Assembly: GCA_963675245.1 (NCBI GenBank)
Contig: OY775910.1
Span: 896,001 to 960,000 of the forward strand
Length of the DNA stretch: 64,000 nucleotides
Origin: Acholeplasmataceae bacterium
GTDB taxonomy: Bacteria; Bacillota_I; Bacilli_A; Acholeplasmatales; Acholeplasmataceae
Direction of reading: 5' to 3'
Made by a program: the position numbers and the translations under genes. The first letter of the stretch is position 1. Each line of letters starts with the position of its first letter. Positions 1 to 64,000 of this stretch are shown here, piece by piece. The notes below the pieces were generated by a model. It searched no databases. It saw nothing but the letters and a program-made list of their open reading frames with translations, and was not told where the DNA came from.

Positions 1-731
1 TTAAGTGATTCATAAACGACACCACAACCAAGTGAACCATCACCGACATTAGCGATGACAACGCCATTTTTATGATTAACTCTTTTAAATAGGGCAGCAC
101 CTGTAGCAATTGGCGCAGAACCACCAACGATTGCGTTATTTGGGTAAATACCAAAAGGTTGGAAGAAGACATGCATACTACCACCCATACCTTTATGGAA
201 TCCTGTTCTTTTTGCAAAGATTTCAGCTAATGTACCATACAATAAAAAATCAATAGCAAGATCTTTTGAACTCGCATCAGGACTTTCATGTTTAACAACG
301 TGATATGTTTCCCCATCTTCATAGTTGACCATGATGTCATTCAATGCAGATTCATCTAGTTTATGGATAGAGACTAAACCCCTCGCAAGTACTTCACTAT
401 GACTTCGATGTGAACCAAATGTTAAATCGTCTTTTTCAAGTAGATAGGCTTGACCAACAGAAGCAGCTTCTTGCCCCATTGATAAATGAGCTGGTCCAGG
501 ATAAGTAAATTTAAATCCATTGTACTCACCTTTAACTTTAATCGAATAGAGCATACTTTCAAATTCTCTTAATGTTGCCATATCGTGAAACATTCTTAGG
601 AAATCAGCTTTACTAAATTGTTCTTTTTCATCATTAACAGTCTTATCATAGACGTTTACTGGAATATCTTCGAATGTGATTTTACCTTTTTTTAGCACCT
701 CTTCAGGATGTATAAATAATGATTTTGGCAT
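1..731 (-). CDS. TPP-dependent 2-oxoacid/acetoin dehydrogenase-type E1 component (alpha region, possibly an alpha-beta fusion); 3' end runs off the window
   Basis: Hand translation from ATG at 731 (RBS GGAGG upstream): [12 protein letters not shown]...[15 protein letters not shown]...FGSHRSH...KGMGGSMH...[17 protein letters not shown]...[16 protein letters not shown]. Contains E1-alpha motifs and the GDG TPP motif; follows the E2 and E3 genes. Confidence 0.9.
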
Positions 732-742
732 TGTAATTCCTC

Positions 743-2113
743 CTATATATGAAATAAAGCATCTTTAACAAGCTCACCAACTGTTGGATGAGGATAGATG
801 ATTCGTTTCATTTCTTCAATATTAATTTCAAGGTGCATCATCGCACTCAAGAAAAGTGAAATTTCACTTGCATAAAGCGAAAGCATATGCGCACCAAGTA
901 GGGTGTTTCTTTTTTGATCAACCACGAGTTTAACAAAACCGTCGTGGTCATTTGATTCAGCTAAATGTCTTCCGGAATAAGAGACAGGTAAAGAAATGAC
1001 TTTAACATCATATCCTTTTTCTTTAGCGACCAACTCCGTATAACCAATACTACATACTTCAGGAGAAGTATATATCACAGATGGTATCTTATCGTAATTG
1101 ATAACGTCTTTTTTACCTAGAAGGGTGTTGATACAAACTTCAGCTTCTTTATATGCTGTATGAGCTAACATGACTTTACCGTTAACATCACCAATCGCAT
1201 ACACGTTCGCAACATTTGTCTTTGTTTGATCATCTGTGATGATTGAACCATTTTTACGTGTGTCAATATATAGGTTTTCTAATCCAAGTTCACTTGTACT
1301 TGCACGTCTACCAACAGATAATAATGCGTAATCAAAGGTGACTGATTCTTCTTGATTGTCTTGGACATACGTCAGTTCTTTTTCAGATACCTTGGTTACT
1401 TTCGCATTTAATTTAAATGTGATGCCTTGTGATTCTAATACTTTTTTAAGTGCTTTTGAAATATCTAGATCAAGTGGTCCGCCAATGGTTGGTAACATTT
1501 CAACTACAGTTACTTTACTCCCTATTTGGGCAAAGTAAGTTGCCATTTCAAGACCAATAACTCCTCCACCAATCACAGTCAGATTTTTAGGAATATCGGT
1601 TAAATCTAATATTTCTCTACTTGTTAAAATCGAACCTTTTTTAATGGCTTCAGCCAATCCTTCGATGGGTGGAATCACCGGTGAAGAACCACTAGCAATA
1701 ATCAGTTTAGTTGAGACATAAATATCACTACCCACTTGGACTTTAAAGCCTTCATTATCTTTTTTAAGAATAGTAGCTAAACCTGAGACAACTGTAACCT
1801 TAGCTGTTTTCAATGTATATCCAACACCAGCAACAAGTGTTTTAACAATGTTGTTTTTACGTTGAACAACTTCCTTTTGATTATAAGTTACATCATTTGC
1901 ATAAACACCATAACTTTCGCCATGCTTTGCATAACGGAAGTGCTTTGCGCTATTTAATAATGCTTTACTTGGAATGCAACCTTCATTCAAACACACGCCA
2001 CCAAGTTTATGCTTCTCGATAACTAATGTTTTTAAACCAGCTTTACCAGCAAGGTCTGCAGCATGATAACCACCAGGACCACCACCGATAATGATTAAAT
2101 CGTAATTATTCAT
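743..2113 (-). CDS. lpdA: Dihydrolipoyl dehydrogenase (E3)
   Basis: GGGPGGY FAD motif, [13 protein letters not shown] redox disulfide, [11 protein letters not shown] motif, HPTVGE C-terminal motif. Confidence 0.96.
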
Positions 2114-2123
2114 GATAAACTCC

Positions 2124-3350
2124 TTATTTTAAACCTTTAGGGTCACTATCGATATGTTTAGAAAATGCTTGTAGATATTCTTTTAAGTCTTTTAAAAATC
2201 TAGAAGCACCAGCACCGTCAAGTACTTGATGATCATATGTGAGTGATAATCCCATTGCTTGATAGAATACAAAGCGACCGTGTTCATCGGTTTTAACTTT
2301 TGTTGAAATAGTATTGACACCTAAAATACCAGTTTGAGGTGGGTTAATAATTGGAGTGAAGTGTTCAATATCCAACGTCCCAAGATTTGAAATTGTAAAT
2401 GATGCATTCGTTAATAAATCGGGATTAATATTGCCAGCGATACATTGAGAAAAGAGTGATTTTGCTTGATTGGAAATATCAACAAGACTCAATGTGTCAG
2501 CATATTGCAACGTCGGTACCATAAGACCTCTTGGTGTATCGGTAGCAATCCCCATATGAACATGTTCGAAAACACGTAATTCACCATTAACGAAGTGTGC
2601 ATTTAAATCCATATGTTTCTTTAAGACTCTAGATACAGCATAAATCATAATATCGTTAAATGTGATTCTAGGTAATGATTGTTGTTCTGATATCCTTTTA
2701 AGTTCTTTTCGATAACTAAATATATCAGTCGCGTCAAATGATAAAGAGTGTGTGAGCTGTGCCGTATTTTGCAAGCTCTTCATCATCGTCTTACCAATAA
2801 TCTTACGCATATTAGAAAGTGATTTAACGGTATAGTCTTGTGTGCCACTTACTTGAACAACTGCAGTACCAACATTTTCAAGAGATACATCACGGTCAAT
2901 CACACGTCCACCTGGACCACTACCTTTGATCGTTTGAATATCTATGTTTTGTTTTTGTGCTTTAACTTTTGCACGAGGACTTGCGAAATGTTCACTTGAG
3001 GAATCTGATTCAACGATGTCTTCAACTTGAATAGACGCAGATGCTTTAGGTTGATCAACTTGAGAAGCCTCCTCGTTAGAAGAAGTAGGTGAGTCAACAT
3101 CGATTTTTTCACCTGGTTCACCAATATAACAAACAGGGGTTAAGACATCGACAATTTCACCTTCTTTGTATAGTAACTTTAAAACAGTGCCTTCAACTTC
3201 TGATGGAAAATCAAAAACTGCTTTATCTGTTTCGTAGCTAAAAAGAATCGTACCGACTTCAATGTTATCATTTTCTTTCACGTGCCAAGCGCTTAAAAAA
3301 CAGCTCTCAACGGTATTACCTTGTTTTGGCATTAATACTGGATTTGCCAT
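2124..3350 (-). CDS. Dihydrolipoamide acyltransferase (E2)
   Basis: One lipoyl domain (ETDKA), an E3-binding segment (ASPRAK...GSGPGGRV) and catalytic TISNLG / LTYDHQVLDGA. Confidence 0.94.
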   Translation of the reverse strand: MANPVLMPKQGNTVESCFLSAWHVKENDNIEVGTILFSYETDKAVFDFPSEVEGTVLKLLYKEGEIVDVLTPVCYIGEPGEKIDVDSPTSSNEEASQVDQPKASASIQVEDIVESDSSSEHFASPRAKVKAQKQNIDIQTIKGSGPGGRVIDRDVSLENVGTAVVQVSGTQDYTVKSLSNMRKIIGKTMMKSLQNTAQLTHSLSFDATDIFSYRKELKRISEQQSLPRITFNDIMIYAVSRVLKKHMDLNAHFVNGELRVFEHVHMGIATDTPRGLMVPTLQYADTLSLVDISNQAKSLFSQCIAGNINPDLLTNASFTISNLGTLDIEHFTPIINPPQTGILGVNTISTKVKTDEHGRFVFYQAMGLSLTYDHQVLDGAGASRFLKDLKEYLQAFSKHIDSDPKGLK

Positions 3351-3352
3351 AA

Positions 3353-4621
3353 TTACACCTCAATCTTTTTTCCGTGTTTAAGTAAATAAGATTCTGCTTC
3401 AACACTCCATAAACCATCATGACGATCACAAATGTTTGCAAGCTCAGCAAAAAGCGGATCGTTTTCGCCAAGTTTTCTAAAATCACTAATATCTGTCATA
3501 GGCATAGAAATATGTGTATAAACTAATTTTTTAGCACCAGGGATTTGTGGCAAATTGAGTGTCGTATCAATCACTGAATCAAGACCACCTACATGAGAAA
3601 TCATAATTTCTGGATGTAGTCTTCCTTTCGCAAACATATCTAGCACTTCTTTCATATCATTCGTGTTACCACCAGAAGTTCCGGTTAAGCGATGTCCTTC
3701 GTAATGTAATTTATAAAAATTAAAGTTTGCTGAAAAGTTAGGATCACTTGGGCCGGCAAAGAAATTTAGACAACCCATTTTAGCCAACAATTGGTTAGCT
3801 TGCTCGACTAAAAATTTTACTGGTGCGAATACAAAAACATCATCATACCCTTCTCCTTGATTAAACGCTTTTAATTGTTCAACTGGATTGTCAAAAGAAC
3901 TTGTATTTATATAGCGTAATTCAATACCTTTTTCTTTAGCGTCACTTGGTCTAACTAATGCTGCTGCTCGATCTAATCTTTCTTGATTAACATCTGTAAC
4001 GACAAGCAGACGAGGTGTAATGTCACGATTTACTGCATAAGCGATTGCCGCTAACCCCATTGGACCACCACCAGCAATAATAATCATGGCACCATCTTTT
4101 TTGATATCCATTTCATGCATATGTGTATCAAAGTTGGATCTAAAGTTTTCATGGAATGCACCTGCAACACATGAAAATGGTTCAGCTAAAGATCCCGAAA
4201 AATAACCTTCACCCTCATATGGCAATAAACATTCCTGAATCATGACCACTTCAGGAATGACAATATAAGTCGCATCTCCACCAATATATTCAAAAGAATA
4301 GCCTGGGGCATCTAAACTGCCTTTATAGTTTAAAGCTGGTTGAATAGAATATTTGTCACCAGGTTTGTATTGTTCTTTCCATTTGTCACCTACTTCGATA
4401 AGTTCTAGACAAAACTCATGACCGATAATCGTAGGATGAGTAGAGATATTATTTGGTACGCGTTTATGATCTTCTCCTTGATTAGCAGCTTTATAAGAAG
4501 ACATGCAGATGCTATCTGAAATAACTTTAGCAAGTATTTCAGTTGTCTTTATGTCTGGTAAATCAAATGTTTCTAATCGTAAATCTTTTTTTCCATAAAT
4601 TCTTACAGCAGTAGTTTTCAT
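3353..4621 (-). CDS. MDR-family Zn-binding dehydrogenase, L-sorbose-1-phosphate reductase (SorE)-like
   Basis: MKTTAVRIYGKKDLRLE...SDSICMSSYK...IIGHEF...GGPMGL...LNFFAGP...GTSGGN, typical of the SorE subfamily. Start moved to ATG 4621 (RBS GAGGT). Confidence 0.85.
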   Translation of the reverse strand: MKTTAVRIYGKKDLRLETFDLPDIKTTEILAKVISDSICMSSYKAANQGEDHKRVPNNISTHPTIIGHEFCLELIEVGDKWKEQYKPGDKYSIQPALNYKGSLDAPGYSFEYIGGDATYIVIPEVVMIQECLLPYEGEGYFSGSLAEPFSCVAGAFHENFRSNFDTHMHEMDIKKDGAMIIIAGGGPMGLAAIAYAVNRDITPRLLVVTDVNQERLDRAAALVRPSDAKEKGIELRYINTSSFDNPVEQLKAFNQGEGYDDVFVFAPVKFLVEQANQLLAKMGCLNFFAGPSDPNFSANFNFYKLHYEGHRLTGTSGGNTNDMKEVLDMFAKGRLHPEIMISHVGGLDSVIDTTLNLPQIPGAKKLVYTHISMPMTDISDFRKLGENDPLFAELANICDRHDGLWSVEAESYLLKHGKKIEV

Positions 4622-4703
4622 ATTAGTTACCTCGCAGTATTCTAGTTTATCACAATAGTATTTTACTATAACAATCAAAAAAATGTTTATAATGTTCAAT
4701 TCG

Positions 4704-4760
4704 TTGTAAAATCATCTTTTTAATGATAAAATAAAATCATAAATAAACATAAACGATCAT
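4704..4760 (+). promoter_or_regulatory. Promoter of the deoR-family gene plus three 10-bp-periodic repeats (candidate operator)
   Basis: TTGTAA-17bp-TAAAAT with an extended TG, followed by ATAAAATCAT/AAATAAACAT/AAACGATCAT at 4731-4760. Confidence 0.5.
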
Positions 4761-4774
4761 ATGGAGGAGTTATT

Positions 4775-5536
4775 GTGTCATATTTGGAAAGACAAGATGA
4801 TATATTGAATATTTTATCCAATGAAAAAGTAGTAAGTGTCCAGAAATTATCTGCAACATTATATGTCAGTGAAGCTACCATAAGAAGAGATTTGATCCGA
4901 ATGGATAATTTAGGATTAATTAGACGCACACATGGTGGCGCGATGATTGCTAAAAATACGGCACAAGAATCATCGTTCGCGATGCGTGAAGTAGAAAACC
5001 TATCTGCAAAAAAATTATTATGTTCACTGGCGTTAGCACACATCACTGATCACAGTGTGATTTATATGGATAGTAGTTCAACAGTGATGCCAATCATTCC
5101 TATGCTTCAAAGATTTCAACATTTAACAGTAATTACACACGGCATCAGAACAGCACTTCTTTTATCGAACCTCGAAAATGTAGAGGTTTATGTGGCCGGT
5201 GGAAGATTAGGAAATTTTTCAAACTCAATTTTGGGACAATCCGTTATTGAGTTTTATGATCAGATTAATGCTGACATTGCATTATTGTCATGTAGTGGCA
5301 TTGATGAAAAGGGAGATATTACAGATAACAGCATGGAACAAGCAAAAATTAAAAAGCAGATTGTAGATAAAAGTAAAAAGGTCATTATGTTGGCCGATCA
5401 AACGAAATTTGGTAAAACATTTATGAATACAACTTTCCAACTACAAGATGTTGATATATTTATCACAGATAAAGATATGCCTGAAACATTTATAGAAGTC
5501 TTTAATCAGTATGAAGGAGAAGTGATTAAACCATAA
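4775..5536 (+). CDS. DeoR/GlpR-family transcriptional regulator (probable rhamnose-locus repressor)
   Basis: VSEATIRRDL HTH, RTHGGA, and a sugar-phosphate sensor domain (DSSST, ADQTKFG). Confidence 0.92.
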   Translation: MSYLERQDDILNILSNEKVVSVQKLSATLYVSEATIRRDLIRMDNLGLIRRTHGGAMIAKNTAQESSFAMREVENLSAKKLLCSLALAHITDHSVIYMDSSSTVMPIIPMLQRFQHLTVITHGIRTALLLSNLENVEVYVAGGRLGNFSNSILGQSVIEFYDQINADIALLSCSGIDEKGDITDNSMEQAKIKKQIVDKSKKVIMLADQTKFGKTFMNTTFQLQDVDIFITDKDMPETFIEVFNQYEGEVIKP

Positions 5537-5563
5537 AAAAAGGAACTTTTCGTTCCTTTTTTT
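5535..5563. terminator. Bidirectional intrinsic terminator between convergent deoR and SDR genes
   Basis: AAAAAAAGGAAC-TTTTC-GTTCCTTTTTTT. Confidence 0.8.
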
Positions 5564-6341
5564 AATGCATTATTTGTCCACCTGTGACATTGATTGCTTG
5601 ACCAGTCATGTAGCTTGAGAGATCTGAAGCCAAGAAGACGACCATGTTTTCAATGTCTTCATATTCACAACTGCGTTTGAGTGGGACTTGATTGATATAT
5701 TTTTCTCTAATCTTTTCTTCAGTGGTATGTTGGTTTTGAGCATATTGTTTAAACAAGCTATTCACCCAGAGTGGTGAATTCAAAAGATTACCAGGACAGA
5801 TACTGTTAACTCTAACGTTAAACTCAGCAAACTCTTTAGCTAGACTTTGAGTTAAACCGATACCACCAAACTTACTTGCTGCATATGCACCATTTTTATA
5901 AGAACCCACCTTGCCAGATTTACTATTAATTTGGATGATAGAGCCTTTGCGGTTTTCAATCATCATCGGTGCGAATGCTTTAACAGTATTGAAATAGCCA
6001 TTTAGGTTGACATCAATAACCTTTTTAAAATGAGCAGAAGAAAGCGTGTTAATATCTCCACTTAATAAAATGCCAGCATTTGATACGAGAATATCAACTC
6101 GACCAAATTTAGATTTAACATCATTCGCAACACTCTCACATTGTTCATAGTTTGTGATATCAAGCGCATATGGATATGCATTCTCTATATCAGAACAAAC
6201 TTTTTTTACACCTTCATAGTTGATATCACAAGCGATGACAGTACAACCTTCATTTGATAATCTAAGTGCAATTGCTTCACCTAAACCTTGTGATACGCCA
6301 GTGACAACAGCGACTTTGTCTTTCAAATTTATTTCACTCAT
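5562..6341 (-). CDS. srlD: SDR, sorbitol-6-phosphate 2-dehydrogenase-like
   Basis: TGVSQGLG, IQINSKSGKVGS, YAASKFGGIGLTQSLA, VPLKRSCEY and TGQAINVTGGQ closely follow SrlD signatures. The true substrate may differ. Confidence 0.8.
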   Translation of the reverse strand: MSEINLKDKVAVVTGVSQGLGEAIALRLSNEGCTVIACDINYEGVKKVCSDIENAYPYALDITNYEQCESVANDVKSKFGRVDILVSNAGILLSGDINTLSSAHFKKVIDVNLNGYFNTVKAFAPMMIENRKGSIIQINSKSGKVGSYKNGAYAASKFGGIGLTQSLAKEFAEFNVRVNSICPGNLLNSPLWVNSLFKQYAQNQHTTEEKIREKYINQVPLKRSCEYEDIENMVVFLASDLSSYMTGQAINVTGGQIMH

Positions 6342-7591
6342 TTTAAAGCCTCTTTTCTTGCATATGAACTAAAGAACTTAATACGTTCACTAATGGACAT
6401 ATGCTGATATGTATTTCCTAACAATCCATCTTCAGGATTTTTTTTATATAATTTTTCATGTGCAACTAACGCCCAAGCGGAATCAATTAAATGATGATGT
6501 TTTGGATATTGATAAGCAGAACAATTAAAACTTTGTCTAGGTGAATTGATATCTTCTCCGGATATTTCAATCATATGATATTTATGTGCTAAGGCATGAA
6601 TACGATCGATTTGTTCTTCTGTATTTCTGGTTGGCATATATGCAATGGCAGGTACGCCAATCTCTTTTAATGCGATAATTAATTCTTCTAAAAATGCATC
6701 TTCAAATGTTTGTGCTCTTTTATCACCAGTAACTGATTCAACAACATCACCTAAATACGGATAAGCCGGGATTGCACCATGTGCTTTAGCAAACGCAACA
6801 TATTCCTTCGCATCTGGTAACTCATCTGTCGCAGGAATGAAGAATTTTGAAGTGTTTGATTTAATGACACCTAAAATATCATATAGCAATAAGTCGTTAT
6901 TTTTAGATAGAAGTAATGCTCTTTGTTTCTTTGATACCTTGATTTCAAATGTTTGCGATACGTAGTCAATTAATTGATTCATGTCAGTGAAATGATGAAG
7001 TAATTTTTGTGCTAAAGCAAATAGTATGTGCCTTTCTGTTACAGTGCCACCCTCTTCAACCTTAGAAATAGATTGTACATCGCGTTTATAATCTAGCACA
7101 ATATCAGAAGATGCGATTAACCGATTGACTTTATCTACAATTAAACGATTTCTTTTTTCACGATTATCACGATAAGGTTTTAAAAATACATCAAATGAAG
7201 CAATGCTTTCTTCTGGGATGGCATGCGCCACCATATACATCACATTATTCTGATCAGGGTTATTGATCCTACGATTAAAGGTATCAAATTTAACACGTAA
7301 TTCTACACCAGCAGTTGAAGCGATACCTAGTAAATCAGAAGCGTCATGAAATTCTTTAATGCCTGCAACAGTATCATGATCAATAATACCTGCAACACTT
7401 AAACCGGCTTGATATGCACTATAAGCTGCATGTGTTGGTGAATACGGTGAAAAGGAATAAAACGTATGGATGTGATTATTCACATCATGTTCATTAATTT
7501 CTCTAACAGCATTGTGGTAACTGAGTATTTCTTCGAGTGCACTGATGCGATCAGATAATATGCCTTCGTTTAGTTTATTGATAATTTTCAT
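6338..7591 (-). CDS. PHP-domain metalloprotein of unknown function
   Basis: NNHIHTFYS, IIDHDT, GVE and SGEDINS (PHP metal-ligand pattern); overlaps both neighbours by 4 nt. Confidence 0.8.
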   Translation of the reverse strand: MKIINKLNEGILSDRISALEEILSYHNAVREINEHDVNNHIHTFYSFSPYSPTHAAYSAYQAGLSVAGIIDHDTVAGIKEFHDASDLLGIASTAGVELRVKFDTFNRRINNPDQNNVMYMVAHAIPEESIASFDVFLKPYRDNREKRNRLIVDKVNRLIASSDIVLDYKRDVQSISKVEEGGTVTERHILFALAQKLLHHFTDMNQLIDYVSQTFEIKVSKKQRALLLSKNNDLLLYDILGVIKSNTSKFFIPATDELPDAKEYVAFAKAHGAIPAYPYLGDVVESVTGDKRAQTFEDAFLEELIIALKEIGVPAIAYMPTRNTEEQIDRIHALAHKYHMIEISGEDINSPRQSFNCSAYQYPKHHHLIDSAWALVAHEKLYKKNPEDGLLGNTYQHMSISERIKFFSSYARKEALK

Positions 7592-8685
7592 TTACTTTGC
7601 ACCTTAAACCTGTAATGTTCAACTTCCCAATTCAATATGAAATTAATGTCATCATCTGTCATTGGTTTAGATCCACCGAAATACTGACTATAGTATCCAA
7701 TTTTTATTTGATCAAGAAATAGAAGTCTCGCATTTTCGGATTGTTTTTGACTATCACCTACCGCATACATACCAGATCCTTTGAGCAGTATAATGCGTGG
7801 TGGGAAGCCAAATTTGTCAATATATGTCTGATATGTTAATTGTAAATTATCAAACGATGTATAAAGTGGTTCGTGTCGGCAATACACCACATGATCTGGC
7901 GTAAATGATGTTCTGACTTTTTGATAAGAAGAAGGGTTTTCTAGAATATCATCTATGGCATGATTCTTCTCAAATGTCACATATTTATGCACATCAAGTG
8001 ATTTGATGGCAGACAGATGAATATCAAAGATAGCTTTATCTAAAGATGTTTTTGACAAGTCAATATCAGATTTAATTTGTTGATTAATCTTAGCCATTAA
8101 AGCATCAACTAATTGGTCAATTTCTTCTATACTATCAGCTGCGAAGAACACACCATGATTCTCTAAGAGAAGTATTTGAGGTATCACATGATGCTTTTTT
8201 TCATGTGCTTCCATTTTTTCTTTACAGGTTATCGCTAGTATATATCCTGGTTTAGTCGCTTCTACCCATACGACGTTATGTGATAAATGATTTTCAACCC
8301 AAGATTCACCAGATAGACCACATGTTACGGCATTTACTTTTGTTGGATGTAGATGTAATACAAATTTAAAGGGAAATAAGTCATGTAGCTGTGTTTCAAC
8401 AGAAGGTCTATTTATTTCACCCTCACATCTCGCATCCATGAGATCTTTTAAAACTTCCTTTTCACGATTCGATGTTTGATCGCTATAGGTCACATGCCAC
8501 ATATGATTAAGCTTCTTACGATCAAGTTTAACAAAGCCATCTTCTTTAATCGTTGCTAGTTGATAACCACTTGCTTTTACAATCAATGTGTTATCATCTT
8601 TAGCACTTGTATTTCCACCACCAGCTAAAACAAATTCTGATTGAGCACCATATTTGTTGGACATTTTTATTAATTCGGTTAACAT
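7588..8685 (-). CDS. Class II aldolase/adducin-fold protein (RhaE-like aldolase or epimerase)
   Basis: GGGNTSAK, KASG, RPSVET, LHLHP and LENHG Zn ligands, plus TPDH; resembles the N-terminal half of bifunctional RhaEW. Confidence 0.85.
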   Translation of the reverse strand: MLTELIKMSNKYGAQSEFVLAGGGNTSAKDDNTLIVKASGYQLATIKEDGFVKLDRKKLNHMWHVTYSDQTSNREKEVLKDLMDARCEGEINRPSVETQLHDLFPFKFVLHLHPTKVNAVTCGLSGESWVENHLSHNVVWVEATKPGYILAITCKEKMEAHEKKHHVIPQILLLENHGVFFAADSIEEIDQLVDALMAKINQQIKSDIDLSKTSLDKAIFDIHLSAIKSLDVHKYVTFEKNHAIDDILENPSSYQKVRTSFTPDHVVYCRHEPLYTSFDNLQLTYQTYIDKFGFPPRIILLKGSGMYAVGDSQKQSENARLLFLDQIKIGYYSQYFGGSKPMTDDDINFILNWEVEHYRFKVQSK

Positions 8686-8953
8686 ATTAGTTTGCTCCTT
8701 TAATGATCATCGACTCCGTGTATGACACTGTCATTATATGTGAATCAAACATTATTTACAATCTAAAATTTTCAAATTATAATCAAAAAGATTAATCACG
8801 TTTTACCCTCAAATATTTATATATTTGAGTCAAAGAAACAAAATCTTTCGGATTTGTAAAATACAAAAAAAATATGATTTTGAGTAAAAAAAGTGATATA
8901 AAAAATCAATAATTACATGATATACTTGAAAAGAGACAACAGGAGTGATAGTT

Positions 8954-10270
8954 ATGAAAAGTGTAAGAATCGCTATTGATATTGGTGCGAGTGGTGGTAG
9001 GCATTTAGCGTATTATATCGAAAATGGTAAAGATATTTATGAAGAAGTTTACCGCTTTAAAAACTACATGTCAGGAACACCAGAATATAGTTTAATTTGG
9101 GATTATCAACGCTTAGTTGATAATGTCTTCAAAGGATTAAAAATTGCTTTTGAGACATATGATGAAGTCCTATCGGTTGGTCTTGATACATGGGGTGTAG
9201 ATTATGCATTGCTCGATGAAAAAAAAGAGGTTATTAAGCCTGTTTTTGCATATCGGAATCCCAGAACTGAAGCAATCATAAAAGAAGTGCATGAGATTAT
9301 TTCGTTTGAAAAATTATATGAAATTACAGGTTCACAATTCCAGTCTTTTAACACAATTTACCAATTATATTGTGATAAAAAAAGCGGTAAATTAGATAAA
9401 GCTAAACACTTTTTAATGATGCCGGAATTCTTATATTACAAATTAACTGGTCTGATGTTGCAAGAGTATACAGAAACGAGCACTTCAGGTATGATTGATT
9501 TAAAAACGAATGATTTTTCAACTGAAATAATTGAAAAATTAAGTTATCCAAAACACTTATTTGATAAACCTGTTCAACCAGGGATTTTCCATCCTTTAGC
9601 TGAAGATGTTTCCAAAGCTTTAGGTGGTCAAACTAAAGTTTGTTTAGTGGCTACACATGATACTGCAAGTGCAGTTGAAGGGGTGGATATTGATCTTAAT
9701 CAAGCATACTTATCAAGTGGTACTTGGTCATTATTAGGTATGAAAGTAAAAGAACCGATTTTGACAGAAATAGCCAGAGAAAATAATTTCTCTCATGAAG
9801 GTGGCATTGGTTATATCAGATTCCAAAAAAACATCATGGGATTATGGATGACACAGTTTTTAAAAAATGAATTAGGTTATGATGATTATTTTCAAATGGC
9901 GGATGATGCAAGTTGCTCCACATGTTGTGAATTGATTGACGTTAATGATGAGTCATTTCTAGCTCCAGTATCCATGAAAGATGCGATTTTTGATTATTTA
10001 AAAAAGCATCATAAAAAGCTACCGGAAACAAATGGCGATATTTTAAATGTGGTTTACCACAGTTTAGCAAAATCATATGAAGATGCATTAGATGAACTAG
10101 AAGAAATAACAGGCAAAAAAATAGAAACCTTAACCATATTTGGTGGGGGTGCACAAAACAAATATTTTAATAAAGTGATTAAGAAATATTCAACCAGAGA
10201 TTTAGTGATACATCCAATAGAAGCAACCGCTATTGGAAATTTAAGAGTACAGGAGAAATATGATGAGTAG
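8954..10270 (+). CDS. rhaB: Rhamnulokinase
   Basis: AIDIGASGGR, DTWGVDY, FNTIYQL, ATHDTASA, SSGTWSLLG, KNIMGLW, EATAIGN. Start set at ATG 8954 (RBS AGGAG). Confidence 0.92.
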   Translation: MKSVRIAIDIGASGGRHLAYYIENGKDIYEEVYRFKNYMSGTPEYSLIWDYQRLVDNVFKGLKIAFETYDEVLSVGLDTWGVDYALLDEKKEVIKPVFAYRNPRTEAIIKEVHEIISFEKLYEITGSQFQSFNTIYQLYCDKKSGKLDKAKHFLMMPEFLYYKLTGLMLQEYTETSTSGMIDLKTNDFSTEIIEKLSYPKHLFDKPVQPGIFHPLAEDVSKALGGQTKVCLVATHDTASAVEGVDIDLNQAYLSSGTWSLLGMKVKEPILTEIARENNFSHEGGIGYIRFQKNIMGLWMTQFLKNELGYDDYFQMADDASCSTCCELIDVNDESFLAPVSMKDAIFDYLKKHHKKLPETNGDILNVVYHSLAKSYEDALDELEEITGKKIETLTIFGGGAQNKYFNKVIKKYSTRDLVIHPIEATAIGNLRVQEKYDE

Positions 10271-11504
10271 ATTTGAAGATGCGAAGAAAATATATGAATC
10301 GTTTGGTGTCAATGTAGAACAGGCATTAGATACATTAAAAAAAATACCTATATCCATTCATTGTTGGCAAGGTGACGATGTTCGCGGGTTTGAATCTGAT
10401 GAACAAGCGTTAACGGGTGGCATTCAAGCAACAGGGAATTATCCAGGTCGTGCGCATGGATTCAAGGAATTAAGTAGAGATTTAGAAAAAGCATTCCAAC
10501 ATATTCCTGGTTCGAAACGCGTCAACTTGCATGCGATTTATGCTGTATCTGATAAACCCATTGGAAGAAATGATATTAAAAACGAACATTTTGATCCATG
10601 GTTAGAATTTGCGAAGAAAAACAATGTTAAATTAGATTTCAATCCAACCTTTTTCTCATCACCTATGGTAAAAGATAATCTAACATTATCTTCACCTGAT
10701 GAAGAAGTGAGATCTTTTTGGATTGAACATGGTGTCATTTCAAGAGACATCGCAGCATATATTGGTGAAAAACAAGAATCACCATGCTTATTTAATGTAT
10801 GGATTCCAGATGGTATGAAAGACACACCTGCTGATCGCGTTGGACCGCGATTAAGATTAAAAGATTCACTAGATAAAATCTTTAAGAAACCACTAAAAGA
10901 CGATGTTGTTATTGATGCTGTTGAGTCTAAAGTGTTCGGTATTGGATTAGAGTCGTATACGGTTGGTTCTCAAGAATTTTATATGAACTATGCACAACAA
11001 AAAGGCGTTTGTTGTCTCATTGATAATGGGCATTATCACCCAACTGAAAATGTTGCAGATAAATTATCATCCATGTTAATTTTTAATAAATATGTCGCAT
11101 TACATGTCACAAGACCTGTCCGCTGGGATAGTGATCACGTGGTCTTATTTGATGATATTACAAAAGATATCGCACGCGAAATCATTCAGTCAAAACAACC
11201 TGAACGTTTCTTAATTGGCCTCGATTATTTCGATGCGTCTATTAACAGAATTGCAGCTTGGATACTAGGTACAAGAAACTTCCAAAAAGCACTCTTACAA
11301 GCATTATTACTGCCACATGAATATATGACAAAACTTCAAAACAATGGTGAGTTCACTGAACTACTAGTTCTGAATGAAGAACTAAAAACATTACCATTTC
11401 ATGATGTTTGGGAAGCGTATTGTAAAAGTGAAAATGTATCACCAGACATGACTTGGTTTGATGATGTAAAAACATATGAGAAAGAGATTTTATCAAAACG
11501 TTAA
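10260..11504 (+). CDS. rhaA: L-rhamnose isomerase
   Basis: SIHCWQGDDV, GGIQATGNYPGRA, DFNPT, WIPDG, DAVESKVFGIG, HPTE, RPVRWDSDHV, GLDYFDASINR. Confidence 0.96.
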   Translation: MMSRFEDAKKIYESFGVNVEQALDTLKKIPISIHCWQGDDVRGFESDEQALTGGIQATGNYPGRAHGFKELSRDLEKAFQHIPGSKRVNLHAIYAVSDKPIGRNDIKNEHFDPWLEFAKKNNVKLDFNPTFFSSPMVKDNLTLSSPDEEVRSFWIEHGVISRDIAAYIGEKQESPCLFNVWIPDGMKDTPADRVGPRLRLKDSLDKIFKKPLKDDVVIDAVESKVFGIGLESYTVGSQEFYMNYAQQKGVCCLIDNGHYHPTENVADKLSSMLIFNKYVALHVTRPVRWDSDHVVLFDDITKDIAREIIQSKQPERFLIGLDYFDASINRIAAWILGTRNFQKALLQALLLPHEYMTKLQNNGEFTELLVLNEELKTLPFHDVWEAYCKSENVSPDMTWFDDVKTYEKEILSKR

Positions 11505-11533
11505 GTTTCAAAGATTTAATCAGAAATACATGC

Positions 11534-11562
11534 AAAAGCGAAGCTAGAATGCTTGGCTTTTT
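11534..11562 (+). terminator. Putative intrinsic terminator after rhaBA
   Basis: AAAAGCGAAGC-TAGAAT-GCTTGGCTTTTT (one mismatch). Confidence 0.55.
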
Positions 11563-11639
11563 AAACACTGAAAGCACAATAAATTAAATGTGATAAAATA
11601 GTGGTGACTGAACAATTCAGTTTTATTTGGGAGAAAAAT

Positions 11640-12350
11640 ATGATTAGAATTGCTATTGTTGAGGATGATAAAAATTACATAAGTGAATTAAAGAAAATGC
11701 TAGCACAATATGAAAAAGAAAGTGGCCGAAAATTAATCGTCACTGTTTTTGATGATGGTGAAGATATTGCGATTGATTATAAAGCAGAATATGACATTAT
11801 TTTAATGGATATTGAAATGCGTTTCATGGATGGCATGACAGCGGCGACTAAAATCCGTGAAAAAGATAACGAAGTTATTTTAATCTTTATTACGAATATG
11901 CCGCAATATGTCATGGAAGGTTACAAAGTTGATGCGCTAGATTATGTGTTAAAACCTTTAACATATTTTTCGCTGTCGCAACGCATTGATCGTGCCTTAA
12001 TAAGAATGAAAAAAAGATTGACTAAATACATTACAATTCCGATTCATAATGGTATTCAAAAAATTGATGTCAATAAGATATATTTTATAGAAATGCATAA
12101 TCACGATGCTATTTTTCATACTGAAAATGGTGAATATGTACTAAGAGAATCATTAAGAATTTTAGAAAAGTTACTTGAGAAGGAATCATTTTATCGTTGC
12201 CATAAAAGTTTTATGGTTAATTTAGCTTATGTTGACTCGATTCAAGGTTGTGATATTTATATTAAAGACCAAATAATTCAAGTTAGTAGAAGTAAGAAAA
12301 AAGATTTTATCGATGCTTTAAATAACTATTTAAATGAGGTTAGTAAATGA
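11640..12350 (+). CDS. LytTR-family response regulator
   Basis: IAIVEDD, LMDIEM (phospho-Asp), DYVLKP, FYRCHKSFMVNL (LytTR). Start set at ATG 11640. Confidence 0.93.
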   Translation: MIRIAIVEDDKNYISELKKMLAQYEKESGRKLIVTVFDDGEDIAIDYKAEYDIILMDIEMRFMDGMTAATKIREKDNEVILIFITNMPQYVMEGYKVDALDYVLKPLTYFSLSQRIDRALIRMKKRLTKYITIPIHNGIQKIDVNKIYFIEMHNHDAIFHTENGEYVLRESLRILEKLLEKESFYRCHKSFMVNLAYVDSIQGCDIYIKDQIIQVSRSKKKDFIDALNNYLNEVSK

Positions 12351-13684
12351 ACCTTCCAATCAATTTAACCGAAACACCTGGTGGCGTCTATGCGCTAGCG
12401 TATTGGTTTGGTGTCTTAGTGTTTATCATTGTGAATAGAAAAAAGATGAAGACTGTGCCATTGGTTGGTATTTCCATTTTTTTCCTTGTCTTTTTAGTAG
12501 CGATAATGACATTAAATCATCCTGTGCCAGCAATTTGGTTTATTCCTAGTATTATGTTATATGTTTGCATTATTGGCATATTTATGTATATTTCAATTGA
12601 TGTTTCCAAAATGAGTGTAGCTTATTATACAGCTAGAGCATTTCTTGTTGGTGAATTAATTGGATCATTAAGTTGGCAATTATTTCATTTTTCTATTATC
12701 AATGAATACTTTGAGAATAAACTTTGGATACTTTTAATGTTCTTGGCAATTGTAGAAACATTGGCATTTATGTTGCTTCTCACGCTTGAAAAGAAATTTA
12801 AAGAAGAAGATCGTAGTTTTAATGTCTCGCAAAGAGACTTAATAGCGACTGTTTTAATTGTTGTGGTTATTTTTATGGTTAGTAATTTGAGTTATGTGAA
12901 TGAAAACACACCATTCAGTGGGACAATGGATGCGGAAATTTTTAATGTTAGAACGTTGGTTGACTTCGGTGGCGTTGCTTTACTATTTGCATTTCATATT
13001 CAAATTACGGAGTTACATATGAAATTTGAAGTTGGAAAATTACAAAGTCTATTAAAACTTCAAGTAGAAAATTACGAATTGTCAAAAAAGAGTATTGAAA
13101 TGGTTAATCAAAAATATCACGATTTAAAACACCATATCGCCGTTATGAAATCAAATGCAAGCGATGATTCTTCAATTGAATATTTAAATAAAATGGAAAA
13201 AGAAATTAAATCATATGAAGCGCAAAACAAAACTGGAAATCATGTTTTAGACACAATTTTAACCGTTAAATCATTGACGTGTCAGTCGAACAATACGCAA
13301 TTAAACGTAATTGCGGATGGACACTTACTAGCTATGTTTGATCCAATTGATATATCCACACTTTTCGGTAACATACTAGATAATGCTATTGAGAGTGTTA
13401 AGATCATCAAGGAGAAAGATCAAAGGATTATACATTTGAGTATTTCTAAGCAAAAACAATTTATGTTAATTCGTCTTGAAAATCCTTACACTGGTAAAAT
13501 TAAATATAAAGATGGTTTACCAATGACAACTAAAAAAGATCAATCTAATCATGGTTATGGTTTAAAAAGCGTACTTAATACTGTGAAGAAATATGATGGT
13601 TCACTGACAATTAGTGATGATGATAAATGGTTTGAAGTTCGCATCCTTATTCCTCTTGCAACATCACTTAATTCATCGTTTTAA
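12347..13684 (+). CDS. Membrane GHKL sensor histidine kinase (AgrC/HATPase_c_5 type)
   Basis: About six TM segments, KYHDLKHHI H-box, GNILDNAIE N-box, HGYGLKS G-box. Confidence 0.92.
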   Translation: MNLPINLTETPGGVYALAYWFGVLVFIIVNRKKMKTVPLVGISIFFLVFLVAIMTLNHPVPAIWFIPSIMLYVCIIGIFMYISIDVSKMSVAYYTARAFLVGELIGSLSWQLFHFSIINEYFENKLWILLMFLAIVETLAFMLLLTLEKKFKEEDRSFNVSQRDLIATVLIVVVIFMVSNLSYVNENTPFSGTMDAEIFNVRTLVDFGGVALLFAFHIQITELHMKFEVGKLQSLLKLQVENYELSKKSIEMVNQKYHDLKHHIAVMKSNASDDSSIEYLNKMEKEIKSYEAQNKTGNHVLDTILTVKSLTCQSNNTQLNVIADGHLLAMFDPIDISTLFGNILDNAIESVKIIKEKDQRIIHLSISKQKQFMLIRLENPYTGKIKYKDGLPMTTKKDQSNHGYGLKSVLNTVKKYDGSLTISDDDKWFEVRILIPLATSLNSSF

Positions 13685-13695
13685 ATACTAATTAC

Positions 13696-13723
13696 AAAGG
13701 CTATTTAATAGCCTTTTATTTTT
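13696..13723 (+). terminator. Intrinsic terminator after the two-component system
   Basis: AAAGGCTATT-T-AATAGCCTTT followed by a T-rich tail. Confidence 0.7.
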
Positions 13724-13739
13724 AAGTTTTAATCGTAAA

Positions 13740-13773
13740 AATACATTTCACGCATTAATTAATACATTTCACG
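13740..13773 (+). promoter_or_regulatory. LytTR-type tandem direct repeat upstream of the glycosidase operon
   Basis: AATACATTTCACG at 13740-13752 and 13761-13773 (21-bp period), upstream of extended -10 TGtTAAAAT (13801-13809) with no good -35. Confidence 0.7.
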
Positions 13774-13928
13774 AAATCACAAAAAATTCCGAAAATTTAG
13801 TGTTAAAATATAAAATAAAGCGTTTACATTGATGGTTTTAATATCTAAACCACAATACAATCATCTTGTTAATATACATCATTGAAACAAATATCATATT
13901 TGCTTCAAGGCGATAAAAGGAGCATATT

Positions 13929-16484
13929 GTGTTAAAAATTAGAGATCTGAAAATTGAAAATCAGACGCATGATATCGTTACTGATCAATTGAGACCAAGA
14001 ATTTCATATTATGTGGAAAGTGATCGAAAAGAAACAAATATCTTAAACGGACACATACAAATTGGCGATTGGTCCCTTGACACAACTGAACATGTAGCTG
14101 TCATGTATGACGGTCCCCAACTTACCCCTTATTCTTCATATACTGTTCATGTTGAAATCGAAGATGATCAAGGTAATATAGCTAAGGCGTCTAATACATT
14201 TAGCACAGGGAAGCTAGAAACACCTTGGGAAGCGAAATGGATTACTGATGGAGAGTACACATTTAAAGGTCAAAAGAAATCACCTAAAACAATGACCTTT
14301 AAAAAAGTTTTTACAAGTGATAAAAAAATCAAAAGTGCAAAAGTGTATGCTACTGCACTTGGTATATATGAATTAAATTTAAACGGAAAAAAAGTCGGGA
14401 ATGATTATTTTGCACCGGGTTTTACTGCGTATAAACATCACCTTCAATATCAAGTTTATGATATTACGAGTGACATAAAGTCGTCTAATGAGTTAACCGC
14501 CATAGTTGGTGGAGGATGGGCCGTTGGACCATTTACGTATGTCAGACGAACAAGGGTATTTGCAAAGAAACAAGCATTTCTTTGTGAGATAAGAATAACA
14601 TATACAGATGGTAGTACAGAAGTTATTAGTACAGATTCATCATGGGATGTTACACTAGATGGAAATTACGTTGAAACTGAATTTTATGATGGCGAAGTAT
14701 ATGATGCGACAATAGATATCTCAAAGATTAATTTTCACAAAGCTAGTTTAGCTAAAGTCTCAATAAAACCAGACATCACTGCAACGTATGGCGCAATGGT
14801 TAAACACATGGAAACATTGAAACCAATTGGTCATCATAAATCCAATCAAGGAACATTAATCTATGATTTTGGTCAAAATTTTGCAGGTGTAATTTCAATC
14901 AAAATTAATGCTAAAAAAGGACAAAGAATTGTTTTCAGACACGCAGAAATATTAATGAATGGTGAATTATATACAGAACCACTCAGAAGTGCAAAACAAG
15001 AAATTGTGTATATCGCAAAAGAGGGCGAACAAGTTTATTCACCCCGTATGACATTCATGGGATTCAGATTTGTGAGTGTTGAAGGTATCGCATCTGAAGA
15101 TTTAGAAATAACGGGATTAGTGTTATATTCAGATATTGAAACCACTGGTCAGTTTGAGTGTTCTAATTCCGATTTAAATCAACTTCAAAGAAATATTACT
15201 TGGAGTGCAAAGTCTAATTTCATTGATATTCCAATGGATTGTCCACAACGTGATGAACGCATGGGTTGGACAGGTGATATTGGGTTATTCGCATCAACAG
15301 CTGCATATAACTTTGATATGAGTCGGTTTTTGGAAAAATGGCTCATTGACGTCAAAGTCGAACAAAGACGCGGTGGTGGCATTCCAGTGATAGTACCGCT
15401 AGTCCGAGTACCACTACAATATGAGATTGCCTTACCAATGGCAGTTGATCATTGGGGTGACGCGTGTGTGTTAGTACCGTGGGCTGAATACTTAACACGT
15501 GGTGATATTAGTTTATTAGAAACCATGTATCCAGTCATGAAGAAATATATAAAAGCATGTCAGTTCTGGGCAGGGTTATTCTCATTTGGAAAACACCGTA
15601 AAATTTGGAAACTAGGTCATCATTATGGTGATTGGGTCGCACCCAACTCAGGTTTAATGGAGTGGATGAGTCGTGGTAAATGGACCGGAACAGCAAGTTT
15701 ATCAAACACTAGTAACATTGTGTCTAAAATTGCTCAGATATTAAATAAAACAGAAGATGTTGCATATTATAAGAAGCTTAGTGAAGATACAGCTGTTGCA
15801 TATCGAGACATATTGATGAATGATGATTGTTCAATCAAAAAAGAGTTTCAAACAGGATATGTCTTACCGCTTCATTATAAAATGCTTAACGATCAAGATC
15901 GATTTAAAGCAGCGGATCATTTGGCGGATATCATTCGCGAAAATGATTATAAAATCGCAACCGGATTTCCAGGTACGCCTTATGTCTTATTCGCTTTAGC
16001 AGATAATGGTCATTTAGAAGATGCGTATAAGATGCTTTTAAATGATGAAGCACCTTCTTGGTTATTTATGTTAAGAGCAGGTGCAACCACCATTTGGGAA
16101 AAATGGGATGCACTAAAAGAAAATGGTACAAGCAATACTGGTGAAGGTGATGGTTTGAAATGTATGGTATCGTTCAATCATTATGCGAACGGTGCTGTTG
16201 GAGATTTCTTCTATAAAAGAATCGCAGGTATTGAACCATTAGAGGGTGGATATAAATCCTTTAGTGTTAACCCAAGACTTGGTGGTAATCTGACATATGC
16301 TAAAGCTTCAGTAATGTCAGCATATGGCAAAATCGAAAGTCATTGGGAAATTAAAGATAATAACTTTACAATAAATGTTACTGTTCCTGTTGGATCAACG
16401 TGCTATTTGCAATTACCGAATGGAGAGAAACATGAATTGTTGAATGGTACTTACACATATGCACAAGATTTGAGAGAAAGGTAA
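13929..16484 (+). CDS. Alpha-L-rhamnosidase (GH78), no signal peptide
   Basis: TALGIYEL, YDFGQNFAG, DCPQRDERMGWTGD, GATTIWEKWD, SFNHYANG. Confidence 0.93.
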   Translation: MLKIRDLKIENQTHDIVTDQLRPRISYYVESDRKETNILNGHIQIGDWSLDTTEHVAVMYDGPQLTPYSSYTVHVEIEDDQGNIAKASNTFSTGKLETPWEAKWITDGEYTFKGQKKSPKTMTFKKVFTSDKKIKSAKVYATALGIYELNLNGKKVGNDYFAPGFTAYKHHLQYQVYDITSDIKSSNELTAIVGGGWAVGPFTYVRRTRVFAKKQAFLCEIRITYTDGSTEVISTDSSWDVTLDGNYVETEFYDGEVYDATIDISKINFHKASLAKVSIKPDITATYGAMVKHMETLKPIGHHKSNQGTLIYDFGQNFAGVISIKINAKKGQRIVFRHAEILMNGELYTEPLRSAKQEIVYIAKEGEQVYSPRMTFMGFRFVSVEGIASEDLEITGLVLYSDIETTGQFECSNSDLNQLQRNITWSAKSNFIDIPMDCPQRDERMGWTGDIGLFASTAAYNFDMSRFLEKWLIDVKVEQRRGGGIPVIVPLVRVPLQYEIALPMAVDHWGDACVLVPWAEYLTRGDISLLETMYPVMKKYIKACQFWAGLFSFGKHRKIWKLGHHYGDWVAPNSGLMEWMSRGKWTGTASLSNTSNIVSKIAQILNKTEDVAYYKKLSEDTAVAYRDILMNDDCSIKKEFQTGYVLPLHYKMLNDQDRFKAADHLADIIRENDYKIATGFPGTPYVLFALADNGHLEDAYKMLLNDEAPSWLFMLRAGATTIWEKWDALKENGTSNTGEGDGLKCMVSFNHYANGAVGDFFYKRIAGIEPLEGGYKSFSVNPRLGGNLTYAKASVMSAYGKIESHWEIKDNNFTINVTVPVGSTCYLQLPNGEKHELLNGTYTYAQDLRER

Positions 16485-16492
16485 CAAGAGCA

Positions 16493-18064
16493 ATGAAATT
16501 TCTGAACATGTTTAAAAACCCATTATTTAAAACAAAGATTAAAACAGCAAAAGTAAACAAAAAGGAAATGATCATAGGTTATTTCTTAGCACCATTCCTT
16601 GCATTAATGTCAAATGCCATCTTTGGATCTTACTTAAATCGTTATTTCTCTGATGTTATTGGGTGGACAGATGCAACCAGATTTGGTGTGTTCTCGGCGT
16701 TATTACCAATGTTATCTGTCATTTTAGTTATCGCTGGAAATGTATTTATTGGAAGATTGATTGATAAAACAAAAACACCAGCAGGTAAAGCAAGACCGTA
16801 TTTAATTCTTGCAGCTCCACTATTAGTTATTACAATGGCATTGTTGTTCTCTAATCCAATCAACAGTAGTCCTGTTATTCAAATGATTTGGATTGCCATT
16901 TCGTATAACTTATATTATGCATTAGCTTATCCAATTTATTATGCGTCTCATAGTGCGATGGTTGGTTTATCTACGAGAGATTCAAATAAACGTGGCTTAT
17001 TATCAACTATGTCAAATGCATCAGCAGTAGCTGCTGTAGGTATTGGCGCAAGCATGATTGTTCCATTCTTTATGATGAGTTTCTTGTTTGCTGAAACAAA
17101 TGGCGTATTAGATGTTCAACAAAGTTATGCTAACTGGCGTATCTTAATGATTATTCTTTGTGGTGTCACTTTCTTAGCAACATTGTTAGAATATTTCTTC
17201 ACAAGAGAAAGAATCACAGAAGAAGTTACTCATGAAGAACATTTAAGTGCACCAAAAATTTCAACTAAAGAACAGATTAAAGCATGTGTAACAAATAAAT
17301 ATTGGTGGATTATCATTCTTTATTTCCTACTGTTTCAATTAGGTGGACTAGTGAAGAATGGGTCTATGGTTTACTATAGCAGATGGATGTTTGATACAGT
17401 AACCGATGAAGCTAGTGCTGGACAAGTGATGGCTTTAATAGGCTTAATAGGAGGTATACCAACCGCAATTGGCATGTTACTCGCTTGGCCATTAGCAAAT
17501 AAACTTGGTAAGAAAAATGCAATCTTTCTAGGTTTGATTATTTCAGTTATCGGTGGCGCGGTAAGCTTCATAAATGTTCATAGCGTCTTAATGGTAAGTA
17601 TTGGTATTGTTTTAAAAGGTATAGGTTCCATTCCTGCGATGTATGTCACATTAGCATTATTGTCTGATGTACTTGATCACATGGAAGCTAAAAATAGGTT
17701 TAGAAGTGATGGATTCACAATGGCAATATACGGATCGATCATGGTAGGTTTATTAGGACTAGGCAACGGATTAATTAATGCACTATTAAGTGTCACTGGT
17801 TATGACCCGCTCGCTTCAACACAGTCGGGTGGTGTACAAACAGTATTGGTCATCTGTTTCTTAGGACTTGAATTGGCATTATATGCAGTCATTGTTGTAT
17901 TATTCCAATTCATGAATGTAGAAAAACATATTAAAGAAGATCAAGAGACGATTAAAGAGTATCAAAAACAGAAGGTTCTTGCAGCTGGAGGAGAGTGGAT
18001 TGATCCAGAAGAAAGATTAAGGATGGAGCAAGAAGCGGACGAAAGCGAGTTGAAAAAAACTTAA
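16493..18064 (+). CDS. MFS transporter, glycoside-pentoside-hexuronide (MelB-like) family
   Basis: About 12 TM segments; GRLIDKTKTPAGKARPY; FTRERI. Confidence 0.88.
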   Translation: MKFLNMFKNPLFKTKIKTAKVNKKEMIIGYFLAPFLALMSNAIFGSYLNRYFSDVIGWTDATRFGVFSALLPMLSVILVIAGNVFIGRLIDKTKTPAGKARPYLILAAPLLVITMALLFSNPINSSPVIQMIWIAISYNLYYALAYPIYYASHSAMVGLSTRDSNKRGLLSTMSNASAVAAVGIGASMIVPFFMMSFLFAETNGVLDVQQSYANWRILMIILCGVTFLATLLEYFFTRERITEEVTHEEHLSAPKISTKEQIKACVTNKYWWIIILYFLLFQLGGLVKNGSMVYYSRWMFDTVTDEASAGQVMALIGLIGGIPTAIGMLLAWPLANKLGKKNAIFLGLIISVIGGAVSFINVHSVLMVSIGIVLKGIGSIPAMYVTLALLSDVLDHMEAKNRFRSDGFTMAIYGSIMVGLLGLGNGLINALLSVTGYDPLASTQSGGVQTVLVICFLGLELALYAVIVVLFQFMNVEKHIKEDQETIKEYQKQKVLAAGGEWIDPEERLRMEQEADESELKKT

Positions 18065-18167
18065 TTCCATCTTATTAAGAAAGGTTTAATGATTTTTTAG
18101 AAAAGTCTCTTGAGAGTAGTAAATAAAAATGAGTAAAATAAAAAAATATATAGAAGGAGTAAACAAA

Positions 18168-21100
18168 ATGAAAGTAAGAATCAAAAAGAACAGTTTTAGT
18201 TTAGTTAGACACATGCTGGTTTTGACTTTGACACTTTTCATAGCAATATCAGCAGGTTCACTTGCTTTTGCTGCTAACAACGGGATTGCTATCCCTACGT
18301 ATGATACATTAGAAGAAGCACAAGCAGCAGCAGCAGAGTTGAACATTGAACTCACTGGTGAAGGTTCAGTATTATTAAAGAACCAAAGTGATGCATTACC
18401 TCTTAGCAAATCAAGTGAAGGTGTTACAGTATTTGGTTATGCAGCTGCTTCATTGCAAGGTGGTAGTGGTGAATTAGTCGCTGAACTTGCAGATGCTGGA
18501 TTCACAGTCAATCCAACATTGATTCTAGAAGAAGATGCATTAACAGCAACTATTGATACAGCATATGATGATGTTGGCGTCGTCGTTCTAAGACGTGGTG
18601 GTGGTGAAGGTCAAGACCTTTCTGTAGCTACTGACGAACTTGCAGATGATGCAAACGAAAACGTTAATGGATGGACACATGAACGCTTAGCGCAAAATTC
18701 TGCTGGAGAAGACTTAAAACATTACTTAATGTTAACAAGTGCAGAAATCGCGATGATTGAACAAGCTAAAGCAAAAACTGCTAAAGTTGTTGTTCTCTTG
18801 AACACATCTACTCCGCTTGAAATGTACAACCTTGAACACGATGCTGGTGTTGATGCTATCATGTTTATTGGGCGTCCTGGTGCAAACGGACTTAAAGCTG
18901 TTCCTAAGCTATTAAGTGGTGAAATCAATCCATCAGGTAAAACCGTTGATGAATGGTACAAAGATTTTTCAATGGATCCAACTTGGTACAACTCAATTGC
19001 TAATGTTCAAAATGATGCTGGCAGTAATTCATACATCTTATCAGATGGTAGTCAAGCTAGTTCAATTGGTTTACATGGCGTTGACTATTCAGAAGACATC
19101 TATATGGGATATAGATATTATGAAACAGTCTATGCAGAAATACTGGCTGGAAACCTCAGTTTTGATGGAGCTGACTTAAGCGAAGCAGCACCTCTTGATG
19201 CACAAGCAGAAGCAGATCTATGGTATGCAGATAATGTCGTTTATCCATTCGGATATGGTCTATCTTATTCAACATTTGATATCAGCATATTATCAATTTC
19301 TGAAAGTTCACTTGATGCAGCTGACATTAGTTCATCAGTATTTGATCCAGCTAATATTAAATCAATCTCATTAATCGTTGAAGTAACAAATACTGGCGAT
19401 GTAGCTGGTAAAGAAGTAGTAGAAATCTATGCACAAGCTCCTTATACAGCTGGTGAAATTGAAAAAGCTTCTGTTAATTTAGTTGCATATGCAAAGACAG
19501 ATCTTCTTCAACCTGGTAAATCTCAAAAATTATTAATTGAAGTTCAATTACAAGATTTCGCATCTTATGATTATAATGATGCAAACAGTAATGGATTCAA
19601 AGGTTTTGAATTAGAAGGTGGCGTGTATACGTTATTTGCTTCAAACACATCACATTGTGTTGCTGCAACTGAACAAGTATCATTAACAATCGTTGGTGAT
19701 GCATTACTTGGATTAGATGACTTCACGGATAATGAAATTATGAATTTATTCTCAGTAGAAAACGGTAGAAACTATTCACTTCGCAGAAATGATGGCGATT
19801 TTGATGGTGATGGCGTTTATGGTGATATTATGTTCTCAGATGAACAAGTATTACTTTCTAGAGCAGCTTTAGTTTCAACATTCCCACAAGCTCCAGTCAC
19901 AACAGTTGATGGTATTCCTGTTTCAGCATTCACAGAATTTGACAATACTGTATCTTATGCAATCGATGATATCGTTAAAGTTACCATCGTACAATCAGGC
20001 TTCACAGGCACAGGTAGTGTGACTTATTATAAATTTATTGCTGCTCATGCACCTGGTGAATTCAATCTTGCAGAAGTTGAAACATTATCAGGCATTTACA
20101 GCGGTGGATTAGTTGTTACACAAGAATTTGCTGATTTAATGGATTATTATGCAAAATTCACATTAAATCTTTGGGAAACTGAATATCCATATTTTAATCC
20201 TGCAAGCTCATATGCAACAAATGATGAATTCGGATTAACAGACACTAAACAGGTCTATCAAGCTACAAAGGACAGTGCAGCTGTTCCTGAAGTAACAGTA
20301 GATGGTACTTTTGCAATTGACTCTTACCTATTATCTAATGGTACGATTTATCATGTAATCGCTGAAATACCAACTATTACTTTCAAGGATAATGGTCCTG
20401 TTGCTGATGGTATCGCAACACAAGCTTATGCAGTTGGTGACTATGTAAATTATAGTTATACTAGCTGGGGTGGTGCAAGATCAGGTAGCGTTCTAATTAC
20501 TGCACCTATCGCTGTTGGCGAAGCAATTAATACAAGAACTAATGCTCAAAACTTCTCAGCATCAATGAGACTTATTACAGATGGTGATACACCAAACGTT
20601 GCAGAAGTAAGTCAAGAAACATATATTACTACTGTTATGGAAGCAACTTTAACGGCAACTGAAAATACAGGTGAATATGTCTATTCAGACCAATTATTCA
20701 TCGGTAGTGAAGGTGTTAATGGCTATGATGGTAATGTAGACGGTTTATATGATGTTGATGCAGAGATGTTAGAAGGCTGGACTCAAATGGCTGATGCAGA
20801 TGCACAATTAGCAGCAAGAGAAGCGGCTGGCGATGATTGGATTTATTACAATGATCTTAATGGCATTCTCTTCAATGATGAAAACATGATCATGTCTGGT
20901 AAACTTGCTGGTATGACTGGTGTAGAAGCTTGGACGAAGTTCATGAACCAATGGACATGGAATGACTTCTATACAGCTAATTGGAGCGGCGGAGCTAATG
21001 GTAATGCAGTTGAAAACCTAGGCATTCCTAGTGGTGGTATTGCTGACTCACCAACAAACTGGAATGGCACATATACATGGTGTGACAACGCAACAATCGG

Positions 21101-22520
21101 TGCAACTTGGAATGTTGAATTAGGTTATGAACAAGGTTCAGTTACAGCTTCAATGGGTCTATTAAAGAATAAAGATCAAAACATTAATAAAGACCAATGG
21201 CTCAACCCAGCAATTAACTTCCATCGTACACCATTCTCAGGTCGTAACAATGAATATTATGGACAAGATGGTTTCCATGCTGGCTATCTAGCTATATTTG
21301 TTGTTCAAGGTATTCAAGATCGTGGTGTTGGTAGTCATATTAAACATATGTTATTAAATGACCAAGAAACAAACCGTAACTCTGGTGACTTATTCGCATG
21401 GGTATCAGAACAAGCATTACGTGAAATCTACTTAGTTCCTTGGCAAAAAGCTATTCAAGAAGGTGGCGCAGAAGGTGCAATGTCTGCATTCGCACGTATC
21501 GGTTCAGTTCCTACACCTGTCAGTTATAATATGGTCGAAGAACTTGTCCGTACACAATGGGGAGCACCTAATTTCATGTTCCATCCTGACTTCTATAGAG
21601 CAGAATCAAATGTATCATCTGAAGACTTAATGTTACGTACAGGTCATAATCATGCACCTGGTGGAAACAACACAACTAATGAAGGTACTGCAGCGAATGA
21701 TACATATGCAGGTCGTTGGGATCCAGAATATGTTAATCCATTAACTGGAGAACTTGGTGGTGTTATGATTGGTAGAGACAATGAAAATACTGGTCAAGAA
21801 GCTTATTATTCTAATAACCAATGGTATGTAGTTCGCTATAGTGGAATGCTCATGATGAGCGAATATGCTAACCAAGCACATACACTAAACGGAATTATCC
21901 TTTCAGATTGGATGGGTGGACAATTTGGAATTAATGCTGCTGATTCAGTCAAACTAGATGCAAGCTTCGATGGTGCAAAAGACAAAGCAACAATCTTTGA
22001 ATATGAAATCATCGATGGTACATTACCTGCAGGTTTATCATTAGACTCATACACTGGTATGATTACTGGTACTGCAACTGAACTTGGAACTTTCACAGTA
22101 ACAGTTCAAGGTGTATTTGATCGTTGGATTAAAGGTGAAGCAGACTTTACAATCGTCGTTGGACATGGTTCAATCGTGTCACAAGTAATTAATGACGCAG
22201 GTGAATTAGTGCTTACATTCTCAGATGGTGAAGATGTTAATCTTGGTGTTGTTGTCGGTGCAGATGGTGCAGATGGTGCTGATGGTGCTGTAGGTCCTCA
22301 AGGTCCTGCTGGTGCTGATGGTGCTGACGGTGCTGTAGGTCCTCAAGGTCCTGCTGGTGCTGATGGAGCTGACGGTGTTGATGGACAAGATTATGTCCCA
22401 GAAGATACTGGTTGCGGTAGTGTAATTAACGTAGCAAGCACAGTTATCATGATGACATCAGTAATTGCTTTTGCAGTATTAGCATTATTACGTAAAAAAG
22501 CCACACAATTCAATAAATAA
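18168..22520 (+). CDS. Surface-anchored multidomain GH3 glycosidase (GH3_C/FnIII before the GH3 barrel; inserted modules, Ig-like domain, collagen stalk, C-terminal TM)
   Basis: Signal peptide; EGSVLLKN, NPSGKTVD, YSEDIYMGYRYYET, YPFGYGLSYS, AGKEVVEIY; later HRTPFSGRNNEYY, KHMLLNDQE, EQALREIYL; Gly-X-Y repeat; GCGS-TM-RKK. Start set at ATG 18168. Confidence 0.88.
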   Translation: MKVRIKKNSFSLVRHMLVLTLTLFIAISAGSLAFAANNGIAIPTYDTLEEAQAAAAELNIELTGEGSVLLKNQSDALPLSKSSEGVTVFGYAAASLQGGSGELVAELADAGFTVNPTLILEEDALTATIDTAYDDVGVVVLRRGGGEGQDLSVATDELADDANENVNGWTHERLAQNSAGEDLKHYLMLTSAEIAMIEQAKAKTAKVVVLLNTSTPLEMYNLEHDAGVDAIMFIGRPGANGLKAVPKLLSGEINPSGKTVDEWYKDFSMDPTWYNSIANVQNDAGSNSYILSDGSQASSIGLHGVDYSEDIYMGYRYYETVYAEILAGNLSFDGADLSEAAPLDAQAEADLWYADNVVYPFGYGLSYSTFDISILSISESSLDAADISSSVFDPANIKSISLIVEVTNTGDVAGKEVVEIYAQAPYTAGEIEKASVNLVAYAKTDLLQPGKSQKLLIEVQLQDFASYDYNDANSNGFKGFELEGGVYTLFASNTSHCVAATEQVSLTIVGDALLGLDDFTDNEIMNLFSVENGRNYSLRRNDGDFDGDGVYGDIMFSDEQVLLSRAALVSTFPQAPVTTVDGIPVSAFTEFDNTVSYAIDDIVKVTIVQSGFTGTGSVTYYKFIAAHAPGEFNLAEVETLSGIYSGGLVVTQEFADLMDYYAKFTLNLWETEYPYFNPASSYATNDEFGLTDTKQVYQATKDSAAVPEVTVDGTFAIDSYLLSNGTIYHVIAEIPTITFKDNGPVADGIATQAYAVGDYVNYSYTSWGGARSGSVLITAPIAVGEAINTRTNAQNFSASMRLITDGDTPNVAEVSQETYITTVMEATLTATENTGEYVYSDQLFIGSEGVNGYDGNVDGLYDVDAEMLEGWTQMADADAQLAAREAAGDDWIYYNDLNGILFNDENMIMSGKLAGMTGVEAWTKFMNQWTWNDFYTANWSGGANGNAVENLGIPSGGIADSPTNWNGTYTWCDNATIGATWNVELGYEQGSVTASMGLLKNKDQNINKDQWLNPAINFHRTPFSGRNNEYYGQDGFHAGYLAIFVVQGIQDRGVGSHIKHMLLNDQETNRNSGDLFAWVSEQALREIYLVPWQKAIQEGGAEGAMSAFARIGSVPTPVSYNMVEELVRTQWGAPNFMFHPDFYRAESNVSSEDLMLRTGHNHAPGGNNTTNEGTAANDTYAGRWDPEYVNPLTGELGGVMIGRDNENTGQEAYYSNNQWYVVRYSGMLMMSEYANQAHTLNGIILSDWMGGQFGINAADSVKLDASFDGAKDKATIFEYEIIDGTLPAGLSLDSYTGMITGTATELGTFTVTVQGVFDRWIKGEADFTIVVGHGSIVSQVINDAGELVLTFSDGEDVNLGVVVGADGADGADGAVGPQGPAGADGADGAVGPQGPAGADGADGVDGQDYVPEDTGCGSVINVASTVIMMTSVIAFAVLALLRKKATQFNK
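22257..22391 (+). repeat. Collagen-like (Gly-X-Y)15 coding repeat containing a 45-bp tandem duplication
   Basis: GADGADGADGAVGPQGPAGADGADGAVGPQGPAGADGADGVDGQD. Confidence 0.9.
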
Positions 22521-22583
22521 AATTATTTATAGCATGATAATATTTACAGATTAGATTAAATAGTAAATAACTATTAAAATGGA

Positions 22584-22642
22584 TATGTTCGGGATATTCT
22601 TTGGTATGCGATTATCGCAAGTCAAGAGAATATCCCGACATA
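22584..22642 (+). other. Long intergenic hairpin without a U-tract
   Basis: TATGTTCGGGATATTCT...TGCGA-TTA-TCGCA...AGAATATCCCGACATA. Confidence 0.65.
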
Positions 22643-22672
22643 ACCTTATATTAAGAAATAAAGGAGTTAGCC

Positions 22673-24814
22673 ATGAAAAAGAAAATATATTTCTTTATAA
22701 AGCTACTTTCGCTATCGTTGTTATCATTAAGTGTTCTTTATTCATGTGTTGGCGGTACAACAGAAACGGATAGACTAGACGTTTCTACCGTTTATTTTCA
22801 TGATAATTATCAAGACATTTATGAAAAGTTAGTCGTAGAAGCTGGAGAAACAATTACACTTCCTGATGATCCGTCACGCGTTGGATACACATTTGAAGGA
22901 TGGATGTTGAGTGCAGATCCCGATGCTACTGATGCTTTTGATCATTTGCAAGCGATCAACGAAGATATAACAGTATATGCAAAGTGGAGCAGAGATAATA
23001 CCGTTAGCCTTGTCACCTTAAAGTTTTTAAATTACAGTACTGCAGATGAAATTTTGGCAGTCACAAAAGGTTCAGTATTTGCTGAACCAGACACACCAAT
23101 TTACGATGAAAATGAAATGTATGCATTTGTGGATTGGTATACGGATAAAGATTTAACAGAGGTTTATGACTTCAGTTTGGAAGTCAATGATGACCTCGTT
23201 TTGTATGCTGGATGGGTTCAACAAAAAGCATATTTAAAATTAGACTATAACTTTACAGCATCTCCAGATCCTACGATTATTATTGTAAATATTGGTGAAA
23301 CTGTAAGTCAAATAGAAACGCCAACCAGAGATCAATATGCGTTTGGCGATTGGTACTCAGAAAGAATAGGTGGCTTGCCTTTTGATTTAAATACACCTAT
23401 TGATTCTGATTTAACGATTTATGCACATTGGAGTAGAAGTGCATATATCGTAGCATTTAACATTAATTCTGGTCAACTTGAAGATGGCACACAGTTAAGT
23501 TATGAAATTGCAAACAATGCATCTGCTGAAACAGAAGCAGCATTAATTGAAGATGCGTTATCTTTAGTTGGACACGACTTTGCAGGATGGTACTTAATTG
23601 AAATAGATCCAGATTCAGAAGATCCATTACCTGAAGATTACTTAGCTGATTTAACAAGCATTAATGATGATATGGTTTTATACGCAGCATGGACACTTAG
23701 TGAATATCAAATTGATTTTGATTATAACTATGAAGGTGCACCAGAACAACCTGACAGTCAACTTGTTAAATACAGTAAATTTATCCAAGCACCTACAATA
23801 GATGATCGAGAAGGATATCTATTTGGAGGTTGGTTTACTGAGCCTGAAGGCACTAATCAGTTTACACTAGATGATACGCCTGTTACGGGTGATATCACAT
23901 TATATGCGAAGTGGATTGATGAATCTACTCAATTTGATGATGTTACAGTTACATATATTTATAATTTAGGTACTGGTGATGTACAATATAGTACGCTTGA
24001 TGTCGCATATAATGGAACAGTTGGTACAAATGGACCTCAAAATCCAGAAATAGAAGATTATATGTTTGCTGGATGGTTCCGTGATAGTCAATTCTCGACT
24101 AGATTTAGCAACAGTTTGAACTTAACTGATGACATAACTGTTTATGCTAAGATGCTTAAAAAATACACATTTGAAGCAGAAGCAACTGACCTTACAGATA
24201 AGATTGGACAAGGAACTTCAACAAACTCTTTTGAAGAAGAATTGATCATGGACTATACTTTTGTAGGAGATGGTAGTAATACAGGAGAATCAACTGTAAG
24301 CAATGGGTTCTTTGTAAGAGAACTTTACTATTATGGTGCGTATTTAGATTTTGTCATTGATGCTGAAGCTGACGAAACAGACGCTGTTTTATATCTTCGT
24401 GTTTCCAGCGAATCATATGTATTCTTTGGCGCAAAGGCTAAAGAAGAGGGCGGAGAACTTTACAATTACTTGTCAGATACTGAATTCAAAATCATCGTAA
24501 ATGGTGAATGGTCTGGCGATGAACCATTAACGTGGTTAGAATATGGTGGTATTTACTTACCTATGGCTAACACTATAGAACCTGGAGATGTAGATGGTCA
24601 TAAAACACCATTTGAAGATGTTTTCATTATTGATGGTTTAACACTTAATGAAGGTTTAAACTTTATCACATTATATGTTAGCAATAATAACAACCATGGT
24701 GGTACTTTCCACGCAGAAGCGCCAGTCATCGACTGTATTTATATTTACTCATCTGTCGAGTTGACAATGCAAGATTATGAATTCTATTTACTAGATGGCG
24801 TTAAGACTGGATAA
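22673..24814 (+). CDS. Lipoprotein with about six InlB B-repeats (Listeria-Bacteroides repeats) and a C-terminal CBM-like domain
   Basis: Lipobox LYSC; repeated P.R.GY.F.GW...F......D.TLYA.W units; YTFEAE start of a jelly-roll-like domain. Confidence 0.82.
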   Translation: MKKKIYFFIKLLSLSLLSLSVLYSCVGGTTETDRLDVSTVYFHDNYQDIYEKLVVEAGETITLPDDPSRVGYTFEGWMLSADPDATDAFDHLQAINEDITVYAKWSRDNTVSLVTLKFLNYSTADEILAVTKGSVFAEPDTPIYDENEMYAFVDWYTDKDLTEVYDFSLEVNDDLVLYAGWVQQKAYLKLDYNFTASPDPTIIIVNIGETVSQIETPTRDQYAFGDWYSERIGGLPFDLNTPIDSDLTIYAHWSRSAYIVAFNINSGQLEDGTQLSYEIANNASAETEAALIEDALSLVGHDFAGWYLIEIDPDSEDPLPEDYLADLTSINDDMVLYAAWTLSEYQIDFDYNYEGAPEQPDSQLVKYSKFIQAPTIDDREGYLFGGWFTEPEGTNQFTLDDTPVTGDITLYAKWIDESTQFDDVTVTYIYNLGTGDVQYSTLDVAYNGTVGTNGPQNPEIEDYMFAGWFRDSQFSTRFSNSLNLTDDITVYAKMLKKYTFEAEATDLTDKIGQGTSTNSFEEELIMDYTFVGDGSNTGESTVSNGFFVRELYYYGAYLDFVIDAEADETDAVLYLRVSSESYVFFGAKAKEEGGELYNYLSDTEFKIIVNGEWSGDEPLTWLEYGGIYLPMANTIEPGDVDGHKTPFEDVFIIDGLTLNEGLNFITLYVSNNNNHGGTFHAEAPVIDCIYIYSSVELTMQDYEFYLLDGVKTG

Positions 24815-24864
24815 TAAGTAATTAAAATGTATAACGTTATGAGTAAATGTAAAGGAGAAAAAGT

Positions 24865-25392
24865 ATGAATATAACAAAACCTTTTTACAAACAAATAAAT
24901 TTTTATTTATCAGTAATAGCATTGATTCTTTCGATGGTTGCACTGATACTATATGCACTGAACGTTCCTTCGGAATTCAATGGAGGAAAAGTTTCTAGTG
25001 CGGTAGTTACTGCGGATGTTGTAGCAATCATTGTATTAATATTCGCTATATCAGCAAATGTTGCTGAAAACTATTTTAAAGACAACACATTATTACTAGA
25101 TATTTTCAGTTATAGACGTTTTCTTGTTTATATAGCATTTGTATCGCTTCTATATAGTTTCCTTATGGGGATTTTAACAGAATATTCTTTGATTGGTACG
25201 ATTCTTTATCCCATCGTATCTGGAACAGTAGGAGACCCAGTGGATCCTATCCTTTCGTTTAGCTATTTTGCTAATTTGATTGGAACACTTATAGCAGTTG
25301 TATTAACATCAACAACCGCGATTATCCAAAGAAAATCATTCTATAAAGTAGAAAAGAACCCCACAGTTGAAATCAAGGAAGCAGGAAATTAA
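24865..25392 (+). CDS. Hypothetical membrane protein (about 4 TM)
   Basis: RBS AAGGAG; hydrophobic segments; lies between the lipoprotein and the second GH3. Confidence 0.8.
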   Translation: MNITKPFYKQINFYLSVIALILSMVALILYALNVPSEFNGGKVSSAVVTADVVAIIVLIFAISANVAENYFKDNTLLLDIFSYRRFLVYIAFVSLLYSFLMGILTEYSLIGTILYPIVSGTVGDPVDPILSFSYFANLIGTLIAVVLTSTTAIIQRKSFYKVEKNPTVEIKEAGN

Positions 25393-25393
25393 T

Positions 25394-28300
25394 ATGAAAA
25401 CATTTAAGAAACTTCTAAAACGAAAATTATGGGAAAAATGGTTAGTTAGATTTACGTCATTGATGTTAATTATGTTTGTCATTAATGGCGCAGTTGCAGT
25501 ATTTAATAATGAAATTAGTTCTGCTCTAGGAACGGTTGACTATGTGACAGTTGAAGTAGATCCAGTAAGTGGTGAAACTGAACAAGTTATTAATTGGGAT
25601 CAACTGTATTCTGCAGACGATATTGAGGCATATTATAGAGCAGTGAATGAAGAGGTAGAAGCTGAAGGGTTAGTTCTTTTAAAGAATGATAATGATGCTT
25701 TACCACTTGAATCTAATGCGAATGTTTCATTTGCGCTTAGTGGCGCGGGAAAAATTTTCTATGCGACGCACGGTCCTGGTGTTCGTCGTGAAGGAGAATT
25801 GACGGATCTTTATGAAGCATTAACAGAAGAAACTAGTTTAAATGTTAATGATGAAATATACAATTTTTTAAGTACTGGAGAAGGTAAATCAAATCGTGGT
25901 ATTAAAAACGGTGTTTTCGTCACTAACGAACCTTCTTGGACAACTTATAGAACTGCAGGAATTAGTGATGCATACAGCACTCATGGAGGCACAGTTATTG
26001 CCGTAATCACACGTGAAAGTGGTGAAGGTGTCGATGCTTCATGGACTGGTAGTGATGGTGTTGATGGCAGCTATTTAACATTAACAGTTAATGAGTTACA
26101 AATTTTAGAACAACTTGCTCTTAAGAAAAGAGCAGGAGAAATTGATAAGATTGTTGTTTTAATTAATTCGGCAATGACCATACAATGCGACTTTCTATAT
26201 AATGAAAACTATGGTGTAGACGCAGCTATGTGGATTGGCCTTCCAGGTGCAACAGGCATGAAGGCTGTTGCTAAAGCATTGATTGGCGATGTGAATCCTT
26301 CTGGCCGTTTATCAGATACATTCCTAAATGATAATTTTTCATCTCCAGCAGCAATGTACTGGGTAGAAAATGATGGCTTTTCATCAGAGTATGCCAATGC
26401 AAGTGAATTAGAATTAAATAACTCACAAATGTATTATGGCGTCTATGTTGAAGGTGTTTATGTAGGTTATCGCTATTATGAGACACGTTATGAAGATTAT
26501 GTGATACAAAGTGCTGGTGTTGGTGAGTATGATTATAGTAGTGATGTCGCTTATCCATTCGGATATGGGTTATCATATACTGACTTTGAGTATAGCAATC
26601 TTGTTATTACTGAAGAGTTAGATACTGAAAATCATGTTATTGCATATAATGTCAGCGTAACTGTGACGAATACAGGTGATGTGGCAGGTAAAGAAGTTGT
26701 TCAAATTTATTTACAAAAACCATATTCTGATTATACGAGAATGTTTGGTATTGAAGTACCATCGGTAGAATTAGTAGGTTTTGGTAAAACTGTACTTCTG
26801 GCCCCTGATGAAAGTGATACATTAAGTGCTACAATTTCAGATAAAGCAGATGTGGATCGCATGAAAGTAGCTTTTGAACAGTTTAGAATGTATGATGCTG
26901 AAAACGCAGGAACGTATATTTTAGCTGCTGGTGACTATTACTTAACGGTTGCTAAAGATTCACATGATGCAGTAAATAATATTTTGGCAGCAAAAGGATA
27001 TACAACAGCAAATAGTAATATGGATGCAGACGGTAATGCAGATTTAGTAGACAAAGTACTCATTCAACTCACCGTAAACAATGAAATATTTGCTGAATCA
27101 ACTGCTTTGGTATCGGAAGCACCAAATTCATTAACTGATACAGAAGTTGGCACTGCCATTGTAAATCAACTTGACTTTATGGATCCTAATCGCTTCTCAG
27201 GCGTTACGAATGATGTTACTGATGATGGTGACGTAGTTTATGTTTCACGTCAAAATTGGTTAGGTACACTTCCTTCAGAAGCGACTAACTTATCCTTGAC
27301 GAATCTTGTTGAAGAAAAATATGATATTACTAGTCATAAGAGTATCATCGAATCTGATGGTGCAACGATGCCTACGTTCAATGATTTGAGTTCAGATTTA
27401 ACACTAGCTATGATGGCTGGATTATCCTATGATGATCCACTGTGGGATGCACTCTTAAACAAAATCTCACAAGATGATATGTTCTTAGTCTTAACAAACT
27501 GTTATGGCTATACACCAGCGCTCGCTAGTGTAGCGAAACCGATGACTGATGAAGATGATGGTCCTTATGGTGTAAGTAATACAGCAGAAGGATATTCTTC
27601 AATGAGTTGTGAAGGTATTATTGCCTCAAGTTTCAGTTTAGAAATTTTTAAAAAAGTCGGAGAAGCGATTGCTGCTGATGCGAGAAGCGGACATGATGAA
27701 GCACAAAAAAATCTTCATGGATTATATGCTCCAGGTTTAAATATGCACCGAGTCGCTTTTGGTGGAAGAGCTGCAGAATATTATTCAGAAGATCCAATTT
27801 TAAGTGGTATTGCTGCTATGTATGAAATTGAAACGATGCAAGAACAAGGTGTCGTTGCTATTCCTAAACACTTTATCTTTAACGATGAAGAATCTAACCG
27901 TAATGGTATATCAATTTGGATGAGTGAGCAAGCGGCAAGAGAAATATACTTATTGCCTTGGGAGTATGCACTTCGATCTGATATGGGTAATGCTCATTCA
28001 CTCATGACATCATTTAATAGAGCTGGTGCATTATGGACAAGTGCTAATGACAACCTAATGATGAACATCCTCCGCGATGAATGGCAATTTGACGGGTATA
28101 CACTAACTGATATGGCAGGTTCAAATGGTAAGTTATTTATGGTTTATGATGATGGCTTCATGAATGGTACTGACTGTTTCTTGGATAAAGGAACGTTAAG
28201 TGGATTCACAAGTGATATGAAAAATAGTCCAACATTTAATACAAACCTAAGAGAATCAATGCATCGATTGTTATATGTTCAAGCAAACTATAGTGCATCT

Positions 28301-28471
28301 ATGGATGGATATTCCAACTTGACTAGATTACAACCGGTTGCCGTATGGTGGAAAGTGACAATCAATACTGTAACGGTGGTTGCCATTACATTTACCGTTG
28401 TTTGTGGGGCTATGTATGTCTTAAGTGATATTGATAAACGAAAGAACATTTTTAAAGCTATTAATAAATAA
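25394..28471 (+). CDS. Domain-inverted GH3 beta-glycosidase with N- and C-terminal TM segments
   Basis: EGLVLLKN, NPSGRLSDT, YVGYRYYET, YPFGYGLSYT; then GGRAAEYYSED, KHFIFND, REIYLLPWE, GYTLTDM (nucleophile Asp). Start set at ATG 25394. Confidence 0.92.
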   Translation: MKTFKKLLKRKLWEKWLVRFTSLMLIMFVINGAVAVFNNEISSALGTVDYVTVEVDPVSGETEQVINWDQLYSADDIEAYYRAVNEEVEAEGLVLLKNDNDALPLESNANVSFALSGAGKIFYATHGPGVRREGELTDLYEALTEETSLNVNDEIYNFLSTGEGKSNRGIKNGVFVTNEPSWTTYRTAGISDAYSTHGGTVIAVITRESGEGVDASWTGSDGVDGSYLTLTVNELQILEQLALKKRAGEIDKIVVLINSAMTIQCDFLYNENYGVDAAMWIGLPGATGMKAVAKALIGDVNPSGRLSDTFLNDNFSSPAAMYWVENDGFSSEYANASELELNNSQMYYGVYVEGVYVGYRYYETRYEDYVIQSAGVGEYDYSSDVAYPFGYGLSYTDFEYSNLVITEELDTENHVIAYNVSVTVTNTGDVAGKEVVQIYLQKPYSDYTRMFGIEVPSVELVGFGKTVLLAPDESDTLSATISDKADVDRMKVAFEQFRMYDAENAGTYILAAGDYYLTVAKDSHDAVNNILAAKGYTTANSNMDADGNADLVDKVLIQLTVNNEIFAESTALVSEAPNSLTDTEVGTAIVNQLDFMDPNRFSGVTNDVTDDGDVVYVSRQNWLGTLPSEATNLSLTNLVEEKYDITSHKSIIESDGATMPTFNDLSSDLTLAMMAGLSYDDPLWDALLNKISQDDMFLVLTNCYGYTPALASVAKPMTDEDDGPYGVSNTAEGYSSMSCEGIIASSFSLEIFKKVGEAIAADARSGHDEAQKNLHGLYAPGLNMHRVAFGGRAAEYYSEDPILSGIAAMYEIETMQEQGVVAIPKHFIFNDEESNRNGISIWMSEQAAREIYLLPWEYALRSDMGNAHSLMTSFNRAGALWTSANDNLMMNILRDEWQFDGYTLTDMAGSNGKLFMVYDDGFMNGTDCFLDKGTLSGFTSDMKNSPTFNTNLRESMHRLLYVQANYSASMDGYSNLTRLQPVAVWWKVTINTVTVVAITFTVVCGAMYVLSDIDKRKNIFKAINK

Positions 28472-28494
28472 TATAATATTAATGTAATGTTAAT

Positions 28495-28528
28495 GGGGAA
28501 GGATTGCTTTTGTAATCCTCCCCCTTTT
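28495..28528 (+). terminator. Intrinsic terminator ending the glycosidase cluster
   Basis: GGGGAAGGATTGC-TTTT-GTAATCCTCCCC followed by CTTTT. Confidence 0.75.
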
Positions 28529-28580
28529 CTATGTTAAATGCTATAATTAAATTGTAGGATACATGTGAGAGGGTGTTTGG

Positions 28581-29351
28581 ATGAAAGAAGAATTATATCA
28601 ATCTTTAAAGGACATGTTATATGCAAGAAACGATGTTTACGCCGCACATCTTGGTGGATCAAGTGCAACTGGATTCGAAGATGAGTTTTCGGATTTAGAT
28701 TTAGAAGTTATATGCGCCGATCATGCCGTTGAAGACATATTCAAAGATGTTGAGACATTTCTTCAAAAAAATTATGGCATTTTACAATCTTATCGCATGC
28801 CCGAACCCACTTGGCATGGTTTTTCTCAGTGTTTTTACTTGGTTGATAAAATGCCTAAACATTTTTATATTGATTTAGCGATCGTGAAGAACACGCTTAA
28901 AGATCGTTTGACTGATAGTAAAAGACATGGTCACGCAGTTGTTTGGTTCGATAAAGGTCAATATATAATTGAAAAGGATGACTCAGATGAAGAAACCATC
29001 AAACGGGCAAAGCAGTTTTATCAAAGAGCGATTTCTATTGACTTTTTAATGATGATTGAAGTTGAAAAAAATTTAGATAGAAATAGATATATAGATGGAT
29101 TTCTAGCTTATTATCGATTTATTCAAAATCAGTTGGTCGTAATGTTGAATTTAAAGCACAGACCATATAAAGTGGATTTTGGTATGCGCTATGCATATCG
29201 CGATTATGATGATAAGGATTATAGATTTTTACAAAATTGCCTTCAGCAAAAAAGTTTAGAAGATCTTAAAAAGAATTATAAATTGGCGAAATCTTATTAT
29301 TTAGTATTAAAAAAAGAGTTTCAAGAAACGTATCAAAACAAAGAGGTGTAA
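28581..29351 (+). CDS. Nucleotidyltransferase-domain protein (pol-beta superfamily) with a helical C-terminal domain
   Basis: GGSSATGFEDEFSDLDL (GS...DxD) and a later IDL. Confidence 0.75.
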   Translation: MKEELYQSLKDMLYARNDVYAAHLGGSSATGFEDEFSDLDLEVICADHAVEDIFKDVETFLQKNYGILQSYRMPEPTWHGFSQCFYLVDKMPKHFYIDLAIVKNTLKDRLTDSKRHGHAVVWFDKGQYIIEKDDSDEETIKRAKQFYQRAISIDFLMMIEVEKNLDRNRYIDGFLAYYRFIQNQLVVMLNLKHRPYKVDFGMRYAYRDYDDKDYRFLQNCLQQKSLEDLKKNYKLAKSYYLVLKKEFQETYQNKEV

Positions 29352-29352
29352 G

Positions 29353-30336
29353 ATGAATATTTTAATTATAGGTGGTACTGGAACGATTAGCACAGCCGTT
29401 GTTGAAAAATGTTTAAGTATGAATATCGATGTCACGGTCATGAATCGTGGTACTCATAATGATTCTTTACCTAAAGAAGTTAAAACGATTGTATGTGATA
29501 TCAATCAAGAGGATGCCGTTTTAAACGCACTTAGAGGGCAGCATTATGATAGTGTGATTGAATTTGTTGCGTATGTACCTAAACAAGTTCAACGTGATAT
29601 ACGCCTGTTTAAGGGTAAGACTGATCAATATATATTCATTAGTAGTGCAAGTGCTTATGAGAAACCAATAAAATCTTATCCAATCACCGAAGAAACACCA
29701 CTGATTAATCCTTATTGGGAATATAGTAGAAACAAAGCATTGTGTGAAGATTACTTAAAGACAGTTAAAGATATTAATGTCACGATTGTTAGACCATCTC
29801 ACACATATGATAATAAGATGGTTTTAGCGGTTATGACGAGATGGGGAAATGAATATGCTCACATAAAAAGATTGATGGATGGGAAACCGATTATTGTACC
29901 AGGTGATGGTACAAATCTTTGGACGGTTACACATGCGAGTGATTTCGCAAATAGTTTTGTATACGTAATCGGAAATCCTAAAACCTATGGTGAAGCATAT
30001 CACATTACTGGAAGTAAGGTCTATACATGGGATCAGTTAACTGAAATCATGGCGTCACATTTAGGTGTTAAAGCGCATATTGTTCACATACCAAGTGACA
30101 TCATTATTAAGTATATGCCGGAAATGGAAGGACCTTTACTTGGAGATAAATCTTGGAGTGCTATTTTTGATAACTCAAAAATTAAGTCTATCAGCAAAGA
30201 ATATTCATCAAAAGTCGGGTATGAAGATGTTGTGAGTGATGTCATCAAATATTATCAAGCGCATGAAGAAAAACAAAACATTAGTGAAGAATATGAAAAG
30301 ATGTATGATCAATTAGTAGAAAAATATCAAATATAA
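29353..30336 (+). CDS. NAD-dependent epimerase/dehydratase (atypical SDR)
   Basis: IIGGTGTIS, FISSASAY, YSRNK, IVRPSHTY. Confidence 0.88.
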   Translation: MNILIIGGTGTISTAVVEKCLSMNIDVTVMNRGTHNDSLPKEVKTIVCDINQEDAVLNALRGQHYDSVIEFVAYVPKQVQRDIRLFKGKTDQYIFISSASAYEKPIKSYPITEETPLINPYWEYSRNKALCEDYLKTVKDINVTIVRPSHTYDNKMVLAVMTRWGNEYAHIKRLMDGKPIIVPGDGTNLWTVTHASDFANSFVYVIGNPKTYGEAYHITGSKVYTWDQLTEIMASHLGVKAHIVHIPSDIIIKYMPEMEGPLLGDKSWSAIFDNSKIKSISKEYSSKVGYEDVVSDVIKYYQAHEEKQNISEEYEKMYDQLVEKYQI

Positions 30337-30340
30337 GGAT

Positions 30341-30372
30341 AAACCTAACCTATTTATTCAGGTTAGGTTTTT
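30341..30372 (+). terminator. Intrinsic terminator
   Basis: AAACCTAACCT-ATTTATTC-AGGTTAGGTTTTT. Confidence 0.75.
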
Positions 30373-30454
30373 ATATATTTTCAATATATAAGTAAAAAAT
30401 ATTTGTTATTATATGTGATTTTGGTATTACAAAGAAATGATGTTATAATATTGC

Positions 30455-30468
30455 TGTAAGCGGTTACA
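30455..30468. promoter_or_regulatory. cre-like (CcpA/LacI-family) operator of the BCAA operon
   Basis: TGTAAGCGGTTACA just downstream of extended -10 TGtTATAAT (30441-30449). Confidence 0.65.
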
Positions 30469-30496
30469 ATATTAATATAAAAAACGGAGGTTGACG

Positions 30497-31579
30497 ATGG
30501 ATAAGTTCGATTATATGAAAAAACACAATTATGAACAAATCGTCTATTTTTTTGACAAGACAACAGGATTAAAGGGAATCACGTGTATTCACAATACCAC
30601 ATTAGGGCCAGCCCTTGGGGGTACGAGACTTTGGAATTACGAATGTGAAGAAGATGCTGTCCTTGATTGTTTGAGACTCGCAAGAGGTATGACATACAAA
30701 GCTGCAGCAGCGGGTTTAAACCTTGGTGGTGGTAAAACAGTACTAATTGGTAACGCAGATGAAGTGAAGAGTGAAGCTTATTTTAGAGCACTAGGTCGAT
30801 ATGTACAAAGTTTAAATGGCAGATATATTACCGCTGAGGATGTTAATACGTCGACAAAAGATATGGATTATGTACACATGGAAACGGATCATGTCGTTGG
30901 ACTCGAAGGGAAATCAGGAAACCCCTCACCTCTCACAGCATTAGGTGTCTTCCATGGTATTCGTGCGACACTACAACACCGTTTAGGTGATAATGATATA
31001 ACAAAATATTCGTTCGCTGTTCAAGGAACAGGTCAGACAGGCTATTATTTAGTGAAGTTATTAACTGAAGCAAACGCTAAAAAGATTTATTTCACTGATA
31101 TTAATAAAGAACATATTAACCGTATGAAAAAAGAATGTCCGAATGCGGTTTATGTTGACCCAAATGATATATATGGATTAGACGTTGATGTGTTTTCACC
31201 ATGTGCGTTAGGTGCGGTGTTAAATGACAAAACGATACCTCAAATTAAGGCACCAGTTATCGCTGGTTCTGCTAATAATGTGTTGGAAGATGAAGAAAAG
31301 CATGGCAATATGATTAAAGATAAAGGTATATTATATGCACCAGATTTCGTGATTAATGCTGGTGGATTAATTAATGTGTCACATGAATTAGTGACATACA
31401 ATAGAGAACGTGCCATTAGAGACATTGAAAAAATATATGATCGTTTATTAGAGATTTTCTCGATTGCTGAAAAAGAAGATATACCAACATTTAATGCTGC
31501 AAAAGTGTTCGCTAAAAAGCGTATTGAAACAATCACAGTTCTTCGAGGTAATTATATTCCAAGAAATACAAACAAATAA
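30497..31579 (+). CDS. bcd: Leucine (branched-chain amino acid) dehydrogenase
   Basis: LGPALGGTR, GMTYK, LGGGK, YITAEDV, GNPSPLTA, PCALG, YAPDFVINAGG. Start set at ATG 30497. Confidence 0.92.
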   Translation: MDKFDYMKKHNYEQIVYFFDKTTGLKGITCIHNTTLGPALGGTRLWNYECEEDAVLDCLRLARGMTYKAAAAGLNLGGGKTVLIGNADEVKSEAYFRALGRYVQSLNGRYITAEDVNTSTKDMDYVHMETDHVVGLEGKSGNPSPLTALGVFHGIRATLQHRLGDNDITKYSFAVQGTGQTGYYLVKLLTEANAKKIYFTDINKEHINRMKKECPNAVYVDPNDIYGLDVDVFSPCALGAVLNDKTIPQIKAPVIAGSANNVLEDEEKHGNMIKDKGILYAPDFVINAGGLINVSHELVTYNRERAIRDIEKIYDRLLEIFSIAEKEDIPTFNAAKVFAKKRIETITVLRGNYIPRNTNK

Positions 31580-32223
31580 TGAAAAGAATTATATTTATTA
31601 CGGGATATTTTGGTTCAGGTAAAACAGAGGTTGCGCTTAATTTAACTGAAAAAATAAAAGCGGATTATTTAGTTGACTTGGATATTATTAATCCGTATTT
31701 CAGATCAAGAGAATATAAAGATAAATTAACACACACTGAGGTAATCTCGTCAGATCTTGAAAAAGATCAATATAGTGATTTGCCATATCTTTCAAAAAAG
31801 ATATTTTTACCCTTTAATCAACATGACTCAAAAGCGATTTATGATTTGGGTGGTAGTGATTTAGGTGTAAAAGTGATGAAGCAATTTAGTCATGAGGATT
31901 TAAGGGATGTTGATTTGTTTCTAGTGATTAATGTGTATCGTATGGAAACGAATGATGAAGCATCGATTCTTCAACTTATTAAAATGCTAGAACAACAAAG
32001 TGGCATTAAAATTACGGGGTTAATCAATAATTCAAATTTATTGAAAGAAACAAGATTTGAAGATATTATGTATGGCGCTGAAATTATTAAGAACGTTTCA
32101 CGTGTGACCAAGATACCATTACTTTATACATGTATCGAAGAAACACTTAACCTAAATCATTATGGTTTACCTGGAGATATTTTGAATTTAAAGAGATATT
32201 TCGGGAAAAAGTGGAGAAGTTAA
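31579..32223 (+). CDS. Uncharacterised P-loop NTPase of vor/buk operons
   Basis: GYFGSGKTE Walker A, DLDIINPYFRSRE, DLGG. Confidence 0.8.
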   Translation: MKRIIFITGYFGSGKTEVALNLTEKIKADYLVDLDIINPYFRSREYKDKLTHTEVISSDLEKDQYSDLPYLSKKIFLPFNQHDSKAIYDLGGSDLGVKVMKQFSHEDLRDVDLFLVINVYRMETNDEASILQLIKMLEQQSGIKITGLINNSNLLKETRFEDIMYGAEIIKNVSRVTKIPLLYTCIEETLNLNHYGLPGDILNLKRYFGKKWRS

Positions 32224-32238
32224 CAAGGAGGAACTACA

Positions 32239-32463
32239 ATGCAAAAAGGCAACGTATTATTCGACTATGATAAGTGTAAAGGATGCTTATTGTGTGTTGA
32301 ATTTTGTCCAAAAGAAATTCTATATCAGGACAAAAAAGAAATTAACAAATCAGGGTATAATGTGATTAAAGTCACAGACATGGATCGTTGTATTGGCTGT
32401 GGCATTTGTGCGATGATGTGTCCTGACTCTGTGATTACAGTTGAGGTGGGAAAAAATGAGTAA
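32239..32463 (+). CDS. 2[4Fe-4S] ferredoxin subunit of 2-oxoacid:ferredoxin oxidoreductase
   Basis: CKGCLLCVEFCP and CIGCGICAMMCP. Confidence 0.93.
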   Translation: MQKGNVLFDYDKCKGCLLCVEFCPKEILYQDKKEINKSGYNVIKVTDMDRCIGCGICAMMCPDSVITVEVGKNE

Positions 32464-33523
32464 AGTATTAATGAAGGGGAATGAAGCGATTGCAGTTGCA
32501 GCCATCAAAGGTGGTGTAGATGCATTTTTTGGTTATCCGATTACCCCTCAAAATGAAATCCCTGAATATTTATCTAAACATCTATTAGCTGAAGGTCGTG
32601 TTTTTGTTCAAGCTGAATCTGAAGTTGCTGCTGTTAATATGGTCTATGGTGCGGCAGGCGCAGGTGCCAGAGTGATGACATCTTCATCATCTCCAGGTAT
32701 CGCATTAAAGCAAGAAGGCATCTCATATATCGCTGCAGCGGAACTACCATGTGTCATTGTTTCTGTTATGCGTGGGGGCCCAGGACTTGGCGGTATACAG
32801 CCTTCTCAAGCCGATTACTACCAAGCCACTCGTGGTGGTGGCAATGGTGATTATCAGCTTATTGTGTATGCACCTGAAACGATTCAAGAATCAATAGACA
32901 TATTAAAAGAAGCATTTGATATTGCTGACATATATAGAAATCCAGTGCTTGTATTAGTTGATGGATTGATTGGACAAATGATGGAGTCTGTAGATTTGGA
33001 TCGTCCAGTAAAAAAAAGAGAAATTCCTGAAAAAGAATATGCAACCACTGGAATGAATCACCATGAAGGACGACATGTCGCGAACTCTCTACATTTAAAT
33101 CCTGCAACACTTGAGGCCCATAATATAAAATTACATCAAAAATATGAACGCATAAAACAAGAAGAAACGAGATTTGAAACAATTGGAATAGAAGATGCTG
33201 AGTATGTGATTGTTGCTTATGGAACGATGGCACGCATTTGTCGTTCTGCTATTGAAATGTTAGCTGAACAAGGCATTAAAGTTGGTATGATTCGTCCGAT
33301 ATCACTTTGGCCATTCCCTAAAAAAGCATTTGATCTCATTCCTAATAGTAGTAAAGGTGTTTTATGTGCAGAAATGAGTATGGGACAAATGCTTGATGAT
33401 GTCTTGATTTCAAATAAGAATAAATTTCCAGTTGCTTTTTATGGTCGAACAGGTGGTATGGTTCCTGAACCAGAAGAAATCGTTGAAGCAATTATGAACT
33501 TTGAAGACAAGGTGGTGAAATAA
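32456..33523 (+). CDS. vorB: 2-ketoisovalerate:ferredoxin oxidoreductase alpha-type subunit
   Basis: MKGNEAIA, GYPITPQ, QAESE, SSSPG, RGGPGLG. Start set at ATG 32456. Confidence 0.9.
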   Translation: MSKVLMKGNEAIAVAAIKGGVDAFFGYPITPQNEIPEYLSKHLLAEGRVFVQAESEVAAVNMVYGAAGAGARVMTSSSSPGIALKQEGISYIAAAELPCVIVSVMRGGPGLGGIQPSQADYYQATRGGGNGDYQLIVYAPETIQESIDILKEAFDIADIYRNPVLVLVDGLIGQMMESVDLDRPVKKREIPEKEYATTGMNHHEGRHVANSLHLNPATLEAHNIKLHQKYERIKQEETRFETIGIEDAEYVIVAYGTMARICRSAIEMLAEQGIKVGMIRPISLWPFPKKAFDLIPNSSKGVLCAEMSMGQMLDDVLISNKNKFPVAFYGRTGGMVPEPEEIVEAIMNFEDKVVK

Positions 33524-34272
33524 TGGAAGTTAAATATCAAAAATCAAAAGGTTTAACTGACACACCTCTAACATATTGCCCTGGGTGCACCCATGGGATC
33601 GCTCATAAATTAGTCGCTGAAACATTAGAAGAACTTGGCGTATTAGGCGAAGCGATTGGTGTAGCAAGTGTTGGTTGCTCTGTCTTTTCGTATGAGTTCT
33701 TTAATTGTGATATGCAACAAGCACCACATGGTAGAGCATGTGCAGAAGCGACTGGTATTAAACGTGTAAGACCTGATAACATCGTTTTTACATATCAAGG
33801 TGATGGTGATCTTGCATCTATTGGTATTGCAGAAGCGATACATGCCGCTAATCGTGGTGAAAATATTACAGTCATTTTTATTAACAATGCGATATATGGT
33901 ATGACAGGAGGTCAAATGGCACCAACTACTTTGCTTGGTCAAAAAACGACCACATCTCAAAGTGGTAGAGAAGTTATGCAACACGGTAATCCGATTAAGA
34001 TATCAGAAATATTTTCTCAAATTGATGGTGTTGCTTACTTAGAAAGAGTTGCTTTATATGATCCAAAGCATGTCATTAAAGCGAAGAAAGCAATCAAAAA
34101 AGCATTCACATATCAAATGGAAAAACGTGGATTTACAATGATCGAAATATTATCTACATGTCCAGTGAATTGGGGTATGCATCCTATTGATGCACTCAAA
34201 TGGGTTAAATCTGATATGGAACCTGTCTATCCACTAGGAGTATTTAAGGATAAGGGTGATCAAAATGCCTAA
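33523..34272 (+). CDS. 2-oxoacid:ferredoxin oxidoreductase beta (TPP-binding) subunit
   Basis: YCPGC, YQGDGD, NNAIYGMTGGQMAPT, STCP. Confidence 0.92.
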   Translation: MEVKYQKSKGLTDTPLTYCPGCTHGIAHKLVAETLEELGVLGEAIGVASVGCSVFSYEFFNCDMQQAPHGRACAEATGIKRVRPDNIVFTYQGDGDLASIGIAEAIHAANRGENITVIFINNAIYGMTGGQMAPTTLLGQKTTTSQSGREVMQHGNPIKISEIFSQIDGVAYLERVALYDPKHVIKAKKAIKKAFTYQMEKRGFTMIEILSTCPVNWGMHPIDALKWVKSDMEPVYPLGVFKDKGDQNA

Positions 34273-34831
34273 AGAAACACACATACGAGTCGCTGGATTT
34301 GGTGGTCAAGGTGTGATGATGTTTGGTCAAATGCTCGCTTATAGTGCAACTATTGACGATTTGAACACATTATGGTTTCCATCCTATGGTCCAGAAACAA
34401 GAGGGGGAACAGCAAATTGTACTGTTATAGTATCTCCTGAAGATATTGGATCTCCGGTGTTTCAGAATGCAAATCATTTCATCGCGTTCAATATGCCATC
34501 ACTCACTAAGTTTCAAGAAAAAGTAACTGAACAAGGATTGGTCCTTTATAACTCATCTTTGATTAAAGAAGAAGTGATCAATGAAAAAGCTTTGGTTGTT
34601 GGCGTACCGGTAAATGAGATTGCAGCTCAATTAGATAATGAAAAAGTCATGAATATGGTCATGCTTGGTGCATATCTCGAACTAACTCATCTATTTAATC
34701 AGCATACGGTTGATGCAGCACTAAAGAAATTCTTAGGAAACCGGAAATCACATATGCTTGATATTAATCTTGAAGCGATCGAGCAAGGAAGACAATATAT
34801 AAAAGGATTAAAGATAACATATGTTACATAA
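34265..34831 (+). CDS. 2-oxoacid:ferredoxin oxidoreductase gamma subunit
   Basis: AGFGGQG, PSYGPETRGG, NMVMLGA. Confidence 0.92.
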   Translation: MPKETHIRVAGFGGQGVMMFGQMLAYSATIDDLNTLWFPSYGPETRGGTANCTVIVSPEDIGSPVFQNANHFIAFNMPSLTKFQEKVTEQGLVLYNSSLIKEEVINEKALVVGVPVNEIAAQLDNEKVMNMVMLGAYLELTHLFNQHTVDAALKKFLGNRKSHMLDINLEAIEQGRQYIKGLKITYVT

Positions 34832-35705
34832 CTTTTACGAACTAAAATCTGCTGCATTAAAAAAGCAACCACAAAGAATGGCGGTTGTTTTTCCACATGA
34901 TTTATTTGTGATGGAAGCTGTTTTAGATGCTTATAAAGCAGGTGTTGTTAAACCAATTTTAATTGGTGATCAGTATATCATCAGTGAATTATTAGAACAA
35001 TTTAACGATATAAAAATCATCCATGAAAAAGATCCTTTGAAGGCTTCTCGCATAGCGATGGATTTAGTAAATACCGAACAAGCAGATATTATCATGAAAG
35101 GTTTGATTGATACACATTATCTATTAAAAGCGGTTGTCAATGATCAATTTGGCATTAAAAAAAGCAAGCTATTATCTCATGTTGGTTTAGTATCATATTC
35201 AGATTTCAATCGTGTTTTATTTATCACAGATGGTGCCATGAATATTGCACCAAATGTTAATGATAAAATTCACATTATTGAAAATGTTATATTTCTTGCA
35301 CATGCACTTGGCGATGATAGACCAAAAGTAGGTTTAGTTTCAGCGGTTGAAAAAGTAAATCCTAAAATGCAATCAACAGTTGATGCGAAAGAAATTCTTT
35401 CTCATTATAAGAAAAATGAGAATTTATCATTTGATATTGATGGACCTTTTGCAATCGATAATTTAGTGAGCTTGGAATCTGTGCTTCATAAAGGGTTGTC
35501 TGGTCCTGTGGCAGGAAATGCTAATATATTAGTGTTTCCAAATATTGAATCTGGTAATGTTTTTTACAAGACATCTGTCTTCTTAGCACATGCAGAATCT
35601 GCAGGTATTGTGATGGGTGCCAAGGTACCAATCGTTTTAACAAGCAGAGCGGATACAAAAGAAGCGAAATTAAATTCTATTTATTTGGCGGTGGTAATAT
35701 CATGA
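34821..35705 (+). CDS. ptb: Phosphate butyryl/branched acyltransferase
   Basis: IIMKG, TDGAMNIAP, SAVEKVNPKM, DGPFAIDN, PNIESGN, VLTSRAD. Confidence 0.9.
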   Translation: MLHNFYELKSAALKKQPQRMAVVFPHDLFVMEAVLDAYKAGVVKPILIGDQYIISELLEQFNDIKIIHEKDPLKASRIAMDLVNTEQADIIMKGLIDTHYLLKAVVNDQFGIKKSKLLSHVGLVSYSDFNRVLFITDGAMNIAPNVNDKIHIIENVIFLAHALGDDRPKVGLVSAVEKVNPKMQSTVDAKEILSHYKKNENLSFDIDGPFAIDNLVSLESVLHKGLSGPVAGNANILVFPNIESGNVFYKTSVFLAHAESAGIVMGAKVPIVLTSRADTKEAKLNSIYLAVVIS

Positions 35706-36781
35706 CAAATTTGATATTAGTGATTAATCCAGGATCAACTTCAACGAAGGTTGCATTATATAAAAATGAGAATGTGTTTGCAGAAAAAACATTAAGACAT
35801 AGTGCTGAAGAACTATCTCAATATAAGAATATTATCGATCAAAAGGATACCAGAAAAAGGCTTATTAAAGACTTTTTAGACGAATATCATATGACGATAG
35901 ATATGATTGATATATTTGTTGGAAGAGGTGGTATCTTAAAACCATTAAAGCAATCAGGTACATATCTAGTTAATGATGAAATGATATCAGATTTAAGTCA
36001 AGCAAAATACGGACAACATGCCTCTAATCTTGGAGCAATCATCGCTTATGAATATGCGAAAGAATATGATAAACCAGCATTTATTGTAGATCCAGTATGC
36101 ATAGATGAAATGAACGATATAGCACGTATATCAGGATTAAAAGGTATTGAGAGACAATCAACTTATCATGCATTAAATCAAAAAGCGGTTGCAAGAAAAC
36201 ATGCTGAAAAGATAGATAAAGCATATAAGGATTTAAATCTTATCGTGTGCCATCTAGGTGGTGGTATCAGTGTTGGGTTGCATATGAAAGGAAAAGTAGT
36301 TGATGTCAATAATGCATTAGGTGGAGATGGACCTTTCTCGCCAGAAAGAACGGGGACCATTCCAACTTATCCGCTTGTTAAATTGTGTTTTTCTGGTAAG
36401 TATAGTGAACATGAGATAAAGAAAATGTTGGTCGGACATGGTGGTTTAGTATCTTATGTTCATACGACTGATGCTGTCGAAATAGAAAAGAGAATTCAAG
36501 CAGGTGACACTGAAGTAGCATTTTATTTCAACGCGATGGCGTATCGAGTAGCTAAAGAAATAGGTGGATTATATTTTATTGCTTCTGGAGAAATAGACGA
36601 TATATTGATTACAGGTGGATTAGCTTATAATCAAACATTCATGTCTTATCTTAAAGCTTATATAGAACCGATAAAGCCTTTTGTGGAATATCCAGGTGAA
36701 TTTGAAATGCAAGCGTTAGTACTTGGCGCATTACGTGTCATAAATAAAGAGGAAGAAGCGCATATTTATCACAATCATTAA
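35702..36781 (+). CDS. buk: Butyrate (branched-chain carboxylate) kinase
   Basis: INPGSTSTK, GRGG, HASNLG, HALNQKA, HLGGGIS, GPFSPER, TGGLA. Confidence 0.95.
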   Translation: MTNLILVINPGSTSTKVALYKNENVFAEKTLRHSAEELSQYKNIIDQKDTRKRLIKDFLDEYHMTIDMIDIFVGRGGILKPLKQSGTYLVNDEMISDLSQAKYGQHASNLGAIIAYEYAKEYDKPAFIVDPVCIDEMNDIARISGLKGIERQSTYHALNQKAVARKHAEKIDKAYKDLNLIVCHLGGGISVGLHMKGKVVDVNNALGGDGPFSPERTGTIPTYPLVKLCFSGKYSEHEIKKMLVGHGGLVSYVHTTDAVEIEKRIQAGDTEVAFYFNAMAYRVAKEIGGLYFIASGEIDDILITGGLAYNQTFMSYLKAYIEPIKPFVEYPGEFEMQALVLGALRVINKEEEAHIYHNH

Positions 36782-36788
36782 AATAGTG

Positions 36789-36817
36789 TTGACATGTGAA
36801 CATTTTTAATCTATAAT
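36789..36817 (+). promoter_or_regulatory. Consensus sigma-A promoter of the trp T-box leader
   Basis: TTGACA-17bp-TATAAT. Confidence 0.85.
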
Positions 36818-36829
36818 CAATACAAACCA

Positions 36830-37078
36830 TTAAATCAATGAGTGGAAGTAGTAAATTATTTTTTCGTAATCAAAGAGAGTCGGGTATGGTGAAAACCGAT
36901 ATTACAAAAATAATCGAATGGATCCATGAGAGAAAATCCGAAATGTAGGATTTTACGGGTGCTCCCGTTATAGAGCTAGGATATGATCGTATCCGATGAG
37001 GGTTCTTTATAAGAACTAAAAAAAGGTGGCACCACGTTAATAACGTCCTTTATGCAAATAGCATATTGGACTTTTTTG
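36830..37078 (+). promoter_or_regulatory. Tryptophan T-box riboswitch
   Basis: Stem I with AGTA, AGAGA and GGTGAAA motifs; specifier GAA-TGG-A (TGG at 36919-36921); T-box AAGGTGGCACCACG (37023-37036); terminator ending in a T-run. Confidence 0.92.
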
Positions 37079-37178
37079 TTGATATAAGGAGACTTGAAAT
37101 GGGACCTTGAAGGAATCGATTCACTAAAATTTAACTATATTAGATCAAATAATAATAAAATCAAAGGAGATAATTAAA

Positions 37179-38363
37179 ATGACAAATTATGAATATGGAA
37201 GATTTGGCGGACAATTTGTACCACCAGTCGTCGTAGCAGCATTAAATGAATTAGAACGTGTATTTAACGAAGCGAAAGAAGATCCTAAATTTATCGCTGA
37301 ATACTTGTATTACTTAAAACATTATGTAGGACGTCCTAGTCCGTTATATTTCGCTGAGAATCTAACGAAGAAATATGGTGGCGCTAAGATTTATCTTAAG
37401 CGAGAAGATTTAAACCACACTGGTGCACATAAGATTAACAATACGATTGGACAAATCTTATTGGCTAAACGTATGGGGAAAACAAAAGTCATTGCAGAAA
37501 CTGGCGCTGGTCAACACGGAGTTGCTACTGCGACTACTGCAGCAATGTTTGGTATGGATTGTGAAGTTTTCCAAGGTGCAGTTGATATGGAAAGACAAAG
37601 ATTAAATGTTTTCAGAATGGAAATGTTAGGAGCTAAAGTAACTGGTGTTGATCAAGGCACAGCAACACTCGCTGATGCTGTTGATTTTGCAATTGGTAAA
37701 TGGGTTGAACGTATTGAAGACACATTTTACTTATTAGGCAGTGCTGTTGGGCCACACCCTTATCCAACCATCGTTAAGTTCTTCCAAAAGATTATTGGTG
37801 AAGAAGCAAGAAAACAAATACTTGAACAAGAGGGGAAACTTCCTGATTACTTATTTGCGTGTGTTGGTGGTGGATCAAATGCAATTGGTTTATTCACTGA
37901 ATTTTTGAAAGATGAAGACGCAAAAATTGTTGGTGTTGAAGCTGCCGGCAAAGGTTTAGAAACAAAAGAACATGCGGCAACTTTAACTTTAGGAAAAGAA
38001 GCTGTTATTCATGGTATGAGTACCAAAGTTGTTTTAGATGATGATGGTAAGATTAGTCCAGTATACTCAATTTCAGCAGGTCTCGATTATCCTGGCGTAG
38101 GTCCAGAACATGCTTTCTTACAAGACACAAAACGAGTATCTTATGAATCTTGTACGGACGAAGAAGCTGTTAATGCCTTCCTTGAACTCTCTCGCGAAGA
38201 AGGTATTATTCCAGCTATTGAATCGTCTCATGCGGTTGCTAATGCCTTAAAACTTGCACCACAGCTTAAACCAGATCAAATTATTATTATCAATTTATCA
38301 GGTCGGGGTGATAAAGATGTTGAAGCAATTGAAAGATATTTGAATCAAAAAAGTTCGAACTAA
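37179..38363 (+). CDS. trpB: Tryptophan synthase beta subunit (TrpB1 type), stand-alone
   Basis: [15 protein letters not shown] (PLP Lys), [35 protein letters not shown]. Confidence 0.97.
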
Positions 38364-38391
38364 AAAAAATGCCAGTCCAGCTGGCATTTTT
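38362..38391. terminator. Bidirectional terminator
   Basis: AAAAAAATGCCAG-TCCAG-CTGGCATTTTT between convergent genes. Confidence 0.8.
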
Positions 38392-38903
38392 CATGAATGA
38401 TTTAAATGATCAACAATATGTGCGATTAAATTAAGAATAATACCATCAACAACGCTGATTGCACCAACGATATATCCCCAATTGAATGTAGGATAGATAA
38501 TTGAAGCCATGAAAAACCCAATAGCAATCACATATAAAACATAAGCACAAATATTAATCACACGAGGTTGAATTCTAATGAAAGACCGTTTATGATATTT
38601 TTCTATTTGTGCAAACTCCTCACTGGTAACGTCTAACGGTGTCATGACAACAAAGGCATTTTCTTTTAAATCATATTTAATCCCTATGACATCTCCAGTT
38701 GCCTTTTCAATAACATACTGTAAATTCTCTGATTTTCTGATAGTGCGATTAGGATAGATTGGTTCAAATAACTCTTCGACATGTGGGCCAAGGTAGGACT
38801 CATAGAGGTTTGCATTAATTAAAACATCGGCTCTATAAGTCATTTCTCTCATGTTCATGCGTTTATTTTGCATATCTAAGTATGCTCTTATCTTTTCATG
38901 CAT
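38391..38903 (-). CDS. Hypothetical protein with two C-terminal TM segments
   Basis: 170-aa ORF with RBS GAGGTG; no family recognised. Confidence 0.7.
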   Translation of the reverse strand: MHEKIRAYLDMQNKRMNMREMTYRADVLINANLYESYLGPHVEELFEPIYPNRTIRKSENLQYVIEKATGDVIGIKYDLKENAFVVMTPLDVTSEEFAQIEKYHKRSFIRIQPRVINICAYVLYVIAIGFFMASIIYPTFNWGYIVGAISVVDGIILNLIAHIVDHLNHS

Positions 38904-39056
38904 CGTATCACCTCATTTGCCTTTAGTCTATCACAAACGCTTTGAAATTAAAATATTTTCGTAACCTAATATCATATGCGTTTGCATATTTGAATAAGTA
39001 AGATTAAAATTAATATAAAGAGACAAACGTACTCTAGTTCTATAGGAGGTAAAAAA

Positions 39057-39599
39057 ATGAAACCTGTTATAATTTCTTTTTCAGAGACGATGAATAACGA
39101 AAGAGTGGCGAGTCAAGTCGCGAAAGATCTTAACATTGATTGGATTAAGTTAAAAGAAACTAAAAAGAGAAGTTTATTCACAAACATTATTGATGTATTA
39201 TTTGGCAGAAAACCAAAAATCGCACTTGATCTATCACTATTAGAGCCATATGATTTTCTTGTGTTTATGGGTCCTGTTTGGATTGGTCATCCAGCAAGTC
39301 CCTTTAGAAGAATATTTCAATATTTAAAGACCAATCCTAAAAAATATGGTTTGATTACGGTTTGTGGTGGTAATTGTGATCTAGTTAGTAATCCAAAATT
39401 AAGTGAATGTTTAATGAAGAGAACTGGACACGAACCACTATTTGTTAAAGAATTAAAACTATTTGATTTAATGCCACCAATGGATCAAAAAGAATTGAAC
39501 GAAAAACTATTTAAATATGAAATGTTGCAAGAAGAGATAGACGAATATGTTAATCAAGCAAAAACATTTTTAAAAGACTACCTTGAGGAGCACATATAA
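39057..39599 (+). CDS. Flavodoxin-like protein
   Basis: SFSETMNN (S.TGNT-like loop), YDFLVFMGPVWIG; RBS AGGAGG. Confidence 0.7.
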   Translation: MKPVIISFSETMNNERVASQVAKDLNIDWIKLKETKKRSLFTNIIDVLFGRKPKIALDLSLLEPYDFLVFMGPVWIGHPASPFRRIFQYLKTNPKKYGLITVCGGNCDLVSNPKLSECLMKRTGHEPLFVKELKLFDLMPPMDQKELNEKLFKYEMLQEEIDEYVNQAKTFLKDYLEEHI

Positions 39600-39646
39600 G
39601 TGTTCTTTTGTTATAATGGATGTATGTTAAAGAAAGGTGGTGTATT

Positions 39647-40816
39647 ATGAAACAAGTACATAGTCAACATGTTGATGATGAATCATATTTTGACAGTTAT
39701 GAAGAAACATCTTTCTTAAAAACTTCTTATGAAGAGCAAATTAAACTTAAGTCACAATATATTAATACTCAATTTCAAAGTCTAGATATTAAGTCAGATA
39801 TTAAACCAATCATTTTAGCTGATCATCCACAACATTACAGACATAAAGTAACTTCCTCAGCAACCAATACAAAAGCAAATGGAAAATGGCAATTGAAATT
39901 AGGTTTCTATATTGAAAACACGCATAAAATTAAACCTGTTTTTGAAAGTATTTTACAACATAAAGCAATCGAAAACACATTAAAAAATATTGAAACAATT
40001 CTTCAAAAAAATAAATTTACTGCATACGTGAAAGGGCACAGCAGAGGGATTATCAAGCATGTGCTTATCAAGCGGTCATATGATAGTGGTGACTTACTGG
40101 TTGTCTTTGTTACACAAGGTAGAATCTTTCCTAATTCAAAACAAATAATTGGGATGATTCGAGAAAAAAATCCGTCAATAAAAACAGTCGTTCAAATTAT
40201 TCAAAACACAGATACTCACATCGTTTTATATGGTGAAGATAAAGTGCTTTATGGACCGGGATATATTATTGATAAAATAGATGATTTATCATTTAAGTTA
40301 TCTGCAAAATCATTTTATCAAGTGAATCCAGAACAAATGATGAAACTATATCATAACGCATTTGATTTAGCAAATATTAACAAGAGTGAATTAGTTGTTG
40401 ATTGTTATTCCGGTATTGGAACGTTATCTTTGTTAGCCGCTAAAAAAGCTAAGTCAGTCGTCGCAGTTGAGATGAATGCCACTGCAGTAAAAGATGCGAT
40501 AGAAAATGCGAGTCGAAACCACATTAATAATGTTAAATTCATTAAAGATGATGCAGCACATTTTCTAGAAACATATCAAGAGCGGGTGGATGTGTTATTG
40601 ATTGATCCACCACGTATTGGTGTAAGTATGAATTTCATTGAAGCTATCAAGACATTGAAACCTAAAAGAATTGTTTATATTTCTTGTTTCGTTGAAACAC
40701 AAATCAGAGACATCAAACAGTTAAATCATTTATATGATATAGAAGCGGTTCAGCCTGTTGATATGTTTCCATACACTTCACATATCGAAAATATCGTATT
40801 ATTAACTTTAAAATAA
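39647..40816 (+). CDS. rlmD: 23S rRNA (uracil-C5)-methyltransferase, RlmD/RumA family
   Basis: HYRHKV, SFYQVN, DCYSGIG, DPPR, YISC, VDMFPYTSHIE. Start set at ATG 39647. Confidence 0.88.
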   Translation: MKQVHSQHVDDESYFDSYEETSFLKTSYEEQIKLKSQYINTQFQSLDIKSDIKPIILADHPQHYRHKVTSSATNTKANGKWQLKLGFYIENTHKIKPVFESILQHKAIENTLKNIETILQKNKFTAYVKGHSRGIIKHVLIKRSYDSGDLLVVFVTQGRIFPNSKQIIGMIREKNPSIKTVVQIIQNTDTHIVLYGEDKVLYGPGYIIDKIDDLSFKLSAKSFYQVNPEQMMKLYHNAFDLANINKSELVVDCYSGIGTLSLLAAKKAKSVVAVEMNATAVKDAIENASRNHINNVKFIKDDAAHFLETYQERVDVLLIDPPRIGVSMNFIEAIKTLKPKRIVYISCFVETQIRDIKQLNHLYDIEAVQPVDMFPYTSHIENIVLLTLK

Positions 40817-41055
40817 TTAGAATGATTTTCACGAGGAAACCATTCTAATGTATTATTAATTCTGTTATATGAGTGATAAATCATTAACACGAATTTTTTT
40901 GTAAATAATTAAAATAATAATAAATATGACACAAATTTGTCAAGATTACGCGATACAATAAGTTTATAAAATTAATATATTCGGATTGACATCGAATAGG
41001 AATTCAAAAATCTTCTTAAATTTTAAAATGATCTTTGAAAGGGGATATGAAGGTT

Positions 41056-41871
41056 ATGATTAAAAAAACGTATTTATTATTATTGATACTCTTTAGTGCA
41101 TTAGGACTATTTGGATGCAGTGATAGTTCCTATGAACCAAATGGTGATGAGTATGAGAATGGATCAGAAAATAGTGTATTAGTTGCAAATGAAACAGCAC
41201 CGGAACGCTTGATGATCTACACAGTCGATATTTCTTTTGATGTAGATGATCTGAATGAGGCTTCAACGATGTTAAAAAGCATGATTGAAGATGATGAATG
41301 GTTTGATGAAGAAACACAGACATCACACATTCACTATTATAGTGTACGTGTCAAAACTGAACGACTAGATACATTTATTGGCGCATTACAGAGTCTGTTT
41401 ATGCAAAGTTCATATGAAAAGAAAGGTGAAGATATATCACTTGAATATCAAGACACAACAAACAGAATCGCTGCTTTAGAAGCACAAATGGCACGTTTAT
41501 TGGTTCTCTATGAAAATGCATCATTGTCAGATATGATTATTATTAATGAGCAAATTTCTGAGATTGAAGTAGAATTACAATCACTTCAAAGCACAATCAG
41601 TGAGTTTGATAGTCTTGTCATGTACAGTACGGTGCATGTTACTTTTCACGGTAGCACTGTCATTACTAGATCTCCTTTTATCAACAGGGTAGGCAATGGT
41701 TTCATAACGGGCTTAAATTCTCTATTGAATTTTTTAGATGGATTTGTGATTGTCATTGTAACAATTTTACCTTTTGTCGTGATCTTTGGTGGATTAGGAC
41801 TTGGCGGTTATTTTATTTATCATAAGCAAAGAAAAAAGAAGATTGCGAACAAGCATGAGAAAAAGGAATAA
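41056..41871 (+). CDS. DUF4349-like lipoprotein with a C-terminal TM
   Basis: Lipobox LFGC; EDISLEYQD...RL..L coiled coil; YSTV; C-terminal TM with basic tail. Start uncertain (41047 or 41056). Confidence 0.72.
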   Translation: MIKKTYLLLLILFSALGLFGCSDSSYEPNGDEYENGSENSVLVANETAPERLMIYTVDISFDVDDLNEASTMLKSMIEDDEWFDEETQTSHIHYYSVRVKTERLDTFIGALQSLFMQSSYEKKGEDISLEYQDTTNRIAALEAQMARLLVLYENASLSDMIIINEQISEIEVELQSLQSTISEFDSLVMYSTVHVTFHGSTVITRSPFINRVGNGFITGLNSLLNFLDGFVIVIVTILPFVVIFGGLGLGGYFIYHKQRKKKIANKHEKKE

Positions 41872-41889
41872 TTTAATAACCTATTAGAT

Positions 41890-41924
41890 ACAGTTTAGAG
41901 TTTACTCGAAACTGTTTTCTTTTT
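41890..41924 (+). terminator. Putative intrinsic terminator
   Basis: ACAGTTTAGAG-TTTA-CTCGAAACTGT-TTTCTTTT. Confidence 0.6.
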
Positions 41925-42004
41925 ACTTATAAAAAAATTGAGAAATGTGATTAAAACAGTATAATATAAATAATAGGAATAACGTGTATAAAAGGAGAGT
42001 AAAC

Positions 42005-42334
42005 ATGAAATTAAAGGTAAAAGGTACTGCCAGCAATATAAGGAATATTATTACTGATTATTTTAGCGACTATAACATTATAAACAATTCACAAGTAACA
42101 AACGATACCTACTTTTTAGTGGTTGAAAAATACTTTATTAGAAACAGTAGTAGGGCATCACTTTCAATCGTAATCAGTGAATCTGAATTTGGGGATACGA
42201 TGGTTGAAGCGATTGGCTCTGGTGGTGGACAAGGTTGGCTGTTTAAGTTTGATTGGGGTGCAGCAGGATCTTTTGAAAATAAAATTAAAACAATTTTAGA
42301 TCAACATCATATATCTTATCAAACGATAGTTTAA
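42005..42334 (+). CDS. Small conserved hypothetical protein (DUF6054-like)
   Basis: EKYFIRNSSRASLS...AIGSGGGQG.LF.FDWGA; RBS AAGGAG before ATG 42005. Confidence 0.7.
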   Translation: MKLKVKGTASNIRNIITDYFSDYNIINNSQVTNDTYFLVVEKYFIRNSSRASLSIVISESEFGDTMVEAIGSGGGQGWLFKFDWGAAGSFENKIKTILDQHHISYQTIV

Positions 42335-42350
42335 TGGATAGGTGGTTTAA

Positions 42351-42476
42351 GTGGATATAAAAACCAGAGCAACTAAATTTATTAATGAATATGCAAGACC
42401 TATTGAAAAAGAACAGTTTAATTATTTATTTAATGGTGCTAAGAAGGATGACTATATAGATGAAAGTAGCTGCTAA
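42351..42476 (+). pseudogene. 5' remnant of a conserved Firmicute hypothetical gene (ARP-motif family)
   Basis: RBS AGGTGG then GTG; MDIKTRATKFINEYARPIEKEQFNYLFNGAKKDDYIDE, then SSC* where recalled homologues continue with YQN.DGGFG. Confidence 0.55.
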
Positions 42477-42495
42477 GGATGTTTATTTGAAGTCA

Positions 42496-42536
42496 AAACG
42501 GATCATCGCAGTTATGTGATGGTCTGTTTAATTTTT
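42496..42536 (+). terminator. Terminator at the left edge of the RHS island
   Basis: AAACGGATCATCGCA-GTTA-TGTGATGGTCTGTTT (15-bp stem including G-U pairs) followed by AATTTTT. Confidence 0.7.
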
Positions 42537-42810
42537 GTAATGAGTATTAAATCATAGATATATATCAATCAAATATATACATTAACAATGATGTTTCATT
42601 TGTTGCCCAAGTGGGGTTTCTTAACATTAATCAATAGTATGACATATGCGCCGTTAAAATAAAATGATAATACTGATAAAATATAAATAATAAAATATTA
42701 AACTACAACATGCGGGGGAAAAAGCATCATTGTAAACATACATCTTGAGAGAAGTTTGTCCGTAAAAAGGGGACTTTTTTTGTTGTAATTAAATCAAAGG
42801 GGTGTAGTAA

Positions 42811-45800
42811 ATGAATCGCAAACTTTTTAAAGATGGTGTTAGTAAAGATGTTATGCTTGTATTATATGGCATGAACAAGAGATGTCGAAAAGTGGTATTA
42901 GCTATTATGTCATTTTTAATGATTGTTGGTAGCGTACTTCCAAGCAATTATCAGGTAATTTATGGAAAAGAAGATCAAGAACCAATATATTCAGATGTAA
43001 ATATTAACGAAAACAATCAACAATATGATACAACAACAGATTCGAGTTTTGATATAAGAAATATTGAAATCAAAGAAGAAGTAATAAGTCTAAGAACCAT
43101 CAATTCCAAAACGTTTAGAAGAGTAGATGGCACATATGAACTTGCAATATATGGCACACCTGTACACTATAAAGAAAACGGAAAATACAAAGAGATAGAT
43201 AATTCTTTGTTGATAGATGAAGAAAAAAGCGAATATAAAAATAAAGCGAATGCGTTTGATATTAAATTTCCAAAAACACTAGATAATAATAAGTCAATTA
43301 AATTATCTAAAGATGAATATAGTATTGAATGGTCAATAAATAATCTAAGTAATGAAACAAATATTACACATAATGACATTGAAAAAACAAAAAGTATTAT
43401 TAAAGAACTGATTAACAATAATGACAGAGTGATTTATTATGACATTTTCAATCATGTAGACTTGGAATATATTGTGAGTGGTAATCAGGTGAAAGAGAAT
43501 ATTATCATTAATGAATTTAGCAATGATTATTCAATTGAATTTACATACAAAACTAATAATGTAGAACTTAAACAAAATAATATTGGAGAGTATGAATTTA
43601 TTAACTCAGCGGGAAATACTGTTTTTTCATTAAGTGAATTTTATATGATTGATGCAAATGGAAAAACATCATTTGATATTGATGTTCAAGTCGTTAATAT
43701 TAAAAATAACCAATATCAAATAATACTTTCCCCAAATATAGAATGGTTAGGTAATGCAACTTATCCTGTGATCTTAGACCCTACAATAAGTGTTGATTCA
43801 GAAACAATGATTCAAGATACATGGTTAGAACATACAACTATTTTAGGTATACCTTTCAATTATAATCACTACGATAACTATGTGTTGGCTTGTAATGATG
43901 GTAGTAACGTAATTGGATATATCAATTTTGAAGTACCTGAATTCTTAAAAGATTTTGATGTAAATTATGCAACCCTAAAACTAACAACAATGATGGATGT
44001 TGAAGGGATGCTATACTTAAGAGAATTGCCATATTACTATGAAGATATGAGTGAATTACATTGGAATACAAAACCAACAGCAAGTACAACCATAGCTAGT
44101 AATGAGTACGTTAATGATTTTAGAGAGGGATCAGAAAACACATATAGCATCGACATCACAAAATCTGTAAAAAAATGGAATGAAGCTAATATTGATGAAA
44201 TGCCAGGGTTTGAGTTGAAAACAGATGCAGATGCATTATATGGAGATTTAGTATTTTACTCGATGGATGCAATTGTTGGAACTGATTGTGAATCAGGAGA
44301 AAAACCAGTAATTGAGATTGGATATATGGATACCGAGGGAATTAAAGATTATTGGACATATAATTCACAAGATGTAAGTTATGCTGGAACAAGTTATATT
44401 GCTGATTATACACAAGATTTATATATGATTCGAAATGATTTTGACTTTTCAACCGATCGTCAATCGCTAGGGTTAAACTTTGCATTTAGTAATTATGAAG
44501 TAAACAATAACGATGTAGGATATGGTAAAGGTTGGAATATTAATTACAATTTAAAATTAAATTATTCACAATCTGAGGGATATTACACTGAGGACTATTC
44601 GGGAAATAAAGTACATTATCATTTAACCACTACTGATTCAAGAGTGTTTAAAGATGAAAACAATCAAACATATTACCGTAACCGTAACTATATAGCCGAT
44701 GATGGTTCTGGAACGGTGTTAATTGAAATGTATACCGATCATAATAAAACTATACTCATTACAAAAGATGGCACCATTTATGATTTCGGCAATTATTATA
44801 GACAAGAACTACTTTATTTAAAGAAAATTTCACATTACAATAATGATTTATCAATAACAATTGACCGAAATTCAGATACCTCTCCGATTCTAAATTTTGT
44901 GGAAGATTCAAGTGGTAATCGCTTGGTATTTAGTTATGATAATAATATATTGAAAAGTGTTACACTTAAAAGCAAGGATATCAATAATGTATACCGATCA
45001 ATTGAAAAGGTTTTTTATGAATATTACAACGGATATTTAAAGAATGTCTATTATGTATCAGACTATGATAAAAACGAGAATTTAGATGCAATTACAGCAT
45101 TACCCCACTTATCACTAGTTAATCAATATGCAAGTTATACATATCAAAGCACATCGCATTATTTAGAGAGTGCAGAAGTTAATTATGTTCAACCAAATTT
45201 GTCAATTTCTTTAGGTGAGAAAGTCGTTTATCATTATTACTCAAACACAAATAAAATTTCCTATTTTGAGTCATTCTTTGATACAAGTAAATATTCACAA
45301 GTAAACTACGACAATAGCATACTTCAAACTAAAATTACAGACCACTCAAGCAATTATGTGGTTTATCGATTTGACGAGTATGGACATACAATATTCATGA
45401 TTGATCAACAGGCAAACATGATATGCTATCAGTATGCCGACATATTTAGATTACCAATATTAGATGAAGCTGAAAGATATGATTATAACATGAATCATCG
45501 TGTTGTTCGTAGTTCAGCTCCCAAATCAGTTCAAAATTATGACATAAGTAGCGATGATTTTGAAAGCGGGTTTAATAGTTCGTGGTATCGAGGATCTAGT
45601 TCAACATCAACAGTTGAACAATCTAGTATGTCATCTAGTGTTGGGAACTATTCCTTACACATTGTTAATGAATACACATATACTAATGGTTATGCAAGAA
45701 AAATGGTGACAGTTGATGAAGGGTACTATACGATATCTGTTGATGCAAAGCATAACGGATCAGAGTCAAGCAACACTGTATACATGCAAGTAGGAACACA

Positions 45801-48800
45801 AAGAGTTTATGTTCCTAATGATGGAGAGTGGCATCATTTGTCAATTGATTTTTTTGCAAGTAACGCAATGACACTGTACACATATCTCAGAAGTTATAGT
45901 GAGGGAGATGTCTATTTTGATCATCTCAAGATTTATCGAAGCAACAATACTTCTTCTGAAGACAGAATGTATAACCCATCTTTTGAAGAGGGGATAACAA
46001 GTAATTGGGTAATTCCGAATGAGTCAACAACCGCGCTTCACAGTAACTATTATGATGTTAATGAAAGCTCATATGAAGATATATTAGGCAATTATTCTGT
46101 GTCGTTAAACGGAATAATGACATTGACGATAGATGCAGATACACTTAAAGATTACAGAGATGATAATATTGATGCTTTTACCATCGGTGCATGGGCGAAA
46201 AATATATCGAATATTCAGTTCAATAATACAAGTTCAAACATTATGTTTGGAATCAATGTATATCAATATGACAGTGAAGGAAAAATCATTTATACTGTGG
46301 ATGATGATCCATACGATCCAAATGAAGACCCACTTTCAAATAATGAAAATTATCGACATCCCCCACTTAATTCGAATGAAGTAGGATTCAGTACACCAAC
46401 GTATATTGGTTTTAACTTGTTAGATGACAATTGGCAGTTTGCTTATCAATCGATTACGCTTTCTGAATTGTGTGAAAGTATTGGAATTACTTTGGTATAT
46501 AATGGCGTAAATTCAGTATTATTTGATGGTATCACACTTCACACAAATACAAACGAAACTATAAATCTCTACGATGATTATAATCGAATCACTGATATTT
46601 TGTATGAAGACGGCACATCGATTAGTTACACATACCCATCTGGGACAGACCAATATACTCAGATTCCTTATATGGTTAACGATAGAGATGGAAATGAAAC
46701 GGAGTATTCACAGGCCCATAATCAAATTACTGGTATTGAATTTAATAATGTTAAACAATCTCCTGTCTATAATGCCAGTGGACAGATGACTGCTTATCAT
46801 TTGGGTACAGGAGGTGATCCTGATGCTTATTTCACAACATCGACTACATATATTCATAGTAGTCAATACCTATCAACATATACTGATGAATTCGGAAGTA
46901 CAACGACATATTATACGGATACAGTGACCGGATTGCTAGCATCTATCAATAATGCAGATAATTCAGTATTTCAATATGATTATTATGATGATGGTTTGCT
47001 TAAAAAAGTGTATTCAAATTATTTGAATGATGGTGTAAGTGAAACTAGTGAAGTGACATATATTTATAACGAATACAATCAATTGAAAGAAATTGTTTTA
47101 GATTCAGGATATAGTTATAAAATTGATTATGATGGTCTTGGTAGAATGGAGACGGTAAAAGTTAATAACGACACACTCATGTCATACACATACATTGTAG
47201 ATGTATATGGTACGAACGTCATTGAATCACAAACCTACGCAACTGGTGATACGATTTATTTTAATTATGATGATGAAAATGAGTTGATTATGAACATTGA
47301 TTTTCAGGCAAGTGGACAGACGAGAGAAACAAGATTTGTCTATCAATATGATGAATATGGCCGTGTAGAAACATACCAAGATTTGATTATTGGAACCACA
47401 GAATATTATCACTATGATCAGTATGGAAACTTAGATATTGTGACTTATGATAATGGAGATATGTTCATTTATAATTATGACGAGGAAGGTTATTTAATTG
47501 ATATAACATGTGATCTCAACAACGAAATTCATTCAACTACTTACGACTATGAAAATGATGACTACAATTGGTTATATAATCAAACAACAGTTTCAGGTAC
47601 TAATGATATCAATTTGATTTATGGCTATGAAGACAGTTCAAGCATCGTAGATCCCGTTTATAGATTACTAAATATTATGTATAAAATTGGAACCACAGAA
47701 ATCATTAAACAAAGTTTTGATTATGAAGATTACACATCTAGAATTGAAATGATAACCTATGAACTTGGCGATAATAGCAACTTCAGGTACGTTTATGATT
47801 TTGATGATTTGGGCAATATTAAGCAAGAACAATATTATGAAGGAACAAATGGTAGTTATAGTTTAAAATACCAAAAAGACTATAGATATGATGGTATAAA
47901 TCAACTAATACAAGAAGATTTAAGGAATTACAGTCTGGCTGAAAATGCATTTGATGAATCAAACTGCTCTACTTATTACAAATATGATAATAAAGGTAAT
48001 ATCACAAATATTGAAAAATATTTATATGGTAAGAGTGAAGATGATGAGCAGATTATGTATATTCCAGCAAGCAATCCATATTCACCTTATATAGAGAATT
48101 ATGGATATTATGAGCTAGATGTTATGTACAATGACGGATATTTTTATAATGACATTTATGAACTTAATTTATATGAGACACCTTCATTTTCCTTTCTATT
48201 TTATGATCTAGATAATCAACAATTGATTTATGAAAATCAAATATATATAGATTATGATCTGAACGATATAGATGCAAGTGAGGAAGGTTACTATCTTATG
48301 GATGTGTATGCCGGATACTATGGCAATTACGATCTTTATTTTAGTGTAATTGTTAAAGTAGGCAATCCGGTTGTAGGAACATTACAACCGATTGAACCAG
48401 AAGTAAGTACAACTTTCAATTATGATGATGAATGGTTAGATCAGTTAGAGAGTTTCACTGTTGATGGTACAACAAGTATTTTGTCGTATGATAATCAGGG
48501 TAACCCAACAAATATCACAAACTTCTACTTTGAGGGAACTAAATATCATCACGCAACATTATCATGGGAAGGACGACAATTAGTCGGTATTGACATCTTT
48601 AATACATCAGTAAATAAGATAGTGAACATTTCATACACATATAATGATCAAGGTATAAGAACAAGTAAATATATCGATAAAAATGGTAATGGAAGTATCG
48701 ACTCAGGAGATATGAAATATGATTATGTGTTATCAGGAGATGTTTTAATTTCAGAAATTCAATATATATATTTTGATTCATGGGTAGAAAACTATCAAAT

Positions 48801-49821
48801 TATATATACATATGATTACGATGGATCACTAATTGGATTTACTTATTACAATAGTGTAACTACTGCAGACTATTTATATGCTTTTAACATTCAAGGTGAT
48901 ATCACGAAGATAATTAACACTAGTGGTGTAGTCGTGGTAGAATATACATATGATGCCTATGGCAATATTCTAAGCACTGTGGGGTTGTTAGAATCTACCA
49001 TAGGTGAATACAATTCAATGCGTTATCGTGGTTATAAATACGATGAAGAGATTAATATGTATTATCTTAACAGCAGATACTATAATCCAGAAATTGGTAG
49101 GTTTATAAATGCAGATGGCATGCTTGGTGAGATTGGTCAATTAGGAACAACCAATATGTATGCATACTGTGCAAACAATCCAGTGATGTATTTGGACATA
49201 AGCGGATATATGCCTGAATGGCTTCTATGGGTAGGTGTTTCTGTGCTTGCAGTAGCGGTTGTTGCCGTATCTGTAATAACTGCAGGAGCCGTGATTGCTG
49301 CAGCACCAGCACTGGCATCATTCATGTATACTGCAGCAGTTGCATATACCGGAAGTTTAGTGAGTGGATCAATTGCAGCAACTGCTGTTTCTGTTGGTGC
49401 GGCGGTGATTGCAGGATCAACAATAGCCATTGGGATTAATGAAGGTATCAACATAATAACTGGGAATAATTATTTACGAAATGCCATGGGGAATGAAGTA
49501 TACAATGGGTTTACTCTGACGGTTGGAGCATTAGCCTATTCATATATTGTTGCAGGATCAATATATCCATATCCAACGACAGGTAATACACAACCTAATA
49601 ATTTAAAATCAAGCATAACTATGAATGCTGCAAAAAAATATCCAAATTCAGGAACAAGTTTATATGGTAAAGTTCCAATGAGAGATCCAAAAATGCCAGG
49701 ATGGTTAGGATGGACAAAATATCAAATGAGTTTTGATGGTAATACCGTTCATTATGTAGGTAATAGATATTTTCCTAAATGGTATCCGTTTCAAATGTGG
49801 TATGATTTTAAACTTAAATAG
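42811..49821 (+). CDS. Secreted RHS/YD-repeat polymorphic toxin (WapA-like architecture), 2336 aa
   Basis: N-terminal signal/TM segment, YPVILDPT, YGKGW, CBM-like NPSFE units, many YD repeats, core RYRGYKYD...YYLNSRYYNPEIGRFINAD and NMYAYCANNPVMYLDISG, then a variable C-terminus. Confidence 0.93.
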   Translation: MNRKLFKDGVSKDVMLVLYGMNKRCRKVVLAIMSFLMIVGSVLPSNYQVIYGKEDQEPIYSDVNINENNQQYDTTTDSSFDIRNIEIKEEVISLRTINSKTFRRVDGTYELAIYGTPVHYKENGKYKEIDNSLLIDEEKSEYKNKANAFDIKFPKTLDNNKSIKLSKDEYSIEWSINNLSNETNITHNDIEKTKSIIKELINNNDRVIYYDIFNHVDLEYIVSGNQVKENIIINEFSNDYSIEFTYKTNNVELKQNNIGEYEFINSAGNTVFSLSEFYMIDANGKTSFDIDVQVVNIKNNQYQIILSPNIEWLGNATYPVILDPTISVDSETMIQDTWLEHTTILGIPFNYNHYDNYVLACNDGSNVIGYINFEVPEFLKDFDVNYATLKLTTMMDVEGMLYLRELPYYYEDMSELHWNTKPTASTTIASNEYVNDFREGSENTYSIDITKSVKKWNEANIDEMPGFELKTDADALYGDLVFYSMDAIVGTDCESGEKPVIEIGYMDTEGIKDYWTYNSQDVSYAGTSYIADYTQDLYMIRNDFDFSTDRQSLGLNFAFSNYEVNNNDVGYGKGWNINYNLKLNYSQSEGYYTEDYSGNKVHYHLTTTDSRVFKDENNQTYYRNRNYIADDGSGTVLIEMYTDHNKTILITKDGTIYDFGNYYRQELLYLKKISHYNNDLSITIDRNSDTSPILNFVEDSSGNRLVFSYDNNILKSVTLKSKDINNVYRSIEKVFYEYYNGYLKNVYYVSDYDKNENLDAITALPHLSLVNQYASYTYQSTSHYLESAEVNYVQPNLSISLGEKVVYHYYSNTNKISYFESFFDTSKYSQVNYDNSILQTKITDHSSNYVVYRFDEYGHTIFMIDQQANMICYQYADIFRLPILDEAERYDYNMNHRVVRSSAPKSVQNYDISSDDFESGFNSSWYRGSSSTSTVEQSSMSSSVGNYSLHIVNEYTYTNGYARKMVTVDEGYYTISVDAKHNGSESSNTVYMQVGTQRVYVPNDGEWHHLSIDFFASNAMTLYTYLRSYSEGDVYFDHLKIYRSNNTSSEDRMYNPSFEEGITSNWVIPNESTTALHSNYYDVNESSYEDILGNYSVSLNGIMTLTIDADTLKDYRDDNIDAFTIGAWAKNISNIQFNNTSSNIMFGINVYQYDSEGKIIYTVDDDPYDPNEDPLSNNENYRHPPLNSNEVGFSTPTYIGFNLLDDNWQFAYQSITLSELCESIGITLVYNGVNSVLFDGITLHTNTNETINLYDDYNRITDILYEDGTSISYTYPSGTDQYTQIPYMVNDRDGNETEYSQAHNQITGIEFNNVKQSPVYNASGQMTAYHLGTGGDPDAYFTTSTTYIHSSQYLSTYTDEFGSTTTYYTDTVTGLLASINNADNSVFQYDYYDDGLLKKVYSNYLNDGVSETSEVTYIYNEYNQLKEIVLDSGYSYKIDYDGLGRMETVKVNNDTLMSYTYIVDVYGTNVIESQTYATGDTIYFNYDDENELIMNIDFQASGQTRETRFVYQYDEYGRVETYQDLIIGTTEYYHYDQYGNLDIVTYDNGDMFIYNYDEEGYLIDITCDLNNEIHSTTYDYENDDYNWLYNQTTVSGTNDINLIYGYEDSSSIVDPVYRLLNIMYKIGTTEIIKQSFDYEDYTSRIEMITYELGDNSNFRYVYDFDDLGNIKQEQYYEGTNGSYSLKYQKDYRYDGINQLIQEDLRNYSLAENAFDESNCSTYYKYDNKGNITNIEKYLYGKSEDDEQIMYIPASNPYSPYIENYGYYELDVMYNDGYFYNDIYELNLYETPSFSFLFYDLDNQQLIYENQIYIDYDLNDIDASEEGYYLMDVYAGYYGNYDLYFSVIVKVGNPVVGTLQPIEPEVSTTFNYDDEWLDQLESFTVDGTTSILSYDNQGNPTNITNFYFEGTKYHHATLSWEGRQLVGIDIFNTSVNKIVNISYTYNDQGIRTSKYIDKNGNGSIDSGDMKYDYVLSGDVLISEIQYIYFDSWVENYQIIYTYDYDGSLIGFTYYNSVTTADYLYAFNIQGDITKIINTSGVVVVEYTYDAYGNILSTVGLLESTIGEYNSMRYRGYKYDEEINMYYLNSRYYNPEIGRFINADGMLGEIGQLGTTNMYAYCANNPVMYLDISGYMPEWLLWVGVSVLAVAVVAVSVITAGAVIAAAPALASFMYTAAVAYTGSLVSGSIAATAVSVGAAVIAGSTIAIGINEGINIITGNNYLRNAMGNEVYNGFTLTVGALAYSYIVAGSIYPYPTTGNTQPNNLKSSITMNAAKKYPNSGTSLYGKVPMRDPKMPGWLGWTKYQMSFDGNTVHYVGNRYFPKWYPFQMWYDFKLK

Positions 49822-49824
49822 GAG

Positions 49825-50250
49825 ATGAAACGTATGAAAGTAAGAATCGTTGATATGTATAAATTTCAAGAGAATAATGCAATTTATTTTGGACTTGATT
49901 TTAATTATTCTCAAGAATTTAACGTTTATGCAATTATGCAATCACATCGAAAAAAATACATACTTATTTATTTAAAACAAATAACAACATTAGGTTTTTA
50001 TCAATTGGGTGATGAATTCAAAATTATTGATGATGAAATTGATGAGCATTGGGTATTTGAAAAGAAATACAAAGGTGGTTATCAAATTTGTGGTGGTGGA
50101 GTATGTTATTTTCAACCAATCAAATATAAGAATGTATATGCGCCTCAATGGATGATTGAAGATAAAAGATTCTTCTTAGAGTTAATAGAAGAACCCAAAA
50201 TAGCTTTAAACAAATTCATGGATTACGAAATAAATAAAAAAATTTCATAA
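49825..50250 (+). CDS. Putative cognate immunity protein of the RHS toxin
   Basis: Small ORF starting 3 nt after the toxin stop; AGGAG fits an alternative start at 49834. The function call rests on position only. Confidence 0.65.
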   Translation: MKRMKVRIVDMYKFQENNAIYFGLDFNYSQEFNVYAIMQSHRKKYILIYLKQITTLGFYQLGDEFKIIDDEIDEHWVFEKKYKGGYQICGGGVCYFQPIKYKNVYAPQWMIEDKRFFLELIEEPKIALNKFMDYEINKKIS

Positions 50251-50306
50251 ATATTTGTTAATCACGTCCATCTATTACAGTGGTTATGCCTGACTAAATT
50301 ACTCCG

Positions 50307-50948
50307 TTGATGTATTTGGACATAACCGGACATTCATGGGAATCGTTTTGGAATGGTGTTAGAGATTGGTTTAGCGAACATCAAACCGAAATTATTATTG
50401 GTACCGCATTTATAGTAGCAGGTATTTTGACAATGGGAGCTGCTGCTGCAATCGGTGGAGCAACATTTGCTGGTGTAATGACTGCGATGGGATCAGCAGC
50501 ATTATCATCAGCGATTCAAGTTGGAATCACCATGGGTATTAGTGCGACAATTGGTGGTACAATCTCTGCCATTTCGGGAAATGGGTTTTGGGGTGGCTTT
50601 GGTGATGGACTAGCTAGTGGGTATATGTGGGGTGGAATATTCGCCGGAACTGCTCAATTGATTAGTGGTGGATTCAAAATTGCTGCTACATTTGGAGCTA
50701 AAACTGGTATCAAAGGCGGTTTTAAATTGATGTCTAATGTCAAAGTTTTGTCTCCTAACAACCTTGGACACTATGAAGCAGGTGGTACTTTATTGAAGGT
50801 AGGAAATATTGTGTCAAGATATGGAAAAAACGTCCGATTTGATGTAGGAGCTAGAACGTTTTTACATTTGAATATTCAACTTGCAAAAAATTATCATTTA
50901 TATTTTGCGAAATATTTAGCAGGTATCATAGGAGGACTTCAATCTTGA
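50307..50948 (+). CDS. Orphan RHS C-terminal toxin module (probably untranslated)
   Basis: Begins MYLDITG, matching the core end MYLDISG; 18-bp identity with 49184-49201; Gly/Ala-rich hydrophobic region followed by a different tip; no RBS seen. Confidence 0.8.
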   Translation: MMYLDITGHSWESFWNGVRDWFSEHQTEIIIGTAFIVAGILTMGAAAAIGGATFAGVMTAMGSAALSSAIQVGITMGISATIGGTISAISGNGFWGGFGDGLASGYMWGGIFAGTAQLISGGFKIAATFGAKTGIKGGFKLMSNVKVLSPNNLGHYEAGGTLLKVGNIVSRYGKNVRFDVGARTFLHLNIQLAKNYHLYFAKYLAGIIGGLQS

Positions 50949-51415
50949 AAAAAATAATTAAGCGTATTGAAATTATAACTAATAGTGTGAATTTATGGTT
51001 TCCAGATTTAATGGAAATAGAAAAATTTTCTGAGATATTTAAACTCTTCCATGCGAAATATTTGTTTGCAAAGTTCTATTTAGAGAGCGACGTAGCTATT
51101 GAAAACGATTTTAATTTTAACGATAGTGCTATTAGGATTCTGAAAAAAAGTCACTCAAAAAAAATGAATCAGTATGCAGTGTGTTTTCCGCTAGAATATT
51201 CAGTTTATCTTATCAGTATTGCAGATAAGTATAACACGACTTTAGAAATAGTAAGTGGTATATTAGAGGATTGGGAGATATTTCTGTTTGAACATAATTT
51301 GTCAAACAGTCCAGTGAGTTTTGTTGTGAATGATAATAATGGTTCGGGATTAACATTTGATTCAAGAAAGTTCAACACACAAAATATTATTGATAACATA
51401 GAAGAAATAATTTAA
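50945..51415 (+). CDS. Putative immunity protein for the orphan CT
   Basis: Overlaps the orphan stop by 4 nt; RBS AGGAGG lies within the CT 3' end. Confidence 0.65.
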   Translation: MKKIIKRIEIITNSVNLWFPDLMEIEKFSEIFKLFHAKYLFAKFYLESDVAIENDFNFNDSAIRILKKSHSKKMNQYAVCFPLEYSVYLISIADKYNTTLEIVSGILEDWEIFLFEHNLSNSPVSFVVNDNNGSGLTFDSRKFNTQNIIDNIEEII

Positions 51416-51540
51416 CTATGGCAGTAATTTATAATACGCTAACAAAATTTGTTTCCATGATTCAAGTATAGTTGATGAATTGATATAATATAGGTAACTA
51501 AAAAACTAAGTACAACGTTATGGCGCTATTTATGTACATG

Positions 51541-51779
51541 ACTCCAGTGATATACAAAGATAGTGCAATACACTCATGGGAATCATTATTGGAACTGCAT
51601 GTATAATTTCAGATATTTTTGATGTGGGTGCTACTGTAGCAATTGGAGTTGTAATATTTACAGGTGTAACAACATTAATGGGATTGGCAGCGATATCCTT
51701 CAGCGATTTAAGTTGGAATCAGCTTTGTATCATAAGTGTGTGGCTAAACCAATTGATTATATCATATCACATGTTATAA
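51541..51779 (+). pseudogene. Decayed second orphan RHS-CT, paralogous to 50307-50948
   Basis: TPVIYKDSAIHSWES, then in another frame IIGTACIISDIFDVGATVAIGVVIFTGVTTLMGLAA, aligning with HSWES...IIGTAFIVAGILTMGAAAAIGGATFAGVMTAMGSAA. Confidence 0.75.
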
Positions 51780-51862
51780 GTGACAACGTTCAGACATTAG
51801 CAAATTTCAATACTAAATTTTTTGATTATAATGAAGTGATCATAAAAAAACTAAAATATTAA

Positions 51863-52045
51863 AAAACATATGAAGAAATTAATCAGCAAGTCATTAGTTT
51901 ATTATCATATATAGAGAGTCACGACATGTGGGATATTAATTTTTCTTGGGGACAATATAATGACGTATTTAAAACCATTAAACCGTTTTGGCAGTCTATT
52001 ACAACCATTAAAAATTATCGTTTCATTTGTGACAAAGTTATTTAA
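51863..52045 (+). pseudogene. 3' remnant of the gene begun at 42351
   Basis: Start-less 60-codon frame KTYEEINQQVISLLSYIESHDMWDINFSWGQYNDVFKTIKPFWQSITTIKNYRFICDKVI*, resembling the W.I.W.W..Y....A...W C-terminus of the same family (recalled). Confidence 0.5.
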
Positions 52046-52114
52046 ATCATCTTATGATATAATTAGGAAAAGACCATTGCTTTATTGGTTTACTATATGA
52101 AAGCGAGGCTGATT

Positions 52115-52420
52115 ATGGATTACAAGTCGCGATTTGCAAACGAAGACATAGATGTCTTATATGATATGTTGTTATTGTTAGAATCAAAAGAAGAGTGTTA
52201 TAGACTCTTCGAAGATTTATGCACAATTAAAGAAATTCAGGATATGGCTTTACGATTAAAGGTAGCTCTAATGTTGAAAGAAGGAATTTCTTATCAAGAA
52301 ATTGCTGATAAGACTTCAGCTTCAACGGCAACGATTTCAAGAGTGAGTAAATCTTTGATTTATGGTGCTAATGGATATCAACAATTATTAGATAAATATA
52401 AAAAGAACAAGACCAAGTAG
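52115..52420 (+). CDS. yerC: YerC/YecD TrpR-like regulator (HisR)
   Basis: ECYRLFEDLCTIKEI..MA.RL.VA.ML...SY.EI...T.ASTATISRV..SL.YG.NGY. Confidence 0.9.
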   Translation: MDYKSRFANEDIDVLYDMLLLLESKEECYRLFEDLCTIKEIQDMALRLKVALMLKEGISYQEIADKTSASTATISRVSKSLIYGANGYQQLLDKYKKNKTK

Positions 52421-52450
52421 GTTTTGTTTTTTTAATAAAATACACTTTTG

Positions 52451-52482
52451 CACTTTACAATGATAAAGTATTAAAGTATAAT
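52451..52482 (+). promoter_or_regulatory. HisR-type palindromic operator overlapping a sigma-A promoter
   Basis: CACTTTA-CAATGA-TAAAGTA (52451-52470); -35 TTTACA 52454-52459, 17 bp, -10 TATAAT 52477-52482. Confidence 0.75.
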
Positions 52483-52503
52483 GGTGCATGAGGTGAAGAA
52501 AAA

Positions 52504-53292
52504 ATGAAGAAAATATTAACGATTTTAGTTGTTTTAGTCACAGTCATTCTACTAGTGGGTTGTACAAATGATATACCAAACACATTAGATGAGATTGAAG
52601 CGAGAGGTTATTTCATTGTTGGATTAGACGATACATTTGCACCAATGGGATTTAGAGACAAAGATGGCAACATTGTTGGATTTGACGTTGATCTAGCAAA
52701 AGAGTTTGCTGATCGACTTGGTGTCGAAGTAAGATTTCAACCAATTGATTGGGATGCAAAAGTTCTAGAATTGAATAGTGGCACAATTGATATGATTTGG
52801 AATGGTTTAACCATTACAGATTCAAGATTAGAAGAAATGAGTTTCTCTAATGCATATATTGCCAATACACAAATGATTATGACACGTGATGGATCGACGA
52901 TTAATACAATTGCTGATTTAAGTGGTTTAACTATTGGTGTTCAAACATCTTCAGCAGCGCAAGAAGCTGTAGAAGCAAACGCCGCTTATGATTCATTTGG
53001 CTCCGTATTAACATACGATGATTATAATCAAGCGTTACTAGAATTACAAAACGGTTTGATAGATGCTGTGGTAATCGATGAAATTATGGGTCGCTATGTG
53101 ATTAGTCAATCTGATTATAATTATCAAGTAGCAAGTGAAAACTTTGGTGCTGAAGAATATGGTATTGGATTTAGATTAGAAGCAACCGATTTAAGGGATG
53201 CCTTTAATCAAGTCTTATCAGAGATTATTACTGATGGTACAGCTGCAACTATTAGTACGACTTGGTTTAATGAGGATATCTTCCTAGATTAA
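52504..53292 (+). CDS. Polar amino-acid ABC transporter substrate-binding lipoprotein (probably histidine)
   Basis: Lipobox LVGC, GLDDTFAPMGF, GFDVDLA, IDWD, EEYGIGFR; HisR operator upstream. Confidence 0.88.
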   Translation: MKKILTILVVLVTVILLVGCTNDIPNTLDEIEARGYFIVGLDDTFAPMGFRDKDGNIVGFDVDLAKEFADRLGVEVRFQPIDWDAKVLELNSGTIDMIWNGLTITDSRLEEMSFSNAYIANTQMIMTRDGSTINTIADLSGLTIGVQTSSAAQEAVEANAAYDSFGSVLTYDDYNQALLELQNGLIDAVVIDEIMGRYVISQSDYNYQVASENFGAEEYGIGFRLEATDLRDAFNQVLSEIITDGTAATISTTWFNEDIFLD

Positions 53293-53939
53293 TGGATTAC
53301 TTAATTGAAATTATTTCATATTTGTCTCGTGGAGCAGGCGTATCAATATTAATATTTATTGTTACGCTTGCTCTCTCTTTCCCTATTAGTTTATTACTAT
53401 CCAGGTTATATCGGGTCAATATGATATTAAGAAAAATCATTCAATTCTATACGTGGTTGTTCAGAGGAACACCACTCATTTTGCAACTCTTTTTCTTTAT
53501 GTATGGCTTACCAGTATTAGGCATACCTGTTGATCGGATGATGGTTGCGTATGTGACGTTCGCCTTGAACTATGGTGCTTATTTTACAGAAATATTAAGA
53601 GCGGGTATCGAAAACGTTGCTAAAGATCAGATTGAAAGTGCAGCGGTCATGGGGGCATCTCATCGAGTGATTTTTAATCGTATTATTTTTCCTCAAGCCA
53701 TTCGGATCCAATTACCAACCATAACAAATGAAGTGATTACACTGATTAAAGATACGTCATTAGTCACGGTGATTGCGATATCTGATTTGATGAGAGGCGT
53801 TAGGGAAATAGTTTCTAGAGATTTTACAATATCACCATTCGCGGTTGCTGCAGTTTTCTATTTAGTATTCAGTTTTGTAATTGTTAGTATTTTGAGAAGT
53901 GTAGAGAAAAAATATGATTTTCTAGAAAATACCATTTAA
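53292..53939 (+). CDS. Amino-acid ABC transporter permease
   Basis: FRGTPLILQL, AYFTEILRAG, LIKDTSL. Confidence 0.92.
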   Translation: MDYLIEIISYLSRGAGVSILIFIVTLALSFPISLLLSRLYRVNMILRKIIQFYTWLFRGTPLILQLFFFMYGLPVLGIPVDRMMVAYVTFALNYGAYFTEILRAGIENVAKDQIESAAVMGASHRVIFNRIIFPQAIRIQLPTITNEVITLIKDTSLVTVIAISDLMRGVREIVSRDFTISPFAVAAVFYLVFSFVIVSILRSVEKKYDFLENTI

Positions 53940-53943
53940 ATGA

Positions 53944-53966
53944 AGTAGACGCAGGTCTGCTTTTTT
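53944..53966 (+). terminator. Intrinsic terminator
   Basis: AGTAGAC-GCAG-GTCTGCT followed by a T-run. Confidence 0.65.
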
Positions 53967-54065
53967 AATGTAGAAAAGTCTAGTTAAAAGATAGAATCAT
54001 ATGTGCAATCTTAACATTTTTGTTGTACAATAACATCAAGATAAATAAATCCTGAGGTGTTCAAA

Positions 54066-54800
54066 ATGTTGATTTTAGCGGCTATACAGGACTATGCTGT
54101 ATCAAGGGAGTTAAATACATTATATATTATGCTCGATATTGTGTTTCTAGGTGTTCTAGGTTACTTGTTACTAAAGACTAAAAGAAAACTAGCATTTTAT
54201 TTTGGTGTAGCTGGAGCGCTACTTTACTTCTTTGTTGATTATGGTATTTTTTACTTACTATTAGGAACTAGAGAAGTTATTGGTGCGAATACCATGTTAT
54301 TCCTGCTTTGGCTATCAACGAGTTATGGGTTTACTAATTTTGTTTGGATATGGTTATTATTAGATCGAGATAAAAGGTTAATTGAGTGGTCATCTTTGAT
54401 ATTAGTTGGATGGTTAAGTGTAGCACTTATTGCACAAAGCTTTGGTTCTAACTTCGCTGTTATTCAAATCACAAGAAATGTTGGAAGTTATCATGGATGG
54501 ATGGCCATCATGCTCTTTGCTGGTTATGCATACGTCATTGTTAGAAATCTAGTAAGCAAAGATGAGGAAAGAATTCCGATACTTAGGTTACTCATGATAG
54601 GTATTATTGTCCAGTTTTCTTGGGAAACAATTTTACTAATCACAGGTATTAGACCACAAGGGTGGAATCCACTAGTCATTAATTCATTATTAGAAACAAA
54701 TTTAGGTATTCCATATTTATACTTTATTCATAAAGCTTTAAAAAAACGATTCTCAGAAGCACCTGAGATGGGTTTAGCAAGAGAAGTAGCAACCAATTAA
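54066..54800 (+). CDS. Hypothetical multi-pass membrane protein
   Basis: About seven hydrophobic segments; RBS GAGGTG before ATG 54066. Confidence 0.78.
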   Translation: MLILAAIQDYAVSRELNTLYIMLDIVFLGVLGYLLLKTKRKLAFYFGVAGALLYFFVDYGIFYLLLGTREVIGANTMLFLLWLSTSYGFTNFVWIWLLLDRDKRLIEWSSLILVGWLSVALIAQSFGSNFAVIQITRNVGSYHGWMAIMLFAGYAYVIVRNLVSKDEERIPILRLLMIGIIVQFSWETILLITGIRPQGWNPLVINSLLETNLGIPYLYFIHKALKKRFSEAPEMGLAREVATN

Positions 54801-54811
54801 ATCATTTGAAC

Positions 54812-54851
54812 AAGCCATGGATGATCTTAAAATATCCATGGCTTACTTTTT
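54812..54851 (+). terminator. Intrinsic terminator
   Basis: AAGCCATGGAT...ATCCATGGCTT followed by a T-run. Confidence 0.7.
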
Positions 54852-54913
54852 GTAAGCTTTTGAAAGGTTTATTTGATTTTAGCATGGTATGATAACTATG
54901 GAAGGTGATTAGA

Positions 54914-55738
54914 TTGCCAAAAATCAAACAAATAGCATTACGAGTTAAACAATTAGATAACGTGACACAATTTTATAAGAATGTATTAGGAATGACTTTG
55001 CATGTCTCATCAGATAAAGAAGTGACTTTAGGCACAAAAGATCGTATTTTATTGAAATTGATAACAGATCCATCATACACAGATCCTAAAGAACCAGTGG
55101 CAGGTTTATATCATGTCGCCTATCTTTTACCTGAAAGAAAATACTTAGCATCATTTTTAAACCACATTATTGATGAAAGAATACCTGTTGAAGGTGCATC
55201 TGATCATGGTGTGAGTGAAGCGATTTATTTAAGAGATCCCGAAGGAAATGGTATTGAAGTCTATGTCGATAGACCAAAATCAATGTGGCCAATGAAAAAT
55301 GGGCAAATTGAAATGTATACAAATGCGATGGATATAGCAGATGTCATGATACTTAAAGAAACATTCAAAGGGTTACCATTAGGTACAAGAATCGGACATG
55401 TACATCATCATGTAAGTGACATAATATCTCATGAAGTATATTATAAAAAAGGATTAGGGATGGACTTAGTATTACAATATGGTGGTAGTGCATCATTCCT
55501 TTCATATGATGGTTATCATCATCACGTAGGCATTAATGTTTGGAAAGGAAGAGGCATTCATTCTCCTAAGAAAACAGATTTTGGATTAGATGTTGTCACG
55601 ATGTCTTATGAACATGCATCTGATATTGAAAAAATTGCAAATCAGTTAAGTGAAAACAACTATCTTGTTAACAAACAAGATGGCAACCTTTATACAGAAG
55701 ATCCATCAGGTCACGGTTGGTTGCTTGTCTTAGAATAA
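54914..55738 (+). CDS. VOC/glyoxalase-family protein, CatE-like ring-cleavage dioxygenase
   Basis: GLYHVAYLLP, GASDHGVSEAIYLRDPEGNGIEVYVDRP, IGHVH, GYHHHVGINVW. Confidence 0.85.
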   Translation: MPKIKQIALRVKQLDNVTQFYKNVLGMTLHVSSDKEVTLGTKDRILLKLITDPSYTDPKEPVAGLYHVAYLLPERKYLASFLNHIIDERIPVEGASDHGVSEAIYLRDPEGNGIEVYVDRPKSMWPMKNGQIEMYTNAMDIADVMILKETFKGLPLGTRIGHVHHHVSDIISHEVYYKKGLGMDLVLQYGGSASFLSYDGYHHHVGINVWKGRGIHSPKKTDFGLDVVTMSYEHASDIEKIANQLSENNYLVNKQDGNLYTEDPSGHGWLLVLE

Positions 55739-55807
55739 AATAACGTAAAAACGTTTTCAACAAATATGGGTATTGTTTTTTTATAAAAATTGACTATAAT
55801 CATATTA

Positions 55808-56138
55808 AGCGATGAACAAGAGTAGTATTGCAATGCGTCATGCCTAGAGAGTTGATGGTCGGTGTAAATCAACGTTACGATTGTAAGAACGTGCTTGGGA
55901 GCTTTTAAATCGAAGTTTTGAGGTTTAAACGTATGCCGGCGTTAACGGTTTGAGTGCTATGATAATCATAGAACTAAGGTGGTACCGCGATATTTTCGTC
56001 CTTAGATTTTTTCTAAGGGCGTTTTCTTTTTGGTACGATCACTTATACATTGTATGAGTTGTTTTATGTTATTGTAGAAACAAGGTGGTACCGCGGAATT
56101 TCCGTCCTTGGCATATATTATGCCAGGGACGTTTTTTT
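55808..56138 (+). promoter_or_regulatory. Arginine T-box riboswitch with a duplicated antiterminator/terminator
   Basis: Stem I (AGTA, AGAGA, GGTGTAA); specifier GAA-CGT-G (55890-55892); AAGGTGGTACCGCG at 55976 and 56082, each followed by CGTCCTT and its own terminator. Confidence 0.9.
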
Positions 56139-56176
56139 ATTAAAAAAAATTAAAAAAAGAAAAAGAGGTAAGAAAA

Positions 56177-56974
56177 ATGAAAAAATTATTTATGGTAGGT
56201 GTACTTGTACTTACAGTTGTATTTTTACAAGCATGTTCAGCATCAAATGTCTATACGTATGTGATTGATGATTCATATACAGAATTTATCACGATGGGAA
56301 CATCAGCAGATTATGCACCATATGAATGGCCAATGGCAGTTGATGGTGAACAAACAATTGTTGGCATTGATATTGAAATTGCTAAAAAGATTGCTGCTGC
56401 AGTTGGTAAGAATTTAAAAGTTGTTAATAAAGGATTTGATTTCTTATTAGAAGATTTGGTAGATGGCAAAGTAGACTTTGTTATCGCTGGAATGACACCA
56501 ACAGAAGAACGTGAAGAACAAGTTGATTTCTCTATCGTATACTATGAAGCAACACAAGTTATTTTAATGAGTGCTGATGATGTTGATACATATGAAACGA
56601 TTGAATCACTTGATCAAGATACCGTTAAAATTGGCGCACAATTAGGGTCTATTCAACAAGATTTAGTTGTTGATACATTCAGTCATGTTCAAACACAATT
56701 TGTTCAGACATTACCTGATTTAGTATTAAACTTAACAAGTGGTCAATTAACAGCTGTTGTCATGGAGAAACCAGTTGCTGATGGTTATGTGTTAAACCAA
56801 ACAGGTCTAGCAATTAGCAGTATCTCGATCGGAGATCCAGATGGTGGTTCAGCAGTTGCCGTCCAAAGTGGTGATACTGAATTGTTAGCGATTATTAATC
56901 AAGTGTTACAAGGTTTAATTGATTCAGGAGAGATGGATCAAATCGTTGCAGACGCAATTCTTTTAAATAGTTAG
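56177..56974 (+). CDS. Amino-acid ABC transporter substrate-binding lipoprotein (probably arginine)
   Basis: Lipobox LQAC, GTSADYAPYE, GIDIEIA, AGMTPTEER, GAQLGSIQ; Arg T-box upstream. Confidence 0.88.
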   Translation: MKKLFMVGVLVLTVVFLQACSASNVYTYVIDDSYTEFITMGTSADYAPYEWPMAVDGEQTIVGIDIEIAKKIAAAVGKNLKVVNKGFDFLLEDLVDGKVDFVIAGMTPTEEREEQVDFSIVYYEATQVILMSADDVDTYETIESLDQDTVKIGAQLGSIQQDLVVDTFSHVQTQFVQTLPDLVLNLTSGQLTAVVMEKPVADGYVLNQTGLAISSISIGDPDGGSAVAVQSGDTELLAIINQVLQGLIDSGEMDQIVADAILLNS

Positions 56975-56977
56975 TCA

Positions 56978-57655
56978 ATGGATTTCGGTTTTCTTCTTGA
57001 TCCATACTATATCAGTATTTTCTTAAGAGGACTTGGGATGACACTGCTCTTAGCAGTCATCTCAGTCATCTTGGGATCACTTTTGGGTCTTATACCCGCA
57101 TTCATGCGGTTATCTAAACATAAAATATTAAATATCATAGCGATGTCATACACAGAAGTCATTCGTGGGACACCGCTTTTGGTCCAAGTATTGTTGATAT
57201 ATTCTTTTGTGAGAATTCCTGTAACGATTGTCATGGGAATCGATTTATCAAGTTTTATACCAGGTATGATTGCATTGCTTATCAATTCAAGTGCTTATGT
57301 ATCTGAAGTCTTCAGAGCTGGTATTTTATCGATTGATCGTGGTCAAACAGAAGCTTCTTTGAGCTTGGGTATGAATGAAAAACAAACGATGTTTTTAATT
57401 GTCTTACCACAAGCCATTAAAAACATCATTCCTGCATTGGGGAATGAGTTTGTAACGATGATTAAAGAAACCTCTATATTTATGTATTTAGGTATAGCTG
57501 AATTGATGTATAGTGCTGTCATTGTTAGAAGTTCGACATATGCTGTTAAAGAATCATATATTGTCGTTGCTGTACTATATTTCTTGTTGACATTCCCAAC
57601 ATCTAAATTCATGGGATACTTAGAAAGGAGGTTCAAGAAAGCAGATGCAAGATAA
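56978..57655 (+). CDS. Amino-acid ABC transporter permease
   Basis: [30 protein letters not shown]. Confidence 0.92.
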
Positions 57656-58385
57656 AATTTTAATCAAAGATTTAAATAAAACATTTAGTGATGGCACAGT
57701 GGCTTTAAAGTCTTGTTCATTAGAAATTGATTACAAACAAGTTACAGTGATTATTGGACCTTCAGGATCAGGTAAATCAACGTTACTTCGCATGCTCAAT
57801 TTAATGGAAAAACCAACAGCTGGAGATATACTATTTGATAACGTATCAATTCTTGATAAAGACTTTGATGCTCATAAACATCGTGAGAAAGTGGGTATGG
57901 TTTTTCAAAACTTTAATTTATTTCCACATTTATCGGTATTGAAAAACTTAAATGTTGCACAAATGAATGTGTTAAAAAGAACAGAAAAAGTTGCTACAGA
58001 AATTTCAGAGGGGTTATTATATCAAGTCGGTTTATTAGAGAAAGTAAATAATTACCCTAATCAATTATCTGGTGGACAGAAACAAAGAATCGCAATAGCA
58101 AGAGCTTTAACAATGCATCCTGATATCATTTTATTTGATGAACCGACCTCTGCACTTGATCCTGAAATGATTGGTGAAGTATTGAAGGTTATGAAAGATT
58201 TAGCCGCTTCAGGTATGACGATGGTCGTTGTGACACATGAAATGGATTTTGCAAAAGAATTTGCAGATAAAGTCATCGTGATGGATGAAGGAAACATTAT
58301 TGAAGAAGGCACGCCAGAAGTGATTTTTAATCAACCACAAAATCCTAGAACAAAACTGTTTTTAAAAAGAATTTTAGAACGATAA
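57645..58385 (+). CDS. Amino-acid ABC transporter ATP-binding protein (GlnQ-like)
   Basis: [41 protein letters not shown]. Confidence 0.94.
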
Positions 58386-58476
58386 ACTAACCATTTACTG
58401 CAATGCATATTAGATTTATGAGGCAGATTTCCATGATATAATAATGATAAATAAGTTATATTATTTGGAGGGTTTT

Positions 58477-58965
58477 ATGAGTCTGTATCAAATTAGCGTT
58501 GAAAACATTAATCATGAAGTTGTTTTATTAGAAAAATTTAAAGGTAATGTCTTACTAATAGTTAACACTGCGACAAAATGTTTTTTTACACCTCAATATG
58601 AAGGGCTTCAACAACTTTATAAAACATATCATGATCAAGGATTTGAGATTCTTGACTTTCCTTGTAATCAGTTTGGTAAAGATGCCCCTGGTTCTATAGA
58701 AGAGATTGATGAATTCTGTGTAGAAACATATGAGACAAGTTTTCCTAGATTTCAAAAAATTGAAGTTAATGGTAAAGATGAAAATATCTTATTTACTTAT
58801 TTGAAAAGACATGAAAAAGGATTCTTAAACCAAAAAATCAAGTGGAATTTTACGAAGTTTTTAGTAGATCAAGAAGGTCGCGTCATTAAACGTTATTCGC
58901 CACGTACAAAACCAGAGAAGATTGCTAAAGACATTGAGAAATTATTAACAGAGAAAAAGGCTTAG
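58477..58965 (+). CDS. Cys-type glutathione peroxidase family protein
   Basis: VNTATKC, FPCNQFG, IKWNFTKFL. Confidence 0.92.
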   Translation: MSLYQISVENINHEVVLLEKFKGNVLLIVNTATKCFFTPQYEGLQQLYKTYHDQGFEILDFPCNQFGKDAPGSIEEIDEFCVETYETSFPRFQKIEVNGKDENILFTYLKRHEKGFLNQKIKWNFTKFLVDQEGRVIKRYSPRTKPEKIAKDIEKLLTEKKA

Positions 58966-58975
58966 GAGAATTGAT

Positions 58976-64000: not shown

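Follow-up and report, generated by a model that had tools for sequence, protein, structure and literature searches.

Gene content and layout of the locus

The window, i.e. the whole 64,000-nucleotide stretch of Acholeplasmataceae DNA that was analysed, carries at its left end the genes for L-rhamnose entry, sugar-phosphate oxidoreductases and a lipoamide complex. Inspection of the open reading frames combined with NCBIfam and Pfam searches located all the genes listed in the initial annotation at the positions given there, with three corrections, namely that E1 is a fused gene, that an MtlD-like gene belongs to the set and that the set comprises two units. The features are as follows.

1..731, minus strand: fused E1 alpha-beta, N-terminal 243 aa; the remainder lies left of the window (genome positions 894263-896000)
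743..2113, minus strand: E3, dihydrolipoyl dehydrogenase (TIGR01350 485.8 bits, cut-off 408.8; CLNEGC redox motif)
2124..3350, minus strand: E2, dihydrolipoyl acyltransferase with one lipoyl domain (Pfam Biotin_lipoyl, E3_binding, 2-oxoacid_dh)
3353..4699, minus strand: SorE-family MDR, predicted ketose-1-phosphate reductase (47% identity to SorE)
4775..5536, plus strand: DeoR-family regulator (HTH_DeoR and DeoRC domains), divergent from the SorE-like unit
5537..5561, no strand: hairpin with A and T runs on either side, two-way terminator (sequence inspection)
5562..6341, minus strand: SrlD-like SDR, predicted polyol-phosphate 2-dehydrogenase (PRK12384 321.7 bits, cut-off 307)
6338..7591, minus strand: PHP-fold protein of a large unnamed family (AF2 model and Foldseek)
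7588..8685, minus strand: RhaE-like class II aldolase-fold Zn enzyme (PF00596 61.8 bits)
8686..8944, no strand: divergent promoter region serving rhaBA on one side and the aldolase-fold unit on the other (ORF positions and sequence inspection)
8945..10270, plus strand: rhaB, rhamnulokinase-like FGGY kinase (TIGR02627 391.8 bits, cut-off 527.95)
10260..11504, plus strand: rhaA, L-rhamnose isomerase (NF002203 642 bits, cut-off 572)
13929..16484, plus strand: context, GH78 alpha-L-rhamnosidase (profile searches)
16493..18064, plus strand: context, MFS_2 glycoside transporter (profile searches)

Because the terminator between the DeoR and SDR genes, together with the opposite-strand DeoR gene, divides the set, there are two transcription units, one with the aldolase-fold, PHP and SDR genes (the SDR start and the PHP stop overlap by 4 bases) and the other with the SorE-like, E2, E3, E1 and MtlD-like genes. 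The last of these, located outside the window after E1, encodes a 402-aa protein resembling mannitol-1-phosphate 5-dehydrogenase (286 bits, under the cut-off of 356). The rhaB score is under the model cut-off, yet this is by far the top match. No operator was identified in the divergent promoter region. In agreement with the initial annotation, which had reported no sorbose or sorbitol PTS, none of the 13 + 36 window ORFs scanned matched a PTS family; nor was an entry enzyme for another sugar (kinase, PTS or isomerase) found within the window.

With rhaA, rhaB, a nearby GH78 rhamnosidase and a transporter, the locus resembles the canonical rhaBAD system; however, rhaD was not found anywhere in the genome (99.96% complete), whereas the congeneric genome G195 has rhaB-rhaA-rhaD. 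The aldolase-fold gene is the only Aldolase_II gene of the genome. The genome has no fucO-type reductase (the sole Fe-ADH is a phosphonate-type fusion) and no BMC (pdu) shell genes; together with the missing rhaD, this counts in favour of the interpretation in the initial annotation. One generic ALDH is encoded away from the cluster.

Enzyme families of the cluster

The MDR shares 47% identity, over 94% of its length (E = 3 × 10−141), with SorE from the Klebsiella sorCD-PTS-sorE operon, and likewise 47% with E. coli yggP, which bears out the SorE-like assignment; translation of the MDR probably begins some 25 codons into the ORF. The SrlD-like assignment likewise stands, as the SDR clears the SrlD model; its top PDB match is 5o3z (204.8 bits), and it has the catalytic motif YAASK. 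SorE followed by SorD or SrlD performs, on L-sorbose-1-phosphate, the same carbonyl transposition as the one considered below. The cluster shares with the Klebsiella sor operon a SorE-type ketose-1-phosphate reductase and a glucitol-6-phosphate-dehydrogenase-type SDR, a pair that shifts the carbonyl from end to end in a hexose phosphate. The cluster differs in that entry is via rhaA and rhaB instead of a sorbose PTS, that its SDR is SrlD-like, with only 31% identity to Klebsiella SorD, and that a 1-deoxy-ketose would result in place of fructose-6-phosphate, with the lipoamide complex coming next.

A single gene (822 aa) encodes E1 alpha and beta as a fusion, with the E1_dh, Transket_pyr and Transketolase_C domains all in one ORF extending past the left edge of the window; pyruvate dehydrogenase E1 models score 146-230 bits on it, under their cut-offs. 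The complex has intact motifs for TPP (GDG...NN, in E1), the lipoyl-lysine (ETDKA, in E2), the catalytic E2 His (DHQVLDG) and E3. Since canonical pdhA/B/C/D genes are encoded elsewhere in the genome (pdhA 474 bits, cut-off 411), the complex of the cluster is a second, dedicated one. It resembles the acetoin dehydrogenase system (AcoA/AcoB/AcoC/AcoL) in combining a TPP-dependent E1, a lipoyl E2 and an E3, in coexisting with a normal pyruvate dehydrogenase and in the predicted reaction, whereby a methyl acyloin would be cleaved to acetyl-CoA and an aldehyde. However, the cluster E1 is an alpha-beta fusion that is extended at its N terminus by about 165 aa, and only the lipoyl domain of the cluster E2 is matched by the acetoin E2 model (58.6 bits, cut-off 307). 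The partners are sugar-phosphate enzymes, the regulator is of the DeoR type and the substrate is presumed to be a sugar phosphate.

In the aldolase-fold protein, the Zn triad and the catalytic Glu are invariant. In NCBIfam, it best matches the N-terminal halves of models for bifunctional aldolase/SDR proteins, and 11 of its 12 nearest relatives (36-45% identity) are RhaEW-like SDR fusions of 640-671 aa. Against the RhaEW model (cut-off 567.75), the fusions score 270-305 bits and the stand-alone protein 92 bits. RhaEW (B. subtilis YuxG, Chloroflexus Caur_2283), a bifunctional rhamnulose-1-phosphate aldolase/L-lactaldehyde dehydrogenase, belongs to the same two-domain family, and in other genomes the cluster carries the full-length fusion, which takes the place of RhaD in rha loci; here, in contrast, the aldolase-fold part stands alone and travels with the PHP, SorE-like and lipoamide complex genes. 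According to passages of PMC3870299, both activities of RhaEW were measured in Chloroflexus and Bacillus proteins, and RhaEW released no DHAP without NAD+. None of these partners is mentioned in that paper, where the terms 'PHP', 'acetoin', 'pyruvate dehydrogenase' and 'dehydrogenase complex' have 0 occurrences each.

The PHP-fold protein gave no Pfam match at 1e-5, but the fold was confirmed by an AF2 model (pLDDT 92) with Foldseek matches to 3e0f, 2yb1 and 9etk. It has the same fold as the TrpH-type PHP phosphoesterases Cv1693, RNase AM and BAD_1165 (Foldseek TM 0.73, normalised to the target) and keeps the HxH, DH, E, H and D motifs. In contrast to these enzymes, it has an additional helical insert of about 130 aa, and its third metal site keeps only one of the three canonical ligands: where the others have an Asp and a second-ligand His, the whole family invariantly has Phe47 and Asn349. 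In RNase AM, the substitution D20A, at the third-metal-site Asp, is inactivating, according to passages of PMC9410882.

Conservation of the cluster and exclusion of rhaD

In members of the Bacillota, Actinomycetota and Spirochaetota, the PHP, SrlD-like, SorE-like, fused E1, E2, E3 and RhaE-like genes recur alongside rhaB, rhaA or fucI, which bears out the co-conservation with rha or fuc genes proposed as a test in the initial annotation; because the arrangement recurs across phyla, it is not due to chance. The related loci that have E1/E2/E3 near PHP number 19, and these include a SorE-like gene in 18, the SDR in 17, the aldolase-fold gene in 15, a rhaB-like gene in 9, and rhaA or fucI in 5. 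Of 80 related loci, 19 have a DeoR gene together with the cluster. Single operons that mix the genes of the two units on the same strand (e.g. L067 and L032) were seen across Bacillota, Actinomycetota and Halanaerobiales, and lplA or lipB/lipA lies within the cluster in two loci (L047 and L072). Partial sets also occur: the PHP-SDR pair alone (L004, L020, L033), PHP family members alone amid housekeeping genes (L050, L055, L061, L063) and, in a spirochaete (L052), RhaEW-like, PHP and rhaA genes with no E1/E2/E3 within 10 kb. The solitary PHP-SDR pairs and PHP genes speak against the route predicted below.

In a sample of 201 genomes of the same order, rhaA is present in 15. A RhaD-sized aldolase adjoins rhaA in 11 of these (G025 and G195 were verified as rhaB-rhaA-rhaD), two have the cluster instead (G000 and G081), and none has both. 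That rhaA-bearing relatives mostly carry rhaD instead of the cluster counts in favour of the interpretation in the initial annotation.

In one relative (G060), the SorE-like, E2, E3, E1 and MtlD-like unit stands alone, so the reductase, polyol-phosphate dehydrogenase and complex form a self-contained module. That genome has only one FGGY kinase, and no rhaA, Aldolase_II or PHP match was found in it; the module is therefore not strictly tied to rhamnose. This relative counts against the interpretation in the initial annotation.

Predicted route and alternative explanations

The reading that we consider best, with roughly even confidence, is that the cluster is one L-rhamnose regulon with a reductase, dehydrogenase and lipoamide-cleavage logic. 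The data establish the gene identities, the homologies, the co-conservation and the mutual exclusion with rhaD; we infer every chemical step. RhaA and RhaB would yield L-rhamnulose-1-phosphate, the chain of which, RhaD being absent, would be left unsplit. The SorE-like MDR would reduce the C2 carbonyl to a 6-deoxyhexitol-1-phosphate (the same molecule as a 1-deoxyhexitol-6-phosphate), and the SrlD-like SDR would re-oxidise the methyl-adjacent carbon to a 1-deoxy-ketohexose-6-phosphate, a methyl acyloin. By our own working, the carbon to be oxidised (C5 of the L-sugars, C2' 'right' after the flip) has a configuration that fits the glucitol-type substrate of SrlD. The MtlD-like enzyme may also contribute to this re-oxidation; however, MtlD acts on the manno configuration, which by the same working L-6-deoxy sugars do not supply, and this speaks against the route. 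The fused E1, E2 and E3 would then cleave the acyloin, as acetoin dehydrogenase cleaves acetoin, to acetyl-CoA, NADH and a tetrose-4-phosphate.

Without an inversion, the tetrose would be D-threose-4-phosphate. The initial annotation had held that exactly two epimerisations were needed, which is true only on the condition that neither the SorE-like nor the SrlD-like enzyme departs from strict sorbo/gluco specificity; by our own working, a single inversion, at the original C3, is enough for D-erythrose-4-phosphate, because L-rhamnulose-1-phosphate and L-fuculose-1-phosphate differ only at C4, the aldehyde carbon after cleavage. For the same reason, one module would serve both rhamnose and fucose. 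The most likely source of the inversion or isomerisation would be one or both of the RhaE-like Zn enzyme and the PHP-fold protein. The epimerase roles originally given to these two metalloenzymes find no counterpart in any computed assignment, the former being nearest to RhaEW-type aldolase/dehydrogenase fusions, and the claim that every gene has a role fails at the MtlD-like gene that ends the operon. No transaldolase to take up erythrose-4-phosphate was found in the genome, which counts against the route; its use would depend on transketolase acting with FBA and PFK, all three of which are present. Erythrose-4-phosphate would enter the pentose-phosphate network via transketolase and a sedoheptulose-bisphosphate bypass.

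The nearest relatives of the aldolase-fold protein resemble RhaEW, with its measured aldolase activity, and therefore the cluster may still split the sugar. Under such a scheme, which appears unlikely, the RhaE-like protein and the SDR would cleave L-rhamnulose-1-phosphate to DHAP and L-lactaldehyde or L-lactate, and the other genes would handle the C3 piece (e.g. lactate to pyruvate to acetyl-CoA via the private complex) or act as redox valves. The N-terminal-half matches, the RhaEW-like fusions, the invariant active-site residues and the status of sole Aldolase_II gene in a genome having rhaA and rhaB are all consistent with splitting, but the SorE homologue, the polyol-phosphate dehydrogenases and the PHP-fold protein would be left without a role, a second pyruvate-type complex would duplicate pdhABCD, the RhaEW scores are far under the cut-off and the SorE-like gene accompanies nearly all the E1/E2/E3 loci. 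A different possibility, that chemistry on an oxidised hexulose underlies the cluster, is highly improbable: the SDR would oxidise C5 of rhamnulose-1-phosphate, the Zn enzyme would perform a retro-aldol cleavage to DHAP and methylglyoxal, and the complex would turn hydrated methylglyoxal into acetyl-CoA and formate. To our knowledge, such chemistry has no precedent; acyloin-type TPP cleavage offers a chemical analogy only, and the SorE-like, MtlD-like and PHP proteins would have no role, although the NAD+ requirement for DHAP release by RhaEW hints that oxidation may precede cleavage in the family (PMC3870299).

The two units could also be unrelated neighbours, with the DeoR, SorE-like, E2, E3, E1 and MtlD-like genes degrading another phosphorylated ketose beside a rhamnose unit of rhaBA and the RhaE-like, PHP and SDR genes. 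The terminator and the opposite-strand DeoR gene, the solitary unit in G060, the spirochaete locus and the solitary PHP-SDR pairs are compatible with this arrangement; it is nevertheless improbable given the interleaved operons, the frequency of the aldolase-fold and SDR genes in E1/E2/E3 loci and the absence from the window of any other entry enzyme (kinase, PTS or isomerase) that would serve another sugar.

Thus, of the original interpretation, the reductase, dehydrogenase and lipoamide-cleavage logic stands as the best reading, and the epimerase roles, the two epimerisations and the role for every gene do not. Literature searches found no published description of this cluster or route. The equivalent cluster in other genomes would serve L-fucose, and the cluster probably forms an undescribed route that converts the sugar's methyl end into acetyl-CoA.

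Organization of the rhamnose locus

All the genes named in the initial annotation were recovered by open reading frame (ORF) mapping combined with NCBIfam and Pfam scans, and are arranged in the window as listed below.

Genes of the rhamnose cluster (position, strand, feature)
8945-10270, +, rhaB (TIGR02627, 391.8 bits vs. cut-off 527.95)
10260-11504, +, rhaA (NF002203, 642 bits vs. cut-off 572)
7588-8685, -, class II aldolase-fold protein, first in the transcription order of the - strand
6338-7591, -, PHP-fold protein, second in the - strand order
5562-6341, -, SDR (sorbitol-6-P dehydrogenase model PRK12384, 321.7 vs. 307 bits)
4775-5536, +, DeoR gene
3353-4699, -, MDR, SorE-like
2124-3350, -, E2
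743-2113, -, E3
from 731 leftwards, past the window edge, -, E1

As read from the DNA to the left of the window, E1 is a single protein of 822 aa in which alpha and beta are fused, its N-terminal extension measuring about 165 aa; it is followed, outside the window, by a gene for a 402-aa protein resembling mannitol-1-P 5-dehydrogenase (MtlD-like; best score 286 bits vs. cut-off 356), in which both Mannitol_dh domains were found. The set is split into two transcription units by a hairpin terminator (5537-5561) and the DeoR gene on the opposite strand. No convincing DeoR operator common to both divergent promoter regions was detected, only shared 9-mers in AT-rich DNA.

The rhaA product also exceeds the cut-off of TIGR01748 (608.9 vs. 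584.95 bits) and is, over its full length, an L-rhamnose isomerase equivalog. For rhaB, which overlaps rhaA, TIGR02627 is far ahead of the runner-up NCBIfam model, fuculokinase (133.9 bits). The region 3' of rhaA contains a LytTR two-component pair together with a GH78 rhamnosidase and a glycoside transporter of the MFS_2 type; thus, the neighbourhood is a rhamnoside-utilisation locus. No PTS family was detected among the window ORFs scanned, in agreement with the earlier statement that the window has no sorbose or sorbitol PTS; a sorbose PTS to supply L-sorbose-1-P is likewise not among these ORFs.

Several other features of the window were recorded. An operon at 30491-36781, resembling an amino-acid fermentation unit, encodes an amino-acid dehydrogenase of the Glu/Leu/Phe/Val type, three subunits of 2-oxoacid:ferredoxin oxidoreductase, a phosphotransacylase (PTA_PTB) and a kinase of the acetate/butyrate type. 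In two very large GH3-like proteins (18129-22520 and 25367-28471; 1463 and 1034 aa), the usual domain order is reversed, the GH3 C-terminal domain standing far ahead of the N-terminal one; Listeria-Bacteroides repeat surface proteins are encoded between and upstream of the two. A 2336-aa ORF (42811-49821) has no Pfam match at 1e-8, and neither have the three small ORFs that follow it.

Enzymes of the cluster and the genome background

The designation of the MDR as SorE-like was borne out by full-length similarity to the SorE of a sor operon: pairwise alignment with Klebsiella SorE gave 198 identical residues of 418 (47%, E 3e-141). When plasmid-collection records were searched by tblastn, 16 matched, the top matches being genes annotated as sorE in Serratia, Citrobacter and Klebsiella together with E. 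coli yggP (93-94% of the query covered at 47-49% identity); the Klebsiella match lies within a classical sorC, sorD, PTS, sorE operon. The product of E. coli yggP, an uncharacterised 'zinc-binding dehydrogenase', is 47% identical to the SorE-like protein of the window, and may also be a ketose-1-P reductase. The SDR, previously described as SrlD-like, passes the PRK12384 cut-off and has the catalytic motif YAASK, so that it is, by sequence, a predicted dehydrogenase of the sorbitol-6-P dehydrogenase type. Its best PDB match is 5o3z (204.8 bits), and its identity to Klebsiella SorD is only 31%.

In the aldolase-fold protein, the zinc-binding His triad, the catalytic Glu and the phosphate loop of the class II aldolase/epimerase superfamily are all present and invariant in 16 sequences (motifs GGGNTS, RPSVE97, H111-x-H113 and N-H177-G), and a confident structural model (pLDDT 93) confirmed the superfamily fold. 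Foldseek does not separate aldolase from epimerase, because FucA, AraD, the OtnC/YgbL decarboxylase, the MtnB dehydratase and pyruvic oxime dioxygenase all matched the model alike. In the NCBIfam scan, the protein did not match the RhaD models TIGR02624 and NF002963, and no other Aldolase_II gene was found in the whole genome. Many clostridial versions of the cluster include a further class II aldolase protein, 430-440 aa long (loci L010, 13736-15061, and L016, 12116-13405). In the L016 copy, two stretches match the Aldolase_II profile; the L010 copy scores best in NCBIfam on 3-oxo-tetronate-4-P decarboxylase and FucA, below the cut-off in each case.

The PHP-fold protein belongs to a very large family (at least 6995 relatives at E <= 0.001 among 8000 candidates scored), for which 'PHP domain protein' was the only kind of name obtained from the ESM Atlas and from a sequence search of the PDB. 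The nearest structures to its model (pLDDT 92) in Foldseek are TrpH-type phosphoesterases. From profile alignments to 3e0f and 2yb1 and the invariant columns of the family, two replacements were read, both invariant in 17 sequences: Phe47 takes the place of the third-metal Asp that follows HxH, and Asn349 that of the His in D-x-H (D347-I-N349). Ligand roles were transferred from the corresponding positions of RNase AM; in that enzyme (PMC9410882), the third manganese is bound by Asp20 and His257, and D20A abolishes activity. Canonical trinuclear PHP phosphoesterases have nine metal ligands, among them one Asp and two His at the third metal, whereas the cluster protein lacks two of these. Thus, with Phe47 and Asn349, the family departs from the canonical trinuclear signature, and these residues suggest that the protein may not be an ordinary phosphatase.

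The E1, E2 and E3 proteins have the intact motifs of a lipoamide complex of the 2-oxoacid/acetoin dehydrogenase type (TPP motif GDG...NN, lipoyl-lysine ETDKA, E2 DHQVLDG and E3 disulfide CLNEGC). E1 scores below the cut-offs of the PDH equivalog models (219.8/393.85, 146.4/411.35 and 229.6/321 bits), and the acetoin dehydrogenase model NF011457 matches the cluster in the lipoyl domain only (58.6 vs. 307 bits). The genome assembly is a single contig of 1.63 Mb, 99.96% complete, and has canonical pdhA, pdhB, pdhC and pdhD genes about 50 kb from the cluster (pdhA, 474.1 vs. 411.35 bits). The cluster complex is therefore a second, dedicated one, and its identification as the cell's own PDH was rejected. 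An IS110-family transposase lies between pdhC (E2) and pdhD (E3) of the canonical operon (L088, 7634-8794, -; genome about 845.6-846.8 kb).

The whole genome has no BMC shell gene. A fucO-type reductase was considered and rejected, the sole Fe-ADH of the genome being fused into a phosphonate gene pair. This pair (L086, 208-3061; genome about 1154.2-1157.1 kb) consists of a phosphonopyruvate decarboxylase (432 bits) and, after it, a protein of 578 aa of which one half is a PsrA-like Fe-ADH, and looks like phosphonate-synthesis genes in a 1.6-Mb genome. There is one generic aldehyde dehydrogenase, adjoining rnfD. Transketolase is present and transaldolase was not found in the genome; with two class II ketose-bisphosphate aldolases and two PFK-family genes, a sedoheptulose-bisphosphate bypass is conceivable.

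Conservation of the gene set and distribution of RhaD

To survey the neighbourhoods, an alignment of PHP homologues was used as the query; at least 580 of the 601 pattern matches listed encoded a relative, and the best 80 of these loci were kept and searched by tblastn with the operon proteins. Per-gene counts were taken from the 29 of the best 80 loci that extend at least 8 kb on either side of the PHP gene.

Occurrence of cluster genes in the 29 PHP-centred loci
SDR: 24/29
Aldolase-fold gene: 16/29
SorE-like MDR: 15/29
E2: 11/29
E3: 11/29
Fused E1: 8/29
rhaB-like kinase: 7/29
rhaA: 3/29

Among the best 80 loci, 19 had a match to any of E1, E2 and E3, and these 19 also held the SorE-like gene (18), the SDR (17), the aldolase-fold gene (15), a rhaB-like gene (9) and rhaA or fucI (5). 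The co-conservation with rha or fuc genes for which the initial annotation had proposed a survey was thus observed, the gene set recurring beside rhaB, rhaA or fucI in some of these best 80 loci. NCBIfam analysis of eight loci placed the set in Clostridia, Oscillospiraceae, Acholeplasmataceae, Halanaerobiales and Actinomycetota; in the actinomycetotal locus (L032), it lies beside an L-fucose isomerase scoring 1080 bits. Genes of the set are interleaved within one operon, as in L067 (SorE-like, SDR, E2, E3, E1, PHP, rhaA, aldolase-fold, rhaB), and the cluster encloses lplA in L047 and lipB with lipA in L072. Against a tight pathway unit count the loci with the PHP-SDR pair and none of the rest (L004, L020 and L033) and those in which the PHP gene stands alone amid housekeeping genes. 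The MtlD-like gene was found in none of the best 80 PHP-centred loci; it was otherwise seen only in genome G060.

In a sample of 201 genomes, all from the same order, the fused E1 (called at E <= 1e-100) is present in three, namely G000, G060 and G081, the last of which contains locus L064, and rhaA is present in 15. In 11 of these 15, an Aldolase_II gene with an open frame of 264-293 aa directly adjoins rhaA, and the order rhaB-rhaA-rhaD was verified in G025 and in G195, a member of the same genus as the source genome (RhaD model NF002963, 335 and 329 bits vs. cut-off 170). As for the others, G151 has a broken rhaA with three in-frame stops beside a 416-aa double aldolase (G151:C1:131438-133776), its rha locus probably, from these lesions, decaying; in G196, the Aldolase_II gene is on a different contig from rhaA; and the RhaE-like gene is the only one of this kind in G000 and G081, which also have the fused E1. 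In none of the 15 rhaA genomes do rhaD and the fused E1 occur together. Such an exclusion would be expected were RhaD replaced by the cluster; the relatives are not independent, so that it is a pattern and not a statistic.

The case that fits least easily is G060, in which DeoR adjoins SorE-like, E2, E3, E1 and MtlD-like genes, 66-87% identical to those of the source cluster. This six-gene unit (L090, G060:C3:3001-22900, positions 7948-16464) lies among unrelated catalase and MFS transporter genes. The G060 genome has no rhaA, no Aldolase_II match and no PHP match, and a single FGGY kinase.

Proposed carbonyl transposition and cleavage, and alternative readings

The SorE and SorD/SrlD enzymes move the carbonyl of L-sorbose-1-P from C2 to C5. 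The only reading that accommodates the three parts of firmest identity, namely the SorE-type ketose-1-P reductase, the polyol-phosphate dehydrogenase(s) and the dedicated lipoamide complex, is a carbonyl transposition followed by cleavage. The SorE-like enzyme and a polyol-phosphate dehydrogenase would shift the carbonyl of a 6-deoxy-ketohexose-1-P from C2 to C5, and the resulting methyl acyloin would be cleaved, as acetoin is, to acetyl-CoA, NADH and a tetrose-4-P. This core is backed by G060, where reductase, dehydrogenase and complex travel as a unit. By Fischer projections worked out by hand, L-rhamnulose-1-P and L-fuculose-1-P differ solely at C4, which would end as the aldehyde carbon after cleavage, and this would explain why either rhaA or fucI can be the neighbour of one module; the C5 configuration, common to both sugars, yields a glucitol-type centre, as oxidised by SrlD. 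With SorE-type reduction and no epimerisation, either sugar would give D-threose-4-P, and a single inversion at the original C3 (or at C4 after the flip, or at C2 of the tetrose) would give D-erythrose-4-P. Hence the claim that exactly two epimerisations are needed holds only under strict sorbo/gluco specificity, one inversion being sufficient otherwise. That the aldolase-fold and PHP metalloenzymes act as epimerases is a guess, reasonable because AraD, an epimerase, has the class II aldolase fold and the PHP metal site is altered.

The chief alternative is a split version of RhaEW, the bifunctional rhamnulose-1-P aldolase/L-lactaldehyde dehydrogenase, made up of the RhaE-like protein and the SDR; it would yield DHAP with lactaldehyde or lactate. 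Of the 12 nearest homologues of the aldolase-fold protein, 11 carry an RhaEW-like SDR fusion, and the cluster-type fusions in L039, L047 and L052 reach 270-305 bits on the RhaEW model, about half its cut-off; the window protein itself, which has no SDR fusion, matches TIGR02632 in the N-terminal half only (92.2 bits vs. cut-off 567.75). A split RhaEW leaves the SorE-like and MtlD-like proteins, the PHP protein and the second complex without roles. In the RhaEW study (PMC3870299), neither DHAP nor lactate is reported to have formed without NAD+, so that even RhaEW chemistry is maybe not a plain aldol split; its 'aldolase' half may not be a free-standing aldolase, which is relevant to RhaE-like proteins. 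Returning to transposition and cleavage, the complete scheme, which we consider unlikely as a whole, is that a lipoamide/TPP complex of the 2-oxoacid dehydrogenase type uses a sugar phosphate; that a SorE/SrlD-type pair flips 6-deoxyhexoses; that cleavage gives acetyl-CoA and erythrose-4-P, using all six carbons with no lactaldehyde or propanediol; that the PHP protein, without its third metal site, is the first non-hydrolytic sugar-phosphate epimerase/isomerase of its fold; and that the RhaE-like protein is an AraD-style epimerase, not an aldolase.

Among the papers listed by full-text searches, which covered few subscription journals, none connects rhamnulose or fuculose with a complex of the lipoamide, acetoin or TPP type, none with 1-deoxy-fructose-6-P or 6-deoxy-sorbose phosphates in that context, and none on SorE in rhamnose catabolism; unpublished status is thus not proven. 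The words PHP, acetoin, pyruvate dehydrogenase and dehydrogenase complex are absent from the text of the RhaEW study (PMC3870299). The proposed, unproven route would newly combine things already known: a rha operon, the carbonyl shift of sorbose catabolism and a cleavage of the acetoin type.

Rhamnose and fucose are plentiful in plant pectins, mucins and bacterial surfaces, and in textbook anaerobic catabolism half of the sugar is lost as 1,2-propanediol. If correct, a route to acetyl-CoA and tetrose phosphate would, by our own estimate, approximately double the obtainable ATP, and many gut and rumen Clostridia, Christensenellaceae and Oscillospiraceae would be predicted to make other fermentation products. 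The route would include the first lipoamide complex acting on a sugar phosphate, and would give a function to a PHP family of thousands, to the fused E1 alpha-beta proteins, to SorE/YggP homologues outside sorbose operons and to the RhaE-like half of RhaEW-type proteins.
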